Shown: piece by piece, positions 1 to 64,000 of the stretch
Layout of the letters: every line of letters begins with the position of its first letter
How positions within the stretch are numbered: the stretch's first letter is position 1
Virus record (IMG/VR): IMGVR_UViG_3300037067_011302
Span: 64,001 to 128,000 of that record
Length of the DNA: 64,000 nucleotides
Origin: a virus
Taxonomy: Duplodnaviria; Caudoviricetes
Reading direction: 5' to 3' (one strand)
Notes under the pieces: generated by a model
The model's input: only the letters and a program-made list of their open reading frames with translations
The model's database searches: none
Told to the model about the DNA's origin: nothing
Translations under genes and position numbers: made by a program

Positions 1-504
1 ATCTCCTACTACGATAGGGAACACCTATTCGGCGTCATCAAGTACGTTCCAGCTGCCATTCCGGGGAATCCTGAAGCAGTGTCGATTGTGAACGATTGGG
101 CAAGGCACAACATCATGACGATCGACGTTCCTCAACTCGTCGGCGTGAAGAATGCGTCAAAGGCAGGCACAATCTTCATCCACAAGGTGATCGCAAAGCA
201 AACGCTCGACCTCTTCGCGGCATGGGAATCCGCAGAATTGACAGGTCGATTGCTGACGTGGGACGGCTCATGGGTGCCCAGGTTCGTCAGAGGATCACGT
301 TCAGTCCTGTCGAATCATTCATGGGGAACAGCATTCGACATCAATGCACAGTGGAACATGATCGGTCGTAGGCCGGCGTTGAAGGGACACAAAGGTTGCG
401 TCAGAGAACTCGTTCAAATTGCGTACGATCACGGATTCTACTGGCTCGGATGGAAGACACAGAACTGCGACGGAATGCACTTTGAAGCATTCAAGATAAT
501 GTGA
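1..504 (+). CDS. M15-family peptidase (endolysin-like), 5'-truncated by window edge
   Basis: Frame open from base 1; Zn-peptidase motifs R..SNHSWGTAFDIN and DGMHFE. Confidence 0.85.
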   Translation: MSYYDREHLFGVIKYVPAAIPGNPEAVSIVNDWARHNIMTIDVPQLVGVKNASKAGTIFIHKVIAKQTLDLFAAWESAELTGRLLTWDGSWVPRFVRGSRSVLSNHSWGTAFDINAQWNMIGRRPALKGHKGCVRELVQIAYDHGFYWLGWKTQNCDGMHFEAFKIM

Positions 505-519
505 TTGAACGAGGACAAC

Positions 520-1320
520 ATGCACAACATCATCAACAAGAATGGCTTCATTTCAGAACGTGGTGGAACAAATTCACTGCACGTCGACGTTGACTCAACG
601 TTCGTTGGAACAACGACGATCAGCGGTTCGCTGAGCGTTCCACAATCTCACAACGTCCTACACGTTGAAATCGGTGGAAATGACGTGATTGGAAATGGAA
701 GCATAACTACACCATATGCAACGATCACCAAAGCGTGTGCCGTGGCAAGCGCAAGCACACCGACGATAGACAATACATGGGGAATTCTTGTCGGTGCAGG
801 AACCTTCATTGAGTCAGAGATCAACGTTCCTCCTTACTCATCAATCTATGGATTGGGACCAGGTACGACGAAGATTTCTGCATCGTCTGTCGCGTCGTCT
901 GTCGTCAATTTGAACGGTGTGCGAACGCGGTTAGAAAATTTGACAGTCGTCGGAATGGGCACAGGTTCAGCAAACGTTGGCGTCAATATTAACACGGGAA
1001 TTTGTGCCTACATTGAAACTCCAAGGGTTCAAAATGTAACGATCAGAGGATGTGAAATCGGAACGTGCGTTACGTCAGGTTCAACGGCTACGTACTTCAA
1101 CGTACGATCGTTCGACAATCGAATTGGCTATTGTGCCTCGAGCAGCAACGAAGTTGACATATATGTCGCGCCTGCATCGCGTGTGAGGTCTCCCGCAGTG
1201 AGCGAGCATGTGACTCCGGTGAGCACGTTTGCCACGTCGTTCATGCCGAATCGGATGTTGTCCCCCGCGATCGGCAGAGCTGTCGCGGCGGACTTAACGG
1301 TGACCGACGTAGTGGCGTAA
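520..1320 (+). CDS. Tail fibre/spike-like protein with beta-helix start; C-terminus probably non-native
   Basis: RBS GAGGA before ATG 520; GND..GNGS..PYATITKA and GAGTF.E motifs typical of beta-helix proteins; composition changes after ~1165. Confidence 0.55.
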   Translation: MHNIINKNGFISERGGTNSLHVDVDSTFVGTTTISGSLSVPQSHNVLHVEIGGNDVIGNGSITTPYATITKACAVASASTPTIDNTWGILVGAGTFIESEINVPPYSSIYGLGPGTTKISASSVASSVVNLNGVRTRLENLTVVGMGTGSANVGVNINTGICAYIETPRVQNVTIRGCEIGTCVTSGSTATYFNVRSFDNRIGYCASSSNEVDIYVAPASRVRSPAVSEHVTPVSTFATSFMPNRMLSPAIGRAVAADLTVTDVVA

Positions 1321-1382
1321 TAGTACCCAGGGCCTACGATTACACTACATGGTCGAACGAAGTCATTGAGTCAGGCTCATCA

Positions 1383-2810
1383 TTGGCGCAAGATTTCAGT
1401 GTGTATGCAGGAAAATCCGGCCAAGCGTTGCAGTTCAAGGCACTCGTCGCAGGAACGAACATCACGTTGTCGTCGGCATCAAACACGATCACAATCGATG
1501 CTTCGGCAGCAGGAGAGGCCAACACAGCGTCGAACTTAGGTGCTGGCGAAGGAGTGTACAACAGCAAGTCGGGTGTTGACTTGCGGTTCCGGTCACTCGT
1601 TGCCGGCACGAACATCACGTTAGCGTCAGCCTCGAACACGATCACGATCGATGCATCTGCTGCCGGAGAGGCTAACACGGCATCGAACCTAGGTGCTGGC
1701 GAAGGAGTGTACAACAGCAAGTCGGGCATAGACCTGCGGTTCCGGTCACTCGTTGCCGGCACGAACATCACCCTTCAGTCAGGGTCAGACTCCATCACCA
1801 TTGACGCCTCGGCGGCAGGAGAGGCCAACACAGCGTCCAACTTGGTGCCCGACTTCGGTCTATACGCATCGAAGTCTGGCGTTGACATCAGGTTCAAGGC
1901 GCTCACGGGCTCAGGTGGCGTGTCACTGTCATCAGGATCGACCACGATCACGATCACCGGTGAACAATCGACCGGAAGCAACGTAGGAGGCTTCACAGAG
2001 GTGTTCAAGTCACGTCTGTCTGGTGGAACGCTCGAATTCAGGACGCTCGAAGCACTCACCGGAACGCTCGGCGGTACACTGAACGTAACTCAGACAACGA
2101 ACACGATTCAGGTCGGCGTTAGGGCACTACGCGGAGCATCATTCTTTGAGGATGACTTCTGTTCAAATTCATCCGTCGGTAGGCTCGACCTGTTGACGAC
2201 GTTGAACGGAAACGGCTCAGCAGTGGCACCGTCAACGGTTGGAATTGACACCGTTCCAATTGCACAGTGTTGTGGCGTGTTGGAACTAAAGACAGGAACG
2301 AATTCCTCAGGCCGCGCGGCGGTGGGTTCATACGCCAGTGCAGTTCGTTTGGATTTTGCACAATCAACGGTCATGGAGTGGCGCATGTCACTTCAGGCGC
2401 TATCGACTGCGACGCAAGAATACGTTGCAACGTTCGGTTGGATGGACAACTTCGCGGCCGGTGACCACGTTGATGGCGCATACTTCGAGTACGATCGACT
2501 CACGGCAGGTGACTTCTGGAGGTGTTGCACAGCGACCAACTCATCTCGAACGAAGGTCACGACTTCAGCACCGGTGACGGCGGGTTCATCGTTCGACAGG
2601 TTCACGATCTACACGAACTCTGGAAGCACTGTGGCAACGTTCTACGTGAACGACTCACTCGTGGCAACGATCTCATCCAGCATGCCGATCGGCGTCGGAA
2701 GGTCAACGGGATATGGCGCAAAGATCCAGAAGTCCGCAGGCACAACGAGCAGATCGCTCTACTCCGACTACATCAGTGCGATCATCAACTGGCCCAGTGG
2801 ACAACGCTAG
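1383..2810 (+). CDS. Tail fibre protein with 51-aa repeats and C-terminal ConA/lectin-like domain; true start uncertain
   Basis: LRFRSLVAGTNITL repeats; beta-rich C-terminus; native-looking frame extends back to ~1341. Confidence 0.7.
   Translation: MAQDFSVYAGKSGQALQFKALVAGTNITLSSASNTITIDASAAGEANTASNLGAGEGVYNSKSGVDLRFRSLVAGTNITLASASNTITIDASAAGEANTASNLGAGEGVYNSKSGIDLRFRSLVAGTNITLQSGSDSITIDASAAGEANTASNLVPDFGLYASKSGVDIRFKALTGSGGVSLSSGSTTITITGEQSTGSNVGGFTEVFKSRLSGGTLEFRTLEALTGTLGGTLNVTQTTNTIQVGVRALRGASFFEDDFCSNSSVGRLDLLTTLNGNGSAVAPSTVGIDTVPIAQCCGVLELKTGTNSSGRAAVGSYASAVRLDFAQSTVMEWRMSLQALSTATQEYVATFGWMDNFAAGDHVDGAYFEYDRLTAGDFWRCCTATNSSRTKVTTSAPVTAGSSFDRFTIYTNSGSTVATFYVNDSLVATISSSMPIGVGRSTGYGAKIQKSAGTTSRSLYSDYISAIINWPSGQR
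1400..2060 (+). repeat. 153-bp (51-aa) coding tandem repeat, about 4 copies, the last degenerate
   Basis: cactcgt.gc.gg.acgaac recurs at 1441, 1594 and 1747. Confidence 0.9.
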
Positions 2811-3040
2811 CCGACCCACGAACGACGCACGACCGAATTAACGACGACGACGTTCACTCGTAGTGGATCATAGTCGTTCACCATGTTACGACGAATGCCA
2901 TCAAGCGATGCGATCCGAAGGCGTAGGCCGTCAGACTTCAACCTCTTAAACGCAACGTCCAACATCGTACCAGCGAGACGATCAGACGTTCGACGAGCAA
3001 GTTGCTTCAACCTGTAATGATCAGCGATCACGTTTTGCAT
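2807..3040 (-). CDS. Peptidase-inhibitor I78 / potato inhibitor I-like small protein
   Basis: AGGAG RBS; pattern G...A......G...R....DG....D...RVNV.V...V.....G. Confidence 0.55.
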   Translation of the reverse strand: MQNVIADHYRLKQLARRTSDRLAGTMLDVAFKRLKSDGLRLRIASLDGIRRNMVNDYDPLRVNVVVVNSVVRRSWVG

Positions 3041-3083
3041 TTTGCACTCCTAACATGATCATATCACACAGGCCGTCGATCGT

Positions 3084-3416
3084 TCACCGTCGCCGACGGC
3101 GGAACTTCGCCTTCTTGCCGATCGCCGGGAACCTCGGTTCAGGAGGTCCGATCGCATCATCAGGCTGCTCGACGTGTTCGAGAATCGGTTCGCACTCGGA
3201 TGATGACGTGATGCCATTGATCGTGGCTTCAGCGTCACGAAGCCACTTCTGTGCGAGGGGGGCTGACGCGGCCTTCGACTGTTCTGTCAGAGCGTCAATG
3301 ATGATGTACTTGTCCTGTTCGGCAACGTGATCCAACCCATCGCCCTTGGAGAGATATTTGAGCTCATCGTAAAGTGCGAGCAATTCGTCAGGTGTGAACT
3401 TGATCTTGAATGACAT
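3084..3416 (-). CDS. Hypothetical protein
   Basis: GGAGG RBS; 110-aa ORF in the operon direction. Confidence 0.6.
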   Translation of the reverse strand: MSFKIKFTPDELLALYDELKYLSKGDGLDHVAEQDKYIIIDALTEQSKAASAPLAQKWLRDAEATINGITSSSECEPILEHVEQPDDAIGPPEPRFPAIGKKAKFRRRRR

Positions 3417-3471
3417 ATTCCTCCGACATCAATCCTACGCCGCCCAAGAACCAACGAACACTTGAAACGAC

Positions 3472-3495
3472 AAAAGGCACTGAATTTAGTGCCTT
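3472..3495 (-). terminator. Intrinsic terminator
   Basis: AAGGCACT-aaattc-AGTGCCTT hairpin with T tract just downstream of the 3505 stop. Confidence 0.6.
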
Positions 3496-3504
3496 CACCC
3501 TTCA

Positions 3505-4068
3505 TCACGTAACGCCGTACGTGACGTTCAACTTCAGAGCCTTCGTCCACCCTGGTGGATAACGACTCACGTAGTAGGTATAGGAGGTGTCCTCAGAATC
3601 CCAGAGAGTGAACCACCGTCCTGAACGCATGATTCTCTTGACGTCACATACCACATCAGGTCCCAATTCGAAGCTGAGCCTACAATGATCGGCGGACGCG
3701 CTGAACTCACCGTATTCTTGTTCGTCATCAATCTTCACCGATGAAAGCACAAGCAATACGCTCTTGTCGATGAACTCAGAACACTTGTCGAGCGAGAACT
3801 CAGGCGTCTCATCTTCAGAATCGTCATCGTCTCCACACCCAGGCTCTTCATCGCACTCAGGTTCTTCACCATCGTCCCAATCAACGCTGGGACCATCATG
3901 ACAATCGCAGAACTCGGAGCACGACTTGCGATGCTCTTCAGCTTCAACAACGACATCAAGAACCTTCATGACAAGTTCATCAATGCCCGGACGTTCTTCT
4001 TCAAAGAGCGTCTTGCTCTGCATCAACACATGAACAATGTCAATCACATCACGTTCTGTCAACTTCAT
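3505..4068 (-). CDS. Hypothetical acidic protein
   Basis: GAGG RBS; D/E-rich linker. Confidence 0.65.
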   Translation of the reverse strand: MKLTERDVIDIVHVLMQSKTLFEEERPGIDELVMKVLDVVVEAEEHRKSCSEFCDCHDGPSVDWDDGEEPECDEEPGCGDDDDSEDETPEFSLDKCSEFIDKSVLLVLSSVKIDDEQEYGEFSASADHCRLSFELGPDVVCDVKRIMRSGRWFTLWDSEDTSYTYYVSRYPPGWTKALKLNVTYGVT

Positions 4069-4127
4069 GATTCTTCCTCGCTATGTACAATAGAAGACAA
4101 CCCCACTACACCGTTCACTGCCTACGT

Positions 4128-4379
4128 TCAGACAGAAAGTCCCGTCTCAAGGTAGTGTTTGTAGAGAAGTAGGTACAACGTACGCGCCTGATGACCCGTC
4201 AATGTCATGCCGAAGCCCACGTCATCGCCCGATTGGATCGACAACCTCGTCGAATTCGATCGACGATCCGTCACGGCCTCAAAGTACGTATCGTTGTCAT
4301 CACGACGGGCGGTGCTCGTCCTACTACAATTGTTCCCGTGCTTGTGAACGATCCTTGCCGACTTATTCTTGCTCTGCAT
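4128..4379 (-). CDS. Hypothetical protein
   Basis: AGGA RBS before ATG 4379 (MQSKNK). Confidence 0.55.
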   Translation of the reverse strand: MQSKNKSARIVHKHGNNCSRTSTARRDDNDTYFEAVTDRRSNSTRLSIQSGDDVGFGMTLTGHQARTLYLLLYKHYLETGLSV

Positions 4380-4476
4380 ACGATTCCTACCTTTTGGATT
4401 CGACCGACGTGGCCGACAACAGAATCGTATGCTATGGAGTCTCAAACGTTCAAGCGTAAGATCAATTCGATATCAC

Positions 4477-4989
4477 TCAGGTGGGCAGCCCAGACAACGT
4501 GATCGAACCGGTGTTTGCCATGAGAAGCCAACGATAACCGTCAGAAATCATCGCAACTGAACCGCTAGCAGGCATCGACAACTTCGTGCCAACGCGTTGC
4601 ATGGTACCAGATGCCCACACAGGCATCACGAACACGCCGCCCAACGTTGAGAACGAAGAACCCGTCAACTGCCAGTCATAGATCCCAGCAGTGTCGGTCA
4701 CCACCAACGTCGAACCCGGCCACGTCTTCGCTGAAGGAACGCTTCCAGTAAAGTACCCTGCACCACCACTTCCGCTAGCAGCAACGGTGTAATACCCCGG
4801 TGCTGACAACGTCACAGAACCACTGGCGGTTGCAGCAACTGGAGTGACGGCAACAGTACCCATTGTGACAGTTCCAACGACGGACATTGCTCCAGCGACC
4901 GTCACAGCGCCAGCAACAGTCAAAGCATTACCAACCGACAGGTTCTGCGAACCGTCATCAACCAAACCCCTTGAATCAATCTTAGCCAT
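4477..4989 (-). CDS. Putative virion structural protein (S/T/G-rich)
   Basis: Preceded by ATACTTA motif; many SGS/TGS motifs. Confidence 0.6.
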   Translation of the reverse strand: MAKIDSRGLVDDGSQNLSVGNALTVAGAVTVAGAMSVVGTVTMGTVAVTPVAATASGSVTLSAPGYYTVAASGSGGAGYFTGSVPSAKTWPGSTLVVTDTAGIYDWQLTGSSFSTLGGVFVMPVWASGTMQRVGTKLSMPASGSVAMISDGYRWLLMANTGSITLSGLPT

Positions 4990-5173
4990 AGCTCACACCT
5001 CAATGTCTAAGTATCGATGCGAACCTGAAGTTGACGACTCACCTTCACTCAACGCCGTCTTCCTTCGAAATTGCAAACACGAACACGAAGCAGATGACAA
5101 TCCAAAATATGATCTCGAGGACCTTCGCCAGAACGTCCATTGCAGTACCTCCAAATTGAAGATGATCAGACAA

Positions 5174-6679
5174 TCACTTGCTCAATCTCATCATCCTAAT
5201 TGATGAAATTTCATTGTGTTCATGGCGAGCAAGAACGTTCGTTGACCGCTTTTGATCAAGCTTTTCCAACATCTGATCGAGAAATTTTACGTCAATTTTC
5301 TTTGCAACTTCAATTCGAACGTCGTAGCTTTCATCATCCATCATCCCAGGAAGGTACGATGGATCAATGCGTCTAGCGACCGCGAGTCGAACGCTATAGT
5401 GATCGTCGTTCATCATCTCAGACAGATGTGACTTATCAATCCTATGCGCAACCGCACGACGAACGGCAACGTCACTATCGTGCATCATCTCAGGTAGATA
5501 ATCATCGTTAATTCGTTCTGCGACTGAATACCTTACCTTCCAACTCTCATCATGCATCATCTTAGACAGGTGTTCCAGATCGACGGAATCTGCGGCTGCA
5601 AGTCGCATTTCCACGTCATCATCGTGGATGAAGTTGACCAAGTATGACGGGTGAATCCTCGAAAGGATTAGAAGTCGAACGTCGTGTGCTTTTTCTCTCT
5701 CAAGCATCTCAGGCAGGTATTCTTGATCGATGCGTTTAGCAACGTGATATCGAACGGTGGCGTCTCTGTCCTTCATCATTAACTGAAGGAAAAGTTTGTC
5801 AACGTACTTTGAGACAACTTGCCTCACCTTGACGCTCTTGTGCTTCACAAATTGTTCAATGATGTCGGCATCAATCTTTTCGAAAATTGCTTTCAACGTG
5901 ATTGAATCATCCTTGTACAATTCAACCGATGAGACGATCTCCTCTCGCGAGGCCTCACCCAACTTGATCTTTGCCAGCACACTCTTCTCACGTTCCGGAG
6001 CATCGTCGGTGACGATGTCGGCAAGTTTCTCAAGTTCCTCAGGAACGCCACCCAAATTATAATCGGCGGCATCGTAGATCTCTAACTCTATGACGTTGTT
6101 GATCAAATCACGTTGCACGGCAAACGCTAACTTGTAAAATGAGTCAGTCTTTGGCAACGTTTTTGATAGTGCGAAGTAGAACACCACGTTTGCACCGGTG
6201 TACTGCTCGAAGTACGACGCATTCGCCATCGTGATACACCACTTCGTTCCGGCACCGTACAACTGTGCTGCCTTCTTGTCCTTGATGTAGATGAGTTCAT
6301 ATTCATCATCATCAATGATTTTCTCCGCACCGGCGACCTTCGTCGCCTTACGCTCCTGTGTCTTTGTCGGTGCGATCGACTTCAACTCATTCTCAAGTTC
6401 CTTCAGAGATTTATACGAGTTGATGTCCTTGTTCTTGACCCGCGATGTGCTCTTGTGAAATAGCTCAATCGTTGGAATCAAGTCATTGACGCTCACGCCG
6501 GACGATAACTGCTTCACTCCCCACAACAGGTACTTTTGTGAGCCAGATGGATCTGAGGATGCGAGTTCATCGATCTCCTTCTCAAGATCAGGGTACTTTG
6601 TCTTCACGTCGGAGACGCGGTCCTCAAGCAGCAGGACTTCACGGATGACACGTCGCAGCGTTCCGAGAACGATCTTCAT
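5174..6679 (-). CDS. Leader + WCIT (PcfJ-like) domain + 24-aa LRV/HEAT-like repeat protein, paralog A
   Basis: MKIVLGTLRRVIREVLLLE; YGAGTKWCITM; RIDxxYLPxMMxDxxxxVRxxVA repeats. Confidence 0.8.
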   Translation of the reverse strand: MKIVLGTLRRVIREVLLLEDRVSDVKTKYPDLEKEIDELASSDPSGSQKYLLWGVKQLSSGVSVNDLIPTIELFHKSTSRVKNKDINSYKSLKELENELKSIAPTKTQERKATKVAGAEKIIDDDEYELIYIKDKKAAQLYGAGTKWCITMANASYFEQYTGANVVFYFALSKTLPKTDSFYKLAFAVQRDLINNVIELEIYDAADYNLGGVPEELEKLADIVTDDAPEREKSVLAKIKLGEASREEIVSSVELYKDDSITLKAIFEKIDADIIEQFVKHKSVKVRQVVSKYVDKLFLQLMMKDRDATVRYHVAKRIDQEYLPEMLEREKAHDVRLLILSRIHPSYLVNFIHDDDVEMRLAAADSVDLEHLSKMMHDESWKVRYSVAERINDDYLPEMMHDSDVAVRRAVAHRIDKSHLSEMMNDDHYSVRLAVARRIDPSYLPGMMDDESYDVRIEVAKKIDVKFLDQMLEKLDQKRSTNVLARHEHNEISSIRMMRLSK

Positions 6680-6714
6680 GGCGCTAAATATAGCGACACG
6701 ACATCATTCGTGGA

Positions 6715-8439
6715 TCACACCGCCTTCGTGAACGTCAGGTACGAGTCTGTGGTCGGTGCCTTCTTCGATGCCTTCCTTGCGAAGTGATCGTGCCTATTCT
6801 CAACGAGGACGTTCTCCGTCAGCTCGAACCCAACGCTCCGCGCCACCGCGATCGCAACCTCGTCGAGCGTCGTCGAGATGTTGATCACCATCTTTGCACC
6901 ACACTTCAACCCGTGGAACGCATTCTCAAACGTCTTCGTCAAGTACGAGTGCGTCCATGCCTCGAGCGTTGAGTAGTCGCGCCAACACTGGCCCGGCTCA
7001 TCGAAGTATTGCTCGAGGTCAAAGTAAGGAGGAGACGTGAAGACGAAGTCAAGGGATTCCTTTTCAGGGAGGAACTTCTCAGAACCAGTGTTGTGCAACT
7101 GCGTCCTGAATTCTGGGAGCAACGGTGCCAACAGCTCGCTCAGCCTACCTGCATCATCGTACATCGGCACTGCAGGATCTGTCCCAACGTAAGTTCCCGT
7201 CGGAAATGCCATCGCAAATCCTAGCAAACGCGCGGAGAACCCAATCGACGGATCCCAGACGACCGGACGCTCGATCCCCTTCAGGTGCTTTTCATACACC
7301 TCGCGAGCAATGCTGGGCTTGAACCACGACACCGCGTTACGCTGGACGACGAACCCTCGCCTGACGTTCTTCAAGTTGATGTCAAACGTCTCCCTCGTCG
7401 TGATGCTCTCACCTGACGAAAGCACGTACGTGTAGGGCTTGCTGTTGTTCAGGCCGAGGCGATACATCAACACACGCATCAGGACCTTGTCGTCCTCAAA
7501 CGCCTGTGCCGGTCCGTGATCGACGTCCCAGAATGACCTGACGAACGACTTGAGCCAAATCGATGAACTGCGATCACTCTCATTTCCCTTCAGGATGGTC
7601 CTGAGAGCCTCGGAATCCCAGGATGGATAGAACCACCCATGGAAGGACACGTGAGCACGGAACAGCCTCTGAATGGCAGGAAGGAGCTCCTTCGTCCTCC
7701 ACTCTGGACCTGGACCGGTGAGGAGCTGTTCCCTGGAGTGGATGGGCATTTCCTCATCAATCGCGAACGCTGAACCCTTCACGACCTTCCCTCCGACGAT
7801 CGCAAAGTATGACGCCGCGATGAGGTCATTCAACGAACGTGCCGTGGACACGTCAGTTCCCTCCTTGATCCTAACAAGGGTGAGACGTTCGTCGACGACG
7901 AGGCGCGCCTTCTCTAGGTCACCGGCGAGGCTCGTGATCTGGTCGAGAGTGAATGAGTTTGACCTGTCGAGACCGTGCCAGTATGATCCATCGTACTCGA
8001 CGATCGCAGAACAGGATGGAATCCACGCGTCGGCGCACCACGGACTAGAACAGTTGATCCACATTGCTCTGACGACGTCAGGAAACGACTTTGCGAGCGC
8101 AGCGATCATCGAGTCAGGCGAGGCATCGCGGTCGGACTCTGGCGGTGCGAACGACGGAACGAACTCCTTCACGAGATTCGGCACAGGCATGCGTGAAGAA
8201 TTGTGACCGTTCACGTAGTCATTGAAGCGATAGTGGACCACGTGCCACGACACCTCCTTGCCACACCCACAGGCACAGGTCGGAACTCGTCCGCACAGTA
8301 GGTGCTTGAGCGTGTAGCCACGTAGTCCGCCGAGGTCACGGTGTACGCGGTTGACGTGGTTGCCGAGCGAGCGCCGGTTCTTGCACGTCTTATTGCACTC
8401 GAGGCAAACCTGTGGATCGTTGGTGACTTCAATTCCCAT
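6715..8439 (-). CDS. C2H2 zinc finger + CxCGC module + Vsr/DUF559-like endonuclease fused to an N4-C/N6-A DNA methyltransferase
   Basis: CLEC..H..H; CACGCG; D..IP..VEYDGSYWH; SAM motif WDPSIGFSAR followed by catalytic FTSPPY. Confidence 0.8.
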   Translation of the reverse strand: MGIEVTNDPQVCLECNKTCKNRRSLGNHVNRVHRDLGGLRGYTLKHLLCGRVPTCACGCGKEVSWHVVHYRFNDYVNGHNSSRMPVPNLVKEFVPSFAPPESDRDASPDSMIAALAKSFPDVVRAMWINCSSPWCADAWIPSCSAIVEYDGSYWHGLDRSNSFTLDQITSLAGDLEKARLVVDERLTLVRIKEGTDVSTARSLNDLIAASYFAIVGGKVVKGSAFAIDEEMPIHSREQLLTGPGPEWRTKELLPAIQRLFRAHVSFHGWFYPSWDSEALRTILKGNESDRSSSIWLKSFVRSFWDVDHGPAQAFEDDKVLMRVLMYRLGLNNSKPYTYVLSSGESITTRETFDINLKNVRRGFVVQRNAVSWFKPSIAREVYEKHLKGIERPVVWDPSIGFSARLLGFAMAFPTGTYVGTDPAVPMYDDAGRLSELLAPLLPEFRTQLHNTGSEKFLPEKESLDFVFTSPPYFDLEQYFDEPGQCWRDYSTLEAWTHSYLTKTFENAFHGLKCGAKMVINISTTLDEVAIAVARSVGFELTENVLVENRHDHFARKASKKAPTTDSYLTFTKAV

Positions 8440-8477
8440 GTGATTTCTTCTTATCTTAACACATTGTGGTGATATTG

Positions 8478-9446
8478 CTAGACGATTGAGAACCAGGTGC
8501 TGTCGGAGACACACGCATTCGTCGAATCTAGGACGACGAATGAAGCGCCGAGGTTTGAACAGTGGACCTGCGCAAAGGAAAATTTCACCGCGTCGATCGG
8601 CGTCATCATTCCCTTCACCTCGATCACTGTCTTACCCGAGAGTGTGACGAAGTCCGGAACGTAGCGATGGTGCTTGCCTTCAAAGTCATCGTACGGAATG
8701 AAGATCGTCTTGTTTCTGGTGATAGGAATGTTGCGACGGATCGCCTCCTCGAGGACAATCCTTTCCCATCCGCTGTCAAGGTGTTCGTCGACGCCAGTGA
8801 AGGGATTGAACATCCAGGAGCGCTTGGTACGATTGGGCGCGATGATGCCGAGTGCTTGGTTACGTGAGGCACGGATCGACAACATTTCACGGGACTCGTC
8901 GTTGTCGAGAGCAGCCTTCGTCGCGACGGAGACTTTGTCCCTGAATTCTTGAGAACGCATCGTCTCGCGGTACTGATCACCCTTCACTTGCCAACGCTCC
9001 TTGGCTGCATCAGAGACTGCTTTCCGGAAGTGCTCAGACTCATAGACGCCCGCCGCTCGACGAGCAGCAGTGAACATCTCACCACGTTCTTTTTTCTTCT
9101 CGTCGCCAGCGTTGTCCCAATATCTCTTGAGCGCTTCACTGTTCTTCTGACGCTTTTCGGGATCATGAGCCGCGGCGGTGCCAGCAGCGATCATCTGAGC
9201 ACGAATTTCGGGAACACGGTTCGCGTGACCTCTTATGAATCGCCTGAATGACTTAGTCAATTTATGCCAACTGACTTCTTCGCCACATCCACATTCACAT
9301 GTTGGAATGATGCCGTTGTACTTCATGAGGACATCATAGTCACGACGACCGTGCTTGTGAATTCGACCCGAGTGTCGAACGACAGAAGACTCTGACGCAA
9401 ATTGTTGATCACACCAAGGACACTTGAACATGAAATGAACATACAA
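8478..9446 (-). CDS. Free-standing homing-endonuclease-like protein (C2H2 + CxCGC + NUMOD-like helices + TnsA-type PD-(D/E)XK)
   Basis: CPWC..H..H; CECGCG..RFIRGH; DSGWE; YVPDF; IEVKG. Confidence 0.8.
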   Translation of the reverse strand: MYVHFMFKCPWCDQQFASESSVVRHSGRIHKHGRRDYDVLMKYNGIIPTCECGCGEEVSWHKLTKSFRRFIRGHANRVPEIRAQMIAAGTAAAHDPEKRQKNSEALKRYWDNAGDEKKKERGEMFTAARRAAGVYESEHFRKAVSDAAKERWQVKGDQYRETMRSQEFRDKVSVATKAALDNDESREMLSIRASRNQALGIIAPNRTKRSWMFNPFTGVDEHLDSGWERIVLEEAIRRNIPITRNKTIFIPYDDFEGKHHRYVPDFVTLSGKTVIEVKGMMTPIDAVKFSFAQVHCSNLGASFVVLDSTNACVSDSTWFSIV

Positions 9447-9480
9447 TGACCTGTGTTCCCGTTCAAGCGTCAGAACAAGT

Positions 9481-9580
9481 AGGAATTAAATCTTTGTTCA
9501 AGGAGCTAAATCTTGAAGCTTTTAGGAGTTAAATCTCACAATTTGAGGAACTAAGTCTTGAGTTCAAGGTATTAAGTCTT
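9481..9580 (+). repeat. Five phased copies of the 14-bp motif AGGARYTAARTCTY
   Basis: Copies start at 9481, 9501, 9524, 9546 and 9567 (fifth is AGGT-) with unique 6-9 bp spacers. Confidence 0.9.
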
Positions 9581-9640
9581 GAGACGTTGAACTCGAAATA
9601 ACGTCAACAACACAATGAACCATCTTCTGAACGCAAATGC

Positions 9641-9669
9641 AAAAAGGGTCCCGGTTTTCCAGGACCCTT
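9641..9669 (-). terminator. Intrinsic terminator after the major capsid gene
   Basis: AAGGGTCC...GGACCCTT stem with a T tract on the minus strand. Confidence 0.8.
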
Positions 9670-9697
9670 CTGCTGCCACCTAACTAGTTGAAACTAA

Positions 9698-11599
9698 TCA
9701 GATGATGTTCATGTCCAGCACGGTCACGGTACCGTAGAAGTCCGAACGAACCATCTTCTTCCCGTACCGCGTCATCACGCCCTTTCGCGGCGTGAAGTCT
9801 TCAGGAGCGAAGATCGTCGGCGTGACTATCATCGGGACGTACGGAGAGTACACATAACCGCACTCGAGGTAAGAACCACCCTTGTAGCCGACGAGAATCT
9901 TGTTCTTCGGGAAGTATGGATCCTTGTAGACAGTGAAGCGGTTCGACACCGTACCGATCGCCTCGGCACCGATGGTGAATGGACTTCCGACCTGTCCCTC
10001 ACCGTCCATCGTGTACTTCGGCTTGTAGAGCACCGAGCTCTCCAGGATCGTGCAAACGTCGGGTCCGGTGACCATGAAGTTCGCGCTTCCGCGGAGGGTC
10101 TTGCGGTGAATGGTGTTGGCCACATCGATCACGGTCTCGATGAGGGTCTCGTACCACTCGCGCACGGTGCCGGTGAACTGCGGTCCGATGGACAGGGACG
10201 TCGACAGCGTCTGAGGCTGACCGGTCGTCTTGTTCACGAACCTACCAGGAGCGCGCGACCAGAAGTAGTTGGCGCCGTTCGCCTGAGTGACCAGATCGTT
10301 CAAGATCTCGCGGTCGATCTCGAGGGCGATCTGCTCGGACAGGATGGACGTCAGCTCGACCTCGGCATCCAGCGAGTGGTATGCATTGAGGTCCTGTGCG
10401 AGTTCCGGTGACCAACGAGCGCGCAGCTTGCGGGTCGTTGCGGTGATGGCGATCGACTCGATCTTGATGTCAATCTCAGGAATCGCCGGCGTCGGTGAGG
10501 CACCGAAGTCCGACTCGAACGAAGGCACGGTGACGGTGGCACCAGTGGAGGTGTCAACTGACAGTCCAGCGTTGATTGCACATGAGGCCTTCTGGGTCGC
10601 GGTCGTCATGGTGGGAATCGAGCCGCCGTTCGACAGCTTGATGACCATCTGCACGTGAGTTCCGTTCATGGCATCGGGAGTGAACACGCCCGTGGACGAG
10701 GACCAGTTACCACGACGATTCAGCCTGCGAAGGTTGAACGCGCCGTAGCCGGATTGGTAGGACTGTCCCCACGCAACCGCGCCAACGTCACCCTGGAAAC
10801 CAAACAGCGCGATCTGGTCGATTGCCGTGAGGTCAATCTTCGGGAGCACCGATTGTAGTGCAGCAACGGTGAAGTGGACGAACGTCACGTCCAGGTCATT
10901 GTTGGTCACCGCGTTCTCAACGTCGGGATCGTACTGCAGCTGCCTGATGTTCGTTCCCGTCAGGTCAGTGGAAGCCTTGATGATTCCGGAGGCCGCCCAA
11001 GCGTCAGCCGCACCGGTCCAAGCGCCGATGTCCAGGCCAGAGCCGGACAACGACAGAGTTCCGGAGTGAACCTTGCTGTAGCCGCTGCCGACGAGGTCAT
11101 ACATGCCGCCCGTGGCGAGAGAGCCCGATTGGATGCCCTTTGCCGTTGGGTTGGCATAGATGCTCTGCCCACGCTGATAGGTCTCATACGTTGCAGAATT
11201 GGACAGCGAAGAGCCAGCGTCGCCGCCGACGTTGCTACCGTAGGTATAGTCGAGATAGAAGATCAGTCCGGATGGGAGCGACATGGGCTGAATGGAAACC
11301 AGCTCATTCGCGACCAGTCCACCGAACACCTTGCGGACGATCGGGAAGGCAACGTTCGAGAAGCCCTGGATCTGCCCGCTGGAGGTCACAGTTCCGCCGC
11401 CGGTCGAGATTGCATTCGACTCGCGGAGGCACTGGGCCGCCTGGTTCTCGAGCAGCTGTGCCATCGTCTCGCGCTTGAAGCCGTCGAGTCCGCGGAGCAA
11501 TCCTGTCCTGCTCCACTTCTCGATGAGTCGGCTGCGCTCGGCACCGATGTTCCGGTCCTTGAGCCCGGACGTCAAAAATTCGTGTGTAATGTGTTTCAT
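9698..11599 (-). CDS. Major capsid protein, T4 gp23-like
   Basis: LLENQ; SIQPMSLPSGLIFY; RKLRARWSPELAQDL.A.H.LDAE.EL..ILS..I..EIDREI; PRKGVMTRYG. Confidence 0.97.
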   Translation of the reverse strand: MKHITHEFLTSGLKDRNIGAERSRLIEKWSRTGLLRGLDGFKRETMAQLLENQAAQCLRESNAISTGGGTVTSSGQIQGFSNVAFPIVRKVFGGLVANELVSIQPMSLPSGLIFYLDYTYGSNVGGDAGSSLSNSATYETYQRGQSIYANPTAKGIQSGSLATGGMYDLVGSGYSKVHSGTLSLSGSGLDIGAWTGAADAWAASGIIKASTDLTGTNIRQLQYDPDVENAVTNNDLDVTFVHFTVAALQSVLPKIDLTAIDQIALFGFQGDVGAVAWGQSYQSGYGAFNLRRLNRRGNWSSSTGVFTPDAMNGTHVQMVIKLSNGGSIPTMTTATQKASCAINAGLSVDTSTGATVTVPSFESDFGASPTPAIPEIDIKIESIAITATTRKLRARWSPELAQDLNAYHSLDAEVELTSILSEQIALEIDREILNDLVTQANGANYFWSRAPGRFVNKTTGQPQTLSTSLSIGPQFTGTVREWYETLIETVIDVANTIHRKTLRGSANFMVTGPDVCTILESSVLYKPKYTMDGEGQVGSPFTIGAEAIGTVSNRFTVYKDPYFPKNKILVGYKGGSYLECGYVYSPYVPMIVTPTIFAPEDFTPRKGVMTRYGKKMVRSDFYGTVTVLDMNII

Positions 11600-11651
11600 G
11601 ATTTGAATCTTTCTTTATCAGATGAGAGACTTGAACCTTTTCTTCCCGCCT

Positions 11652-13352
11652 TCACTTCGTCAGTCCGGCGAGCTTTCCCCAACGCTCGATGTCAGAACAC
11701 TCCGTCATGGGTGCTGACCCCTGGCGCTCGACTCGCGAAGAAGAACCGAGCACTCTTCGCTCGTTCGACTCGTTGACTCGATTGCCCCCGTCCTCGGCAG
11801 CGACCTCCATGGCCCTTGCGTAGACGGCCTTCGCCTCGCGGATCGTCTTTGAGGCTTCGAGCCGCTTGACGACCTGAGACTTCTGACGCTGCGAGAGTCC
11901 TTCAGTTTGGAGGACCTTATTTGCATACGTCAGCCTTGCGTTGACCAGATTCGTGTCTGCCAACCTACTGCGGAGGTCTTGTAGCGCGACGTTCTCCGCC
12001 TGTCGCGGTCGTCCCTCATTCATGGGGGACCTGTTTGTCTGCCCAAGCAGACGGTCACGGAGCCTGTTGTAGCGCTCACGTAGGAATGATTGCTTTCGCG
12101 TGTCACCGGAGCGAGCGGCTTCCATCGCTGCGTGGCGAACTGCCTTCATGCGACGACGAATGCCTTCCTTCATCGACGAATGACCATCAGCCACGTCAGT
12201 TCCCTGCTCTTCGCCCTTGCGACGATTCTGCAACTCGTCGAGACCTTCCTCGGCCTCGCCGACGAGTTCCTCTTCACCCTCGTCGTCCTCTTCACAGATG
12301 CCCTCGGCACCGCACTTCTTGCCACCGCCGAAGTCCTTGACGCCCTTCTTGGCATCACCGGTCTTTGCTGGCTTGACAATTCCTGGCTTTGCCTCTTCGT
12401 TGATCCTGCGAGTTCGCATGCGGGCGACCTCACGGGCGAGCATTCGCTCATCAATCTCAACGATCACATCGTCGCCGAGGCGCTTGGACTCGAACTTCTC
12501 AGGTTCCTCTTCGTCCTCACCAGCGGCGCCACCTTCAGGAGCCTCATCAGGAGTCACGTCAAAGTCGAGCTCTTCACCGCCCTCATCGCCCTCAGCATCA
12601 GGACTGGGCTCAACAGCAACGTCACCCTCTTCACCTTCCTCGTCAGAGACGAGGTTGGCGCCGATGCCGTCGAGGTCGAGGTCGTCCGGAAGACCAGTCA
12701 ATTCGAGAGTAATTGTCTTTGCTTCTTTCACCGGCTTCTTCATTTTCATTGACTCCTGCAGCTCATTCAGAGCGCTAAAACACGATTCCAACCTTTTCTC
12801 CAGCGCACCCTTTGATTCACGAACGATCTTGAGTGCCTGCACTTGCTCGTAAGTATCCTCTACGTGTGCAACTAATCGTTCGATTTGTTTGTTCGCTTCG
12901 ACGAACCTAATTCGACCCGCCGCAACGTCGCCGCTCAGGCGGTCAACCTCATACTGCGCATTCCTCACGAGTGCCTCAACACGAGGTGCACGGGCGAGCG
13001 GCGCCAACTTCTCAGCGGAAGAAGAAGTGAGCTCGTACTCATCGTCAGTCTCCGGCTCAACGTCTACGCCTGGAGCATCATCAAGCAACGAGGCCATTCC
13101 ACCCGGTTGCTCCTTTTCGCTCTCTTCACTATCCTTCGCTGATGCCAGTTCGTCCGTCAACAGTTCCTTGCCGTCGAGCTCATCATCGAGGTCAGAGTCT
13201 TCTTTCTCTTCCTCGCCCATCAGTTGGCTCTCAATCAGCTCACGGATCCTCGGCGTGACGACGTCCAGGATTGCCCTCTGTGCGTTCGCCTCGGCGAGCT
13301 CCTTGACTTTCCTCACGTCAGCCAGCGCTTCGTCGTATAGTTGTTTCGACAT
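11652..13352 (-). CDS. Prohead core/scaffold protein (gp22-like position)
   Basis: Acidic coiled coil directly upstream of the capsid gene; many (L/I)xE sites; ends RWGKLAGL. Confidence 0.75.
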   Translation of the reverse strand: MSKQLYDEALADVRKVKELAEANAQRAILDVVTPRIRELIESQLMGEEEKEDSDLDDELDGKELLTDELASAKDSEESEKEQPGGMASLLDDAPGVDVEPETDDEYELTSSSAEKLAPLARAPRVEALVRNAQYEVDRLSGDVAAGRIRFVEANKQIERLVAHVEDTYEQVQALKIVRESKGALEKRLESCFSALNELQESMKMKKPVKEAKTITLELTGLPDDLDLDGIGANLVSDEEGEEGDVAVEPSPDAEGDEGGEELDFDVTPDEAPEGGAAGEDEEEPEKFESKRLGDDVIVEIDERMLAREVARMRTRRINEEAKPGIVKPAKTGDAKKGVKDFGGGKKCGAEGICEEDDEGEEELVGEAEEGLDELQNRRKGEEQGTDVADGHSSMKEGIRRRMKAVRHAAMEAARSGDTRKQSFLRERYNRLRDRLLGQTNRSPMNEGRPRQAENVALQDLRSRLADTNLVNARLTYANKVLQTEGLSQRQKSQVVKRLEASKTIREAKAVYARAMEVAAEDGGNRVNESNERRVLGSSSRVERQGSAPMTECSDIERWGKLAGLTK

Positions 13353-13387
13353 TCGTTTCTCCGTGATCACTAAGTATGCGGTGCTCG

Positions 13388-13855
13388 TCAGACGTTCGCG
13401 CCCGAATCACCCTTGACCATGTCTTTGCCGAGAACGACGTGTGCGTCCACCTTCGAGCTCGTCTCGAGCGGAAACTTCGTTCCATTCGTGCCAACAACGT
13501 AGTTCGGCTTGATGTCCTCAGGTTTGATGTCCGGATCATCGAGCTTTCCATCGTCATTCGGCCCAGGAGACCTGATGTCAGGAACGTATGCGTTCGCCGG
13601 ATCATTCTCCTTCGTCCACTTAACGTCCTTCATTTCTGGAGCGTCAGAAAAGTCCAACTTGACCTCGCCGACCGACTTCAGATCTCCCTGTTGTAGATCA
13701 GGAATCAACAGGGCATTGCCCATGTTGACCGTCTGCTTCATCGCCTGTTGCTCTGTCATGCCCGCCGTCGGATGACCCTTGAACAACTTTCCCAGGAAGA
13801 TTCGTTTATCATCCTGTGGAGCTGCGTACTGCGTGTATTTTCCTTTGCCGGGCAT
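13388..13855 (-). CDS. Hypothetical head-module protein
   Basis: GGAGG RBS; position in the head operon. Confidence 0.7.
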   Translation of the reverse strand: MPGKGKYTQYAAPQDDKRIFLGKLFKGHPTAGMTEQQAMKQTVNMGNALLIPDLQQGDLKSVGEVKLDFSDAPEMKDVKWTKENDPANAYVPDIRSPGPNDDGKLDDPDIKPEDIKPNYVVGTNGTKFPLETSSKVDAHVVLGKDMVKGDSGANV

Positions 13856-13868
13856 GTCTTCCTCCCAA

Positions 13869-14132
13869 TCAAACCTTCTTTGACGCCAACTTCTTCAGCA
13901 ACAGGCGCTTCTGCTCGCGTAGTGTCGCCAATCTCTTAGCGACCTTACGTTCTTCGATCTTCAACGCCTTGTACATGTCGATCTTCTTCTCAAGAGCATC
14001 GGCATACTCATCGGCGTCGACCTCTTCAGTGTCGGAGGCAGCATCCTCAGTGCTCTTCTCTGCGCCAAACTTCGCCGCTTCTTCCATCACGAGTCGCTTC
14101 AACATCTCATTCGTCAGCTTCACAGACTTCAT
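13869..14132 (-). CDS. Small head-module protein with LKRLVMEE leader
   Basis: ATACTTA upstream; leader motif; acidic/basic coiled coil. Confidence 0.7.
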   Translation of the reverse strand: MKSVKLTNEMLKRLVMEEAAKFGAEKSTEDAASDTEEVDADEYADALEKKIDMYKALKIEERKVAKRLATLREQKRLLLKKLASKKV

Positions 14133-14210
14133 AGTGTACCTACTCGTCAGGTAAGTATCGACTAATCATCACTTACGTTGTCAAACGCCATCAAGGCGGC
14201 AACGTGAGCG

Positions 14211-14618
14211 TCATGTGCCCAAAAGCTTTTTCTGTGGTGTGGCAAACGCTAGGTCTGCCCAACGAGACGAACCATCTCCAAACACCTCCTCAGGAGTTCC
14301 GTCAAAGTGCTCAAGGCCGGCGCCGGCGATGCCAGAAGAATCTCCCTTGATCATCTCGGGCAGCGTCGTTGCCGCAGTGTCAGCAAGAATCGCCTCCATG
14401 AGTGGGTTACCACCAGCGTTACGCTTGATGGCCTCTGCGACCTCTGGTGACGGTCCGGTGGGCCTCTGCTGCCTCATGCCAATAGTTCTCTGTTGCTTGG
14501 GTGACTCGCTCACCTGGGGACGGCGGTGTTCCGTCAACGCTCCAGACAAACCCTCGTCAAGGATCTCAACCAAGCACTCCTTCACAATCTTCTTCAAGTC
14601 ATCCCGCGACAGTTTCAT
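14211..14618 (-). CDS. Head-module protein with LKKIVKECLVEIL leader
   Basis: GGAGG RBS; leader motif. Confidence 0.7.
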   Translation of the reverse strand: MKLSRDDLKKIVKECLVEILDEGLSGALTEHRRPQVSESPKQQRTIGMRQQRPTGPSPEVAEAIKRNAGGNPLMEAILADTAATTLPEMIKGDSSGIAGAGLEHFDGTPEEVFGDGSSRWADLAFATPQKKLLGT

Positions 14619-15117
14619 CACAACCTCCAAAAAACTTTCCGACCACGTCGATCGTCAGACCGTCGAGGTGATCCACCTCGTGCTGCACGATCCTCGCCGC
14701 CACTCCGTCGTACACGACGGTGGTTGGCGTTCCATCCAAACGAACATACTTCACGGTGCACGCCTCGCAACGTTCAACGTCGTACAGTCTGCCGGGCAAT
14801 GACAAGCATCCTTCTGAACGAACTGACCGCGCTCGAGAACGACCGACGATGATCGGATTGATCATCACGATGTTCTTTCTGTACGACACGATGATCACTC
14901 GCAACGATGAACCGACCTGGGGTGCGGCTATTCCTGCACCGTGCATTGAGCAGACGATGGAATTCATTTCGTCGACCAACAATCGAACGCCATCGTCAAT
15001 CGCGACAATCGGAACGCAAGTTGTGCTCAATATCGGATCTGGGACACGCCTCAACGATGCAACGACTGGAACAACGTATGCACACGACATACAAAAGAAT
15101 TCTAACTCACGCGTCAA
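14599..15117 (-). CDS. def: Peptide deformylase
   Basis: All three motifs present: GAGIAAPQVG, EGCLS, QHEVDHLDG. Confidence 0.95.
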   Translation of the reverse strand: MTRELEFFCMSCAYVVPVVASLRRVPDPILSTTCVPIVAIDDGVRLLVDEMNSIVCSMHGAGIAAPQVGSSLRVIIVSYRKNIVMINPIIVGRSRARSVRSEGCLSLPGRLYDVERCEACTVKYVRLDGTPTTVVYDGVAARIVQHEVDHLDGLTIDVVGKFFGGCDETVAG

Positions 15118-15488
15118 CCGATGCCAGAATAACCGTCAGAACCCGTCAGGATCGGTGCATATTTCACCGGAATACCTGAAAGACCCGCTAACACAGAGTA
15201 CTCAGCATTTGTGCCGCTGACGAACAATTGAGTGATGCGCAGTTCCTGATCCAACGTTGAGCCTGACGTCAACCTAAAGTAGTTCGTCAACAGTCCGTTC
15301 CTGCTGAACGCAATGCGCAGGTCGCCGGAGCTAGAGACATTTGTGACGACGAGCGTCTTTGACACGAACGGAAAGTCGTACCTGTCGATGATGTTTGCTC
15401 CCATGATCGACGACGTCACCCAGGGAACGCCTGGCACTTGGAGCTCTGACGCTAGGTTGTAGCCGGGAATCGGTGTGTTAAGTCCCAT
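15114..15488 (-). CDS. Putative virion structural protein
   Basis: 124-aa beta-rich ORF in the head module with TSS/SGS motifs. Confidence 0.6.
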   Translation of the reverse strand: MGLNTPIPGYNLASELQVPGVPWVTSSIMGANIIDRYDFPFVSKTLVVTNVSSSGDLRIAFSRNGLLTNYFRLTSGSTLDQELRITQLFVSGTNAEYSVLAGLSGIPVKYAPILTGSDGYSGIG

Positions 15489-15501
15489 GGCATATGTAGG
15501 A

Positions 15502-16554
15502 TCATCGAGCGTTTAGAATCTCATTCATGATGCGATCGATCCTGTCGCTGCGGTTGAACACCCTACTCAGTTCCGCCGCCGTGATGACCCTTCCCTCTGG
15601 GAGCATGAACGCCTGAGCCGTCGATGGATCAGAAACGACGTCGAAGCAGATCAACTGAAAGTCATCCTGAACAACGAAGTAATCGCCTTGTTGCTTCGTC
15701 GAACCAACGCCCCGCGAGGAGATTCCGAGCTTGACGCCTGACTCGACGAGGCCCTTCAGGATCTGACCTGACGGAACCTTATCCAAGATCTCAATCGCGC
15801 CGCGGGCCTCATTTCCCTCCATCTTCACCTCGCGCACGATGTGAGAGACATTCTTGAGGTTGACGACGGACGTCTCCGGATGATCGCAGTTGCCCGTCCA
15901 ACAGACGTGACCATTCTGCTTCATTAGCCACGTTCCGTTCTTGACGGTCACACAATAGACCCTTCCATCGTAGTCGATGACGTCGACGCTCTCACGAGCA
16001 ACTCTCTGAAGACGTTCACTTGTGAACAGTTGAAAACTCGTCGAAGAGTTCTTCACTTCATCGAACAACGCACTAGACTTAATCTTTTTTGGTCGTCCGC
16101 ACAAGTCAGTGATCAAGATGTTGTGGTTTGGCGTCAGACACACGTCATGTGCACGTGAAACACGAATTCTGTGCATCGGTCCACGATACCTACGATCGAT
16201 CTTCCTATCGATTCGTTGAAATTCAAGTTCATTGTTCTCAACGTTCAATGTCGCAATGACTTCATCGTTGGCAATGTCCTTGATTGACTTCCAACCATTC
16301 ACCGTGTAAATTTCAGTCTCAGGTGGAACGCATTCACCCAAGCTCCTGTTTTCATTGATGAATTTCTGGTAGTTTCTGATCTCACGCTCGAGAATCGCCT
16401 TCGGGTAAATTCTACCGTTCTGGTTCAGAGCATCCGCCTTCTGCATCAGGCCGCGCAGGATGATCCTTCCGTCGTTCTTCTCGTACGATTCCTTGATCAT
16501 CTCGGGCGTGTACTCGAGCGGTTGAAACGAACTGATGAGTCTAAGTTCAGACAT
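15502..16554 (-). CDS. Prohead protease (T4 gp21-like) containing a mini-intein
   Basis: NQNGRIYP; GE|CDHP; GISSRGVGS; FDVVSDPST. Confidence 0.93.
   Translation of the reverse strand: MSELRLISSFQPLEYTPEMIKESYEKNDGRIILRGLMQKADALNQNGRIYPKAILEREIRNYQKFINENRSLGECVPPETEIYTVNGWKSIKDIANDEVIATLNVENNELEFQRIDRKIDRRYRGPMHRIRVSRAHDVCLTPNHNILITDLCGRPKKIKSSALFDEVKNSSTSFQLFTSERLQRVARESVDVIDYDGRVYCVTVKNGTWLMKQNGHVCWTGNCDHPETSVVNLKNVSHIVREVKMEGNEARGAIEILDKVPSGQILKGLVESGVKLGISSRGVGSTKQQGDYFVVQDDFQLICFDVVSDPSTAQAFMLPEGRVITAAELSRVFNRSDRIDRIMNEILNAR
15889..16332 (-). mobile_element. Mini-intein (148 aa, no endonuclease)
   Basis: Starts CVPPETEIYT.NGWK; block B TPNH; VYCVTV; ends WTGN with +1 Cys. Confidence 0.9.
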
Positions 16555-17416
16555 TTTTGTCTCCGTCCGGCGTCGTGATTTCAGACGCGAGCTTCATGTA
16601 CATGAGGAACCTCGACACTCGATCGTCGTCCACGGACCCGACGTCCTCCTTGAGGATTTCCGCCTTGACGCTCTCCGCCTTCTCTCGCACCGCGTCAGGA
16701 GTTCCATCCTCGGACGCGTACGAGTCGAGCTGCCTCACGACGCGTTCCTTCGTCTCGACCAAGAATTGGGACAACGACGAACCATCGTCGGACGCCGTCG
16801 AGAATGCGTACGCCCTAACGAGCGCGCGCTGGTCGTCGGTCAATTCACGACTGTACTTTTCGTTCAATTTCTGCATCATCACTCTGACGAGCGCCTTCGC
16901 CGTCCCAGGAGATTCCTCAACGACAGCTCCGGTGGGTGCTGAAGGCTTCTCAGAGACCAACCACGAGTGCACTCGCTCCTCGTACATCGCCATCCTGGAG
17001 AGGTCGGGCTCCGCGGCGCGCCAATCGTTGAGCAGCGTCTGGATGGTGGCGATCGTCCTGTACTCAGACACGTGTTGGTCATAGAACGCCGGGTCGTTGA
17101 TCACGTGGTTGATGTCACGGATCAACAGCGACTTCTGCCTGTCGAGCTGTGCCGGATCGTGTGCCTTCGCGGCGCGCTTTGCCTCGTTCATGATCGACGC
17201 TGCCACGGCGGGCGTGGACACGGTGGTCTTCACGAGCGAATTGATCAGTCGAAACTCTCGGTACAACTCCGTGCCTGGCTTGAAGTGTCGCCTGATGATC
17301 TTGAGCGCGGCGTTTGCCGTCCTCTTGTCGCCTGAGACCAGCGACGACGTCACCTTCCTGATCAGGAACTCCCACAAAAGCTGTGCGTTTCTCTTCTTTG
17401 AATGTTGCTTCGGCAT
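16547..17416 (-). CDS. Conserved head-module hypothetical protein
   Basis: HSKKRN..LLWEFL start; lies between portal and protease. Confidence 0.75.
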   Translation of the reverse strand: MPKQHSKKRNAQLLWEFLIRKVTSSLVSGDKRTANAALKIIRRHFKPGTELYREFRLINSLVKTTVSTPAVAASIMNEAKRAAKAHDPAQLDRQKSLLIRDINHVINDPAFYDQHVSEYRTIATIQTLLNDWRAAEPDLSRMAMYEERVHSWLVSEKPSAPTGAVVEESPGTAKALVRVMMQKLNEKYSRELTDDQRALVRAYAFSTASDDGSSLSQFLVETKERVVRQLDSYASEDGTPDAVREKAESVKAEILKEDVGSVDDDRVSRFLMYMKLASEITTPDGDKNV

Positions 17417-17438
17417 TGTCAACCATCGCTCTTCTACG

Positions 17439-20400
17439 TTAACTATCATCGCGATCCGTGAAATCATCGTCGTCGTCATCAAGCTCGACGATGCCGTCGA
17501 CCTCGTCCTGCACGTCGCGCTGCTCCGACAACACTCGCTCGCGTGGAGCGGAGATTGCGCCGGCGGACTGCGCGTTCCTCAACATCGACAGCACGTCTGG
17601 GCCCAATCCGATCCTAGGACGAGCAGGAACTGACTCCTTGAACGGATCCTTCAACCACGAAGTGTCGTTCGGGTCGCTCAGCGACGAAGCACTGGGACCG
17701 GTCATCTTGACAAAGTCAGGACGGTTCGTCTTCATGCGACGACGGGAGCGATTGTAGAGGTACTTGTGAAGCGTTGGGTTCGGCTTCACCGGAGTGCGAT
17801 CGTTGTCCTGGACGATCTCGAGGTCATCCTGAGCGTTGTCAGAAGACGTCAAGAGCTCAAGCTCAGGAGAACCCTCTTCTTCAGGCTCCTCACTCGCGTT
17901 CTCAGGGGCAGGCTCCGTGGGCTCCTCAGCGGGGGCCTCAGTACCACCCTCTTCACCGCCTCCGGCGGCACCGAATAGGCCCTCAGTGGTCGTGTCATCA
18001 CCCTCGCCTCCTCCGCCACCGCCGGCCGCGACCGCCGCCTCGAGCTGAGCGTCGAACAGTTTGTCCTCGGTGCGCTGGCGCTTGATCGCCTTGATCTGCG
18101 CGGCGTTGAGCCCCCAGACCTCGCTCATGACAAACTCCGTCGAACCCATCGTCTCGGGCAGAGAGGCGGCGATCTCAAACTTTTGACGCCACAGCTCAAG
18201 CTTCTGTTGCTGAGCGACCGTGGACGGGTTGGACAGGCGGAGCGTGAAGTTTTGGAGGTCGTCTCCGTCGAACCCATTCGCGTACAGGTGGATGACGGCG
18301 AGCTTGTTGAGCTCGGCTAGGATTGTCTTTTGGATGGAGGTGATTGTACGGGAAAAACGTATATCCTCCTGGGCGAGTGTAGAACGACTACTATTATGAA
18401 CGAACACTGCACTTAGTACACTCGTAGATGCACAATCATTGGTATTCAAAGGAGATTGTGAACGACAAATGATCGGGAAGTTATGCGTTCCTTCAATTTC
18501 GAGATCATAAACAGGGACAGAGGAGTTAACTCTTGAGTCTGAGGAATTAACTCTTATGAGTTCAATGTTAACAATTTTATGATTGCGACCGACGGACGTG
18601 AAGAATTCAAAAGCAGTCATTCCGTGATCACTCAACATACCTTTCAAGGCAGCACAACCAAAGTTGATCAATCCAGATCTACTCGCTGCAACAACATCAT
18701 CTGACGAACGCAATCCATGCTTCAAACACGCTTCACGTGCCGTCTCAGGTGTCAAGTTCAATTCTGCATTTCGTCTTGCACGTTTAACACCCCAGAGAAT
18801 GTGTTTTTTAGGAACATAGTTCAATGCCTTGACGGCAAAATCATACCAGTCCTCAAATCCTGACCTCATGATCAGAGAACGCACGTATGAAAATCCAATA
18901 GGTAACGAAGCGATTGCAGGAATCGTCTTTCTGCTCCAACACGACCACTCGTACGCTTCGTTCTCCTTGCAGAACTTGATCAGCCAATCGATCGTGTACT
19001 CAGCCTTCTTGCGACGAGACCAGTGACCATCGCCGACGTACTTCGAACGGTACTTTGGATCGTTCCACAGGTCCCTGTTCTGTTGTGACTTGACAGCGCG
19101 GTACTCGGGATCGTTCCAGTTGTCACGCATGACGCTCGACATCTTTTCGTGGATCTCATCACCGTGCACCCATGCACTCAGTGCAGAGTTCTCATCAGCG
19201 TGCTGTGCCTTCATCTGCACCGACTTGAGCTGCCTATGATGAGGAGACTTCAGTGCTGCAATCTTGTTTATCTCTCTGCGCTCAATGACGTCAGGTCGAA
19301 ACCACGTTGTCTCGAGGTTGTCAGAATGGAACTTCCTGTGTTCTGCCCACGTCATCTCAACGAGGTTCTCTGGTTGGTTGTTCTTCTTATTGAAGTCAGC
19401 ATGGTGAATGACTCGACACTTGTTGACCTTGTGATTTCCACCGGTGACATGTTCGTTCACCAACTTATGCGTGTATGACCATTCGCCGTCATTGTTCTGC
19501 AGGACCATCTCATACCCATCGATCAGGTCAAGTCCACCACGCTTCTTGTTGACGGACAATCTCCTGTACAACGGCATCAGGCTGGTCTCTGGAGTGAGCT
19601 CGTCGGCCCTGCGGTACGATCCGTCCCTGAGCATGAACGGATGATTTCCGGTGCATTCTAGAACAGACCCGTCATCCAACGTCACTCTGTAGAGCTCGTC
19701 CACCGTCTTCGTTTGCCACGCATTCAGGATCCTCGACGGAACGATTGTTCCATCTTCCAGAGATGAATACGTCCACAGAATTGGTTTTTCTGCACCCTCA
19801 AAGAGACGCGCGAGTTCGTCGATCCTCTTTGAAGTACCGTCCAACAGAGGAATCTCTGTGTCAGGTGCCAAGCACAGCATGTCGTCGTAGCCGAGATATG
19901 CCCTTGGTATCTTTAAGGCTGCAAATAATTTCTTCTGTATGTACGAAACATCTTCTACGGCCGCTGTATTTTGTCCACCCGGCAGAGTGTCGATCTTCGT
20001 TCCTGTCTCGGCGCCTCGCACCGGGACCAGAATGTCCTCATCGACCGACAAAGCATTGTACCTCAGGTCGACCCGTCCCTGCGTTTGGTCGATCACCTGC
20101 GAGGTCCTGAGCTGCTTCCTCTGCTCTTCAATGTAGTTCTGCACGTGCTCGGGTGGAACGTTGCCCACGTCGATGTAGAAGACCCTTCGCTCCGGCGCTC
20201 GGATCACGCGGTACACGAGCATTGCGTCCTCGATCAGGATCAGCTGTCGCCAAATCCTCCTAGCCGGATCCAAGATTGATGACCCGTAGGGCAGGAATTG
20301 GTCGTTGCCGAGGATCCTAAAGTGCAGCACCTCCCAATTCTCGAGCGTCCTGTTGCCAAGAGTGACCCACCTGAAGCGTACGGCGAATGGGTCGTTCCTG

Positions 20401-22055
20401 TCGTAGTTTTCCTCACGTTCAATCTCGTTGACGGGAATCGGGAATGCATTCACCACGCCGTGCTCCTGAGAGACGTTGACGTACAGGAACGCATCGCCAA
20501 ACTTCACGACGTTTCTGACCCACGGGCGCAGGTTGAACTCAACGTTCAGGACGTTGTAGTAGAGCTCCTCGAGCGTCTCCCTGATCTTAGGATTGTCACT
20601 GTGTATGTGGAGGATGCGGCCCTTATCATCCTGGGCAACTGTTTCGTCGGAATAAATATCTAATGCCGCGCTTATCTCCGGAGTCAGCTCCATCTCGCAA
20701 TTGTGAACAATTACAGTACCTTGCGTAATAAGTCTATACTTTTGTGCTGATTCAACACTGCAAGATTTAATTCCAACGTCACAAGATTTAACTCCTTGAT
20801 GATCGCAAGACTTAATTCCTTCTTTTGCGTACTTCGCCAAAGCAAAATTGTGATGTCCGGCAACTTCGAGGTCATAGACGAACATTGTTTCGCCGTGATC
20901 GATGACAGAGACAACCTTATGATTCTGATATCTCTCGACGAAATCGACAAAATTTTCATAACCCTGCCATTTGATTCGATTTATGACCTTGCACCACGTA
21001 GAATTTACTTTTCTCGCCAATCCCTTCAACGTATCTCCGGGTTGATATGCGTCACAAATCATCTGAAATGTCAACGACTTGTCAGCATTTGCATTTTGCG
21101 AGTGTTTTTGATCAGTCCTACCAGCATTAAACCGACCAGGCTTTTCAGTCTTGTTGTACTCGATCCGCCGTTGACGACGACTGTCGCTTAACATTTGAGA
21201 AGTTCTATCGAGATTGATCCTCAAATCGCCATCATTCTGCCAACGCTTCTTCATCACCGTTGACATGTGTTGTCTTGCGGCAGGATCATCAAATCGTTGA
21301 TTGTTGATCTTAGCGTGCAACGACATGTGATCGTGTACCGACAAAACTTCCAAATTTTCTATTCTATTGTCGCGATGTTTGAAATTTTTATGATGTACGT
21401 GCTCTCCGACGATGAGTTGACGATCCAAGATTGATTCAACGACCATGACGTGCTCAGAACGCCAACGTTTCCCATCATGAATGTATCTGTATGGCGAATC
21501 ATATGTTCGTTGATTCAACGGCATCAATGCAGTGTCAGTCGTCAATTCACATGCCTGCAGGTATGAACCATCTCGAAGCATGAACCTGTGATCTGGCGTG
21601 CACTTTATCTCTGACCCGTCGTCCAACGTGACGGTGACGACCTGTCTGACGCCGTTGCACCTCGCGCCGGTGACCTTCGCAGGAACTATTCTGCGCTTCT
21701 CAGTGTCGTAAGAAAACACCCACTGGTTGACGTCACCCGCCTCCCATGCATCAACGATCTCCTTGATCGATAGTGCACCGACCTCAGACGGCATTGCGAC
21801 CAACGTGTCTCCTGCGAGGCAGAAGTCTTGGTACCGCATCAACCGCTCTGAAAGGTTGTACGCGTTCGACGTTATCGTTGCATACGTCGGCGACAGCGAC
21901 TTCTGGAACAATAGCGCACCGGACGTCTTCGACTTGTCCGGCACCGCCAGCACGGTGTCTCTACCTCTGACCTTCCTCCTGACGATCGGGCCAGCCTTGA
22001 AGATCCGCGTCAACCTCTTAAAGAGACTTCTCTGTTCTCGTTCGCTCTTTGCCAC
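17439..22055 (-). CDS. Portal protein (T4 gp20-like) with two inteins; about 670 aa after splicing
   Basis: EDAMLVYRVIRAPERRVFYIDVGN; IDTLPGGQN; KLFAALKIP; EDIRF. Confidence 0.95.
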   Translation of the reverse strand: MAKSEREQRSLFKRLTRIFKAGPIVRRKVRGRDTVLAVPDKSKTSGALLFQKSLSPTYATITSNAYNLSERLMRYQDFCLAGDTLVAMPSEVGALSIKEIVDAWEAGDVNQWVFSYDTEKRRIVPAKVTGARCNGVRQVVTVTLDDGSEIKCTPDHRFMLRDGSYLQACELTTDTALMPLNQRTYDSPYRYIHDGKRWRSEHVMVVESILDRQLIVGEHVHHKNFKHRDNRIENLEVLSVHDHMSLHAKINNQRFDDPAARQHMSTVMKKRWQNDGDLRINLDRTSQMLSDSRRQRRIEYNKTEKPGRFNAGRTDQKHSQNANADKSLTFQMICDAYQPGDTLKGLARKVNSTWCKVINRIKWQGYENFVDFVERYQNHKVVSVIDHGETMFVYDLEVAGHHNFALAKYAKEGIKSCDHQGVKSCDVGIKSCSVESAQKYRLITQGTVIVHNCEMELTPEISAALDIYSDETVAQDDKGRILHIHSDNPKIRETLEELYYNVLNVEFNLRPWVRNVVKFGDAFLYVNVSQEHGVVNAFPIPVNEIEREENYDRNDPFAVRFRWVTLGNRTLENWEVLHFRILGNDQFLPYGSSILDPARRIWRQLILIEDAMLVYRVIRAPERRVFYIDVGNVPPEHVQNYIEEQRKQLRTSQVIDQTQGRVDLRYNALSVDEDILVPVRGAETGTKIDTLPGGQNTAAVEDVSYIQKKLFAALKIPRAYLGYDDMLCLAPDTEIPLLDGTSKRIDELARLFEGAEKPILWTYSSLEDGTIVPSRILNAWQTKTVDELYRVTLDDGSVLECTGNHPFMLRDGSYRRADELTPETSLMPLYRRLSVNKKRGGLDLIDGYEMVLQNNDGEWSYTHKLVNEHVTGGNHKVNKCRVIHHADFNKKNNQPENLVEMTWAEHRKFHSDNLETTWFRPDVIERREINKIAALKSPHHRQLKSVQMKAQHADENSALSAWVHGDEIHEKMSSVMRDNWNDPEYRAVKSQQNRDLWNDPKYRSKYVGDGHWSRRKKAEYTIDWLIKFCKENEAYEWSCWSRKTIPAIASLPIGFSYVRSLIMRSGFEDWYDFAVKALNYVPKKHILWGVKRARRNAELNLTPETAREACLKHGLRSSDDVVAASRSGLINFGCAALKGMLSDHGMTAFEFFTSVGRNHKIVNIELIRVNSSDSRVNSSVPVYDLEIEGTHNFPIICRSQSPLNTNDCASTSVLSAVFVHNSSRSTLAQEDIRFSRTITSIQKTILAELNKLAVIHLYANGFDGDDLQNFTLRLSNPSTVAQQQKLELWRQKFEIAASLPETMGSTEFVMSEVWGLNAAQIKAIKRQRTEDKLFDAQLEAAVAAGGGGGGEGDDTTTEGLFGAAGGGEEGGTEAPAEEPTEPAPENASEEPEEEGSPELELLTSSDNAQDDLEIVQDNDRTPVKPNPTLHKYLYNRSRRRMKTNRPDFVKMTGPSASSLSDPNDTSWLKDPFKESVPARPRIGLGPDVLSMLRNAQSAGAISAPRERVLSEQRDVQDEVDGIVELDDDDDDFTDRDDS
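18393..19874 (-). mobile_element. Portal intein 2 (494 aa) with HNH endonuclease
   Basis: CLAPDT start; CTGNHPF; IHHADFNKKNN.PENL; VYDL; ends VHN with +1 Ser. Confidence 0.92.
18521..18555 (+). repeat. Two copies of the 14-bp motif, 21 bp apart, inside intein 2
   Basis: aggagttaactctt (18521) and aggaattaactctt (18542); encode RVNSS twice on the minus strand. Confidence 0.8.
20700..21821 (-). mobile_element. Portal intein 1 (374 aa) with HNH endonuclease
   Basis: CLAGDT start; CTPDHRF; HVHHKNFKHRDNRIENL; VYDL; ends VHN with +1 Cys. Confidence 0.92.
20762..20820 (-). repeat. Three copies of the 14-bp motif inside intein 1
   Basis: Minus strand reads aggaattaagtctt, aggagttaaatctt, tggaattaaatctt; periods 24 and 21; encode GIKSC/GVKSC/GIKSC. 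Confidence 0.88.
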
Positions 22056-22104
22056 TCGCGTGCCTCACTATTTCCAGTTGGGCTCTATCCTACAACAATT
22101 CTAA

Positions 22105-22413
22105 TCACTTCAGGACGTCTTTGCCCTGTTGGACCAACTTTCGCACGACCTTCTGCCTGAGCACTGGAGACACAACGTACGACGAGGGTTCCGTCATCAT
22201 CTTGTCGAGCTTCGTGCAGAGGTTGTCAACGTCGTCCAACAGTGCGTCCTTGACGGGCTTTGGCGCTGAGTCCTGATATTCCTTGAACTGCTTCAGCGCC
22301 TTCATCAGCTTCTCTGCCGACGTCACGAGGTCCTTGATTCCGCCGTGGTCAACGTTCGACAATTCTTCATTGATGATCTTGCACAGCTTATCGTAGGAAA
22401 TTTCGCGCTTCAT
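22105..22413 (-). CDS. Small protein with LCKIINEE leader
   Basis: GAGGA RBS and ATATTTA upstream. Confidence 0.7.
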   Translation of the reverse strand: MKREISYDKLCKIINEELSNVDHGGIKDLVTSAEKLMKALKQFKEYQDSAPKPVKDALLDDVDNLCTKLDKMMTEPSSYVVSPVLRQKVVRKLVQQGKDVLK

Positions 22414-22480
22414 GTTTAATCCTCGCACACTTCTAAATATGAACGTCAAAGAATCAGCGCATCATAATGTATTTAGCAGC

Positions 22481-23986
22481 ATGAAGATCGTCCTCGGAAC
22501 ACTACGCCGCCTGATCAACGAGGTCCTGCTCCTCGAGGACCGCGTTTCTGACGCGAAGAAAAAGTACCCTGAACTCGAGGCAGAGATCGACGAACTCGCG
22601 TCCTCAGATCCCTCGGGTTCACAAAAGTACTTGATGTGGAGTGCAAAGCAGCTGTCAGCAGGTGCCGATGTCAATGAACTGATTTCAACGATCGAGTCAT
22701 TCCACCAGAATGCGTCGCAATTCAAAAACAGGGACATCAACGCATATAAGACTCTTGGTGATCTTAAGGACGAACTGAATTCAATCACGCCTTCGAAGAC
22801 TCATGAGCGAAAGGAAGCAAAGGAGTCAGGTGCTAAGAAGATGGGTGAGGACAACGGCTACGAACTCGTCCACATAAAGAGCAAAGCCGCAGCACAGTTG
22901 TACGGTGCAAACACTCAATGGTGCATCACGATGAACGGTATGCCGCACTTCGAACAGTACACTGGTGCGAACATTGTGTTCTACTTTGCACTATCGAAGA
23001 CGCTGCCCGACACGGATCCGTTGTACAAGGTTGCGTTCGCAGTGCACCGTGACGAGAACAACAAGATCATAAAGGTCGAAGGCTGGGACGCGGAGGATGA
23101 AAAATTCGACGAAATTCCCAGTGAATTTAACGGTCTCTTGAGGATCGTTGAACAGGACGCTCCAAAGCAGGAGACGAGCCTGTTGGCGAAGATCAAACTA
23201 GGAAAGGCGACTGAGGAAGAGATAGAACAGGCACTTGAACTGTACGATGACGAAGAAGACATTCTGATCATGATCCTCAATTCACCGCGAACTCCATCAT
23301 CGGTGCTTGCGAGGTACATTAATTTTGATTCTCGCTCAAAGTTACGCGTAAGTTCGAGCCGCATTCGTGAAATTGTTGCAGCAAGAATCGACCCGTCGTA
23401 CCTTCCCAAGATGATGAAGGATCGTGACAATGATGTACGACAGGAGGTCGCAAGGCGAATCGACCCGTCGCACCTTCCTCGAATGATGTACGACCCATCG
23501 TTGTCAGTTCAAGAGATCGTCGTTCGTCGAATCGATCCAGAATTTTTACCTAATCTTCTGCACATTCGTAATGTGCCGGTGCGTCTTGAAATTGCACACC
23601 GAATTGACGTCCTCGAGCTCCCCAAGATGATGGATGACATGTCAACAGGTGTGCGTGCTGAGGTCGCAAGGCGAATCGACCCCGAACGCCTACCTGAGAT
23701 GATCGACGATGAATCGGCGGAAGTTCGTAGGATTGTCGCTGAACGAATCGACGCCGAGCATCTCATTGACATGATCGAGGACGACGACTACTACGTCAGG
23801 AGCATCGTCGCCGGCAGGACGAACACGTTGGACCTTCCACACATGATGAAGGACGAGGACGCGCTGGTGCGAATGCAGGTTGCACTACGAATCGATCCAA
23901 AGTACCTTCCCATGATGAAGAACGACGCCAACGATAGGGTCAGGAACACCGTCAGAGATCGACTAGAACAAATCGTCAAGTCTTAG
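22481..23986 (+). CDS. Leader + WCIT domain + LRV-like repeat protein, paralog B (inverted orientation)
   Basis: Near-identical N-terminus to paralog A; about eight 24-aa repeats; GTATTTA just upstream. Confidence 0.8.
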   Translation: MKIVLGTLRRLINEVLLLEDRVSDAKKKYPELEAEIDELASSDPSGSQKYLMWSAKQLSAGADVNELISTIESFHQNASQFKNRDINAYKTLGDLKDELNSITPSKTHERKEAKESGAKKMGEDNGYELVHIKSKAAAQLYGANTQWCITMNGMPHFEQYTGANIVFYFALSKTLPDTDPLYKVAFAVHRDENNKIIKVEGWDAEDEKFDEIPSEFNGLLRIVEQDAPKQETSLLAKIKLGKATEEEIEQALELYDDEEDILIMILNSPRTPSSVLARYINFDSRSKLRVSSSRIREIVAARIDPSYLPKMMKDRDNDVRQEVARRIDPSHLPRMMYDPSLSVQEIVVRRIDPEFLPNLLHIRNVPVRLEIAHRIDVLELPKMMDDMSTGVRAEVARRIDPERLPEMIDDESAEVRRIVAERIDAEHLIDMIEDDDYYVRSIVAGRTNTLDLPHMMKDEDALVRMQVALRIDPKYLPMMKNDANDRVRNTVRDRLEQIVKS

Positions 23987-25617
23987 ATCAACCACGACGT
24001 ATCACGCACAAACTTTGCGTACTCCGCGGTCCCCGTCTGCGGCACCTTCTGCTCCTGAGGCTTGTACGGATTGCTCGTACCGGCGATCGAATACCTGGCA
24101 TCATTCACCCTTGGCATTGCCTCGTCGAACATCCTGCTCGTCCTCGTCGTTGACGCAAGTATTGCCATCGACATCTCAACGTCGTACGCACTCGAGGTAG
24201 TCGCGCCGTGAGAGATCCAACAGCCGATCGCAAGGCTCATCACGAGGTCATCGAATCCTCCGTGACCGGCGGCGGCGCGCCCGTTGATCCAGATGAACGT
24301 TTGTAACTGATCGCACAATCGTGCCGAGTAAACGCTCAGCTTCTTGAGCCTGATCACTTCCTCAAGCTTCGTCAGTATTTGCTCGCGCGTCTTCTGGTTC
24401 GTCGGAAATCCCGCAATCTCCGTCGGATCGTTCGGAGAATAGTTGAATGGATCGCCCCTGTGCTTGTGGTAGTAGAGCCGCCTGTATCCTGCGTCCCTGA
24501 TGCGTGTGCAGACGAAGTAACCGAACGTGTTATTCTCAGGGATCAACAACGCATTGTTGTATTTTTTCCCCCACTCGATGAGCAGATCTGCCAACTTCTC
24601 CGGAGGTAACTTGCCCATGTACTCAGCGGCAACCTCGTTGTCGACGGTGTCAATGACGTGAAATGCAGAAAAATCGTGTGCATCTCCTCGAGCAATGTCT
24701 GCAGATATCACGTATTGACGACCCGCGATCGGGTATGACCACAACCAAACGTTCCTATCACATCCCAACTTTTCAATCGGTGCCTTGATGCGTAGCCTCA
24801 AATCATAAAGGTCATCTGGATTGAGGAATGTGTCACCGGAAGACGTAAAGTTGCACTCGTACTCTTGACCAAGCTCACGCTTGGGCAAGCCCATCGTTTC
24901 CTTCTGAAACCACGCTATGTCGTGTTCAGGGTGCACGTGCCATGGAAGCTTGATGGGATTGAACCCATTCACGCCCGCCTCCGCACCGACCCACAGGCTG
25001 TGATATTGTCCTCCCACGCCGTTCGGCGTTGACAGCACGATCGCGCGACCTCCTGTTGAAATCGTCGGATAGATTCCTGTCCAGATTTCCTTGAAGTTCT
25101 TGATCCACGCCGCTTCGTCAACAATCAGAAGCGACAGACCTTCGGAACGGCCTGCATCCTCTGACGTCGGAATTGCGGTGATCGTCGAACCGTTGTTGAA
25201 CACGACGGCCTGCTTCGTGGGCTCGAACTTCGGAAGCAACAACCACGGAGGCAAGTTCTTCAAGATCACCTTCACCTTCTTGATGAAGTTGACGGCAACT
25301 GACAACTTCGTCGCAATGATGAGGATCGTCTTATCCTTATAGAATGACGCCAACCACGTTGCGTACGCCGCGCTGACGGTCGACAGACCGATCTGCCTCG
25401 ACTTCAGGATGATGTTGAAGCGATGTTCCTCGAATGCCCTGAGACAATCATCCTGAAATTCAAACGTCTCGAACGGAATCAAACCCCTGACTGGGTGTTG
25501 GATCTTTGCCCACCTGTTGATGAAATACGACGGATCCTTGCCACAGCGGATTATTTCATCAACGCGTTGTTTATTTGTCGTGAATGATTGTGGGTTAGCG
25601 GGACAATTACCCGACAT
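23983..25617 (-). CDS. Terminase large subunit (T4 gp17-like)
   Basis: LKSRQIGLST; LLIVDEAAWI; STPNG; ADIARG; DDLVMSLA. Confidence 0.95.
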   Translation of the reverse strand: MSGNCPANPQSFTTNKQRVDEIIRCGKDPSYFINRWAKIQHPVRGLIPFETFEFQDDCLRAFEEHRFNIILKSRQIGLSTVSAAYATWLASFYKDKTILIIATKLSVAVNFIKKVKVILKNLPPWLLLPKFEPTKQAVVFNNGSTITAIPTSEDAGRSEGLSLLIVDEAAWIKNFKEIWTGIYPTISTGGRAIVLSTPNGVGGQYHSLWVGAEAGVNGFNPIKLPWHVHPEHDIAWFQKETMGLPKRELGQEYECNFTSSGDTFLNPDDLYDLRLRIKAPIEKLGCDRNVWLWSYPIAGRQYVISADIARGDAHDFSAFHVIDTVDNEVAAEYMGKLPPEKLADLLIEWGKKYNNALLIPENNTFGYFVCTRIRDAGYRRLYYHKHRGDPFNYSPNDPTEIAGFPTNQKTREQILTKLEEVIRLKKLSVYSARLCDQLQTFIWINGRAAAGHGGFDDLVMSLAIGCWISHGATTSSAYDVEMSMAILASTTRTSRMFDEAMPRVNDARYSIAGTSNPYKPQEQKVPQTGTAEYAKFVRDTSWLI

Positions 25618-25996
25618 CGAAGAACGCCTTTCGCCTGAAGTAAGCAGTGCGCTTCGCGTTGTGAACATTGAAGCTGATGATCTCAACGGAATCACTGATT
25701 GTTCGTTGGTCAATCTTCATGCTCAACGTGTTGCCTGTCAGGTCCTTGTACACGCTCTTGATTCGCTTGATTGCATCAGCGATCACGGCGCCGGCCTCAT
25801 CGGCATACGCTCGCTTCATCTCAATCATCTGACGTTCCGTGCCAAAATTGACGATCACAGCGTAGGACACCAATAGGCGATCCTCACCGGCGAACGTGAA
25901 CTTCACGGAATACGATGACGTCCTTGGCGTGGACGACCTTCCCCACGTTGTATCGATCGATTGATTCAGGGCAGCATAGTCAATGTCGGACATCAC
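25607..25996 (-). CDS. Conserved hypothetical protein
   Basis: ORF coupled to terminase; TACTTA upstream. Confidence 0.7.
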   Translation of the reverse strand: MMSDIDYAALNQSIDTTWGRSSTPRTSSYSVKFTFAGEDRLLVSYAVIVNFGTERQMIEMKRAYADEAGAVIADAIKRIKSVYKDLTGNTLSMKIDQRTISDSVEIISFNVHNAKRTAYFRRKAFFDVG

Positions 25997-26008
25997 ACAT
26001 CCTCACAA

Positions 26009-26320
26009 CTAAGTAGGATGTTCGTCGAATGTCATCACCGCATTGACGATCGCAAGTGCACGTACGTCACTCGGATCAGGTCTCCACCCTTCGTTCCACT
26101 CCTTCCTATGAGGATACACCCACGTTCGTGCACACAGCGAACAACACTCAAACTTCTTCCATGAATCCTCGTCATCCTCGGTCCTCATCACGACGCCACA
26201 CATTCCGCAGTACGTCGGAGCGCGTGCAGTCAATTCAGCAGGCTTGATGACAAAGAATCCACTCGAGTGCTTTCTGATCACACGTCCATGCCCATACGAC
26301 CTCCAGTCACTATCATCCAT
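26009..26320 (-). CDS. Small zinc-ribbon protein
   Basis: CGMC...CCSLC; coupled to the upstream gene. Confidence 0.65.
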   Translation of the reverse strand: MDDSDWRSYGHGRVIRKHSSGFFVIKPAELTARAPTYCGMCGVVMRTEDDEDSWKKFECCSLCARTWVYPHRKEWNEGWRPDPSDVRALAIVNAVMTFDEHPT

Positions 26321-29300
26321 ATTGCACCGACGCATCCTTTTCATTCTTAAAGATCTCAATCACGGTGTCGGCGACATCCTTGATTCCATCAACGTGTGTG
26401 ACGACAATGATTGACTTAAAGTACCTCTTCAACGACGTCAACAGGCGATTACAGGCCTCGATGCCAGACTCGTCCAACGCACTGAAACCTTCATCAATGA
26501 TGAAGAAGTCTGTCTTTGGAAGTGTCGACACGTTGATCAGTGCCACTCTGATCGCAATCGACGCAATCATCTTTTCCATTCCTGATGCCAACTCAATGAT
26601 CCGACGACTGTCACCGTAGTTGATGTACACGTCAAGCGAATCGCTCTCCTCATCAGATTCAAGTTCAATTACGAAGTCAACGATTCCCTGCAGGATCGAC
26701 GCAATCTCACCGTTGATGATCGGAAGCTGTGCGGCAATGATCCTACCAGGAACACCGTGCCTAGAAAATGCTTGAACTATGAGCTCATGACACTTCATCC
26801 GCTGCAACAATGCCGAATGTGCCTTCTTGTCTGAGACACACTTATCAATCGCTGCCTTCGCGCGACCAACATCCTTCGCCGCGGCGACCTTCGCGTCATC
26901 GACTTCCTTTGCTGAGGCAATCAATGTCGCCAGATCGTTCTTCAACGAATTCACTCGCTCTATCGCGGCGCTGTCAAATGCCCGCTCGAGCCTACTCAAC
27001 TCATCTCTCGCAACGATCAACGACGATTTCGTCTCCCCGAGCGCCGTCTCGAGGCGATTAATGTCGATTGTACGCTGCATCGCGTCCATGTGCAGCTTAG
27101 CAACCTTCTTGCCCAACGTTTCAACGCGCTCCAACTTGACATCAACTTCATCTCCCTCCAAATCTTCAAGCGCATTTGAAGCAACATTCAGTGCGTTGAG
27201 TGCATCATCGGCCAATTTTCTCTGTTCATCCAATCGTCCCTTGATCGCGTATGCATCCTTGATGAACCTACACGTCGGATATTCATCACCGCACGGAACG
27301 GTGTCCAACACTGCGGTTGAATTCTCGTATCCTCGTAGGACGGATTGTTCCTTTTCACACGCATGTCGTAACTTTTCAATCGTTGAACGTGCGTTGACCA
27401 ACAAAGAACTACGTCTCTTCAAGTCGTCAACGTCGTACGATTTTAACTCATCTGAAAGAACGTCGATCGACGACACCATCGTTTCATGTTGATTTTTCAT
27501 CGCACCGAGGATCAAAGAAGCCTTCTCCTCTCGCTCCTCCAACGAACGCACGGTGGCGCGCTGCGACTTCACCTGTTCTGAGCGAACTGGAATGATTGTG
27601 CATTGATCCAACGACCTCTTGACAGAATCAATCTGATCACGAAGAGAATCGTGTTCCAACGTCTTTTGCTCAATCAGGTCATCGCACATCACAATCTTGT
27701 CGTGAAGGCTCTTCTCCAGTGAGCTCCAATCACGTTCAGGAATGCCCTTCAATAATCCCTTGACGATGTTGATCTCTTCCTTCGATTGACCGTGGAGCGC
27801 CTGAAATACGTCAAGGTCCAAAAATCTCACCACGATCTGACGACGTTTTGTTGAACCATGATTTATGAACAACTTCAGGTCGTCCTGTGCAGACAATGAC
27901 GTGAGCACAAAGTCGTCGAACGTGCCAATCAACTTCCTGATCACCTTCTCTGTGTCATACCTCTGCTCGCCGTTGAGGTCGACTAACTCTCCGTTGACGA
28001 TCCTGAAGACGTTCAGTGCGGTGTTCGAATAGACGACGCCCTTCTTTGATTCCGTCTTCGTCGTCTGACGTTCAATCACGTAATCTTGTCCGCCGACGTT
28101 CAACACGCAGCGAGCAAGGCAATATGGCTTTCTAGCGTTTATGATGTGAACATTCTTCATGCACCCACGGTCGGTTCCATTGAACAATGCATACGTCAAC
28201 GAACCGACCAACGACGATTTTCCTATCCTATTTGGACCGAACACGCCGACGATTCCTCGTAGGGCATCAAACTCGATGAAGTTTCCTTCACCATACGCAA
28301 ATGTGTTGTCGAATTCCAAACGTTTCAATGACCACGATGTATTCCTCAACACGTCCTGGTCGTTGACTGCAACCAAATTTGCATTGATGATCGCTGACGT
28401 TGACTCCCACTCATCATCATTAACGTCAGCATTCGCGTGAAATTCCTTCAGCAACTTCACCAACACGTCAACGCTTCGTAGGTCATCCTTCTTTAGGACC
28501 ATCGTGTCCATTGCAATGACCGAACTTCGCTGCACGTCGTCGCACTTGAACGTAACCTCTGAAACGTCCAGTGCATTCTTCAATTCATGAGTGACATTGA
28601 CGGCTTCCTTGTGCCTCAATGATTCATGGCTTGAGATCCTCACGCGGCTCTTTGCAGGAAACTTTCCCTGTGAATACGCAATCGTGGCGGCAGCGCTTCC
28701 CTGCCACGGAACGGTGACGTACGGACGATCGTTCGGCAATTCAACGAATGACACATCGTACGTTGAATTGTCCTTGATGTCCCACAACAGGTAGCCGTGT
28801 TCGATCGACTCACCGTAAGAATTCTGCATGAATGAACCAGGATACGCAACGTTTGGAACAACAACATTCACTCGCTTTCCATCGACGATCCTAACCTGTT
28901 CTCTCTCTGACAAGAATTGCTTCCTGTGAATGTCGCCCAACATCGCACATGTGTATTCACTGAAGAAATCGGACGTCATCTCCGACTCAACCTTCCAATC
29001 GATGTCCAACTTAGCACCAGCGACCGGACCGTGATAGCACGCAATGTTTACCTGATCCGGTTCTGGATAAACGTTCTTCCAACCTTCGAGGTCAAACACG
29101 CTGAACACACACCAATTGAACCCACGTTCGAATTCATACACGCCGCTCTTCTTGTACATGTGTATGCGTGGATTTCCCAATAGGTCAATGATCGGCGACA
29201 CAGCGTCCTGTCGACAAGCATTGCTGCAGATGCCATCGTGGTTGCCGAGTATAAAGTGAACCGGCGCAGCATCCGCCAACGACTTCAACCACCAACTCAT

Positions 29301-29480
29301 GAAGTCAATGTATTCAGGAGAGATGTTCTGCGTCTTTGTGTGATAGATGTCACCTGCTATGTAGATGGCATCGACCTTCTTTTTTGTCACGTCATCGATG
29401 AACGCTTCAGTGACCGACTTCACTTCGTCATGACGAGATAACGAGCGAATGTGTATGTCTGCGGCGTGGGCAATCAACAT
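26313..29480 (-). CDS. Fused Mre11/SbcD nuclease + Rad50/SbcC ATPase (gp47-gp46-like)
   Basis: ADIH, AGDIYH, GNHD, GDIH, YPGS; Walker A GPNRIGKSS; coiled coil; ASGME; IIDEGFSALD; VTH. Confidence 0.93.
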   Translation of the reverse strand: MLIAHAADIHIRSLSRHDEVKSVTEAFIDDVTKKKVDAIYIAGDIYHTKTQNISPEYIDFMSWWLKSLADAAPVHFILGNHDGICSNACRQDAVSPIIDLLGNPRIHMYKKSGVYEFERGFNWCVFSVFDLEGWKNVYPEPDQVNIACYHGPVAGAKLDIDWKVESEMTSDFFSEYTCAMLGDIHRKQFLSEREQVRIVDGKRVNVVVPNVAYPGSFMQNSYGESIEHGYLLWDIKDNSTYDVSFVELPNDRPYVTVPWQGSAAATIAYSQGKFPAKSRVRISSHESLRHKEAVNVTHELKNALDVSEVTFKCDDVQRSSVIAMDTMVLKKDDLRSVDVLVKLLKEFHANADVNDDEWESTSAIINANLVAVNDQDVLRNTSWSLKRLEFDNTFAYGEGNFIEFDALRGIVGVFGPNRIGKSSLVGSLTYALFNGTDRGCMKNVHIINARKPYCLARCVLNVGGQDYVIERQTTKTESKKGVVYSNTALNVFRIVNGELVDLNGEQRYDTEKVIRKLIGTFDDFVLTSLSAQDDLKLFINHGSTKRRQIVVRFLDLDVFQALHGQSKEEINIVKGLLKGIPERDWSSLEKSLHDKIVMCDDLIEQKTLEHDSLRDQIDSVKRSLDQCTIIPVRSEQVKSQRATVRSLEEREEKASLILGAMKNQHETMVSSIDVLSDELKSYDVDDLKRRSSLLVNARSTIEKLRHACEKEQSVLRGYENSTAVLDTVPCGDEYPTCRFIKDAYAIKGRLDEQRKLADDALNALNVASNALEDLEGDEVDVKLERVETLGKKVAKLHMDAMQRTIDINRLETALGETKSSLIVARDELSRLERAFDSAAIERVNSLKNDLATLIASAKEVDDAKVAAAKDVGRAKAAIDKCVSDKKAHSALLQRMKCHELIVQAFSRHGVPGRIIAAQLPIINGEIASILQGIVDFVIELESDEESDSLDVYINYGDSRRIIELASGMEKMIASIAIRVALINVSTLPKTDFFIIDEGFSALDESGIEACNRLLTSLKRYFKSIIVVTHVDGIKDVADTVIEIFKNEKDASVQYG

Positions 29481-29490
29481 TCAAATTTCC

Positions 29491-30459
29491 TCACCTGATC
29501 TTTAGATTGACGTGTACTGCATTCGACAATCGATCCATGAACGAGTCAATCCACACTGGGGACTTTGCTTCATTGAGCGCCTCAGCAAATCGCTGCTTCG
29601 ACACATTGCCAGGATCTCCGAGTTCGCGCGTGTCGACCACCTTCACGTCAATGTCATATTCCAAGAATTTTGCAACGATCCGCGGCGTCTTCGTGTACCA
29701 CATGTCACCGTCCAGTGCCAACGCGACGGGTGTCTTGTTCACAAGAATCTCATTGAACAAGGCGTATTCCTCGTTGATGTCAGAACCAAGCAGTGGCACG
29801 ACGTTGTCACCGCACTTGAACATGTCGAACGTTCCCTCACAGAGGACCAATCGCTGCGCCCAATCAACGTTGAGCTCATTGAAGACAAGTGACGTCCTCT
29901 CGGTCACAAATGGGTTGTCGTACTTCGGCCAACGACTGTCATCTATTGCCCTACCGACGAAGTAGTTTAGCTTTCCCGTTTTATCGTAGGATGGTATGAG
30001 CACGCGCCGGCGCCAGTGACTCTCATCAGAAAAACCAACCTTGTAGAGCCACAGTTCACGTTCAGTGACACCACGCTTCGTGAGGTACCTCAACATCGCA
30101 CGAGCGTCAGGATCATTCGACGTGACGAGTAGCTTAAAGTCCGACGGAAGCGATACCTCGTGCTTCTCCGGTTCAACTGTCTTCACGTTAGCGAGGTGAG
30201 GAGCAAAACGTTGAACGTATTCGTTGTATTGATCGTATGTACAATATTTTTTGACAAGAGGGGCGATTGTACGTGCACGATAGCCACACACCCAACAGTG
30301 CGTCCTCTCATCGTCTGTCCTGATCGCCAACTTACGTTTTTGCTTGTCACTCGACGCGCAGATGGGACACCAGACGGTCGCATTCAATCCGTCACGAGAA
30401 ATGTGTGCCTTTCCGAAACATCGTTCAATAAATCGCAGCTTTTCGGTGACGCTCAGCAC
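29491..30459 (-). CDS. DNA primase (DnaG/gp61-like)
   Basis: CPIC..HCWVC zinc domain; YL.KRG; TOPRIM CEGTFD and ALDGD. Confidence 0.9.
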   Translation of the reverse strand: MLSVTEKLRFIERCFGKAHISRDGLNATVWCPICASSDKQKRKLAIRTDDERTHCWVCGYRARTIAPLVKKYCTYDQYNEYVQRFAPHLANVKTVEPEKHEVSLPSDFKLLVTSNDPDARAMLRYLTKRGVTERELWLYKVGFSDESHWRRRVLIPSYDKTGKLNYFVGRAIDDSRWPKYDNPFVTERTSLVFNELNVDWAQRLVLCEGTFDMFKCGDNVVPLLGSDINEEYALFNEILVNKTPVALALDGDMWYTKTPRIVAKFLEYDIDVKVVDTRELGDPGNVSKQRFAEALNEAKSPVWIDSFMDRLSNAVHVNLKIR

Positions 30460-30480
30460 ACATTCATTCTATCACATTTC

Positions 30481-31032
30481 TCATTCACCGTTCAACAGGC
30501 GAATCATGCCCGCCTTGGCAATGACATACGCATCGACCTCATCGTGTGACCAATCGACAAACTTTTCACTGTTCCTCTTCTTCGGCCACACAACGTTTGA
30601 CAGTTCATTCGCCGAGATGTGTTGAAAGACCTGTTCCTTGTGATCGATTCCACACTTCTTCTTGTTCTGCAGCTTGACTCCACACGCCTTTCTGGCTGTG
30701 GGTGCCGCAATGTACGCAGGATCGACAAGGAACGTCTGCCTTGCAAAGTAACTGACGAGACCGTTGAACTTCGACAACGTCGTGAGCGTGGCGGCACTGG
30801 AGAATCCAGGCCTGAACGATTGAAGAGATTCCTCAATGAACACGTCAGTCACGCCGGACGCAAATGATGCCTTCGCACTTACGAAGTACTCCATGATGAG
30901 GTCAGCCTTGTCCCACAACGTGTTACACTTCGACAACGACACGTGATCTAATTTCACAACGTTAAATGATTCGTCAATGACGCAGATACCAGTGCACGTC
31001 GTCGAAACATCAAGACCAAGAACAACTCTCAT
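30481..31032 (-). CDS. RuvC-like Holliday junction resolvase
   Basis: LGLDVSTTCTG; FIEE; DEVDAYVIA. Confidence 0.85.
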   Translation of the reverse strand: MRVVLGLDVSTTCTGICVIDESFNVVKLDHVSLSKCNTLWDKADLIMEYFVSAKASFASGVTDVFIEESLQSFRPGFSSAATLTTLSKFNGLVSYFARQTFLVDPAYIAAPTARKACGVKLQNKKKCGIDHKEQVFQHISANELSNVVWPKKRNSEKFVDWSHDEVDAYVIAKAGMIRLLNGE

Positions 31033-31074
31033 GAGTCGACTATATCACTTCACGTGACACACGGTGCCGCCGAC

Positions 31075-31482
31075 TCACAGGACCCCAAGACCCTTCAACT
31101 CATGTTCGGTGATCACTTCCAGGGTACACTGGTGTTCACTGCACCACTGTTTGGCCGCCTCGGTCTTCTTCATCACCTTGGCATGGGCCAACTTGTTCGA
31201 AGGCTTGATTTCGACTAGACGATCCTCACCAGATGCGTAGTGAATGAGAAAATCAGGGAAGTATCTCTTGAGCGAGCCGGTGCGCACGTTGGACACGTAC
31301 ATGATTATGACCTTCTCGTACTCATAAGACGTGACCGTCGGGTCTTCGTCCAAATACTTCATGTAGGCGAGCTCCCATGACGAACGATAGGCACACTCGC
31401 CTGCCTTCGGAGACACGTGGATTCCTGTCTTGTAGTGACCCTTACGGGGCTTCTTACGAGGTCTCGTTTTTTTCGTTGCCAT
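31075..31482 (-). CDS. Head-completion nuclease (T4 gp4/TnsA-like)
   Basis: YRSSWE; YFPDF; VEIKP; ITE. Confidence 0.8.
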   Translation of the reverse strand: MATKKTRPRKKPRKGHYKTGIHVSPKAGECAYRSSWELAYMKYLDEDPTVTSYEYEKVIIMYVSNVRTGSLKRYFPDFLIHYASGEDRLVEIKPSNKLAHAKVMKKTEAAKQWCSEHQCTLEVITEHELKGLGVL

Positions 31483-31512
31483 GTCAAGATCCTATGTCAC
31501 GGCACGTCACTT

Positions 31513-33987
31513 TCAAAAATCGTGCCTGATCGTGAACTTGATCTTCGACCCGGTCCTCTTGATGATGGGCTGTGCCAGCTGTGACTTCATCACAACGTTC
31601 ATGTTGTCGTCGTGGAAGTTAATGCCGGTGATGTAGACAAAATTTTCGTCAGGATCGTTCGGGTATGCCGACGGAGGAACGTCAACGTAGTTCAAGTTTG
31701 ATGAAGAGTTGAGTTGATTTGCCGGAGCGATCACGTCCAACCTCATGACGTGTATGTTCTGCTCACCCCTAAAGCTCAATTCGTAGCCCTCCTTGCCGAA
31801 GAAGTACAGGTGTGGGCTCTTGATCGCAATGATTCCTTCGTCATAGAACACCGTTCCGACAGCGTTCCAGGTCGACGCTGACGTCACACAGTCAGCCCTG
31901 TACAACGTTCCTCGACCGTCGTCCTTCAACGTGATTCCGAACGCATCATCAGAACCGTACAACGACGAATCTTTCAACGTGACGCTGCCAGGTAGGATCC
32001 TCTTGCCGTAGAAGATGTTGCTGATGTCGAAGAACGTCACCTGATTCGACGATGAATCACGAGTGCGTTGGTAGATCGTCAGCGGAGCACCCTTCTGAAT
32101 TCCCGGATCGTACGTTCCTAATGCAACTTCCTTCGACACTTGATCGGCGTAATTGTCATACGCTGTGCCGGCGACCTTTCCAGGATTCTCTGGAGAGAAA
32201 CCAACGATCGCGTCCACGAGTTCGGAATCCTCGTCAAAATCGCTGCCGAATAGCAATGACGACGTGAGCAACATGTTCCCTATGTTGACGAAGCTAAGTT
32301 CCTGGACGCCAAAGTCATCGACGATCGAAGAACGATTACTCTCTGAGGCCAACAACGAAAATTGTGGAACGAACAGACCGTCATCGCAGGGCAACAACAT
32401 CAAGTTCCTGTACTTGACGAACGGTTGATCGTACAAGAATTCATTCGCGCCCGCAGAAACTGTGGTGTTCACCAACGCAACGCCGGTGAGGTGATGAAGT
32501 CGTGGGTGCGTACCGTTCGCAAAGTCCCTGACGTAGTTCTCGAGGTTGATGTAGTGACCGTTCACACCGAACGACATCGCAACGTTGAAAGGATCGTTCG
32601 TCGAACCATCGACCTCAAAGAACGGCGTCTGCAGCACGCCACCGTGCGTTCCGACGAACTGCCTGAACGGACTGTCCTCAACGAAGAACGGAGGAACGTA
32701 AAATGCTATTCTGTCGGGATCAATGTACGTCAAACCGACCGACGCCGACTGAACGATGTCAAGGTCCGACATGTAGTAGCGTTTGATGCTTAGATCATGA
32801 AGTTCAGCGTTCAACGGATTCGTGAAATCATAGTCTGCATCCGCCGGACCTTCATATCCGGCCTCAGTATTCAACACCTCAAGCCCATCACGCGTTGATG
32901 GATCCTCGGAAAAGAAGTATGACAATGAACCAGTTCCAAGATTGTTGCCTTGAAAGTAATTGCCGATGCACAACACATCAGGAGACGACGGACCACCGGC
33001 CGGAAATTCAAGCGGCGCGATAGTACTGGATGGAACGAGGAATTCTCCCTCATCGACTCCGTCAACATTGAACGAACCAGTTCCACCGTTGACGAGCGAC
33101 GTGCCCCACCTGACGATGACGTGGTGCCACCGGTTCCACTTCAACGAATTGTCGTTCGACAAGAACGTTAAATCATTTGGATACGTTCCAGTCGTTGCCA
33201 ACGAAGGCATCACGTCGGCACTGTGACTCAATTGAAGTTGCAACCTGAATCCGGTGACAAGACCATTGTGATCCTTTCCTGAACCTGTGACCAACGACAG
33301 AGCGTACGTCGATGACAGGTGAAAGATCGTGCCAGCGTTGAACGTAATTCCTAGACGCTCCGGTCGACGACTTGGCTTGACGTAGAAATCAAAACTAAAC
33401 GCACCTGACGGCACGTACACTCCGCTGACGTACCCAACGTGTGATGGACCACCGACGATGTTTGGATACAACAGTGCCGCCGTCGTGGGAACTCCAGAAG
33501 ACGTGAAGAAGTTGAGACAATTGTAATTCGTGTACGCCCAATGTGCTGATGGGTACGACACACGGTAGTATTGTGACAGAATGTCCTTGATGACGAGCTT
33601 TTTTACGGTGTTCGTCGTCCACGTGACCGTCGGCGTGAACCTCGCAACGTCGATCGACTTTTGTTTCCTAACGCTGGTCTGCTGTGCATTTACCTTCGTG
33701 AGGTACGAGTCCAACATTCCTTCGAATGAAGCGCTCATTGAACCGGTGACGTACGCGTACTTTCCCTTCTGCTGCACGACCCGTAACAACGTTTCGAGGT
33801 CAGAATCATCGTGCGTGCTCTCAATGAACGACGATAGAGGTGCCATCTCCTTCTCAATGCTCGATCGACGAGGAAAGACATAGACAGAACCGGTCGCGCC
33901 GGCAGAACTAGTGACGTACGTCCTGAACGGATTTGTGACGACCGTGACGGTGCTGACGTCACCTGGATTGACTCGATAGATCGACAT
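31513..33987 (-). CDS. Tail/baseplate-type virion protein with ConA/LamG-like domain
   Basis: WHHVIVRW...NVDG; C-terminal LAQPIIKR...DF related to the end of 34500-35714. Confidence 0.7.
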   Translation of the reverse strand: MSIYRVNPGDVSTVTVVTNPFRTYVTSSAGATGSVYVFPRRSSIEKEMAPLSSFIESTHDDSDLETLLRVVQQKGKYAYVTGSMSASFEGMLDSYLTKVNAQQTSVRKQKSIDVARFTPTVTWTTNTVKKLVIKDILSQYYRVSYPSAHWAYTNYNCLNFFTSSGVPTTAALLYPNIVGGPSHVGYVSGVYVPSGAFSFDFYVKPSRRPERLGITFNAGTIFHLSSTYALSLVTGSGKDHNGLVTGFRLQLQLSHSADVMPSLATTGTYPNDLTFLSNDNSLKWNRWHHVIVRWGTSLVNGGTGSFNVDGVDEGEFLVPSSTIAPLEFPAGGPSSPDVLCIGNYFQGNNLGTGSLSYFFSEDPSTRDGLEVLNTEAGYEGPADADYDFTNPLNAELHDLSIKRYYMSDLDIVQSASVGLTYIDPDRIAFYVPPFFVEDSPFRQFVGTHGGVLQTPFFEVDGSTNDPFNVAMSFGVNGHYINLENYVRDFANGTHPRLHHLTGVALVNTTVSAGANEFLYDQPFVKYRNLMLLPCDDGLFVPQFSLLASESNRSSIVDDFGVQELSFVNIGNMLLTSSLLFGSDFDEDSELVDAIVGFSPENPGKVAGTAYDNYADQVSKEVALGTYDPGIQKGAPLTIYQRTRDSSSNQVTFFDISNIFYGKRILPGSVTLKDSSLYGSDDAFGITLKDDGRGTLYRADCVTSASTWNAVGTVFYDEGIIAIKSPHLYFFGKEGYELSFRGEQNIHVMRLDVIAPANQLNSSSNLNYVDVPPSAYPNDPDENFVYITGINFHDDNMNVVMKSQLAQPIIKRTGSKIKFTIRHDF

Positions 33988-34009
33988 CGATTAAATCTAT
34001 TCTACAACG

Positions 34010-34252
34010 TCAAACATCGTTCATAAACATCCAAAGCTTGTCGCTGAGGAGTGAATACGTGTCTGAATTGAGATCCTTCAGCACAGCATCGAGCGTTGTC
34101 AGCGCCTCACGGCGTTGCTGAGCACTCATTGACCTGTACTGGAGAATGAACGCAAGCACTTGCTTCCTAATGTCTTCACAGAACTTGTCGATCGCACTCC
34201 TGAACACAAAGTCAGGAATGAATCCCAGGACGTCCTCGTTTAGCTTCTCCAT
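34010..34252 (-). CDS. Hypothetical helical protein
   Basis: 80-aa ORF; LNE near the N-terminus. Confidence 0.55.
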   Translation of the reverse strand: MEKLNEDVLGFIPDFVFRSAIDKFCEDIRKQVLAFILQYRSMSAQQRREALTTLDAVLKDLNSDTYSLLSDKLWMFMNDV

Positions 34253-34274
34253 GAATCGAAATAGGCGGCGGGCA

Positions 34275-34480
34275 CCGCTTAGTCACTCGAAGAGCGTTCT
34301 ACAAATGACGCGTAGCGCCACTGTTGTTTGGCCCGTTCCGGCGAAGGATTTGCACTTCACGTGGCGATGAGAAAATATGGCGAACAATCATTCACAATTG
34401 AGTGCGTTGGAACGTTTGACGTTTTAGACGATGCGTTGAACGAGGAACAGGCATGGCACAAAAAACATCATACCACACCT
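34275..34480 (+). pseudogene. GIY-YIG homing endonuclease remnant
   Basis: SLEER...RH...LHVAMRKYGEQSFTIE...ALNEE..W; N-terminal GIY-YIG hairpin missing; frame disrupted. Confidence 0.6.
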
Positions 34481-34499
34481 GATTGCAATCGACGTCGGC

Positions 34500-35714
34500 T
34501 CAGAAATCGAGCCTTGCGCGGAGGGTCAGATCCCTCTCGTTGCTCTTTTCCACGGGCCTCGACAACTTCGCGACCGCCAACAGGTTGTCCTGAGAATCGT
34601 AGAGACCGAGCGTGGTGATGAACGTGAAGCTCTGCTGCACGTCCTCCTGACCGGCATCGATCACGACGATGCGATTGTCACTGTCAACGTACGTGGGATT
34701 TGCACTGTAATTAAATTCGTCGCTATTCGCACGGCAAAACACCAATGTGCTGTTGATGTTCGTCACGTTTTGGAACGTCAAGGCCGTCAACGAACCCGAC
34801 TGCATCCTGCACCCAGCGATGTGATCAATGATGTTGTCAACGGATGCGCTGACGATGAAGTCAGGAATGAACTTCGAACAATATTGCGTCTCCGTTCCCA
34901 CACCGCCGAGGACCGTGGTGCCCAACGTTGCCATGGCATCGATCGTTCCAGACATGAACTGCGATGCACTCGTGACCTTCTCAAGGTCGAGCACGATGAT
35001 GCCCCTATCGTAGAAGATGAGTCCAACCTCGTTGCTGGTGTTCGATGCGTCAACGATGTTTCCCACGGCACCACCAAATGCGGTGATCTTGTTCGTTGCT
35101 GCACCGATGTCAGTGTAGATCGCTGAACCTGAGATTGTCGTCGCACCGAGGTTCGGTCCCTTCGTGAAGTCGGACTCAAATTGATTGTACGATGCAGTCT
35201 GGTAGAACCTCATCGCAAACGTCTCACGCTTGACCTGATCCCTGGCGAACAAACGCTTGAAGCTGATGAACAGAGCAGCATCAATCTCGTCAGACGCTGT
35301 CGACGAATCGAACGGCGCCTTGAACACGGTGTCAGCATCGCCCAGCAGCGACGAGGCAAATTGCCTGTAGATGTCAAGCTTCTCGCGCATCATCAACGAC
35401 GACGATGGAAATAGCTCCTTGCCTGCCGCGTCGGTTCCCGTCTGAGCATTCGTGACGATCGTGCTGTCAGCGTTCAGGCCGACCGTGATGTCGAACACGG
35501 GATTTGATGCCTGGACTGTGAAGTCCTGATCATACACTGTTTGAAACAACGAAGACGTCACGCCAGGACATGAATTAGCTCCTGTTACAAAATGTTGATA
35601 TTTTCTTCGTGAAACTGAGGCACTCACGTCCTCCTGGAGCACGTCCACGAGTTGATTCAGAAATGAACGTACGCTCTTGATGTCTGATGCTAGGACTTCT
35701 TTGAATGTCGACAC
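34500..35714 (-). CDS. Tail/baseplate-type virion protein
   Basis: FCRA..DEFNYS.NPT; ITTLGLYD..NLLAVAKLSRPVEK..LDF. Confidence 0.7.
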   Translation of the reverse strand: MSTFKEVLASDIKSVRSFLNQLVDVLQEDVSASVSRRKYQHFVTGANSCPGVTSSLFQTVYDQDFTVQASNPVFDITVGLNADSTIVTNAQTGTDAAGKELFPSSSLMMREKLDIYRQFASSLLGDADTVFKAPFDSSTASDEIDAALFISFKRLFARDQVKRETFAMRFYQTASYNQFESDFTKGPNLGATTISGSAIYTDIGAATNKITAFGGAVGNIVDASNTSNEVGLIFYDRGIIVLDLEKVTSASQFMSGTIDAMATLGTTVLGGVGTETQYCSKFIPDFIVSASVDNIIDHIAGCRMQSGSLTALTFQNVTNINSTLVFCRANSDEFNYSANPTYVDSDNRIVVIDAGQEDVQQSFTFITTLGLYDSQDNLLAVAKLSRPVEKSNERDLTLRARLDF

Positions 35715-35788
35715 AATTTGCTCCGAATGATTTCTCGAATCTAACTAATCGGTGTGTGCTTATCGAAACCCGTCGACAAACATCGTCG

Positions 35789-36565
35789 TCAACCCAACCT
35801 CTCGACCATCGCATCGAACGTTCCCTTGTCACGTTCAATCACGACGAACCTTCTTCCCAGCTTCTTTGCCGCGAGCGCACACGTTCCAGAACCAGCAAAC
35901 GGATCGATGACCCACTCTTCCGGCTCAGTGTGCGTCTCAATCGGCACCTCGAACAATCGTTGAGGTTTTTGAGCAACGTGAACCTTTCCTCTGAACAGTT
36001 CATTCACGTCAGTCCAGACGTTGGTGCGACGATAGAACTCGCTCTTTGCCGGGTACTTCTTGTTGAACCCATCGTAGCCACGCTTCGTCTCCAACAATGG
36101 AACGTGAAACGTCCTCGGCTTCTTCACATCACCGCGTACAAAGTATGCCAACTCTTCCCTCGTGAAGAGGTAGTTGTGCGACAGTCCGTAAGCTCGGCGC
36201 TTTGACCACGTGATGAGGTTCGATAGCCTCAGCTCAGTGTGAAGCTCAACATTTACGAGATATCTGAAGAAAGGTCGAAACTCAGGTTTTCCTATTCCTC
36301 CCCAAACGTAGAAAGCGCCGCCCGGAAGCAATAAGTCAGTCCAAGAATTTGTCCATGACACCATCCACGCTGCAAAGTCTACGTCAACGTTCGCCTTGTC
36401 CCACTCCTCGTCAACGATGTTCCCGTAGGGTGGATCTGTGACGATCAATGGAACACACGTCGTTAGGCTTCTGACGAGGTCGATCACTTCCTTCGACGTT
36501 GAGTCTCCGTTGATCGCAACGCTACCATCAGAAAATGTCTGAGAACGAATGATCGGCACGCTCAT
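35789..36565 (-). CDS. DNA amino-methyltransferase, beta class
   Basis: TDPPY precedes H.AQKP and DPFAGSGT. Confidence 0.92.
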   Translation of the reverse strand: MSVPIIRSQTFSDGSVAINGDSTSKEVIDLVRSLTTCVPLIVTDPPYGNIVDEEWDKANVDVDFAAWMVSWTNSWTDLLLPGGAFYVWGGIGKPEFRPFFRYLVNVELHTELRLSNLITWSKRRAYGLSHNYLFTREELAYFVRGDVKKPRTFHVPLLETKRGYDGFNKKYPAKSEFYRRTNVWTDVNELFRGKVHVAQKPQRLFEVPIETHTEPEEWVIDPFAGSGTCALAAKKLGRRFVVIERDKGTFDAMVERLG

Positions 36566-36574
36566 TCGTTGATC

Positions 36575-37969
36575 TTAACCTCTCATGCGACCGACGACCA
36601 TCATTCTGACTCGATTGTCAACATCGTCCACCATTTTGTGAAGGTACTTTTTGTCAATGAGGCGGGCGACAGCTAATCGAACAATGGAACTCTCATCGTG
36701 CATCATTTCAGGGAGATATTTGGGATCAATGCGATCAACAACACTATTTCGAACCCTGTCACTCTCATCGTGCATCATCATGGGGAGGTACGACTTATCA
36801 ATCATAAAGGCAACCTCAGCACGAACGAACTTGTCAGGATCATTCATCATCCTTGGAAGATATGAACGATCAATTCGTTGTGCAACAATTTCACGTATTG
36901 CAGCATCCTCATCATCAATCATTAAAGGAACGTATTTTTGATTAATCAAACGAACGGCACGTTCACGTACGTCTCGATTTGCATTCTTTGCCACATGAGG
37001 AATGTGTGAAGGATCAATCCGTTCAAATACGATTGAATACACATCAAACGAGTCATCATTCGTCATCTGAGGTAAGAATTCAACGTCAATATTTTTTGCA
37101 ACTACGTGCCGAATTATGATCCTATCATGATGAACGAATCTCACTAAGAATGGTTTCGCAGCATCGCACTCTAAGATAGATTTCAACATAAAGACATCAT
37201 CTTCGTACAATTTTAGCGCCTGTTCGACATCTTTTTCTGTTGCAATGTTATTCTTGATCTTTGCGAGCATGCTCATCTCTCGCTTCGGAGCGTCTTGCTC
37301 GACGATCTTCAATAGATCCTTCAGTTCATCAGGAACTTCGTCAAGTTGAACATCCTCTGCATCGAAGATGTCAACCTCTAGTATGCTGTTGTCCACGTCT
37401 CGTTGTGCAGCGAATGCAACCTTGTAAAGATGATTTGTCTTCGGTAACGTCTTTGAGAGTGCAAAATAGAACACGACATTTGCACCCGTGTACCGTTCGA
37501 AGTATGAGTGTTCCTTCATCGTGATGCACCACTTGGTGCCTGAACCGTATAATTGTGAAGCGCCCCTATTTTTGATGTGGACAAGTTCGTAGTCGTTGTC
37601 CTCACCCATCTTCTCAACGCCAGACTCCTTCGTTGCCTTTCGTTCTTGTGTCTTAGTGGGTGTGATCGACTTCAGCTCATCCTCAAGTTCCTTCAACGTC
37701 TTGTACGCGTTGATGTCCCTGTTCTTGAACTTAGGTCCATTCTTGTGGAAGAATTCAATGGTCGGAATCAAGTCATTGATACTTGCTCCCATTGACAATT
37801 GCTTCACTCCCCACAACAAGTACTTCTGTGAACCCGACGGATCCGATGAAACTAACTCATCGATCTCCTTCTCGAGTTCAGGATACTTTTTCTTCGCGTC
37901 AGAGACGCGGTCCTCGAGCAGCAGAACTTCATGGATCAGACGACGTAGCGTTACGAGGACGATCTTCAT
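36575..37969 (-). CDS. Leader + WCIT domain + LRV-like repeat protein, paralog C
   Basis: Same architecture as A and B; ATACTTA upstream. Confidence 0.8.
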   Translation of the reverse strand: MKIVLVTLRRLIHEVLLLEDRVSDAKKKYPELEKEIDELVSSDPSGSQKYLLWGVKQLSMGASINDLIPTIEFFHKNGPKFKNRDINAYKTLKELEDELKSITPTKTQERKATKESGVEKMGEDNDYELVHIKNRGASQLYGSGTKWCITMKEHSYFERYTGANVVFYFALSKTLPKTNHLYKVAFAAQRDVDNSILEVDIFDAEDVQLDEVPDELKDLLKIVEQDAPKREMSMLAKIKNNIATEKDVEQALKLYEDDVFMLKSILECDAAKPFLVRFVHHDRIIIRHVVAKNIDVEFLPQMTNDDSFDVYSIVFERIDPSHIPHVAKNANRDVRERAVRLINQKYVPLMIDDEDAAIREIVAQRIDRSYLPRMMNDPDKFVRAEVAFMIDKSYLPMMMHDESDRVRNSVVDRIDPKYLPEMMHDESSIVRLAVARLIDKKYLHKMVDDVDNRVRMMVVGRMRG

Positions 37970-37974
37970 GCACG

Positions 37975-37981
37975 TAAGTAT
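37975..37981 (-). promoter_or_regulatory. Putative late promoter ATAYTTA (representative copy)
   Basis: Same motif, with 0-1 mismatch, within ~25 bp of starts at 5008, 6685, 13371, 14152, 22434, 26010, 49384 (minus) and 22469, 55933 (plus). Confidence 0.7.
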
Positions 37982-37984
37982 GCA

Positions 37985-38701
37985 TCAGAGGTTCTTATTG
38001 ACAATCACAACAATCGTCTTCGTTGCACCGCTCTGAATGCCGGTGACGTTTACGTACATCTTGATCAACGTCTTGTCGGCCGTCGTGCCGTAGACCGTGA
38101 ACAAAGCGTCAGAAATGCTCTTGACCTGCAACGTGAACTGCACGCTCGATCCACCGTAGCTGTTCTCAGCCGGAGACCTGGTCACAATGTACGTTGCCTT
38201 CTGCTGCCCATCGATGTTCGTCGGCGTCTGTCGTTGAACCTGCAGAAACGCATTCGGAACGTCAATGATGAACGTCTGGTCACGCAGCTCAACGTCGATC
38301 GACGTCTCATTCACGATCGTCTGCTCAACAGTCATCGACGCAGTCTTCTGTTGATTCCTTCCCAACGTCACAGTCGACGTGGTGCCGTTGACGTTCGAGT
38401 CTCCTGACAGTGAGAAAGTCGGAAGCCTGAGTAAGTTAGGATTTGACACGCTGACGAGCTTATACTTCAACGCATGCGTTTGGTTCGTCATGCCCTCAAA
38501 GATCGGCGTGTTCTTCTCGATCTTCTCACGTCCCACGCTACGACCGTACTTCGTGATGATGCCGTAGTTGACCTCGTCATCTCCAAGCGCAAACTTAGTG
38601 ATCGAAAATGACCCGTCATTTCGAGCCAAGAACTGCCTCCCCGTGTCTGTGAGAACGCAGTCCATGATGATTGAATTGGTTGATGAATCGAGAAAACCCA
38701 T
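37985..38701 (-). CDS. Baseplate-type structural protein
   Basis: MGFLD..D.VLT..GR..LA..ITKFALGDDE motif. Confidence 0.65.
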   Translation of the reverse strand: MGFLDSSTNSIIMDCVLTDTGRQFLARNDGSFSITKFALGDDEVNYGIITKYGRSVGREKIEKNTPIFEGMTNQTHALKYKLVSVSNPNLLRLPTFSLSGDSNVNGTTSTVTLGRNQQKTASMTVEQTIVNETSIDVELRDQTFIIDVPNAFLQVQRQTPTNIDGQQKATYIVTRSPAENSYGGSSVQFTLQVKSISDALFTVYGTTADKTLIKMYVNVTGIQSGATKTIVVIVNKNL

Positions 38702-38818
38702 GATTTGTTCCTGTCAGAAATATCGGCGTTGAATCGATCTTACACCAGATCACTGACATGTCGCTCTAAGGGCCGCACAATTGACAATGGATGTCTCCTC
38801 ATCCAACGCTCAAAGGCG

Positions 38819-40765
38819 TCACCGTGACCTCTTGATGTCCTTCCTGACGGTCCTAGACGGTTTCAGCAGCTTCTTGTTCTTCGACGGCTCACCGACGGTC
38901 GTCCTATCATCGATCGAGACGTTTATGCGACCGTCACGTTGGTTGTCGAGGTTGATCACCTGCACAACGTACGAACCGACGTCCTGCTTCGTCGACACGA
39001 CCTTGACAGTCCGACCATCACCGTCAACGACAGAATAGAAATCAGGATTGAAGTACAACTTCGCGCGGCGCGATGATGAACCCGACGTCCTGATGGTGTC
39101 AACGAACGCATCAACGTTGATGTACATGTTTGGGTACGGCATCGGGGCACCGCTGTGACTGACCAACGTCCTCTTCAACTTATTTGAAAATTGGTCGAAC
39201 CACACCTCAAATTGTTCGGAATAGTTTGACGTGAATCCGTGAGCATCGATTGCAACGACTGCGTAGATGTATTTCGATTCGCTGGCTTTGAAATCATCGT
39301 CATAATAGAACGTATACGGAGTCGACGTCTTCTCAACTAATTCGGGCATCATCGTCTCACGCGAGGGTTGTGGCACGTCTGAGTCGTTGAAATCAAATGC
39401 CTTGATGAGCTCAAACGGACTCTCAACGTCCTTCCTACGAAAGACCTGAAATTGCTTGATGTCCCGCTGCGAATTTGGAGGAAATGCCCAGTGAATCATC
39501 AGACTACCGTGTGCGTTGACATCGAACGATGCTCCTGCTATCTGATTTCCTTCCAATAACGTAGAATTGATGCGTTCATAATCCCACGTAAAATTGAAGT
39601 CTGCAGGTGGAGGAGGTGCGATGTGTTCTTCAGTCACAACGTACGTCTTGTTTGACGGTCGTGAGCTGATCAACAACTTCAAGAATGCCAACGTTCCTGA
39701 GTCATCGTCTATCGCCGGAAGCACGAAGTGCGCAATCGCTCTGATCGCATACGCATACCTCGAACCGTACTTGACGTTGAAGTCAAGCGTGTGAAGTGTC
39801 TTCGGATTATCGATGACGATCGACGGGTGTGACTTCACTGTTCCATCATCAAAAATTTCAACCTTGTCGACGATGTACCCAACGATCTCTGGAACGTTGT
39901 CATTCGACGTAATGTTGCTCGGCATCACTCCGACGTGCTTGACAAACGTCTTGTAGTCTAACTCTGAGATTGTCTGCCTCCTCGATAGTGCTCTTCGTTG
40001 AAGTTTGTCAGCCGACGTACTGAGTGTGCCGACGTCAGACGCAAACGGTGAGTGAGGATCAACGATCGTGTCATTGATGATGTCGTTCACAAATCTGCTG
40101 CTGATCTGCACATTCACCGCAGCGTCCTTCTCCTCACGCAGTCTATCGGCAATGACCTGTACTCCTTCATTCTTGAAGAAACGTGCACCACTCGATTTGT
40201 CGAGCTGTGAAAGAGCGCCGTTCAAGAACGCCGGATTGATTGATTTTGGCGTCAAAGAATTCAACCTACTCGAGGCTTTGTGCGCACTGACATCTGAATC
40301 AATCACGTCTGTCGAACTAGCCTCACGCACGGTCAACGAGCCGGAGACAAATTGGTGTAGCTTGTCGTCCAATTCACCATCGTGAAAGTTGACGGCAACA
40401 TAATCGTCAGACGAAAACGTGTCCTCAGTGAGCACTTTGTCTAGGTTGTCACCGATCAATGATCCATATTGAACGCTACGAGGCAACGAGACATTTCGCT
40501 GTCGTGCTTCTGAAAATCTATGTTCAGACAAGACGGTTGCTTCCCAATTGAGGCTGACATACCTCGGAACGCGGGTCGACGCGTACTGGATGAAGTCTGA
40601 ATCGTACTCATCGGTACGCCGTGTTATCTCGCTCTGTGGCACGATTCCAACATCTGACGTGCACTCATCATGAACAAAGTAATTGTAGACGAACTTACCG
40701 ACGAACGACTTGACCTCAGGAACGTCGACGGCATAGACAAGACGTGAAGGCAGTGACGTTGACAT
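38819..40765 (-). CDS. Virion protein with Fn3/Ig-like domains
   Basis: YAYAIRA; PPPPADF; YIYAVVAIDAHG..SNYS. Confidence 0.65.
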   Translation of the reverse strand: MSTSLPSRLVYAVDVPEVKSFVGKFVYNYFVHDECTSDVGIVPQSEITRRTDEYDSDFIQYASTRVPRYVSLNWEATVLSEHRFSEARQRNVSLPRSVQYGSLIGDNLDKVLTEDTFSSDDYVAVNFHDGELDDKLHQFVSGSLTVREASSTDVIDSDVSAHKASSRLNSLTPKSINPAFLNGALSQLDKSSGARFFKNEGVQVIADRLREEKDAAVNVQISSRFVNDIINDTIVDPHSPFASDVGTLSTSADKLQRRALSRRQTISELDYKTFVKHVGVMPSNITSNDNVPEIVGYIVDKVEIFDDGTVKSHPSIVIDNPKTLHTLDFNVKYGSRYAYAIRAIAHFVLPAIDDDSGTLAFLKLLISSRPSNKTYVVTEEHIAPPPPADFNFTWDYERINSTLLEGNQIAGASFDVNAHGSLMIHWAFPPNSQRDIKQFQVFRRKDVESPFELIKAFDFNDSDVPQPSRETMMPELVEKTSTPYTFYYDDDFKASESKYIYAVVAIDAHGFTSNYSEQFEVWFDQFSNKLKRTLVSHSGAPMPYPNMYINVDAFVDTIRTSGSSSRRAKLYFNPDFYSVVDGDGRTVKVVSTKQDVGSYVVQVINLDNQRDGRINVSIDDRTTVGEPSKNKKLLKPSRTVRKDIKRSR

Positions 40766-43700
40766 CAGATCGACTCCTTACCATACGTTTCGATTGACAC
40801 GAAGTACTTCTCAAATGTCATGTCACCCTCTCCTCGATCACGATCGCGGTACCTGTACGAATTCACAGTCGAGTCAAGGCCTCCTCTTATGACCTTCACC
40901 AATGTATTCATCGATACGTCACTTGCCCTCTTGATCTCTGATGAATTGACGCGACCAACTGCGGTGACGTCACCCTGTTTGATCAACTGTTCTAGCACGC
41001 GTTTGCCGTGAGGCGTTCTAGTCGTCATCGCGTAGTCTATTTCAAATTCATCCGGATCAATGATGACGTTGAACACCCTGTCAAACTTCTTTGGTGTCAA
41101 GATGCCCTTGAGCACGTTCTTTGGATCAGCAAATGGGATGATCATTCTTGACATTCCATCGATCACTCGCATTCCGTGCACGACAGCCTCAGCAGAACCA
41201 GCATTGATTCCTGAGATGCTCGTTGCCAACGTATCAACGCTCGGGCGAGCAATATTGGTGTCAACTATCGACTTCGCAATCGATTCTTTTGATGAATCCG
41301 GCGCACCGTACACGGGCATCGTTGACGTAAACAACGCTCCATTCGTCACCTTTGAAAACGATGATGCACCAATCGAACGTTCATTGACAGTTGACAGGAA
41401 CTTCTCGGCCAACGACTTTACAGTCGTGGGATCGATCAATTTCGCAATCGATGAAAGCGTGAACCTGTGCTCTCCAACGTTCAGGCCCGTCATGACCTTG
41501 ACGTATAGTTCCAACAGATAACTGATCACGTGATTTTGTGCCAACTCACGTTTCTCATCATCGCTCAAGAATGAATACGACGCGTCATCAAATGCTGCGA
41601 CGTTGCCCCTTCCGACGGCTCCTGTCGAAGCAACGTATCGACTCACTGTCCCACGGCCGACGCCAAAATCACGCATTGGTGCAGACGCAATGACGTCATC
41701 AATGTGTGAATTGCCCGACAATTGATCGTATTCATCATCATTACGCACAGGAAATCTTGACATCTCGAACAAAAACTTTCGTGGTTTGTACACGATGTCA
41801 CTGTTCTGAACGTCGATCTTATACACAACAACGTTGACAACATCGTCCTGTCTCTGTAAGTCAGACGTGTTTCTCACATCTTTGAGTTGAAACTTCTGTT
41901 GCAATTTCTTCGTAAAGCCCAGAGGCACGCCGACCGTCAAAATCTTCTTGTTGTAACCTTTCTTTGATGACATTGATTCTGATTTGAAGAATTCAAGAAC
42001 AATGCTCTTCATCTTCGTTGACAACACGCTGTCATCCAACATTTTCACGATGTCATCATTATCAAAGTTGCCATCATAGTCAACGTCTCCGGCCCTAGAA
42101 GCGACGGACGTTAAACTGGCGCGTGCTGACACGTCTCTGATCAACGATGAAGCAATGTATATCTGTTGAACGTTCATCAACATCCCCAATAGGTTAGCGT
42201 CGACGATTGAAGCGATTGAGTCAATCGTCTCTCGGTGAACTTTTGATTCAAGAGAATCAATCATGTTCTTTGTCGCTGAAGACAATTTCTGCAGTGCATT
42301 CATCACGACGTACGTTGACTGTTGTGCCAGTGACACCTCACGTTCAATGCGCGTGAGCATGTCGTTCACCTGTTCGTAGTGTGTGATGTTCGTTCGTGCA
42401 ATGTTGAACATCATTGCACCTGTCATTGCACCGCCAACCGTCGTGTTCAATGAAACAGACTCAAACGTTTGATTTCCATACTTTGCACACGTCGTCACCA
42501 ACGCATCAAACGTCATCATCATCACGATCGTGTCAACACATCCGCTGTACCTCGTCCTGTCATTCAGCAACGAACCTGACTTGGAGAACGTTGAACTGAT
42601 TGCCTTCATGTACGACGTAATGAACTTTGACACGTACGTTGATCCCTGCAACATCGTTTTGATGTCATCCAACGAAGGTGACAACGTCGTCATCGGATTA
42701 TATGAACCGGCAGCGTCAAAGAAGGGACTCATCGTTGTCTTCAACGATCCAAAAGGCAACTTTGATGACGTTATCTTGAGTTCTGCAACGATCAATTCAA
42801 TGACGTGTTGTAACGCTTGTTGGACGACTGACAAAGTCATGTCAGGTGGAGCAAGCGTATTGAACAGCGATGTTCCGGTGTCAGATGCCATCGTGCACAA
42901 GACGAAGTAGACAAACAACAACGATCGAAGGCGTAGATTGTCATTTGAAAGCGCCAACACTGCACACATTCCATCAACGTTGACCTGTTGGTTCGTGATG
43001 CCCGTCTTTTCATCTAGAATTGGTTGAATCACGGCCTTCATCAACAACAACGGATCGCTAAGTGTTTCAGAGAACTTGCCAGCAGCCTTGTCTGTCGAAT
43101 CAAACGTTTGTGCCGACAATAAATTTAGGCCGCCGACCAAGGTACCAAACTGCTTGTGCATCGTCGTCAGTGAGACGTACAGTTCCTTCAACCTAGACGT
43201 GTCAAAACGACCTGCATCAAAGTTCATCACCGAATCAACGTAGTATGCAGAACCTGGCGTCAACGTTCCAACGCTCGACTCAATGAATTGTTTTTCGAAC
43301 GTCAACACGACTGAACTCGTCGTCGGTCGAACCTGTGCAACTGACGCTAGCGATCCAGCGTTCGTCAGTGGAACATCATCGACAGACCTTCCCACGTGTC
43401 CGATCACCTTGTCAAACAACTCAACGTTCCCATTCTGTACGACTTGGTACTTGAAGTCGTCCAACAACGTCCGCTGCACGTCAGACAACGACAGGCCTCT
43501 CGAATAGCGATATTCCTTTGAAATTTGATTGACGAGCGCCGCAACCTTGGTCTCTGACGTTTGAAATGACGTATCAGCATACAATTCATTCCATGCCTTC
43601 TCCACCTGTTGAAGCAACGTGTTTGCATTCGATGAATTCAAAGAACTAATCGTGCCGATAGTGGGAACGTCAGTGAACTTTCCCTCCAACGAAAAACGTC

Positions 43701-44754
43701 GATCATCATTCGTAACAATCGTTGATGCATTGTCACTATTTTTTTGACGTGCGGTACCGAAGTCAACCAATCCAAGCGAATGGTACCTGTACAGGTCCTT
43801 CATCTCTGACAACAACTGTAGCCACACCTTCGACGACATGAAGGTTGCATTCACCGTCGATGGATCGTACCCAAATTTCACGAGAACGTCAGAAAATGAA
43901 TACTTTGTCGGAAGAGTCCTCTTTGCAAAGCTCAACAGACGATTGACAGAGTTCGTCGTGTACTGTTTGCTGAACGCAAGCGTAAATCCTTGGATGAACG
44001 TCTCCACTTGAACGTCATACATTACGTCATGTAGGTCCAAACGCTTCTTCAATTGTTCAAGTCCCTGAACGAGCGCGAACAATGCATCAACGACATCCCG
44101 ATATTTAGCGATCGTCATCTCGAATTCAGACGACTTACTCTTCAACAAATTCCTCAAATCAGCGTGTCGAAATGACAAATTTTTCACGAGTGAACGAACG
44201 TCATCATGTCTGAGCGATCTGACATTAAGTTGCGTCAGCATGAACCTACCAGCAGACGTCAACGTATAGTCGTCACCGTCGTGTGATGACTGTGTGACGC
44301 CGTCATCCTTCCTGTACAACGGAAGAAAGTTCGTGAGCATGACAATCTCTGGACGTTCATTTGAAATACCTGTCAACTTTTCAAACGGTTCCAACGCTCG
44401 AGCCGACAATAAGTTGTCATCAATGTCGTCAATTTCGAGTAGATCAATGTCTGCGCGTGGACCATAGCTAGTCACGATCGAATTTACGTTCCTCTGCATT
44501 GACGTCAACGTGGGCTCACTACCGTTGACGATTGAATCAACAATCGAAGAGATCGTCGTAATTGAAGATGCACCCAGTGACGTAATGTTTGAAACAGGAA
44601 TCGGAACGAGAGCTGCCGGAGATGCTGATGATGCATTTGAAATTGAAGGACTTGCCTGTGATTGAACGGCGGCAGAAATAGTCCCAACGATCGATTGCAC
44701 CTGCGGGTTACCGAGCGATGCTGCATTCTTTGTTAGTTTGAACGTTCGTGACAT
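40765..44754 (-). CDS. Large hypothetical protein (likely virion)
   Basis: About 1330-aa ORF, translationally coupled within the structural block. Confidence 0.75.
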   Translation of the reverse strand: MSRTFKLTKNAASLGNPQVQSIVGTISAAVQSQASPSISNASSASPAALVPIPVSNITSLGASSITTISSIVDSIVNGSEPTLTSMQRNVNSIVTSYGPRADIDLLEIDDIDDNLLSARALEPFEKLTGISNERPEIVMLTNFLPLYRKDDGVTQSSHDGDDYTLTSAGRFMLTQLNVRSLRHDDVRSLVKNLSFRHADLRNLLKSKSSEFEMTIAKYRDVVDALFALVQGLEQLKKRLDLHDVMYDVQVETFIQGFTLAFSKQYTTNSVNRLLSFAKRTLPTKYSFSDVLVKFGYDPSTVNATFMSSKVWLQLLSEMKDLYRYHSLGLVDFGTARQKNSDNASTIVTNDDRRFSLEGKFTDVPTIGTISSLNSSNANTLLQQVEKAWNELYADTSFQTSETKVAALVNQISKEYRYSRGLSLSDVQRTLLDDFKYQVVQNGNVELFDKVIGHVGRSVDDVPLTNAGSLASVAQVRPTTSSVVLTFEKQFIESSVGTLTPGSAYYVDSVMNFDAGRFDTSRLKELYVSLTTMHKQFGTLVGGLNLLSAQTFDSTDKAAGKFSETLSDPLLLMKAVIQPILDEKTGITNQQVNVDGMCAVLALSNDNLRLRSLLFVYFVLCTMASDTGTSLFNTLAPPDMTLSVVQQALQHVIELIVAELKITSSKLPFGSLKTTMSPFFDAAGSYNPMTTLSPSLDDIKTMLQGSTYVSKFITSYMKAISSTFSKSGSLLNDRTRYSGCVDTIVMMMTFDALVTTCAKYGNQTFESVSLNTTVGGAMTGAMMFNIARTNITHYEQVNDMLTRIEREVSLAQQSTYVVMNALQKLSSATKNMIDSLESKVHRETIDSIASIVDANLLGMLMNVQQIYIASSLIRDVSARASLTSVASRAGDVDYDGNFDNDDIVKMLDDSVLSTKMKSIVLEFFKSESMSSKKGYNKKILTVGVPLGFTKKLQQKFQLKDVRNTSDLQRQDDVVNVVVYKIDVQNSDIVYKPRKFLFEMSRFPVRNDDEYDQLSGNSHIDDVIASAPMRDFGVGRGTVSRYVASTGAVGRGNVAAFDDASYSFLSDDEKRELAQNHVISYLLELYVKVMTGLNVGEHRFTLSSIAKLIDPTTVKSLAEKFLSTVNERSIGASSFSKVTNGALFTSTMPVYGAPDSSKESIAKSIVDTNIARPSVDTLATSISGINAGSAEAVVHGMRVIDGMSRMIIPFADPKNVLKGILTPKKFDRVFNVIIDPDEFEIDYAMTTRTPHGKRVLEQLIKQGDVTAVGRVNSSEIKRASDVSMNTLVKVIRGGLDSTVNSYRYRDRDRGEGDMTFEKYFVSIETYGKESI

Positions 44755-44761
44755 TTTAGCC

Positions 44762-47203
44762 TCAAACAATCACGACGTTTGACGTCGCACCTTCACCGGT
44801 CGAATAATCGTTATAGATCGGCATCACAAAATACCTCAGTGAACCTGAATCTCGTGTGCCCAATTCGTGAATGAACTGACAACCTCCCTCTGAAAATGAG
44901 GAGTGTGCCTTTCCAACAATGAACCTAATTCCATCGACGACTTTCATCACGACAAAGTGATCGCATTCAGTGGTACGCCCAACGACGTTCCATGAAACAA
45001 TATTCGTGCCAACATCAAACTTTGATACATTCGCACTGTCAACATGTGAACGTGCGACTTGTAGCCGTACTTCGATCGATGACACAACGCCAAGTTCACC
45101 GTGTGTCATCTCGTCTTTTGCAAATCTCTTCATTGCACCGTTCCTCGTGACGATCGTTCCCTCGTTGAGGTTAATCGGGTGCATAAACTTTGACGGACTG
45201 AAGACGTATGACTTTTTCGTAATTTCGTCGACACTGCTCTTGATGAACTTATCAAACATCGTCTCAGGTGAACGCATTAGCACTGAAACATCGTACCTGT
45301 ACCTATTCCCACTCACCAGAGGTTCAACTGCATAGTTTGATCGTAGCAACTTGTCAGAAAATCTTGAGACGGTGACAACTCCAAAGTCCTCTCGTAGACC
45401 GGTCGTCATGTTGATTCGGTGCACCTTGTACGCAATCAATCCGCTGAGAAATTCACGTTCCTTTTCAACGTCACCTTGAAATAATTCCATCTGCTGCGAC
45501 GTCGTCAACAATGATTTCAACACATCGTGATGATTCTCTAGGATTGACGAATTAATGGTGAACGATACGTCGTAACCACCGACGTTCGTGACCTCGAGGT
45601 CGGTCAACGATAGTGAGACTTTTCCTGGATTTTGAATGACATATTCAACAGTGTGATGGCCAACCAATTCAACTGAACCACACCTGTAAAATATTTTCGC
45701 GGCATACTCGTACACGTTGTGTTGCTTGACGTTCTTGTCAATCGTAATGATGCTGTCGGCTTCACGTATGCTGTCAGTAATCAACAACACGGTGCCTCCA
45801 ACGTTGCTGTGTGATTTTTCGAACAACGTCAAATTTCTGACACAAAATTCGACTGACACAACGTCAGTCGGTATTTTCGATGCCTCTAACTGAATTCCAC
45901 CATCAACCAACTTTGCCGTCAATGAGAATGATTTGATCCGTTGACCACGTGTAGTGCCGACGACGACGTTCGTGTACTCAGAACCGACGCATCCACTTTT
46001 ACCGATCGGAATGACGCGGTAGATGGTGGCAGAACCCTTGGGAACATCAACGCTGATCATCAACGATGGATCGGATGCTTTCACGTCGTATGAACCAATG
46101 TATGCATACGTCCCATCACCAACCGTTGAACAGTTAATGCGTTTGTAGTATACGTTCACCGCAACTGCTTTCTTGTCAATCTGTTTAATGTCAAGCAGTG
46201 CCTTTGACACAGCGTCTGACTTCAAGACATTCACGATCGGAGGAATCCTAGGTGTATAGAACAATTGCACGTGACGAGCAAGGTCTAGTTGCTTGATCAT
46301 GGTGGCCACTGACGTTCCGTCTGCGCTGTCAATGAGATCAAATTTTACGTTGAACGTTGAATTCGATGAACCGTCGACCGTCCTAGCACTGAACGGAATT
46401 GTAACATCGACAGGAATTGTGAGGTCATCGCACGATTCAGTGACGACAACGTGCGTCATCTCATCGTCAGCCACGTCGTCTGTCAACTTACCCTTCTTTA
46501 CGTCAACAGTCAAGTGTGAATTCAACAATTGCACGCGCGGCGACGTTGAAACTTCTTGAGTGATGCTCGTCCTAGACACGCCCTGTGACGAATCAAATGC
46601 AGTCGCGGCACGTGCATTGAGATTCAACGATGTCGACGGATCGACGTTCTGCCTAACGATCATGTCCTGCATCATTGCCCGTGAACTGACGCTAGAGGAC
46701 ACATACGATGGTGCATCATATTTGAACTCACGCGTCAACAACGGAAGCGTTTCATTCGATCGTTTGACAGACAACGTCGAAACAAGCTTTAGTGATTTTT
46801 TGTTCAACTGGACGATGCTGTCACTCGGAACATTTGCTAGCAATTGACCGACGACTTCGTTGTTCACGAATGACGTGATGCTGCTATCACGTGAGACGAC
46901 GTTGTATGATTCCTGTTGTCTCATTGCGTTGCGAGCATTTGACGTATCAGTCAGAATGTTCGTGATAAATTCATTGGAATCTATCGATCCGAGGTGCGTT
47001 GCCGTCAACATGGGACTCTTCGCGATTGACCTCGTCGACACCGAGACATTCACCGACAACAATTCCGATGAAATCGTTGATCGTTGGTTGACTGAATAGT
47101 GAAATCGAAACGTCGCATTGCCGACATCATCAACGTTCACCAATTGAGCGTAATCGTCATCGATCGTCAACAGACTAGCGCGTTTCTGTAATCGAAAGTA
47201 CAT
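44762..47203 (-). CDS. Virion protein with beta-sandwich domains
   Basis: 813-aa beta-rich ORF; YEY/YRY strands. Confidence 0.65.
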   Translation of the reverse strand: MYFRLQKRASLLTIDDDYAQLVNVDDVGNATFRFHYSVNQRSTISSELLSVNVSVSTRSIAKSPMLTATHLGSIDSNEFITNILTDTSNARNAMRQQESYNVVSRDSSITSFVNNEVVGQLLANVPSDSIVQLNKKSLKLVSTLSVKRSNETLPLLTREFKYDAPSYVSSSVSSRAMMQDMIVRQNVDPSTSLNLNARAATAFDSSQGVSRTSITQEVSTSPRVQLLNSHLTVDVKKGKLTDDVADDEMTHVVVTESCDDLTIPVDVTIPFSARTVDGSSNSTFNVKFDLIDSADGTSVATMIKQLDLARHVQLFYTPRIPPIVNVLKSDAVSKALLDIKQIDKKAVAVNVYYKRINCSTVGDGTYAYIGSYDVKASDPSLMISVDVPKGSATIYRVIPIGKSGCVGSEYTNVVVGTTRGQRIKSFSLTAKLVDGGIQLEASKIPTDVVSVEFCVRNLTLFEKSHSNVGGTVLLITDSIREADSIITIDKNVKQHNVYEYAAKIFYRCGSVELVGHHTVEYVIQNPGKVSLSLTDLEVTNVGGYDVSFTINSSILENHHDVLKSLLTTSQQMELFQGDVEKEREFLSGLIAYKVHRINMTTGLREDFGVVTVSRFSDKLLRSNYAVEPLVSGNRYRYDVSVLMRSPETMFDKFIKSSVDEITKKSYVFSPSKFMHPINLNEGTIVTRNGAMKRFAKDEMTHGELGVVSSIEVRLQVARSHVDSANVSKFDVGTNIVSWNVVGRTTECDHFVVMKVVDGIRFIVGKAHSSFSEGGCQFIHELGTRDSGSLRYFVMPIYNDYSTGEGATSNVVIV

Positions 47204-47209
47204 GATTCC

Positions 47210-48178
47210 TCACTGGAATACCAACGTAAAGATGTGAACAAATGTGTGCGTGCCGTTACCGTCCAACATGACCTTTCCGACAAAGAACGCATGGCGCGTT
47301 GAACCATTGATGATGTACTTTCCGAACTCAATCACGTCAAGCTTTTTCAATGAATCGTTGTTGATCTCAAAGAACTGAGCAACGAGACGATTGTTACGTG
47401 ACGTAGGATCGAATGAGATCGTCTTACAACACCCGACCCTCTCAAAGTGTGCCAACTCACTCTCCAGTTGTTCACCAGAAAGTGATGACCTTGATTTTCC
47501 CCAAGGCCTGAAATTTCCCAATAGACGTGGTTTAGAGCCTTCAGTAACTTTGTTGATTGGTGGCAAGTACCTAAAGTTGACGAGCCGACTAAGACGAGGA
47601 TCATTGAATAGGCTCTCAACGTCAGTCAAGTTCACCGTCCGCAACGAACTGTCAGGCACCGGTGATGTGTTAGTCATCACAAATGTCAATGAGTCATTCC
47701 CTATGCCGAATCCATCGTCCTCGAAAATCGGATCGTGCGTTCCGATGATCCTGAGGTTTCTGAAGTTGTCAGGAGATGACATCAACAACGATTGTGCAGT
47801 GGACGCAAATTCCTCACCGTTCATGAACGTCATTCCGGTGCTAGAACCCGTCAACACGGTGCCCATCGATTCATCGAACGTGCACTGTACGATCTGACCA
47901 TCGCACACTGAGATTCCTTCAGTGTTCTTGAACGGCAACAATCGTCCAGAATCATCCGCCTCGAACGTCACCTGATCCTGAGGAAGGTGACATGCCTCGA
48001 GGTAAATTCTGGTCGTTGCATCGGCGGAACCACTCACGACGTCCGCTTTGTAATACGTCGCGGAGTCCGTGAATGACACAAACTCAACCTTCAACTTGCC
48101 CGACGCTATCTGTCGTCGACCTTCAAGCGTCACAAGCGTGTCGATCACGCGTTGTTTGTTGTCTAGAATACCACTCAT
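47210..48178 (-). CDS. Baseplate-type structural protein; N-terminus related to 37985-38701
   Basis: GILD..R.IDT.VT.EGRRQIA...F.D. Confidence 0.6.
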   Translation of the reverse strand: MSGILDNKQRVIDTLVTLEGRRQIASGKLKVEFVSFTDSATYYKADVVSGSADATTRIYLEACHLPQDQVTFEADDSGRLLPFKNTEGISVCDGQIVQCTFDESMGTVLTGSSTGMTFMNGEEFASTAQSLLMSSPDNFRNLRIIGTHDPIFEDDGFGIGNDSLTFVMTNTSPVPDSSLRTVNLTDVESLFNDPRLSRLVNFRYLPPINKVTEGSKPRLLGNFRPWGKSRSSLSGEQLESELAHFERVGCCKTISFDPTSRNNRLVAQFFEINNDSLKKLDVIEFGKYIINGSTRHAFFVGKVMLDGNGTHTFVHIFTLVFQ

Positions 48179-48226
48179 TCCTGAGTGAAATATGGTTCTC
48201 GATGTCTACAGACGCCCGAATGAATT

Positions 48227-49384
48227 TCAAGTGCCGGGCGAAAATGCAATCGGGTAGACGATCGTGACAATTCCACCCTCAGGTTGTGGGAAGCTCAGGC
48301 CGTAGAAGGCCCTCGTCACGCAGGAGACGACGCCGCCGTCCGGAATGTCGCCACCGCCGCTCACGTTGGAGACCGTGCCGTCACGACCGATGACGAAGCG
48401 GACGATCACGCGCCCGGCGAGGCTCGGGTTGTTGCGCAGACCGTTCTCGTAGCAGAGGCGGAAGCGGCCGAAGTTCTGGCGCACGATTCGTTGTATCACT
48501 TCCGGCGGGAGCCTCCCGCTGACGCTCGTGGCACCAATCCTCACTCGTGGAACTGCGATCCTGTGTCCTCCTGACAAACCTGCACGTCCGAACCCAAATC
48601 CTTGACCTGGACCCATACCTGCACCATGACCGATCGTTCCAATCGATCCTAGACCGATTCCTTCACCCTTCCCATTTCCTCCCTCGCCGATACCACTCAA
48701 TCCAAGCCCACCAGCACCGTAGGACTCACCGATGTCGCGACCCCACATTGCTCCATTAGCACTCAACGGGTCACTACCTGAGGCACTCTCAAGACCCCAG
48801 ATGGCCGTTGGTGAGTCGGGGTCAGCACCTGCTCCTGAGTTGAGCAGCCCAATCACACCAAATTCAGCAGCATCGCGGAGAGCACGTTGACGAGCGATGT
48901 GAGGATCGACGTTGTCAGAGGGTCCCTTCACGGCATAACGATTTCCACTGAGATCGCTGTTGACATTCCCCATCGATCCCTCTTCGCCCTTTGCCCGAGT
49001 GCCTGTGCCTCCTTCATGTTCATCACGACCTACGTCAACGACGGCTTCATCCCTTTGCTCAAAATCACGTTCAGAAGAAGAATCAACGAGGTGCTTGATG
49101 AAATAGCGCTGATCTTCAGAAACAACATCATCGCCGATCATCGATGACGGAGGCATGAACATTGCCATCGCCGTGAGAACCATGCAACCAGACGATTTGC
49201 TGTCATTACAATTAAAGTAAAGTGCTTCACCTGATTTTTTTGCCTGTTGTGCAAACCGACGTATGCTAACATCTGGCATCGCATCAAACAACGTTTGTGC
49301 AAATTTCATGCCAGTGTTAATTGCATGCATATCGTTTTTTGCCTCACGTAACACTTCAACAACATATGATTTTAACACATACAT
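48227..49384 (-). CDS. Host-derived AgmX/PglI (GltG-type, TonB-C-like) periplasmic region fused to a phage N-terminus
   Basis: RAKGEEGSMG; GGLGLSGIGEGG.G.GEGIGLG; GRLPPEVIQRIVRQNFGRFRLCYE.GL..NP.L.GRV.VRFVI...CV...F..L.FP.P.GG.V...YP. Confidence 0.85.
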   Translation of the reverse strand: MYVLKSYVVEVLREAKNDMHAINTGMKFAQTLFDAMPDVSIRRFAQQAKKSGEALYFNCNDSKSSGCMVLTAMAMFMPPSSMIGDDVVSEDQRYFIKHLVDSSSERDFEQRDEAVVDVGRDEHEGGTGTRAKGEEGSMGNVNSDLSGNRYAVKGPSDNVDPHIARQRALRDAAEFGVIGLLNSGAGADPDSPTAIWGLESASGSDPLSANGAMWGRDIGESYGAGGLGLSGIGEGGNGKGEGIGLGSIGTIGHGAGMGPGQGFGFGRAGLSGGHRIAVPRVRIGATSVSGRLPPEVIQRIVRQNFGRFRLCYENGLRNNPSLAGRVIVRFVIGRDGTVSNVSGGGDIPDGGVVSCVTRAFYGLSFPQPEGGIVTIVYPIAFSPGT

Positions 49385-49465
49385 AAATAATATGTATTAT
49401 TCGCGAAATCGTGAAAAAACGTCTGGTGTTGGGCAAATGAACTGTCGATATGTGAAACTCATTTG

Positions 49466-49762
49466 CTAACGATCCGCCCAGAAAGAACGTCTTTCCTCTG
49501 CCACTTTACGAACTTTCGGGTCAACGTCATTCAACATTGATTCAACGTGTTGACCAATCCTGAGCACGACCTCATATCGCACGTGGCTATCATCGTCTTC
49601 CATCATCTAAGTGAGGTATTCTTTGTCAATGTGTTGAGCAACAAAACGACGTACTCTTATGCTCTCATCGTTCATCATCTAGGGGGAAGCAGCAGCACGA
49701 TCTTCTAGAAGGACGATCGATTCCCTGATCAGACGTCTCAACACGAAAATACGCATCTTCAT
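49466..49762 (-). pseudogene. Degenerate fourth paralog (D) of the leader/LRV family
   Basis: MKMRIFVLRRLIRESIVLLEDR joined directly to about 3 repeats; in-frame TAGs at 49679-49681 and 49607-49609. Confidence 0.75.
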
Positions 49763-49831
49763 AGATGCAATTAGACGTGTAACGACAATGACAGGAAATG
49801 ATGAGATTTAACTACTAAATCTTGTTAGATG

Positions 49832-51241
49832 TCACAGGATCTGTGCCGCCAACGTTGCCAACGTGCTGCGCTCGCCCTTGATCAGGCTGACGTGACCGGC
49901 GATCTGTTGCTCCTTGAAACGTTCCGCCACGTACGTGAGGCCATTCGTGTAAATGTCAACATGGACATTATCGATTTGGGTAATATCGCCGATTAATACA
50001 ACCTTTGATCCCTCACCGACGCGAGTTATGATCGTCTTGATCTCGTGTGTTGACAGATTCTGACACTCGTCAACGATGACGAACGAATTTGGGATCGATC
50101 GACCACGAATGTAGGTCAGTGCCTCAACCTCAATGAGACCCTTCTCCTGGAGCAGTGACAAGTACGTTCCCTCATCGTGGGACGGTTTTTCACCATTGAA
50201 GTCCTTCGACGATTGCTTACGTACCTTCTGAGGTGGACGCTTCGACCCAAACAAGAAGTTCAGGTTGTCCTTGATGGGCGCGATCCACGGGTCCATCTTT
50301 TCGTTCAACGTTCCCGGGAGGAATCCGATGTCCTTTCCCATTGGCTGAACGGGCTTCGTCACGATGAGTCGATCGTACACCGCTCGAGATGAAGTGCCGA
50401 TTCCCTTGACCTGCTCAAGAGCAGCCGCCAACGTGACGCATGTCTTTCCGCACCCTGCTGGACCACCCAACGTGACAAGCTTCACGTCATTGTCAAACAA
50501 CAGCTCGAGCGCGAACGTCTGTTCCTTGTTCCTGGGCTTCAGGCCAAACGCAGACTTGCTCTCTTCGAGTGGAAGCAATGCATTGGCACTCTTCACGTAC
50601 CTCGTGATCGCTGACGATGAAGGCTGACCCTCGGCGACATACTTCAAGATGACGATCTGATTGGGAAACAATCGCGTTTCAAACAATACGTCCGACTCGA
50701 CGGCGATCGTCTTGTTGCCGTAGAACTGCTCGACGACGCTGAGCGGAACCTCGATCGTCGTGACGCCGCGGTAAAAGCTCTGTGGATCGTGAGCAATGCG
50801 CATCTTGAGGTAATCATCGCACTTGATCCCCATGCTGTCGCACTTGATCCTGACGTTGATGTCCTTAGAAACGAGGATCGCCTCTAGGCCACAATCAGGC
50901 TCAAACGTCTGCATGAACGCAATGATCAGATTGTCGACCTTGTTGCTCAACAGATCGGTGGGCAACCTACTATTGAGTTCATTGCCGATCATTGCAACGC
51001 TCAACGTTCCTCCACCCGTCAGCGGCACGCCCTTCTGTAGGCTAAAGCCAGACGTCCTCATCTCATCAAGAGTACGACTGACCTGTCGTGCATTTCGACC
51101 CACGTCATCCATGCGGCTCTTGTGCCTGTCCAATTCCTCGAGGACGACAAGTGGAATGATCACGTCATTGTCTTCAAATGCAAACATTGCATTCGAGTCA
51201 CTGAGAAGCACGTTGGTGTCGAGGACGTATATCTTTTTCAT
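49832..51241 (-). CDS. phoH: PIN domain + PhoH-family ATPase
   Basis: VLDTNVL; EELD; SKD.N; GPAGCGKT; RGRS; DECQN; GD..QID. Confidence 0.92.
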   Translation of the reverse strand: MKKIYVLDTNVLLSDSNAMFAFEDNDVIIPLVVLEELDRHKSRMDDVGRNARQVSRTLDEMRTSGFSLQKGVPLTGGGTLSVAMIGNELNSRLPTDLLSNKVDNLIIAFMQTFEPDCGLEAILVSKDINVRIKCDSMGIKCDDYLKMRIAHDPQSFYRGVTTIEVPLSVVEQFYGNKTIAVESDVLFETRLFPNQIVILKYVAEGQPSSSAITRYVKSANALLPLEESKSAFGLKPRNKEQTFALELLFDNDVKLVTLGGPAGCGKTCVTLAAALEQVKGIGTSSRAVYDRLIVTKPVQPMGKDIGFLPGTLNEKMDPWIAPIKDNLNFLFGSKRPPQKVRKQSSKDFNGEKPSHDEGTYLSLLQEKGLIEVEALTYIRGRSIPNSFVIVDECQNLSTHEIKTIITRVGEGSKVVLIGDITQIDNVHVDIYTNGLTYVAERFKEQQIAGHVSLIKGERSTLATLAAQIL

Positions 51242-51300
51242 TCTTTTGCCTTCAGTTAGTGTACTACATCACAGCGATGCTTACATTGAAATTGACCGCA

Positions 51301-51570
51301 ATGATTAATCCTAAGACATGTTATAAAACACAGTCTGAGCACAACGTTCGTTGTCAAAGACAAGGGTGCAAACACTGGTTCAAGTGCGCCGAGTGCAACA
51401 ATTGCACGATCATCGGTGCTCTAGACGGACAACACTCTCTACAGGAGATAGGTGACATGTTGGGCACCACTCGCATGCAAATTTGTCGCGTTGAAAGGGA
51501 CGTATTGCAAAAGTTCCGTGAGAGTGCTGAACGTATGATTGAACAATCAGACACGATCCCGACGTCGTGA
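51301..51570 (+). CDS. Cys-rich domain + sigma-70 region-4-like HTH
   Basis: SLQEIGDMLGTTRMQICRVE..L.K preceded by a Cys/His cluster. Confidence 0.7.
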   Translation: MINPKTCYKTQSEHNVRCQRQGCKHWFKCAECNNCTIIGALDGQHSLQEIGDMLGTTRMQICRVERDVLQKFRESAERMIEQSDTIPTS

Positions 51571-52044
51571 ACGCTTACGAGGTGCTTCAGTCTCAACGAC
51601 TTCCTCAACCTCTTCCTTGATGACGACGTCAGGAACGGTGTCAGGCAATTGACAGTCGACGGTGATCTCTTTGAGTTCGACGGGCTCTGTGATTGTCTTG
51701 CTCACGTGTAGAACGTTCTCATCAACGACGAGCACCTTTTCACCAACGTCGTCAAACATCAGGTCAGACAGTGCAGAATCCATGTCACCTGTGCAAGGCA
51801 ACGTCGGAGTGCTTTGTTCAACGTTGGAACCTCCAACGAGAATGACATTGTCGTTGTCGACGATCGTCACTGCATCGACCACCGAACCAGTTCCTTCAAA
51901 TGCCACGTCAACAAAGTTGACCTTGCTCTGTGCAACCGGACGAGGCACTCTGAGGTGACCCGAGTAATTCAACTCACTGTGTGGTTTCTTTGGATCGAGT
52001 GCACGATCCGTGATGTCCGCTAGGACTGCTCTTGGTGAAGGCAT
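51547..52044 (-). CDS. Hypothetical protein
   Basis: AAGGA RBS; acidic with basic tail. Confidence 0.6.
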   Translation of the reverse strand: MPSPRAVLADITDRALDPKKPHSELNYSGHLRVPRPVAQSKVNFVDVAFEGTGSVVDAVTIVDNDNVILVGGSNVEQSTPTLPCTGDMDSALSDLMFDDVGEKVLVVDENVLHVSKTITEPVELKEITVDCQLPDTVPDVVIKEEVEEVVETEAPRKRSRRRDRV

Positions 52045-52077
52045 AATTCCTTTCCTTAATTAGGCACCATCGTCAAT

Positions 52078-52551
52078 TCAAGCGTCACTTGTGTCGATCT
52101 TGCGCTCATCGCTCTCATCATCTGCTTGTTTGCGAACGAGTGCACCATTTAAGTATGCCTTCAACTCTTCAGCGATCTTCCGTTGTTTTTCGATCTCCCT
52201 CAACAATTTTTTCCTTGAGCGTTCCAACATCGGAGTCGTGTCCTTCGTCCATGAAGTGCACGATGCCGTCGATTTTCGATTCGCTCGTTTGATCGGATAG
52301 AGCGCGTCATAGATGTTCATGATGTCAATGACCATCTGTTCTGAGTACTTTGCGATCAATCTAAGTGCCCGGCGCGCGCGAAGACCTGGTGAATACATGC
52401 CGGACTCACTCCTATAGACATCATACTCAATGAGCGTGATCAACTCTTTTATACGAGTCCATCGTTCTAGAAGAGTCTTTGGACTGTTCTGAACAACCTT
52501 GACCTTGCTGGGATTCTTCTTGTACTTTACTTTCTTCTTTTGCCTTGCCAT
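52078..52551 (-). CDS. Basic protein, Hc1 histone-like family resemblance
   Basis: E.D....G..S.GLRARRALR; K/R-rich. Confidence 0.45.
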   Translation of the reverse strand: MARQKKKVKYKKNPSKVKVVQNSPKTLLERWTRIKELITLIEYDVYRSESGMYSPGLRARRALRLIAKYSEQMVIDIMNIYDALYPIKRANRKSTASCTSWTKDTTPMLERSRKKLLREIEKQRKIAEELKAYLNGALVRKQADDESDERKIDTSDA

Positions 52552-52578
52552 TACCCCACACTACAACACGATCGCAGA

Positions 52579-54207
52579 TCAACACAACAACTTTGAAAAA
52601 TCATCTGGAAAGAACCTCTTGTTCTTGCGAAAGAAGTATCCCCAATCAGCGTCTAGAATATAAGAGATAGCATGATCGTTTGAATTCCTCACGCTTCTTC
52701 CTAGCGCCTGAACGATCGTCTTAGCAGTCGTGTAGTCATACCAAACAGGATCACTCTTCATCCTTCGCTTGATCACCTGATCGCCTATGTAAGGATAGGG
52801 AACCTTGCAGAGCACCTGAAACCTACTTGCGTCATCAGCGAGGTCAACGCCTTCTGTCATTGAGGGTGACAAGATGACTGTCGGTTCTGACGTCTCGAGG
52901 TGCAACTTTAACACCCTCTCACGATCTGCCGACTCATGGATCAACAACCTTTGTGAACTGACGTGCTCCTTGATGTATTGCGCGATTCGATACGTCTGAG
53001 CGTGAATTATCCCCTTCTCATTTGGGTGCAGTGCCAAGATATCGTTGATCACATCGACCATGACTGGGAGCGTCTTGTCGATGTTCTTGAGCGACATGCT
53101 GCCACACGAAAGAAAACACACCTTTCGATTGTTGACATCGAACGGTGAAGGCATACGACAATACGCAACGTCATTGACGTCCAATCCGACCGATCGACAG
53201 AACACGTCCTTGTCAAGGATCGTTGCTGACATCATCAAGACATAGTCGCCGAACTTGTAGAGGTGATCGGCGGCGTACGTTGAAACGTCAACGGGTTTGA
53301 ACTCAAACTTCTTGAAGACCTTTCTCGTCTTCGTCAAGCACTGTTCAACGTTCATGACCCATTTGTCAGGGTCGTACTCGTCGATGAAACGATTGACCTT
53401 GCAAATGTGCTTGTCAAGCATTGAGTATTGCTTGCTAATCTGCGCAACGTTCTCAACGTGTTGCTTCAGTTGCTTCTTGATCTGTCTTTCTGCACCGTTC
53501 AAACGCTTGACAACGCCTGCTTTATAGACGCTTGACACCCACTCGAACACATCAGCCTGTTCGATTGACTTGGGCGGCCGACACCTCAACACGTCACTCG
53601 CAAAACGTTCCGAAAACATCACCGCGATGAACGATGAAAGTGAATCCTCGATGGTGTGACACTCGTCGAGCACCAACAATTTTCTCGGCGTGAGCTTACC
53701 AGCGTATTGAGTCTCGGCAAGAAAGTAAGAAAAATTCGTCACGCCAATGATGGAGTGAAGAAACTTTTGTTTGTCAACGACATATTGGCAATTGTCCTTG
53801 CAACACTCGTAGAATTCAGTTCCCAACAACGTTGAGGCGAGGTTCGCGAGAATCCTCCTCGATTCACCACACGTTTGGTCAACATAGTACTTACACGCGT
53901 AGTTTGAACTGGACTTGATTGACCTAACGATGTCAAGCGCATTCGGACCAAAGTCGCGTAGGTATTGATCCTGCAATACCTTTTGTGTTGTGAGCACGTA
54001 GGATTGTGCTGAAACGTCCAGGTCGTTTAGGTACCTAGCGATGGTCACGGCAATCGCTGACTTTCCAATTCCAGTCGGAAGGTCCATCAGGCAAACGCGC
54101 TTCTTCTGAACAAGAAATGCATCGAGGGCGAAATTGATCGCCCTCCTTTGTTCGTCTCTCACCTCGTCAAAAGGAAAGAGATTATCAAACGAAAATTCTG
54201 TGCTCAT
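52579..54207 (-). CDS. DinG/XPD-family SF2 helicase
   Basis: R.EQ; PTGIGKS; Cys cluster; DECH; SAT; EGVD; QALGRSVR. Confidence 0.9.
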   Translation of the reverse strand: MSTEFSFDNLFPFDEVRDEQRRAINFALDAFLVQKKRVCLMDLPTGIGKSAIAVTIARYLNDLDVSAQSYVLTTQKVLQDQYLRDFGPNALDIVRSIKSSSNYACKYYVDQTCGESRRILANLASTLLGTEFYECCKDNCQYVVDKQKFLHSIIGVTNFSYFLAETQYAGKLTPRKLLVLDECHTIEDSLSSFIAVMFSERFASDVLRCRPPKSIEQADVFEWVSSVYKAGVVKRLNGAERQIKKQLKQHVENVAQISKQYSMLDKHICKVNRFIDEYDPDKWVMNVEQCLTKTRKVFKKFEFKPVDVSTYAADHLYKFGDYVLMMSATILDKDVFCRSVGLDVNDVAYCRMPSPFDVNNRKVCFLSCGSMSLKNIDKTLPVMVDVINDILALHPNEKGIIHAQTYRIAQYIKEHVSSQRLLIHESADRERVLKLHLETSEPTVILSPSMTEGVDLADDASRFQVLCKVPYPYIGDQVIKRRMKSDPVWYDYTTAKTIVQALGRSVRNSNDHAISYILDADWGYFFRKNKRFFPDDFSKLLC

Positions 54208-54243
54208 GCCCTATTGTAAATACACGTCAGACGATACCTTCAC

Positions 54244-54837
54244 TCATCCAACGATCCGGTCGACGATTCCAAGTTTGATCGCCTCTTCGGCCGAGAAATA
54301 GCGATCCACACCACACCTCATGATCTCCTTGACTGCCTTCAAGGACATCTTCGTCTCAGACGCCAATGCCTGTTCGGCAAGTTCCTGACGACGTCGAATC
54401 TCTTCGGCGGTATTGACAAGTTCAAACACGTTCCCAATTGCACCTGCCGACAGAGGATGAATCATCACTCGTGCCGTCCGACCGATCAACCTCTCACCCT
54501 TCTTGCCGGATGCAAGAATGAGCACGCCTGCTGATAGGATCTTTCCAAATCCAACAGTGTACACTGGCGATGGAAGGAACTTGATGACGTCGTAGAGGTT
54601 GAACATCTCATCGACTGAACCTCCATTCGTTGAGACGACGAGCCTGATGGGATTTTGGTTGATCCTGGACAGTTCAAACAACTGCAGCACGACCATCGAA
54701 ATCATGCGTTCAGTGACATCGCCGTGCAACATGACAACGCGTGAGTCGAGCGACATCATCTGTGGCTGTTGTACCGAATCATCGTAAGACTCGTCAGGAC
54801 AGTTATTTCGAGATTTGTCGACAATCTTCCTACCCAT
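54244..54837 (-). CDS. clpP: ClpP-family protease subunit
   Basis: S.NGGSV; catalytic Ser (ILSAG), His (MIHP) and Asp (DRYFSAEEA). Confidence 0.88.
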   Translation of the reverse strand: MGRKIVDKSRNNCPDESYDDSVQQPQMMSLDSRVVMLHGDVTERMISMVVLQLFELSRINQNPIRLVVSTNGGSVDEMFNLYDVIKFLPSPVYTVGFGKILSAGVLILASGKKGERLIGRTARVMIHPLSAGAIGNVFELVNTAEEIRRRQELAEQALASETKMSLKAVKEIMRCGVDRYFSAEEAIKLGIVDRIVG

Positions 54838-55069
54838 TAGTATCTCCTTGTGACAAAAACACTTTGTTACCTGCGATGACCTTGATAGGATCAGTGAGAG
54901 CACGCATGAGCTCGATGTCCTCAATCTCAAGAGCAAGCAAGTAGATGATCATGATCCTTTGACGTTCCGAAATTTCAAGTGCTGAAATATCACGAACAAG
55001 TTCACGACACAGCGTATTCTCAGCCGCTTGACGTTCCGAATCCAGTTGACCATAGGTCATTGTACTCAT
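54830..55069 (-). CDS. Hypothetical protein
   Basis: Coupled ORF in the operon. Confidence 0.65.
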   Translation of the reverse strand: MSTMTYGQLDSERQAAENTLCRELVRDISALEISERQRIMIIYLLALEIEDIELMRALTDPIKVIAGNKVFLSQGDTNG

Positions 55070-55554
55070 ACGATCACTTCTTCCCTCACAAATGTGTCAA
55101 CAGTGAACAGTCCCTCACCAACGATCACGACGTACTTTCCTTGCTTAACGTTTCCCTCTGTGTCAGACGTCAACAACACGACGTCACCCCACCTCTTTTC
55201 GTCACAGATGAATTTTGCCTGTTCCCACGTCGCCTGATCGACGTCGTTGGCGTCCAACAGTGCGCTCAATTTCTGTGGTAACGAACTCCTAATGTCGTCT
55301 ATCGTCAGTGCCGACGACATATGTTCTCGGTTCTGAACGATGTCAGAACGATTGATCTCAACGACGAGGTGAACGATGCCACAGTTCGGACACTGAACGT
55401 ACTTCTTTTGCACAACATCGTCAACAATCACCGAAAACACCGAAAATTGGTGCAAAGGAGGATCATTGGCCCTCCTGAATTGAGGCAATACACACCTACA
55501 CTTGATCAGGTGTTTTTGACCGACCTTGGTTGACATTGACATGCGCTCACTCAT
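55066..55554 (-). CDS. Zinc-ribbon hypothetical protein
   Basis: HLIKCRC; CPNCG.VH. Confidence 0.7.
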   Translation of the reverse strand: MSERMSMSTKVGQKHLIKCRCVLPQFRRANDPPLHQFSVFSVIVDDVVQKKYVQCPNCGIVHLVVEINRSDIVQNREHMSSALTIDDIRSSLPQKLSALLDANDVDQATWEQAKFICDEKRWGDVVLLTSDTEGNVKQGKYVVIVGEGLFTVDTFVREEVIV

Positions 55555-55604
55555 TTGAACGGTTCAACGATGCAAAAATACTTCGAATTGAATCTACGAA
55601 CGTA

Positions 55605-55898
55605 CTATGCACTTTTTTTCGCGCCGCGCTTCGGCGACGCATCATCCTTTTCAACGTCCTTGAGGTGTGCAAATTCCGCGTCGAACACCGCGATGAACGA
55701 CTTGATGCACGACTTGATGCAACGCTCATAGCCTTCATCGATGCTCGCATGGACCAACACGAGAACCTGATTAACATTTTCAGGACTGATCCCGTATTGT
55801 TTTCTTGACGACGCTACGGTGACATTTTTGTCAATGACGTCCTTGATTGAATCAGCAATCTGCCTCGCGGTCCTCGACAATTTTTCAGAAAGTTTCAT
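55605..55898 (-). CDS. Hypothetical protein
   Basis: GAGGAG RBS before MKLSEK. Confidence 0.65.
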   Translation of the reverse strand: MKLSEKLSRTARQIADSIKDVIDKNVTVASSRKQYGISPENVNQVLVLVHASIDEGYERCIKSCIKSFIAVFDAEFAHLKDVEKDDASPKRGAKKSA

Positions 55899-55960
55899 GT
55901 TGTACTCCTCACTGCATAGTACACCGCACACGATACTTACATTGGATTTCGGTGATCAAA

Positions 55961-56803
55961 ATGACAAAGATGACTCTCAAAGAACACATGCAGATCAAGA
56001 AGACGCGCGGCATTGTCAAAAAGGCACACCTCAGTGAGTCATTCCAAAAGAAGGGCAAAGTGACGATCAACGAGGCACTCAAGAAAGAGGACCTCGACAA
56101 GATGACGAAGATCATTGACAGCATTAGAGCACTGAAGAACTACGGTGTTGCATCGATCAGTGATGCCGCCGAAAAAGCAGCGCTCGATGCAGCAAATTAC
56201 ATCAGCAAGGGAACGGTTGGAAAAGCATGGAGTAGTCTCAAGACGATGTTCACGTCAGGTAAGGCAAATCCTGTCGCGAAGGCCGCTGGATTTGTATCAC
56301 TCGTAGGAGGTGCGTGCAGTCAAATGCCTCAAATCATCAAGAATGTTGTTGGAAATTTCGAGGCAACGAGCAACCAAACGTTGACCCAACTCGTCACAGA
56401 CGAAAAGAAAAAGAAGCAATTGAACGATCTGCTGATGAAGGCGTTCACTCCTGACAATCCGCTCGAAAAATTCTACGGAAATACAAATGCATTCGTGAAA
56501 GACGTCATGAACACTCCGTTAGAGAGCATCTCGAAGCTCGTCGACGGCGTTGCAAAGCTGAGTCCTGCCGTTGAAAGCATCATGAAATCTCAGGCAACAG
56601 AACAGCCCCAGCAAGCTCAGCAGCAAGCACCCGGCACGAAGCCAGCCGAAAAACAAAATGTGTCGACCGACAATGAAGCTGCCGCGGCGCTTTCAAAGAA
56701 GATGAATGACCCTGATTTCACATTGAAATTGTTGAAACTTGCGTCAGATCCGGAGACCAAGCAACTGATGCTACGGTTGATCAATCAGCCAGCAAATCAG
56801 TGA
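55961..56803 (+). CDS. Hypothetical late protein (possible internal head protein)
   Basis: ATACTTA at 55933; LKE, LSE and INE sites in the N-terminus. Confidence 0.6.
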   Translation: MTKMTLKEHMQIKKTRGIVKKAHLSESFQKKGKVTINEALKKEDLDKMTKIIDSIRALKNYGVASISDAAEKAALDAANYISKGTVGKAWSSLKTMFTSGKANPVAKAAGFVSLVGGACSQMPQIIKNVVGNFEATSNQTLTQLVTDEKKKKQLNDLLMKAFTPDNPLEKFYGNTNAFVKDVMNTPLESISKLVDGVAKLSPAVESIMKSQATEQPQQAQQQAPGTKPAEKQNVSTDNEAAAALSKKMNDPDFTLKLLKLASDPETKQLMLRLINQPANQ

Positions 56804-56807
56804 CCGA

Positions 56808-58031
56808 TCACGCAAGCACGGCACCCAATCGTTGAACTAGATCGCGCAATTGTTTGAACCGTGCGTTGACGGCAACCTCTGTCGACAATAACGTGCTTCC
56901 GTTTGAACCACGGACGATGCCGTACTTCGTTGCCGCGTGAAATGCTCGTAGTGTCCTATCGATCGATTGCATCCTCGATATGTACATTTCATCCGCACGT
57001 AGCCTGATCACAACGTGATTTGGAGACAACGATCGAATACGATCGTCCAACAATGACGCAACCTCATCGACAGTCTGTTCACTACGTTTTTTTCTGATGA
57101 ATTCAACGTGATCAATGACCCTACGTGACGTGCTTGATGACGTGATCGTGACGTTCGATCGTCCTATCATCGCCCTGTCAATCGTCCCACACTTTGACAA
57201 CGTGATCGCACCGATCAAATCGCCCTTTGTGCTCGACACGACGTCAATCCCTGAAACGATAGCAATGTCGTTCAGTACATTGATTCCACTGACGTCAAAC
57301 TTCACCGTGAAAGGAATCACGCCCAACGTACCTCGATCATAGTTGACGCGGATCGTGTTCAACACGTCGTCCGACAATCCTCGTGTGAACAACAACACAC
57401 GTTCTCCTGATTCATGTGCACCCTCAAATAGACCGTGTAATTCACCAACTGTTTCAACGTACCCATCAATGCACAGGATCCTGGGGTGGTGCAGAGTTGT
57501 GACAATATTCCAACATGGAACCAATGAAAATGTGTACCCATTGATCAGTTCAATCGATTCTACGTCAGACGACGATCGTTCAATGATGATCCTTCCGTTG
57601 TATCCCGCGAGGTCGAGCGCCTCAATCACAACGTCATGAACGATCGGATCGTCGACGAATGTCTCTAAAATAGATGCAACATCACTCCTAAACGGAACGC
57701 TCACCGTCACTCCAGAGTGACCGCTAGGGCCGCTTTCACAATTTAATGGTGGGACATCCATCGTCAGTCCAAAGGACGTTTCTAGGATGGTTTCTATGAA
57801 ACTGTCGAACCCTCCCGGTCCATCCTGTTCCGCTGACAATGCATGGGATATGACAAGTTCATACACTACACGGTGAAGTTCATCGTTAAACTTCAGTCCG
57901 AACAACGTCTGGAACTTCGTCTGGATGTACGTTCTATCTCGACAGACCAACACTCGTTCTAAATGATGGGACTGGATGTTTCTCAGTTCATCAAGAATGA
58001 ATTTAAGCGCAGAAATGACTTCATTTCTCAT
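56808..58031 (-). CDS. Divergent, shortened GroEL-like chaperonin
   Basis: EAL..AG..G.IIIE; GY.F; apical-domain pattern; L.DIA.VSG; L..RIRSL. Confidence 0.65.
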   Translation of the reverse strand: MRNEVISALKFILDELRNIQSHHLERVLVCRDRTYIQTKFQTLFGLKFNDELHRVVYELVISHALSAEQDGPGGFDSFIETILETSFGLTMDVPPLNCESGPSGHSGVTVSVPFRSDVASILETFVDDPIVHDVVIEALDLAGYNGRIIIERSSSDVESIELINGYTFSLVPCWNIVTTLHHPRILCIDGYVETVGELHGLFEGAHESGERVLLFTRGLSDDVLNTIRVNYDRGTLGVIPFTVKFDVSGINVLNDIAIVSGIDVVSSTKGDLIGAITLSKCGTIDRAMIGRSNVTITSSSTSRRVIDHVEFIRKKRSEQTVDEVASLLDDRIRSLSPNHVVIRLRADEMYISRMQSIDRTLRAFHAATKYGIVRGSNGSTLLSTEVAVNARFKQLRDLVQRLGAVLA

Positions 58032-58141
58032 GAAAACGTGATGACATGTCACAGATGAATTTTATGCCACGATGTGACAACTGGATTGTATGCGATCACA
58101 TTGAGAGATTATCTCCTCAGTGTATTCTACGCGCCCGCATT

Positions 58142-58362
58142 ATCTGATCCTCTGATATCAGAGATCTATTTATAGCTTTAAAGCTGTAAAGCTTTAAATC
58201 TGATCCTCTGATATCAGAGATCTATTTATAGCTTTAAAGCTGTAAAGCTTTAAATCTGATCCTCTGATATCAGAGATCTAGATTTTAAGATCTTAAATTT
58301 AAGATCTTAAATATTTAAGATCTTAAATTCTGATCTCTGATATTCTCTGATATCAGAGATAT
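58142..58362. repeat. AT-rich palindromic tandem repeat, candidate replication origin
   Basis: 56-bp unit at 58142, 58198 and partial 58254; palindromes CTCTGATATCAGAG x4, AGCTTTAAAGCT x2, TTTAAGATCTTAAA x3; located at the strand switch. Confidence 0.85.
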
Positions 58363-58520
58363 TACATTGTTTTCAACTTGATCAAGTATTTTTCACTTTT
58401 TTCAATTTATTTCTATTTGATCAGTAAATGGCGCGCGAGCATACAAGAGCACGCCCGCGCGCGGGCTCGCGGGAACACAATTGTTGTTCAGTGAATGCGA
58501 ACGTAGTACAATGTTGAGGT

Positions 58521-60437
58521 ATGTTTGCAGACAACATCTTCTCACAGTCGACCATTCCAGAACAAGCAAAAATCGTCTTCGTTGCAGATCTCTTTGCTGA
58601 AGACTACACTGGTGGTGCTGAACTGACGACTCAAGCTTTGATCGATTCGTGTCCATTTGAACACTGTGAATTGCGATCTGCACAGGTCTCAATTGAAACA
58701 CTTAGGCAGGGAGCAGACAAATTTTGGATCTTTGGGAACTTTGCCAAACTCAATCCCCAGTTGATCCCAACGATAGTTGGCAATCTCCAATATGCAATTC
58801 TTGAGTACGATTACAAGTACTGTCAACATCGATCTCCAGAAAAACATGCATCGATCACCGGATCACCATGTGATTGCCACAACATGTTGAATGGAAAGAT
58901 TATTTCAGCATTCTACTACGGTGCAAAGGCACTCTGGTGGATGTCAGAGAAACAAAAAGAACGTTACCAAACGTTGTTTCCTTTCTTGAGTGAGAAAGAT
59001 AACTTTGTCCTGTCCAGCGTATTCGATCACAAGACGCTTGGCACGATCAAGCAATTACGATCGTTGGCAACTTCAACCGGAATCTCCAGAAACAAATGGA
59101 TCGTGTTGGGTTCTGACTCTTGGATCAAAGGATTTCAGGATGCAAAGGATTGGTGTGTAAAGAATGACGTTGATCACGATGTAGTGTGGAACGTGCCGTA
59201 CGATGTCATGTTGAAGATCCTATCAACTGCGAAAGGATTTGTGTACCTTCCCAAAGGAGGAGATACGTGTCCTAGAATGGTGATCGAGGCGAAACTCCTC
59301 GGATGTGAATTGCAGATCAATGAAAATGTGCAGCATGCCGCTGAATCTTGGTTTAATGCCTCTCTTGAGGAGATCGAAGAGTACCTATACTCAGCCCCAG
59401 GATTGTTTTGGACCGCCACGAAGAAGCTGATGGACTATCGACCTACGATCAGCGGATACACGACGACGTTCAATTGCATCAAGCAATCGTACCCATTCAT
59501 CCAGTGCATCAAGTCGATGTTGACGCTTTGTGATGAGGTCTGCATCGTCGACGGAGGATCTGACGATGGTACGTTTGAAAAGTTATTGAAGATGCACGAT
59601 GAAGATCCACGAATTCGAGTTCGCCGAGTCTCTCGCGATTGGACACACCCACGTTCAGCACTGTTCGACGGAATGCAGAAGGCAGAAGCAAGGACGATGT
59701 GTAAGTGTGAATTCTGTTGGCAGATGGACTCCGACGAAGTCATTCACGAGGATGACGTCAAGAAGGTCGTCGACATATGTTACCGCCTACCAAAAAACGT
59801 CAACGTTGTCTCCCTTCCAGTGATTGAATACTGGGGCGGTCCCGAGAAGGTTCGATTTGATGTCACGCCTTGGAAGTGGCGATTGACGCGGAACGTTCCG
59901 ACGTTGACGCATGGAATTCCAAAATCGTTACGTCGGTACGATGAAAGTGGTGAACTATACGCTGCACCTGGAACTGATGGGTGTGATGTGATTGATTCGA
60001 TCACCGGTGAGTGTCTACCACACGTTTCATTCTACACGCAGGAGGCCGACAAAATACGTTGTGAGGCACTGTCGGGCAATGAAGAAGCAAGAAAAACATA
60101 CGAACGATGGTTCAACGAAATCACCGAAAATGTTCCTGGCGTGTTTCACTATAGTTGGTACGACCTTGAACGTAAGATCAGGCTCTACAAGGATTTCTGG
60201 ACGCGTCATTGGAGTGTGTTGGAAGGAAAGACGTACGAAGACACGACAGAGACGAACATGATGTTCGACGTGCCGTGGTCAGAGGTCACCGACAAGATGA
60301 TTGAAGAACGTGCTGCGCTGATGAAGGTCCTGCTAGGAGGATGGGTGTGGCACCGAAAGTGGGACGGAAGGACGATGACGCCGCACATCACGTGTTCAAG
60401 GCGACAACCGGCAATCATGATCGAGGAGTGTAAGTAA
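58521..60437 (+). CDS. Two-domain glycosyltransferase (GT-B-like + GT2)
   Basis: GGAE; DTCPRMVIEAKLLGC; IVDGGSDDGT; QMDSDE. Confidence 0.85.
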   Translation: MFADNIFSQSTIPEQAKIVFVADLFAEDYTGGAELTTQALIDSCPFEHCELRSAQVSIETLRQGADKFWIFGNFAKLNPQLIPTIVGNLQYAILEYDYKYCQHRSPEKHASITGSPCDCHNMLNGKIISAFYYGAKALWWMSEKQKERYQTLFPFLSEKDNFVLSSVFDHKTLGTIKQLRSLATSTGISRNKWIVLGSDSWIKGFQDAKDWCVKNDVDHDVVWNVPYDVMLKILSTAKGFVYLPKGGDTCPRMVIEAKLLGCELQINENVQHAAESWFNASLEEIEEYLYSAPGLFWTATKKLMDYRPTISGYTTTFNCIKQSYPFIQCIKSMLTLCDEVCIVDGGSDDGTFEKLLKMHDEDPRIRVRRVSRDWTHPRSALFDGMQKAEARTMCKCEFCWQMDSDEVIHEDDVKKVVDICYRLPKNVNVVSLPVIEYWGGPEKVRFDVTPWKWRLTRNVPTLTHGIPKSLRRYDESGELYAAPGTDGCDVIDSITGECLPHVSFYTQEADKIRCEALSGNEEARKTYERWFNEITENVPGVFHYSWYDLERKIRLYKDFWTRHWSVLEGKTYEDTTETNMMFDVPWSEVTDKMIEERAALMKVLLGGWVWHRKWDGRTMTPHITCSRRQPAIMIEECK

Positions 60438-61177
60438 TGAGGATCGTTCACATCAAACAGAAGTTGGAAGAACTACAGGTTGCCACCGACGGGATTGTCC
60501 TCGGCGATTTCGACATGATCGGTGAGTTTACGGCGAAGAGGTTCAGAGACCGCAACGATCCAAACTACAAGAAGTTCGGTGCGGCGTACAGAAGCAACTA
60601 TGAACGCGGCATCCTCGTTTACTTCCTGATCAGGCAATTAAACATCAAGACGATGTTGGAGATCGGCTTTGGAAGGGGATACGCAACCTTCTGCGCCGCG
60701 AAGGCGTTCGATGATGCCGGCGTCAAGGGAAAGATCGTAACGATCGATCCGAACGTCAATGAGGAACACGTCAACGCACTACAACGAGTTTTCCCCAGTT
60801 CGTGGTTCAAACACGTGAACCTCATCAAGGGACTGTCACAGGATGTCATTCCGAAGCTCAATGAACAATTTGGGCTCGTCTACATCAACGGCGATCATTC
60901 GATGGACGCAACGAAGCGTGATTGGGAATTGACGAACGTAAAGTGTACTCACGCAACGTTGTTCGATGATTATCACCTTCCATCGAAGGACGATCCTGGA
61001 ATCCATTGTCGTGATGCGATTGATCAGATTGATTGGAAGTCGAGTGGATTTCAAGAACCTGAATTGATCAAGCTGGACAGGAGAATCTTTGTCGATGAGA
61101 GAAGGTACACCGACGAACAGGTCGACTACGGTCAGGTCTTGGCACTCAAGGAAGGCGTCGGAATTCCGGAGTGGTAA
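60437..61177 (+). CDS. Class I SAM-dependent methyltransferase (small-molecule/sugar type)
   Basis: LEIGFGRGY; YINGDHS; FDDY. Confidence 0.8.
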   Translation: MRIVHIKQKLEELQVATDGIVLGDFDMIGEFTAKRFRDRNDPNYKKFGAAYRSNYERGILVYFLIRQLNIKTMLEIGFGRGYATFCAAKAFDDAGVKGKIVTIDPNVNEEHVNALQRVFPSSWFKHVNLIKGLSQDVIPKLNEQFGLVYINGDHSMDATKRDWELTNVKCTHATLFDDYHLPSKDDPGIHCRDAIDQIDWKSSGFQEPELIKLDRRIFVDERRYTDEQVDYGQVLALKEGVGIPEW

Positions 61178-61950
61178 TGGCTTCTGTCAAAGATAATCGT
61201 TTTGTGTTCGTGGCGTGCCATTTTAACATGGCTGACACCCTTTCTAGGATGCTTCATAGCATCGTCGGTCAATCGTACGAGAACTGGAAGCTCATCATCA
61301 CCGACGATGTTTCGGATCCTGATCAGTACGAAGCGCTGAAAGAAACTGTCAGTAAGTTCAGGACGCTCATGGGTTCGAGCACAAAGATTGAGACGTTCTT
61401 CAATGATACGAAGAGGTGGGAGGTAGAAAACGTCCTTCGTGCCATCAAGGAATGTGATGATGATGACATCATCTGTAGGATTGACTGCGATGATTGGTTG
61501 ACAGATGCTGATGCATTGTCGATCATCGATCATGCATATAAGTCATATGCTGTCGTTGATGCAATGTGGACGAAGCACAGGTGGGGATTCAGCGATAGAA
61601 ACATCAGCAATGACATGTCACAGGGTGCTGATCCATACGTGCACCCATGGGTTTCCTCTCACCTGAAGACGTTTCGAAAGAAGTTGTTGAACGGCATCCC
61701 AGTAGAAAATTTCAAGAACCAAGCAGGACAGTTTGTGCGTCGGGCAGGAGATCAGGCGATCTATTTACCGGCGCTCAAACGAGCAAACATGTGGTGCTTC
61801 ATTCCTCGTGTAATGTATCACTACTCGATCGACGAACGTGGAGGCGAGGTCTACACGACAGATGATGCAAAGTTTCAACGTGGTGAAGCTGAATTCTTGA
61901 GGGAACGAGGCTACGTCAACGAAGGCGAGCCGTGGGAGAAGTTTGTGTGA
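61177..61950 (+). CDS. Glycosyltransferase family 2
   Basis: SI.GQSY.NW.LII.DD.S; IDCDDWL. Confidence 0.88.
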   Translation: MASVKDNRFVFVACHFNMADTLSRMLHSIVGQSYENWKLIITDDVSDPDQYEALKETVSKFRTLMGSSTKIETFFNDTKRWEVENVLRAIKECDDDDIICRIDCDDWLTDADALSIIDHAYKSYAVVDAMWTKHRWGFSDRNISNDMSQGADPYVHPWVSSHLKTFRKKLLNGIPVENFKNQAGQFVRRAGDQAIYLPALKRANMWCFIPRVMYHYSIDERGGEVYTTDDAKFQRGEAEFLRERGYVNEGEPWEKFV

Positions 61951-62846
61951 GAATACACATCAATCGAGTTCCTATCAGGGACAAGGCATGGGGCGGCGGT
62001 AGGCACTTTTACAACGCAGTACACGATTATGCGCCTGAATTTGGGTGTGAGCTCGTCGGAGCAACACACGTGCCTGATGCATACCTGATCGCAGGGCTCG
62101 ATGACGATGATTGTTGCGTGTCGGCCGAAAAATTGTTGATGTACCGTGCACTCAGTTCTGATGTTAGGATTAGAACCGTCATTCGTGTGAATGAAAATGA
62201 CGCTAGGAAGAACACGAGGTTCGTTGATGAACGTTTGTTGAACCTGTCGTCGCGAGTTGATGGGACCGTGTTCGTGTCAAATTGGCTGCGTGATTACTTC
62301 GTGCACCGAGGTTGGAAGTGTCGCAACAATTGCGTGATTCACAACGGTGTCGACAGGAATGTTTTTCGTCGTTCACAGAAGATTGACAACGGAAAAGTCA
62401 ACATCGTCACGGCACATTGGAGTGACAATGCATTGAAGGGTCAGGACGTTGTTGAATGGTTGGATGAGTTCGTCGGAATGAACGCTGAACGATACACGTA
62501 CACGTACATCGGTAGGACAAAGGTCCGACTACGTAATTCTAAGCTGATTGCACCATTGTATGGTAAGGCACTCGGTGAAGAACTTGGTCGGTACGACGTG
62601 TGCATCAATGCAACGAGGTTCGATCCAGGACCGAACTCAGTGCTTGAACCAATCGCTTGTGAAATTCCAACGTACGTACACGTCGACGGAGGAGGTGCAG
62701 TTGAATTTGCTGGTTCAGATCACGCGTTTTCAAACACAAAAGAGTTGGAGATGATTGTCCTAGGTGAGCACGAATTGAACTCATTTGTGCCTAGCGAGTG
62801 GCGAAACGTCGTGAAGGAGTATGTTGATTTCGTCAGGAGCATTTAG
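61947..62846 (+). CDS. Glycosyltransferase, GT-B (GT4-like)
   Basis: WGGG; VFVS; IHNGVD; KG; DPGPNSVLE. Confidence 0.85.
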   Translation: MRIHINRVPIRDKAWGGGRHFYNAVHDYAPEFGCELVGATHVPDAYLIAGLDDDDCCVSAEKLLMYRALSSDVRIRTVIRVNENDARKNTRFVDERLLNLSSRVDGTVFVSNWLRDYFVHRGWKCRNNCVIHNGVDRNVFRRSQKIDNGKVNIVTAHWSDNALKGQDVVEWLDEFVGMNAERYTYTYIGRTKVRLRNSKLIAPLYGKALGEELGRYDVCINATRFDPGPNSVLEPIACEIPTYVHVDGGGAVEFAGSDHAFSNTKELEMIVLGEHELNSFVPSEWRNVVKEYVDFVRSI

Positions 62847-62852
62847 AGTTCA

Positions 62853-63221
62853 ATGAAGGACACTGTAAAATTACATGAACTTTTCACAACGATCATAGGA
62901 GAACGTCTCACCGACATCATGATGCATCGGTCGTTGAATCACACCACGTGTGTCGAGATCTATCAAGTCATCTTCAACGTATTGTCTGACATCATTTCGA
63001 CGGCAAATGTACCGTTGACAAACGAGTCGATGAACTACGTTGCTCAACAGTACTATGACGGCGTGCTCATTAATGGAAACGCTGAACTCGATCCAAACAT
63101 CTTTGAACAACGTGCAAGGCTCGAAAACGTTGACACAAAGCAACTGGGATTGTTGATGGCGATGTTCAATCACACGCCGTTCGTCGTTCCGATCGTTGAG
63201 GAGTTTCGGAGGAGGAATTGA
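62853..63221 (+). CDS. Hypothetical protein
   Basis: 122-aa ORF within the operon. Confidence 0.65.
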   Translation: MKDTVKLHELFTTIIGERLTDIMMHRSLNHTTCVEIYQVIFNVLSDIISTANVPLTNESMNYVAQQYYDGVLINGNAELDPNIFEQRARLENVDTKQLGLLMAMFNHTPFVVPIVEEFRRRN

Positions 63222-64000
63222 GGGTACACTTTGACGGCGTCGACTTAGGTTCTTACAGCGGTCCAAACACGATGGCGAGAAATCTCGTCGTCGCAATGGT
63301 TGAGATGGGACATGAGATCGTCGACGAAGGTTCACGTGCAGACGTTTCATTGGTGTTCATTGAACCTTCTGGAAAACCACTCGCCAAGAAAGTCGTTCAG
63401 AGGCTAGATGGCATCTGGTTTTCACCTTCCGACTTCCTCATGAAAAATCGTAGGATCAAGTTGCTGTACGAATCCTGTGATCACGTCATTTGGCAGTCAG
63501 AATTCGACAGGATGATGACGACGAGGTGGTGGGGACAACCTCGCGTTGGAACGGTGATTCACAATGGAACGCCTGCTAACTCAGTCAAGTCATTTTCAAT
63601 TCCAGAATTTGAAAAGCTACGCAACGATCATGACGTGATCTTTGTGAGCTCTGCCAACTGGCACGGGCAAAAGCGTCTTCGCGCGAATGTAGATTTTTAC
63701 TACTATGCCAAGGATTCATTGTGTGCAGGCAAGAAGTGTTGCATGTTGATCTTTGGAACGAATCCTGATCGATTGATGGCGGATCCGACAATCTTCTATG
63801 CCGGATTGCAGTCGATGAACGTGTGTTTGGAAGCCTATTCGATGGCCGACTGGATGATTCACCTTGCGTGGTGCGATCACTCACCGAATACCGTCGTCCA
63901 GTGCCTATCGCAGGAAACGCCGGTGATCTGTACTGAAGCCGGTGGAACGGTTGAACTCGTTGATAAATTTGGCATCACGTTGAAGGAACCTTGGGACTAT
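63218..64000 (+). CDS. Glycosyltransferase, GT-B (GT4-like), 3'-truncated by window edge
   Basis: TTG start after GGAGG; SGPN; QRLDG; WQS; IHNG; DHSPNTVV; GGTVE; absent from the ORF track because it runs off the end. Confidence 0.85.
   Translation, partial: MRVHFDGVDLGSYSGPNTMARNLVVAMVEMGHEIVDEGSRADVSLVFIEPSGKPLAKKVVQRLDGIWFSPSDFLMKNRRIKLLYESCDHVIWQSEFDRMMTTRWWGQPRVGTVIHNGTPANSVKSFSIPEFEKLRNDHDVIFVSSANWHGQKRLRANVDFYYYAKDSLCAGKKCCMLIFGTNPDRLMADPTIFYAGLQSMNVCLEAYSMADWMIHLAWCDHSPNTVVQCLSQETPVICTEAGGTVELVDKFGITLKEPWDY

Follow-up and report, generated by a model that had tools for sequence, protein, structure and literature searches.

We analysed a window of 64,000 nt (positions 64,001 to 128,000 of IMG/VR record IMGVR_UViG_3300037067_011302), part of a 184-kb genome fragment of a T4-like myovirus with about 50% GC and homologues of gp20, gp21 and gp23. 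Its minus strand carries, at the position given in the initial annotation, an open reading frame (ORF) of 385 codons that corresponds to part of the gliding protein GltG of myxobacteria. The ORF, its parts and the adjoining upstream features are as follows.

48227..49384, minus strand: phage-borne fragment of a host GltG, whole ORF, 385 aa
49391..49397, minus strand: ATACATA, a variant of the phage word ATAC(T/A)TA, 6 nt ahead of the first ATG
49343..49384, minus strand: leader-like codons 1-14, MYVLKSYVVEVLRE, ending in Leu-x-Glu and followed by Ala
49190..49342, minus strand: codons 15-65, AT-rich N-terminal region matching neither host nor phage sequence (homology searches and GC3)
49148..49189, minus strand: codons 66-79, partial host TM helix, distal half retained (…MVLTAMAMFMPP…), from the host alignment
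48533..49147, minus strand: codons 80-284, old, ameliorated periplasmic linker (GC3 and identity to hosts)
48290..48532, minus strand: codons 285-365, patch of high GC3 and host-like composition that covers most of the TonB-CTD-like domain
48227..48289, minus strand: codons 366-385 and stop, last beta-strand of the end domain (GC3 0.50)
49470..49762, minus strand: leader-bearing pseudogene of the HEAT-repeat family, directly upstream of the GltG-like ORF

Gene turnover marks the region of the ORF, which has a PIN-PhoH gene on one side and large, uncharacterised phage genes on the other. In the adjoining pseudogene a leader is fused to the last three HEAT repeats and two in-frame stops are found. 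A position next to baseplate genes had been proposed and is not confirmed: the downstream proteins of 322, 813 and 1334 aa have no PHROG, Pfam or PDB sequence match, and a model of the 322-aa protein of reasonable quality (pLDDT 74.6) gave no structural match in Foldseek or in a wide structural search. The late-type motif noted ahead of the gene is not the T4 late promoter TATAAATA, of which there are three copies in the 184 kb and none at this ORF; what stands there is the phage-specific word. ATACTTA occurs 4-30 nt before long ORFs at nine of its 11 sites and ATACATA at all three of its distinct sites, and the combined word ATAC[AT]TA is so placed at 12 of 14 distinct sites, including those of sheath-like and scaffold-like genes. 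At the GltG-like ORF, ATACATA forms an inverted repeat with a TATGTAT that overlaps the start codon.

No other phage with the gene was found in INPHARED (tblastn) or IMG/VR (protein and alignment queries), related phages lack it at the same position, and the sole phage-type match in a metagenome scan was a variant contig, Ga0172380_10116023. One candidate for a further phage copy (L144, 79% identity) was rejected as a host-type gene. Literature searches returned no precedent for phage-encoded TonB-like or gliding genes, and across 2.9 million IMG/VR contigs, 50,697 phage genomes and the literature searched, this is the sole phage gene found from the Agl-Glt machinery.

From residue ~68 to its end at 385, the phage protein has 62-75% identity to the C-terminal half of the ~670-aa Polyangiaceae GltG, and 91-94% aa identity within the patch. 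The best matches are exclusively from Polyangiaceae (Polyangium, Sorangium, Byssovorax, Minicystis and MAGs). These host homologues match the GltG profile end to end and sit in gltC-D-E-F-G-I-like clusters, between GltC/GltE/GltF-like genes and giant-TPR GltI-like genes; by profile and gene order they are true GltG orthologues. Capture from a myxobacterial host, as the initial annotation had it, is thus upheld, and since the best matches are confined to Polyangiaceae and are GltG orthologues within glt clusters, so is its inference of a Sorangium- or Polyangium-like host. Against the NCBIfam GltG profile NF033760, residues 120-383 match positions 402-647 of 650 (E 3.5e-38). The score of 131.6 bits compares with an equivalog cutoff of 650 and the match is not full-length; full-length Polyangiaceae orthologues align over positions 5-649, yet score just 287-330 bits. 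The phage protein is a xenologous GltG fragment and not a GltG.

Both parts of the periplasmic half of GltG are present: the linker, GltD-binding segment included, and the end domain of TonB-CTD type. As had been described from the letters, the Gly-rich linker and the C-terminal domain are both intact; each can be aligned with host proteins over its full length. The linker (codons 80-284) is predicted to be disordered, carries host linker motifs such as the invariant EGGTGTRAKGEEGSMG block and includes the equivalent of the GltD-wrapping part of GltG. The AgmX/PglI C-terminal domain profile NF033768 is matched by residues 294-382 over positions 3-92 of 92 with 76.3 bits (cutoff 40), and Pfam TonB_C (PF03544) with 14.2 bits, below its gathering cutoff of 24.6. 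An AF2 model of residues 280-385 (pLDDT 74-94) has the TonB-CTD fold, and its top PDB matches in Foldseek are all TonB-CTDs: 6sly (E 1.6e-3, prob 1.00), 7zc8, 5lw8, 6fip and 2gsk. The E-values of these matches are weak, but the matches are mutually consistent. The cytoplasmic half is gone: Pfam and NCBIfam scans found no FHA domain in the phage ORF, and the region that holds both host FHA domains (PF00498/PF16697) is missing from it in the alignment. The TM helix is degraded, with the distal ~12 hydrophobic residues remaining and the proximal half polar, and the maximum 19-residue Kyte-Doolittle hydropathy is 1.29 in the phage ORF versus 1.7-2.2 in hosts. A usable membrane anchor has probably been lost on this evidence; a weak anchor may persist.

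Host homology sets in around residues 66-69, halfway along the host TM helix. The 65 residues before it are AT-rich (GC 0.38, GC3 0.31) and without host homology, in agreement with the earlier proposal that some 60 AT-rich codons had replaced the host-type N-terminus. Compared with the host region upstream of the helix they score -0.2 bits (profile), a value equalled by 210 of 1000 shuffles, and blastp, phmmer and blastn gave no match to other ORFs or DNA of the phage. The tblastn extensions of host homology to residues 6-26, seen at a few loci, are alignment run-on. A start at M68, as in a 318-aa database call (P0002), is an artefact; the source contig of that call begins 28 nt upstream of M68. 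All 67 AT-rich codons upstream of M68 stay open, for which the calculated chance at such composition is ~0.01. By inspection and hydropathy, the ORF has no signal peptide, lipobox or adequate membrane helix. Candidate Tat, Sec and lipoprotein signals were rejected on inspection: 'SIRRFAQQ' and 'SSGC' misfit the Tat motif and the lipobox and have no adjoining hydrophobic core.

Composition divides the homologous part of the gene in two. A more GC-rich terminal domain (~48280-48530) had been pointed out, and we can place it at codons 285-365 (48290-48532) and at synonymous sites, with a GC3 of 0.89 (72/81) versus 0.44 (104/237) in the remaining homologous part (Fisher p = 1.9e-13; LLR 27.8 versus a maximum of 11.4 in 300 permutations). 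This within-gene step is the sharpest among the 122 genes of the genome, and in codons 366-385 codon usage is phage-like again. The patch has the composition of ordinary host sequence; the linker ranks last among 86 sequences in likeness to hosts, with a GC3 of 0.39-0.48 versus 0.78-0.86 in hosts and an identity to hosts of 62-67% nt and 72-76% aa. The protein branch is ten times shorter in the patch (0.04) than in the linker (0.40), and comparison of host sequences shows no stronger conservation in the patch than in the linker. Both boundaries of the patch fall in host-invariant stretches, where crossovers are expected. Judged by these features, the patch is probably a recent gene-conversion tract from a Polyangiaceae gltG. 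Within the older segment (codons 120-284), the phage protein has kept 95 of the 111 host-invariant residues (86%) and matches the host consensus at eight of 29 variable columns (28%), while its synonymous sites have fully re-equilibrated. The retention of the invariant residues indicates that the old segment has been under long purifying selection in the phage.

The mosaic gene suggests a host-matched mimic with which the phage either disturbs the gliding machinery or docks onto it. In a model of the M. xanthus complex, GltG residues 428-543 wrap GltD, the GltG CTD (544-640) binds the N-terminal domain of GltD and a GltF strand, the TMH and central FHA domain bind AglR, and the N-terminal FHA domain binds GltI; the same work likens GltG to TolA (PMC11761067). 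Beyond the observed origin, architecture, selection and mosaic composition of the phage gltG, we infer binding to GltD and GltF, an effect on motility and a route to the periplasm. In the reading that we favour, to which we give a probability of about one half, the phage protein is a motor-uncoupled GltG mimic that binds the GltD/GltF sites and has been matched to its host by recent replacement of the patch. Derived from a host gltG, it would have kept the distal half-helix, the flexible linker, the GltD-wrapping stretch and the TonB-CTD-like end, and lost the two cytoplasmic FHA domains (binding to the GltI scaffold and the AglR motor) together with a functional membrane anchor. Such a protein could take the place of GltG at GltD and GltF in the gliding transducer of the host but pass on no force. 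The machinery would then be uncoupled or blocked, or the phage would gain a hold on it. The ~81 end-domain codons were probably exchanged recently for those of a Polyangiaceae gltG by recombination, which matched the mimic to the current host, and expression is probably late and from the phage's own upstream signal.

Several points tell against the mimic. The gene stands beside a pseudogene where genes turn over, and with one phage lineage as its range it could be a dispensable passenger. The proposed binding to GltD and GltF is drawn from homology to an M. xanthus complex that has been modelled rather than solved. GltD and GltF sit in the periplasm, while no export signal was found in the phage protein. 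Given the lack of a signal peptide, lipobox or adequate helix, nothing in the protein points to its arrival there. Jamming or hijacking the machinery, exclusion and aid to entry, the functions first suggested for the protein, all require it in the periplasm. A co-fold of the phage end domain (residues 276-385) with a mature host GltF-like protein scored 0.03 against a mark of 0.32, a score that counts neither for nor against GltF binding.

A different delivery route and timing, compatible with the mimic idea, would follow if the protein were virion cargo: a 14-residue propeptide would direct loading into the prohead, a gp21-type protease would cut after Glu14, and the protein would be ejected with the DNA to act at entry, for example by docking of the linker and end domain on Glt/Agl components. 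A leader family, L[KR]x[LF]IxxV[LV][RH]E, heads at least ten ORFs of the phage, with 10 of 11 six-frame matches lying 3-7 residues after an ATG, and a gp21-type prohead protease (Peptidase_S77, E 1.1e-19, intein-interrupted) is encoded at 15502-16554; proteases of the T4 type cut after Glu, and propeptides of 10-15 aa that end in hydrophobic-x-Glu target cargo to the head (PMC9026906, PMC5694885). The GltG-like ORF begins with LKSYVVEVLRE/A, which fits the loose leader pattern and has its LRE end at residue 14, and the upstream word is common to structural genes. With its membrane helix lost the protein would also be soluble, and being mostly disordered it would suit passage through the tail. 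The loose pattern was, however, built partly from this very sequence, and a leave-one-out HMM gives the ORF 4.3 bits (rank 15 of 481) where true members score 21-26. The Leu-x-Glu end of MYVLKSYVVEVLRE before Ala is a short motif that may occur by chance. Moreover, T4 internal proteins enter the cytoplasm, not the periplasm. Of the phage leader proposed in the initial annotation, the family and the protease are real, but membership of this ORF is weakly supported. We consider delivery as virion cargo unlikely. Host-structural cargo aimed at a motility machine is not described in the papers and collections searched.

It is also quite improbable that the gene is a neutral passenger, a functionless fragment of host DNA in a hyperplastic region whose patch reflects mere phage-host recombination during infection. 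Confinement to one phage lineage means that the gene could be dispensable; its absence from the same position in related phages, the adjoining pseudogene and the lack of an export signal point the same way. A passenger would not be expected to stay intact over 385 codons, including the 67 AT-rich ones, to keep 86% of invariant versus 28% of variable residues with its synonymous sites re-equilibrated, or to have its own upstream signal at the standard spacing.

The patch itself could be no recent import at all, if it were an old part of the captured gene kept GC-rich by local constraint (codon selection, an RNA element or an antisense frame) and its short branch reflected stronger constraint. 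A window of 81 codons in the capsid gene of the phage has a GC3 of 0.89 as well. Codon choice in GC3-rich genes of the phage itself is nearly that of the patch, and host and phage high-GC3 usage are barely separable (+4 to +7 lnL). A near-identical donor was not found: the best nucleotide identity of the patch is 84%, the three closest relatives reach 80-83% there at the DNA level, and a protein search restricted to the region yielded no more than 92-93% aa. Synonymous similarity, taken position by position, does not exceed what codon usage predicts (p 0.06-0.16). An antisense ORF (48284-48574) overlaps the patch, but long frames on the opposite strand are to be expected where coding sequence is GC3-rich. 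Codon selection acts gene-wide, and the rest of the gene lies below the phage mean GC3 (0.59). The step unmatched in the genome, the boundaries at expected crossover sites, the return to phage-like usage within the same domain and the ordinary conservation of the patch among hosts all argue against an old patch, which we hold to be distinctly improbable. That the domain was refreshed from the host is in sum supported but not proven: the GC3 step, host-like composition and short branch speak for it, the distance to any donor, the synonymous comparison and the similar codon usage of the phage's own GC3-rich genes do not.

A separately assembled 2156-bp contig, Ga0172380_10116023, spans both patch junctions and has the same structure (linker, patch, phage-like tail and downstream phage gene) with seven SNPs, one of them within the patch. 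Despite the host-like composition of the patch, a chimeric assembly with host reads drawn into the phage contig at the conserved end domain, the misassembly that the initial annotation had itself raised, is hardly credible. This independent contig differs by SNPs and keeps the structure, and the host-like tract is internal, for which a chimera would have to switch twice in the space of 250 nt.

Natural products come in important measure from the Polyangiaceae (Sorangium, Polyangium), and hardly anything is known of the phages of this family. This gene ties a T4-like jumbo phage of ~50% GC to it by two transfers, unequal in age but both from one host gene, a kind of host link that is hard to get by other means. 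It is also a natural dissection of GltG, in which the GltD/GltF-binding half stands without the half that binds motor and scaffold, and the phage protein offers a ready dominant-negative probe for the bacterial focal adhesion complex as modelled with AlphaFold. Should the conversion patch prove real, the phage would be keeping its host mimic current by recombination with the host's own gene. A bolder idea, and a very unlikely one in our view, is that the trimmed mimic is packed in the virion and ejected at infection, so that the host gliding transducer serves as a guide or conduit for genome entry. The linker would then span the periplasm, the end domain would dock on the GltD/GltF/GltC complex under the outer membrane, the retained half-helix would contact the AglRQS (TolQR-like) channel, and recurrent gene conversion with host gltG would track the Polyangiaceae host infected, in the manner of tail-fibre swaps. 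Such a phage would reverse the strategy of Ff phages and colicins, which exploit TolQRA, by itself carrying the TolA-like part.

Compared with the GltG (AgmX) of Polyangiaceae in its Agl-Glt machinery, the phage protein shares the linker motifs and the AgmX/PglI TonB-CTD-like end, but has neither FHA domain nor the proximal half of the TM helix, begins with an unrelated 65-residue N-terminus and is encoded in a phage genome rather than in a glt cluster. With TonB and TolA it shares the fold of the end domain, and the favoured mimic follows the logic of their dominant-negative fragments, in which a transducer end detached from its motor competes for partner sites; its partners would be GltD and GltF, not TonB-box transporters. 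Periplasmic C-terminal fragments of TonB are reportedly dominant-negative in E. coli (Howard et al. 2001, J Bacteriol), and that work is said to have used exported fragments, whereas the phage ORF is without an export signal. The capsid-targeting propeptides of T4 internal proteins (IPI-III, Alt) and of giant-phage ejection proteins (PMC3012670, PMC9026906, PMC5694885) recall the present genome in its T4-like set of gp20, gp21 and gp23 homologues, in the short N-terminal leader ending in Glu shared by diverse cargo genes and in their location in hyperplastic loci; the leader of the GltG-like ORF is at best a divergent member. As in host-derived morons and AMGs, a host gene has been captured, has drifted to the codon usage of the phage and has been retained under selection. 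Here, just a sub-fragment of one component of a structural machine was taken, and the two ages of its mosaic suggest repeated exchange with the host gene.

By sequence, the 385-aa ORF at window 48227-49384 (minus strand) encodes a fragment of host GltG. Residues 120-383 match positions 402-647 of the 650 in the NCBIfam GltG profile (E 3.5e-38), and the AgmX/PglI C-terminal domain model is passed at 76.3 bits (cutoff 40). Against 5.8 billion proteins the ORF has 2623 matches, the best being 70-75% identical across 82% of the query, ~670 aa long, with N-terminal FHA domains and Polyangiaceae source labels; the best 80 loci in named genomes belong to Polyangium, Sorangium, Byssovorax, Minicystis and Polyangiaceae MAGs. 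Their alignments to the GltG profile run from one end to the other, and a 743-kb Polyangiaceae contig has the order GltC-like, 1240-aa TPR, GltE-like, GltF/CglF-like, GltG, 304-aa TPR, 3790-aa TPR, agreeing with the M. xanthus order gltC-D-E-F-G-H-I, indicating that the host homologues are true GltG orthologues. The initial annotation's proposal that the periplasmic part of GltG was captured from a Sorangium/Polyangium-like host is borne out. In host gltG locus L002 (at 9667-9942) and ~70 others, a small secreted GltF/CglF-like protein is encoded upstream of gltG, its 50-residue mature part being almost invariant (…GYGYxFxDDPLxAGGFGPNDATIRVRP…TLIRPRTSFVPEMLKSVEN).

The phage is a T4-like myovirus (184-kb IMG/VR virus record, of which the window covers 64001-128000; CheckV completeness 54%, overall GC 50%) that encodes a gp23 capsid protein and carries a PIN-PhoH gene. 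Other genes in the window include:
9698-11599 (-), capsid gene
14599-15117 (-), peptide deformylase gene within the head-morphogenesis module
15502-16554 (-), prohead protease gene (Peptidase_S77), split by an intein-splicing domain
17439-22055, gp20 portal gene with intein and HNH insertions
26313-29480 (-), 1055-aa ORF, single fusion of SbcD-like nuclease and SbcC-like ATPase
54244-54936 (-), ClpP-type protease gene close to a helicase
A few genes, the capsid gene among them, have GC3 of 0.72-0.78 against the 50% GC of the genome, and codon usage in these GC3-rich genes is nearly inseparable from that of Polyangiaceae genes, consistent with adaptation to the translation apparatus of a GC-rich host.

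Host homology of the ORF begins inside the host transmembrane helix; everything from the distal half-helix (…MVLTAMAMFMPP) to the C-terminal end is present, and nothing N-terminal of that. The proximal half is polar, and the top 19-residue hydropathy is 1.29 versus 1.7-2.2 in hosts. For residues 1-65 there is no match to host sequence upstream of the helix (-0.2 bits; equalled or bettered by 210 of 1000 shuffles) or to any phage ORF or DNA, and with an N-terminal GC3 of 0.31 the earlier description of a host-type N-terminus replaced by AT-rich codons stands. The half-helix remnant (codons 66-79, window 49148-49189 (-)) is likewise raised in GC3 (0.75 over 12-18 codons), with nucleotide identity to hosts reaching 80%; either another small conversion tract or chance could account for this.

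The frame is open across 67 AT-rich codons, and ATACATA, found at three distinct sites, all 4-6 nt ahead of an ORF start, precedes M1 at one of them. The related word ATACTTA has 11 copies in the genome, nine of them 5-30 nt ahead of long ORFs, sheath-like and scaffold-like genes among these. It is enriched ~26-fold directly upstream of ORFs (mostly structural), usually after G or C, with window examples at:
5008-5014, ATACTTA
13371-13377, ATACTTA
14152-14158, ATACTTA
37975-37981, ATACTTA
ATACTTA is probably a late-promoter-like element of this phage, replacing T4's TATAAATA; the late-type motif noticed initially is present as a phage-specific word. The position of ATACATA and the open AT-rich frame favour M1 as the start codon and a phage signal, probably a late one, as the driver of expression; between the ORF and the genes downstream there is no terminator. 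Directly upstream lies a HEAT-family pseudogene (window 49470-49762 (-)), which passes from the leader straight into the last three repeats after loss of ~350 codons and has two in-frame stops. In related phages, genes for proteins of 335, 825 and ~1400 aa follow each other in conserved order but the GltG-like gene is absent, indicating a gene-turnover site and a lineage-specific gene. Sequence and structure searches did not confirm the baseplate identity first given to the neighbours.

A loose leader pattern has 11 six-frame matches in the phage, 10 of which lie 3-7 residues past an ATG, and the leader family is real: it heads all five copies of a HEAT-repeat family as well as at least four further genes. 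The five HEAT/LRV-repeat proteins (phrog_20647, ~450-500 aa) share the near-identical leader MKIVLGTLRR(L/V)IxEVLLLEDRVS, four unrelated smaller ORFs have a similar one, and the set is a candidate capsid-targeting propeptide family:
window 5174-6679, HEAT/LRV protein
window 22412-23986, HEAT/LRV protein
window 36575-37969, HEAT/LRV protein
genome 19531 (+), HEAT/LRV protein
genome 47779 (-), HEAT/LRV protein
A small ORF of 87 aa (window 13898-14158 (-)), flanked by the protease and capsid genes and with ATACTTA ahead, has the leader-like start MKSVKLTNEMLKRLVMEE↓A; it is likely a prohead-core protein, which would tie the leader motif to head assembly. Virion packaging of the GltG-like protein is a live, if unproven, possibility: its start, MYVLKSYVVEVLRE↓A, agrees in form with the leader pattern, and T4-type proteases cleave after Glu, propeptides of 10-15 residues directing cargo to the head (PMC9026906, PMC5694885, PMC3012670), but a leader model trained without the ORF gives it 4.3 bits, rank 15 of 481. 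The phage leader proposed initially is weakly supported for this ORF.

Past the N-terminus, GC3 is 0.39-0.48 over codons 68-284, 0.89 over codons 285-365 and 0.50 over the last 20 codons; hosts stay at ~0.8 throughout and phage genes average 0.59. The GC-rich terminal domain seen earlier is confirmed as a GC3-rich patch with maximum-likelihood bounds 48290-48532 (Fisher p 1.9e-13; LLR 27.8 versus a permutation maximum of 11.4). Since one 81-codon window of the capsid gene also reaches 0.89, high GC3 alone is no proof of import. The within-gene step is the strongest among 122 phage genes (LLR 32.6; runner-up 24.4). Median synonymous-codon identity to hosts is 0.57 in the patch, rank 40 of 86 sequences and so like an ordinary host gene, versus 0.30 in the linker, the lowest of the 86. 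The phage's terminal protein branch is 0.042 for the patch versus 0.397 for the linker; the two are about equally conserved among hosts, and both patch boundaries fall inside host-invariant stretches. Over codons 120-284, the old part, the phage retains 95 of 111 residues invariant among 36 hosts, agrees with the consensus of the hosts in only 8 of 29 variable columns and has fully phage-like synonymous sites, a pattern that long purifying selection for ancestral interactions would give. We place at about 80% the probability of an old, ameliorated capture, part of which was more recently overwritten by conversion from a Polyangiaceae host not yet sampled. The suggestion of refreshment from the host is supported, though not proven, by the sharp step, host-like patch and short branch; the closest nucleotide identity found for the patch is 84%, and by within-amino-acid shuffles codon usage accounts for most of its synonymous similarity (p 0.06 and 0.16). 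Host codon usage fits the patch better than phage high-GC3 usage by just 4-7 lnL units, the margin of real host patches and the top of capsid-gene windows. Host-read misassembly of the segment, a concern raised initially, is made unlikely by JGI contig Ga0172380_10116023 (2156 bp). From codon 59 of the ORF this contig runs across the intergenic spacer and the complete 322-aa neighbour into the beginning of the gene after it; it differs at 7 SNPs, one within the patch, and so represents a structurally identical variant that was assembled separately.

In an AlphaFold-based M. xanthus model, GltG binds the GltI scaffold through its N-terminal FHA and the AglR motor through its central FHA and the helix; a flexible linker (residues 371-494) crosses the periplasm, residues 428-543 wrap a GltD groove, and TonB-CTD-like 544-640 lies on GltD, pairing with a GltF strand (PMC11761067). 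In agreement with this, the AF2 model of the phage ORF is confidently folded at residues 280-385 (pLDDT 74-94) and disordered elsewhere. The phage protein would most likely be a motor-uncoupled GltG mimic binding GltD/GltF; a co-fold of its end domain with host GltF gave evidence neither for nor against pairing. The protein has no export signal, so it would have to use the weak hydrophobic remnant, be virion-delivered, or act otherwise.

Compared with host GltG, the phage protein shares everything from the distal half-helix to the end, whereas the FHA domains and proximal half-helix occur only in the host. Its end-domain model is alike in fold to TonB-CTDs, the best PDB structural matches, and it resembles T4-type capsid-targeted cargo in a propeptide-like start ending in Glu, although the leader model score is just 4.3 bits. 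Phage genes taken from hosts, cargo targeted to capsids and TonB fragments with dominant-negative action are known kinds already. The sequence collections and literature searched held no precedent for a phage-borne gliding-transducer fragment, and such a fragment with a two-age mosaic is what is new here.
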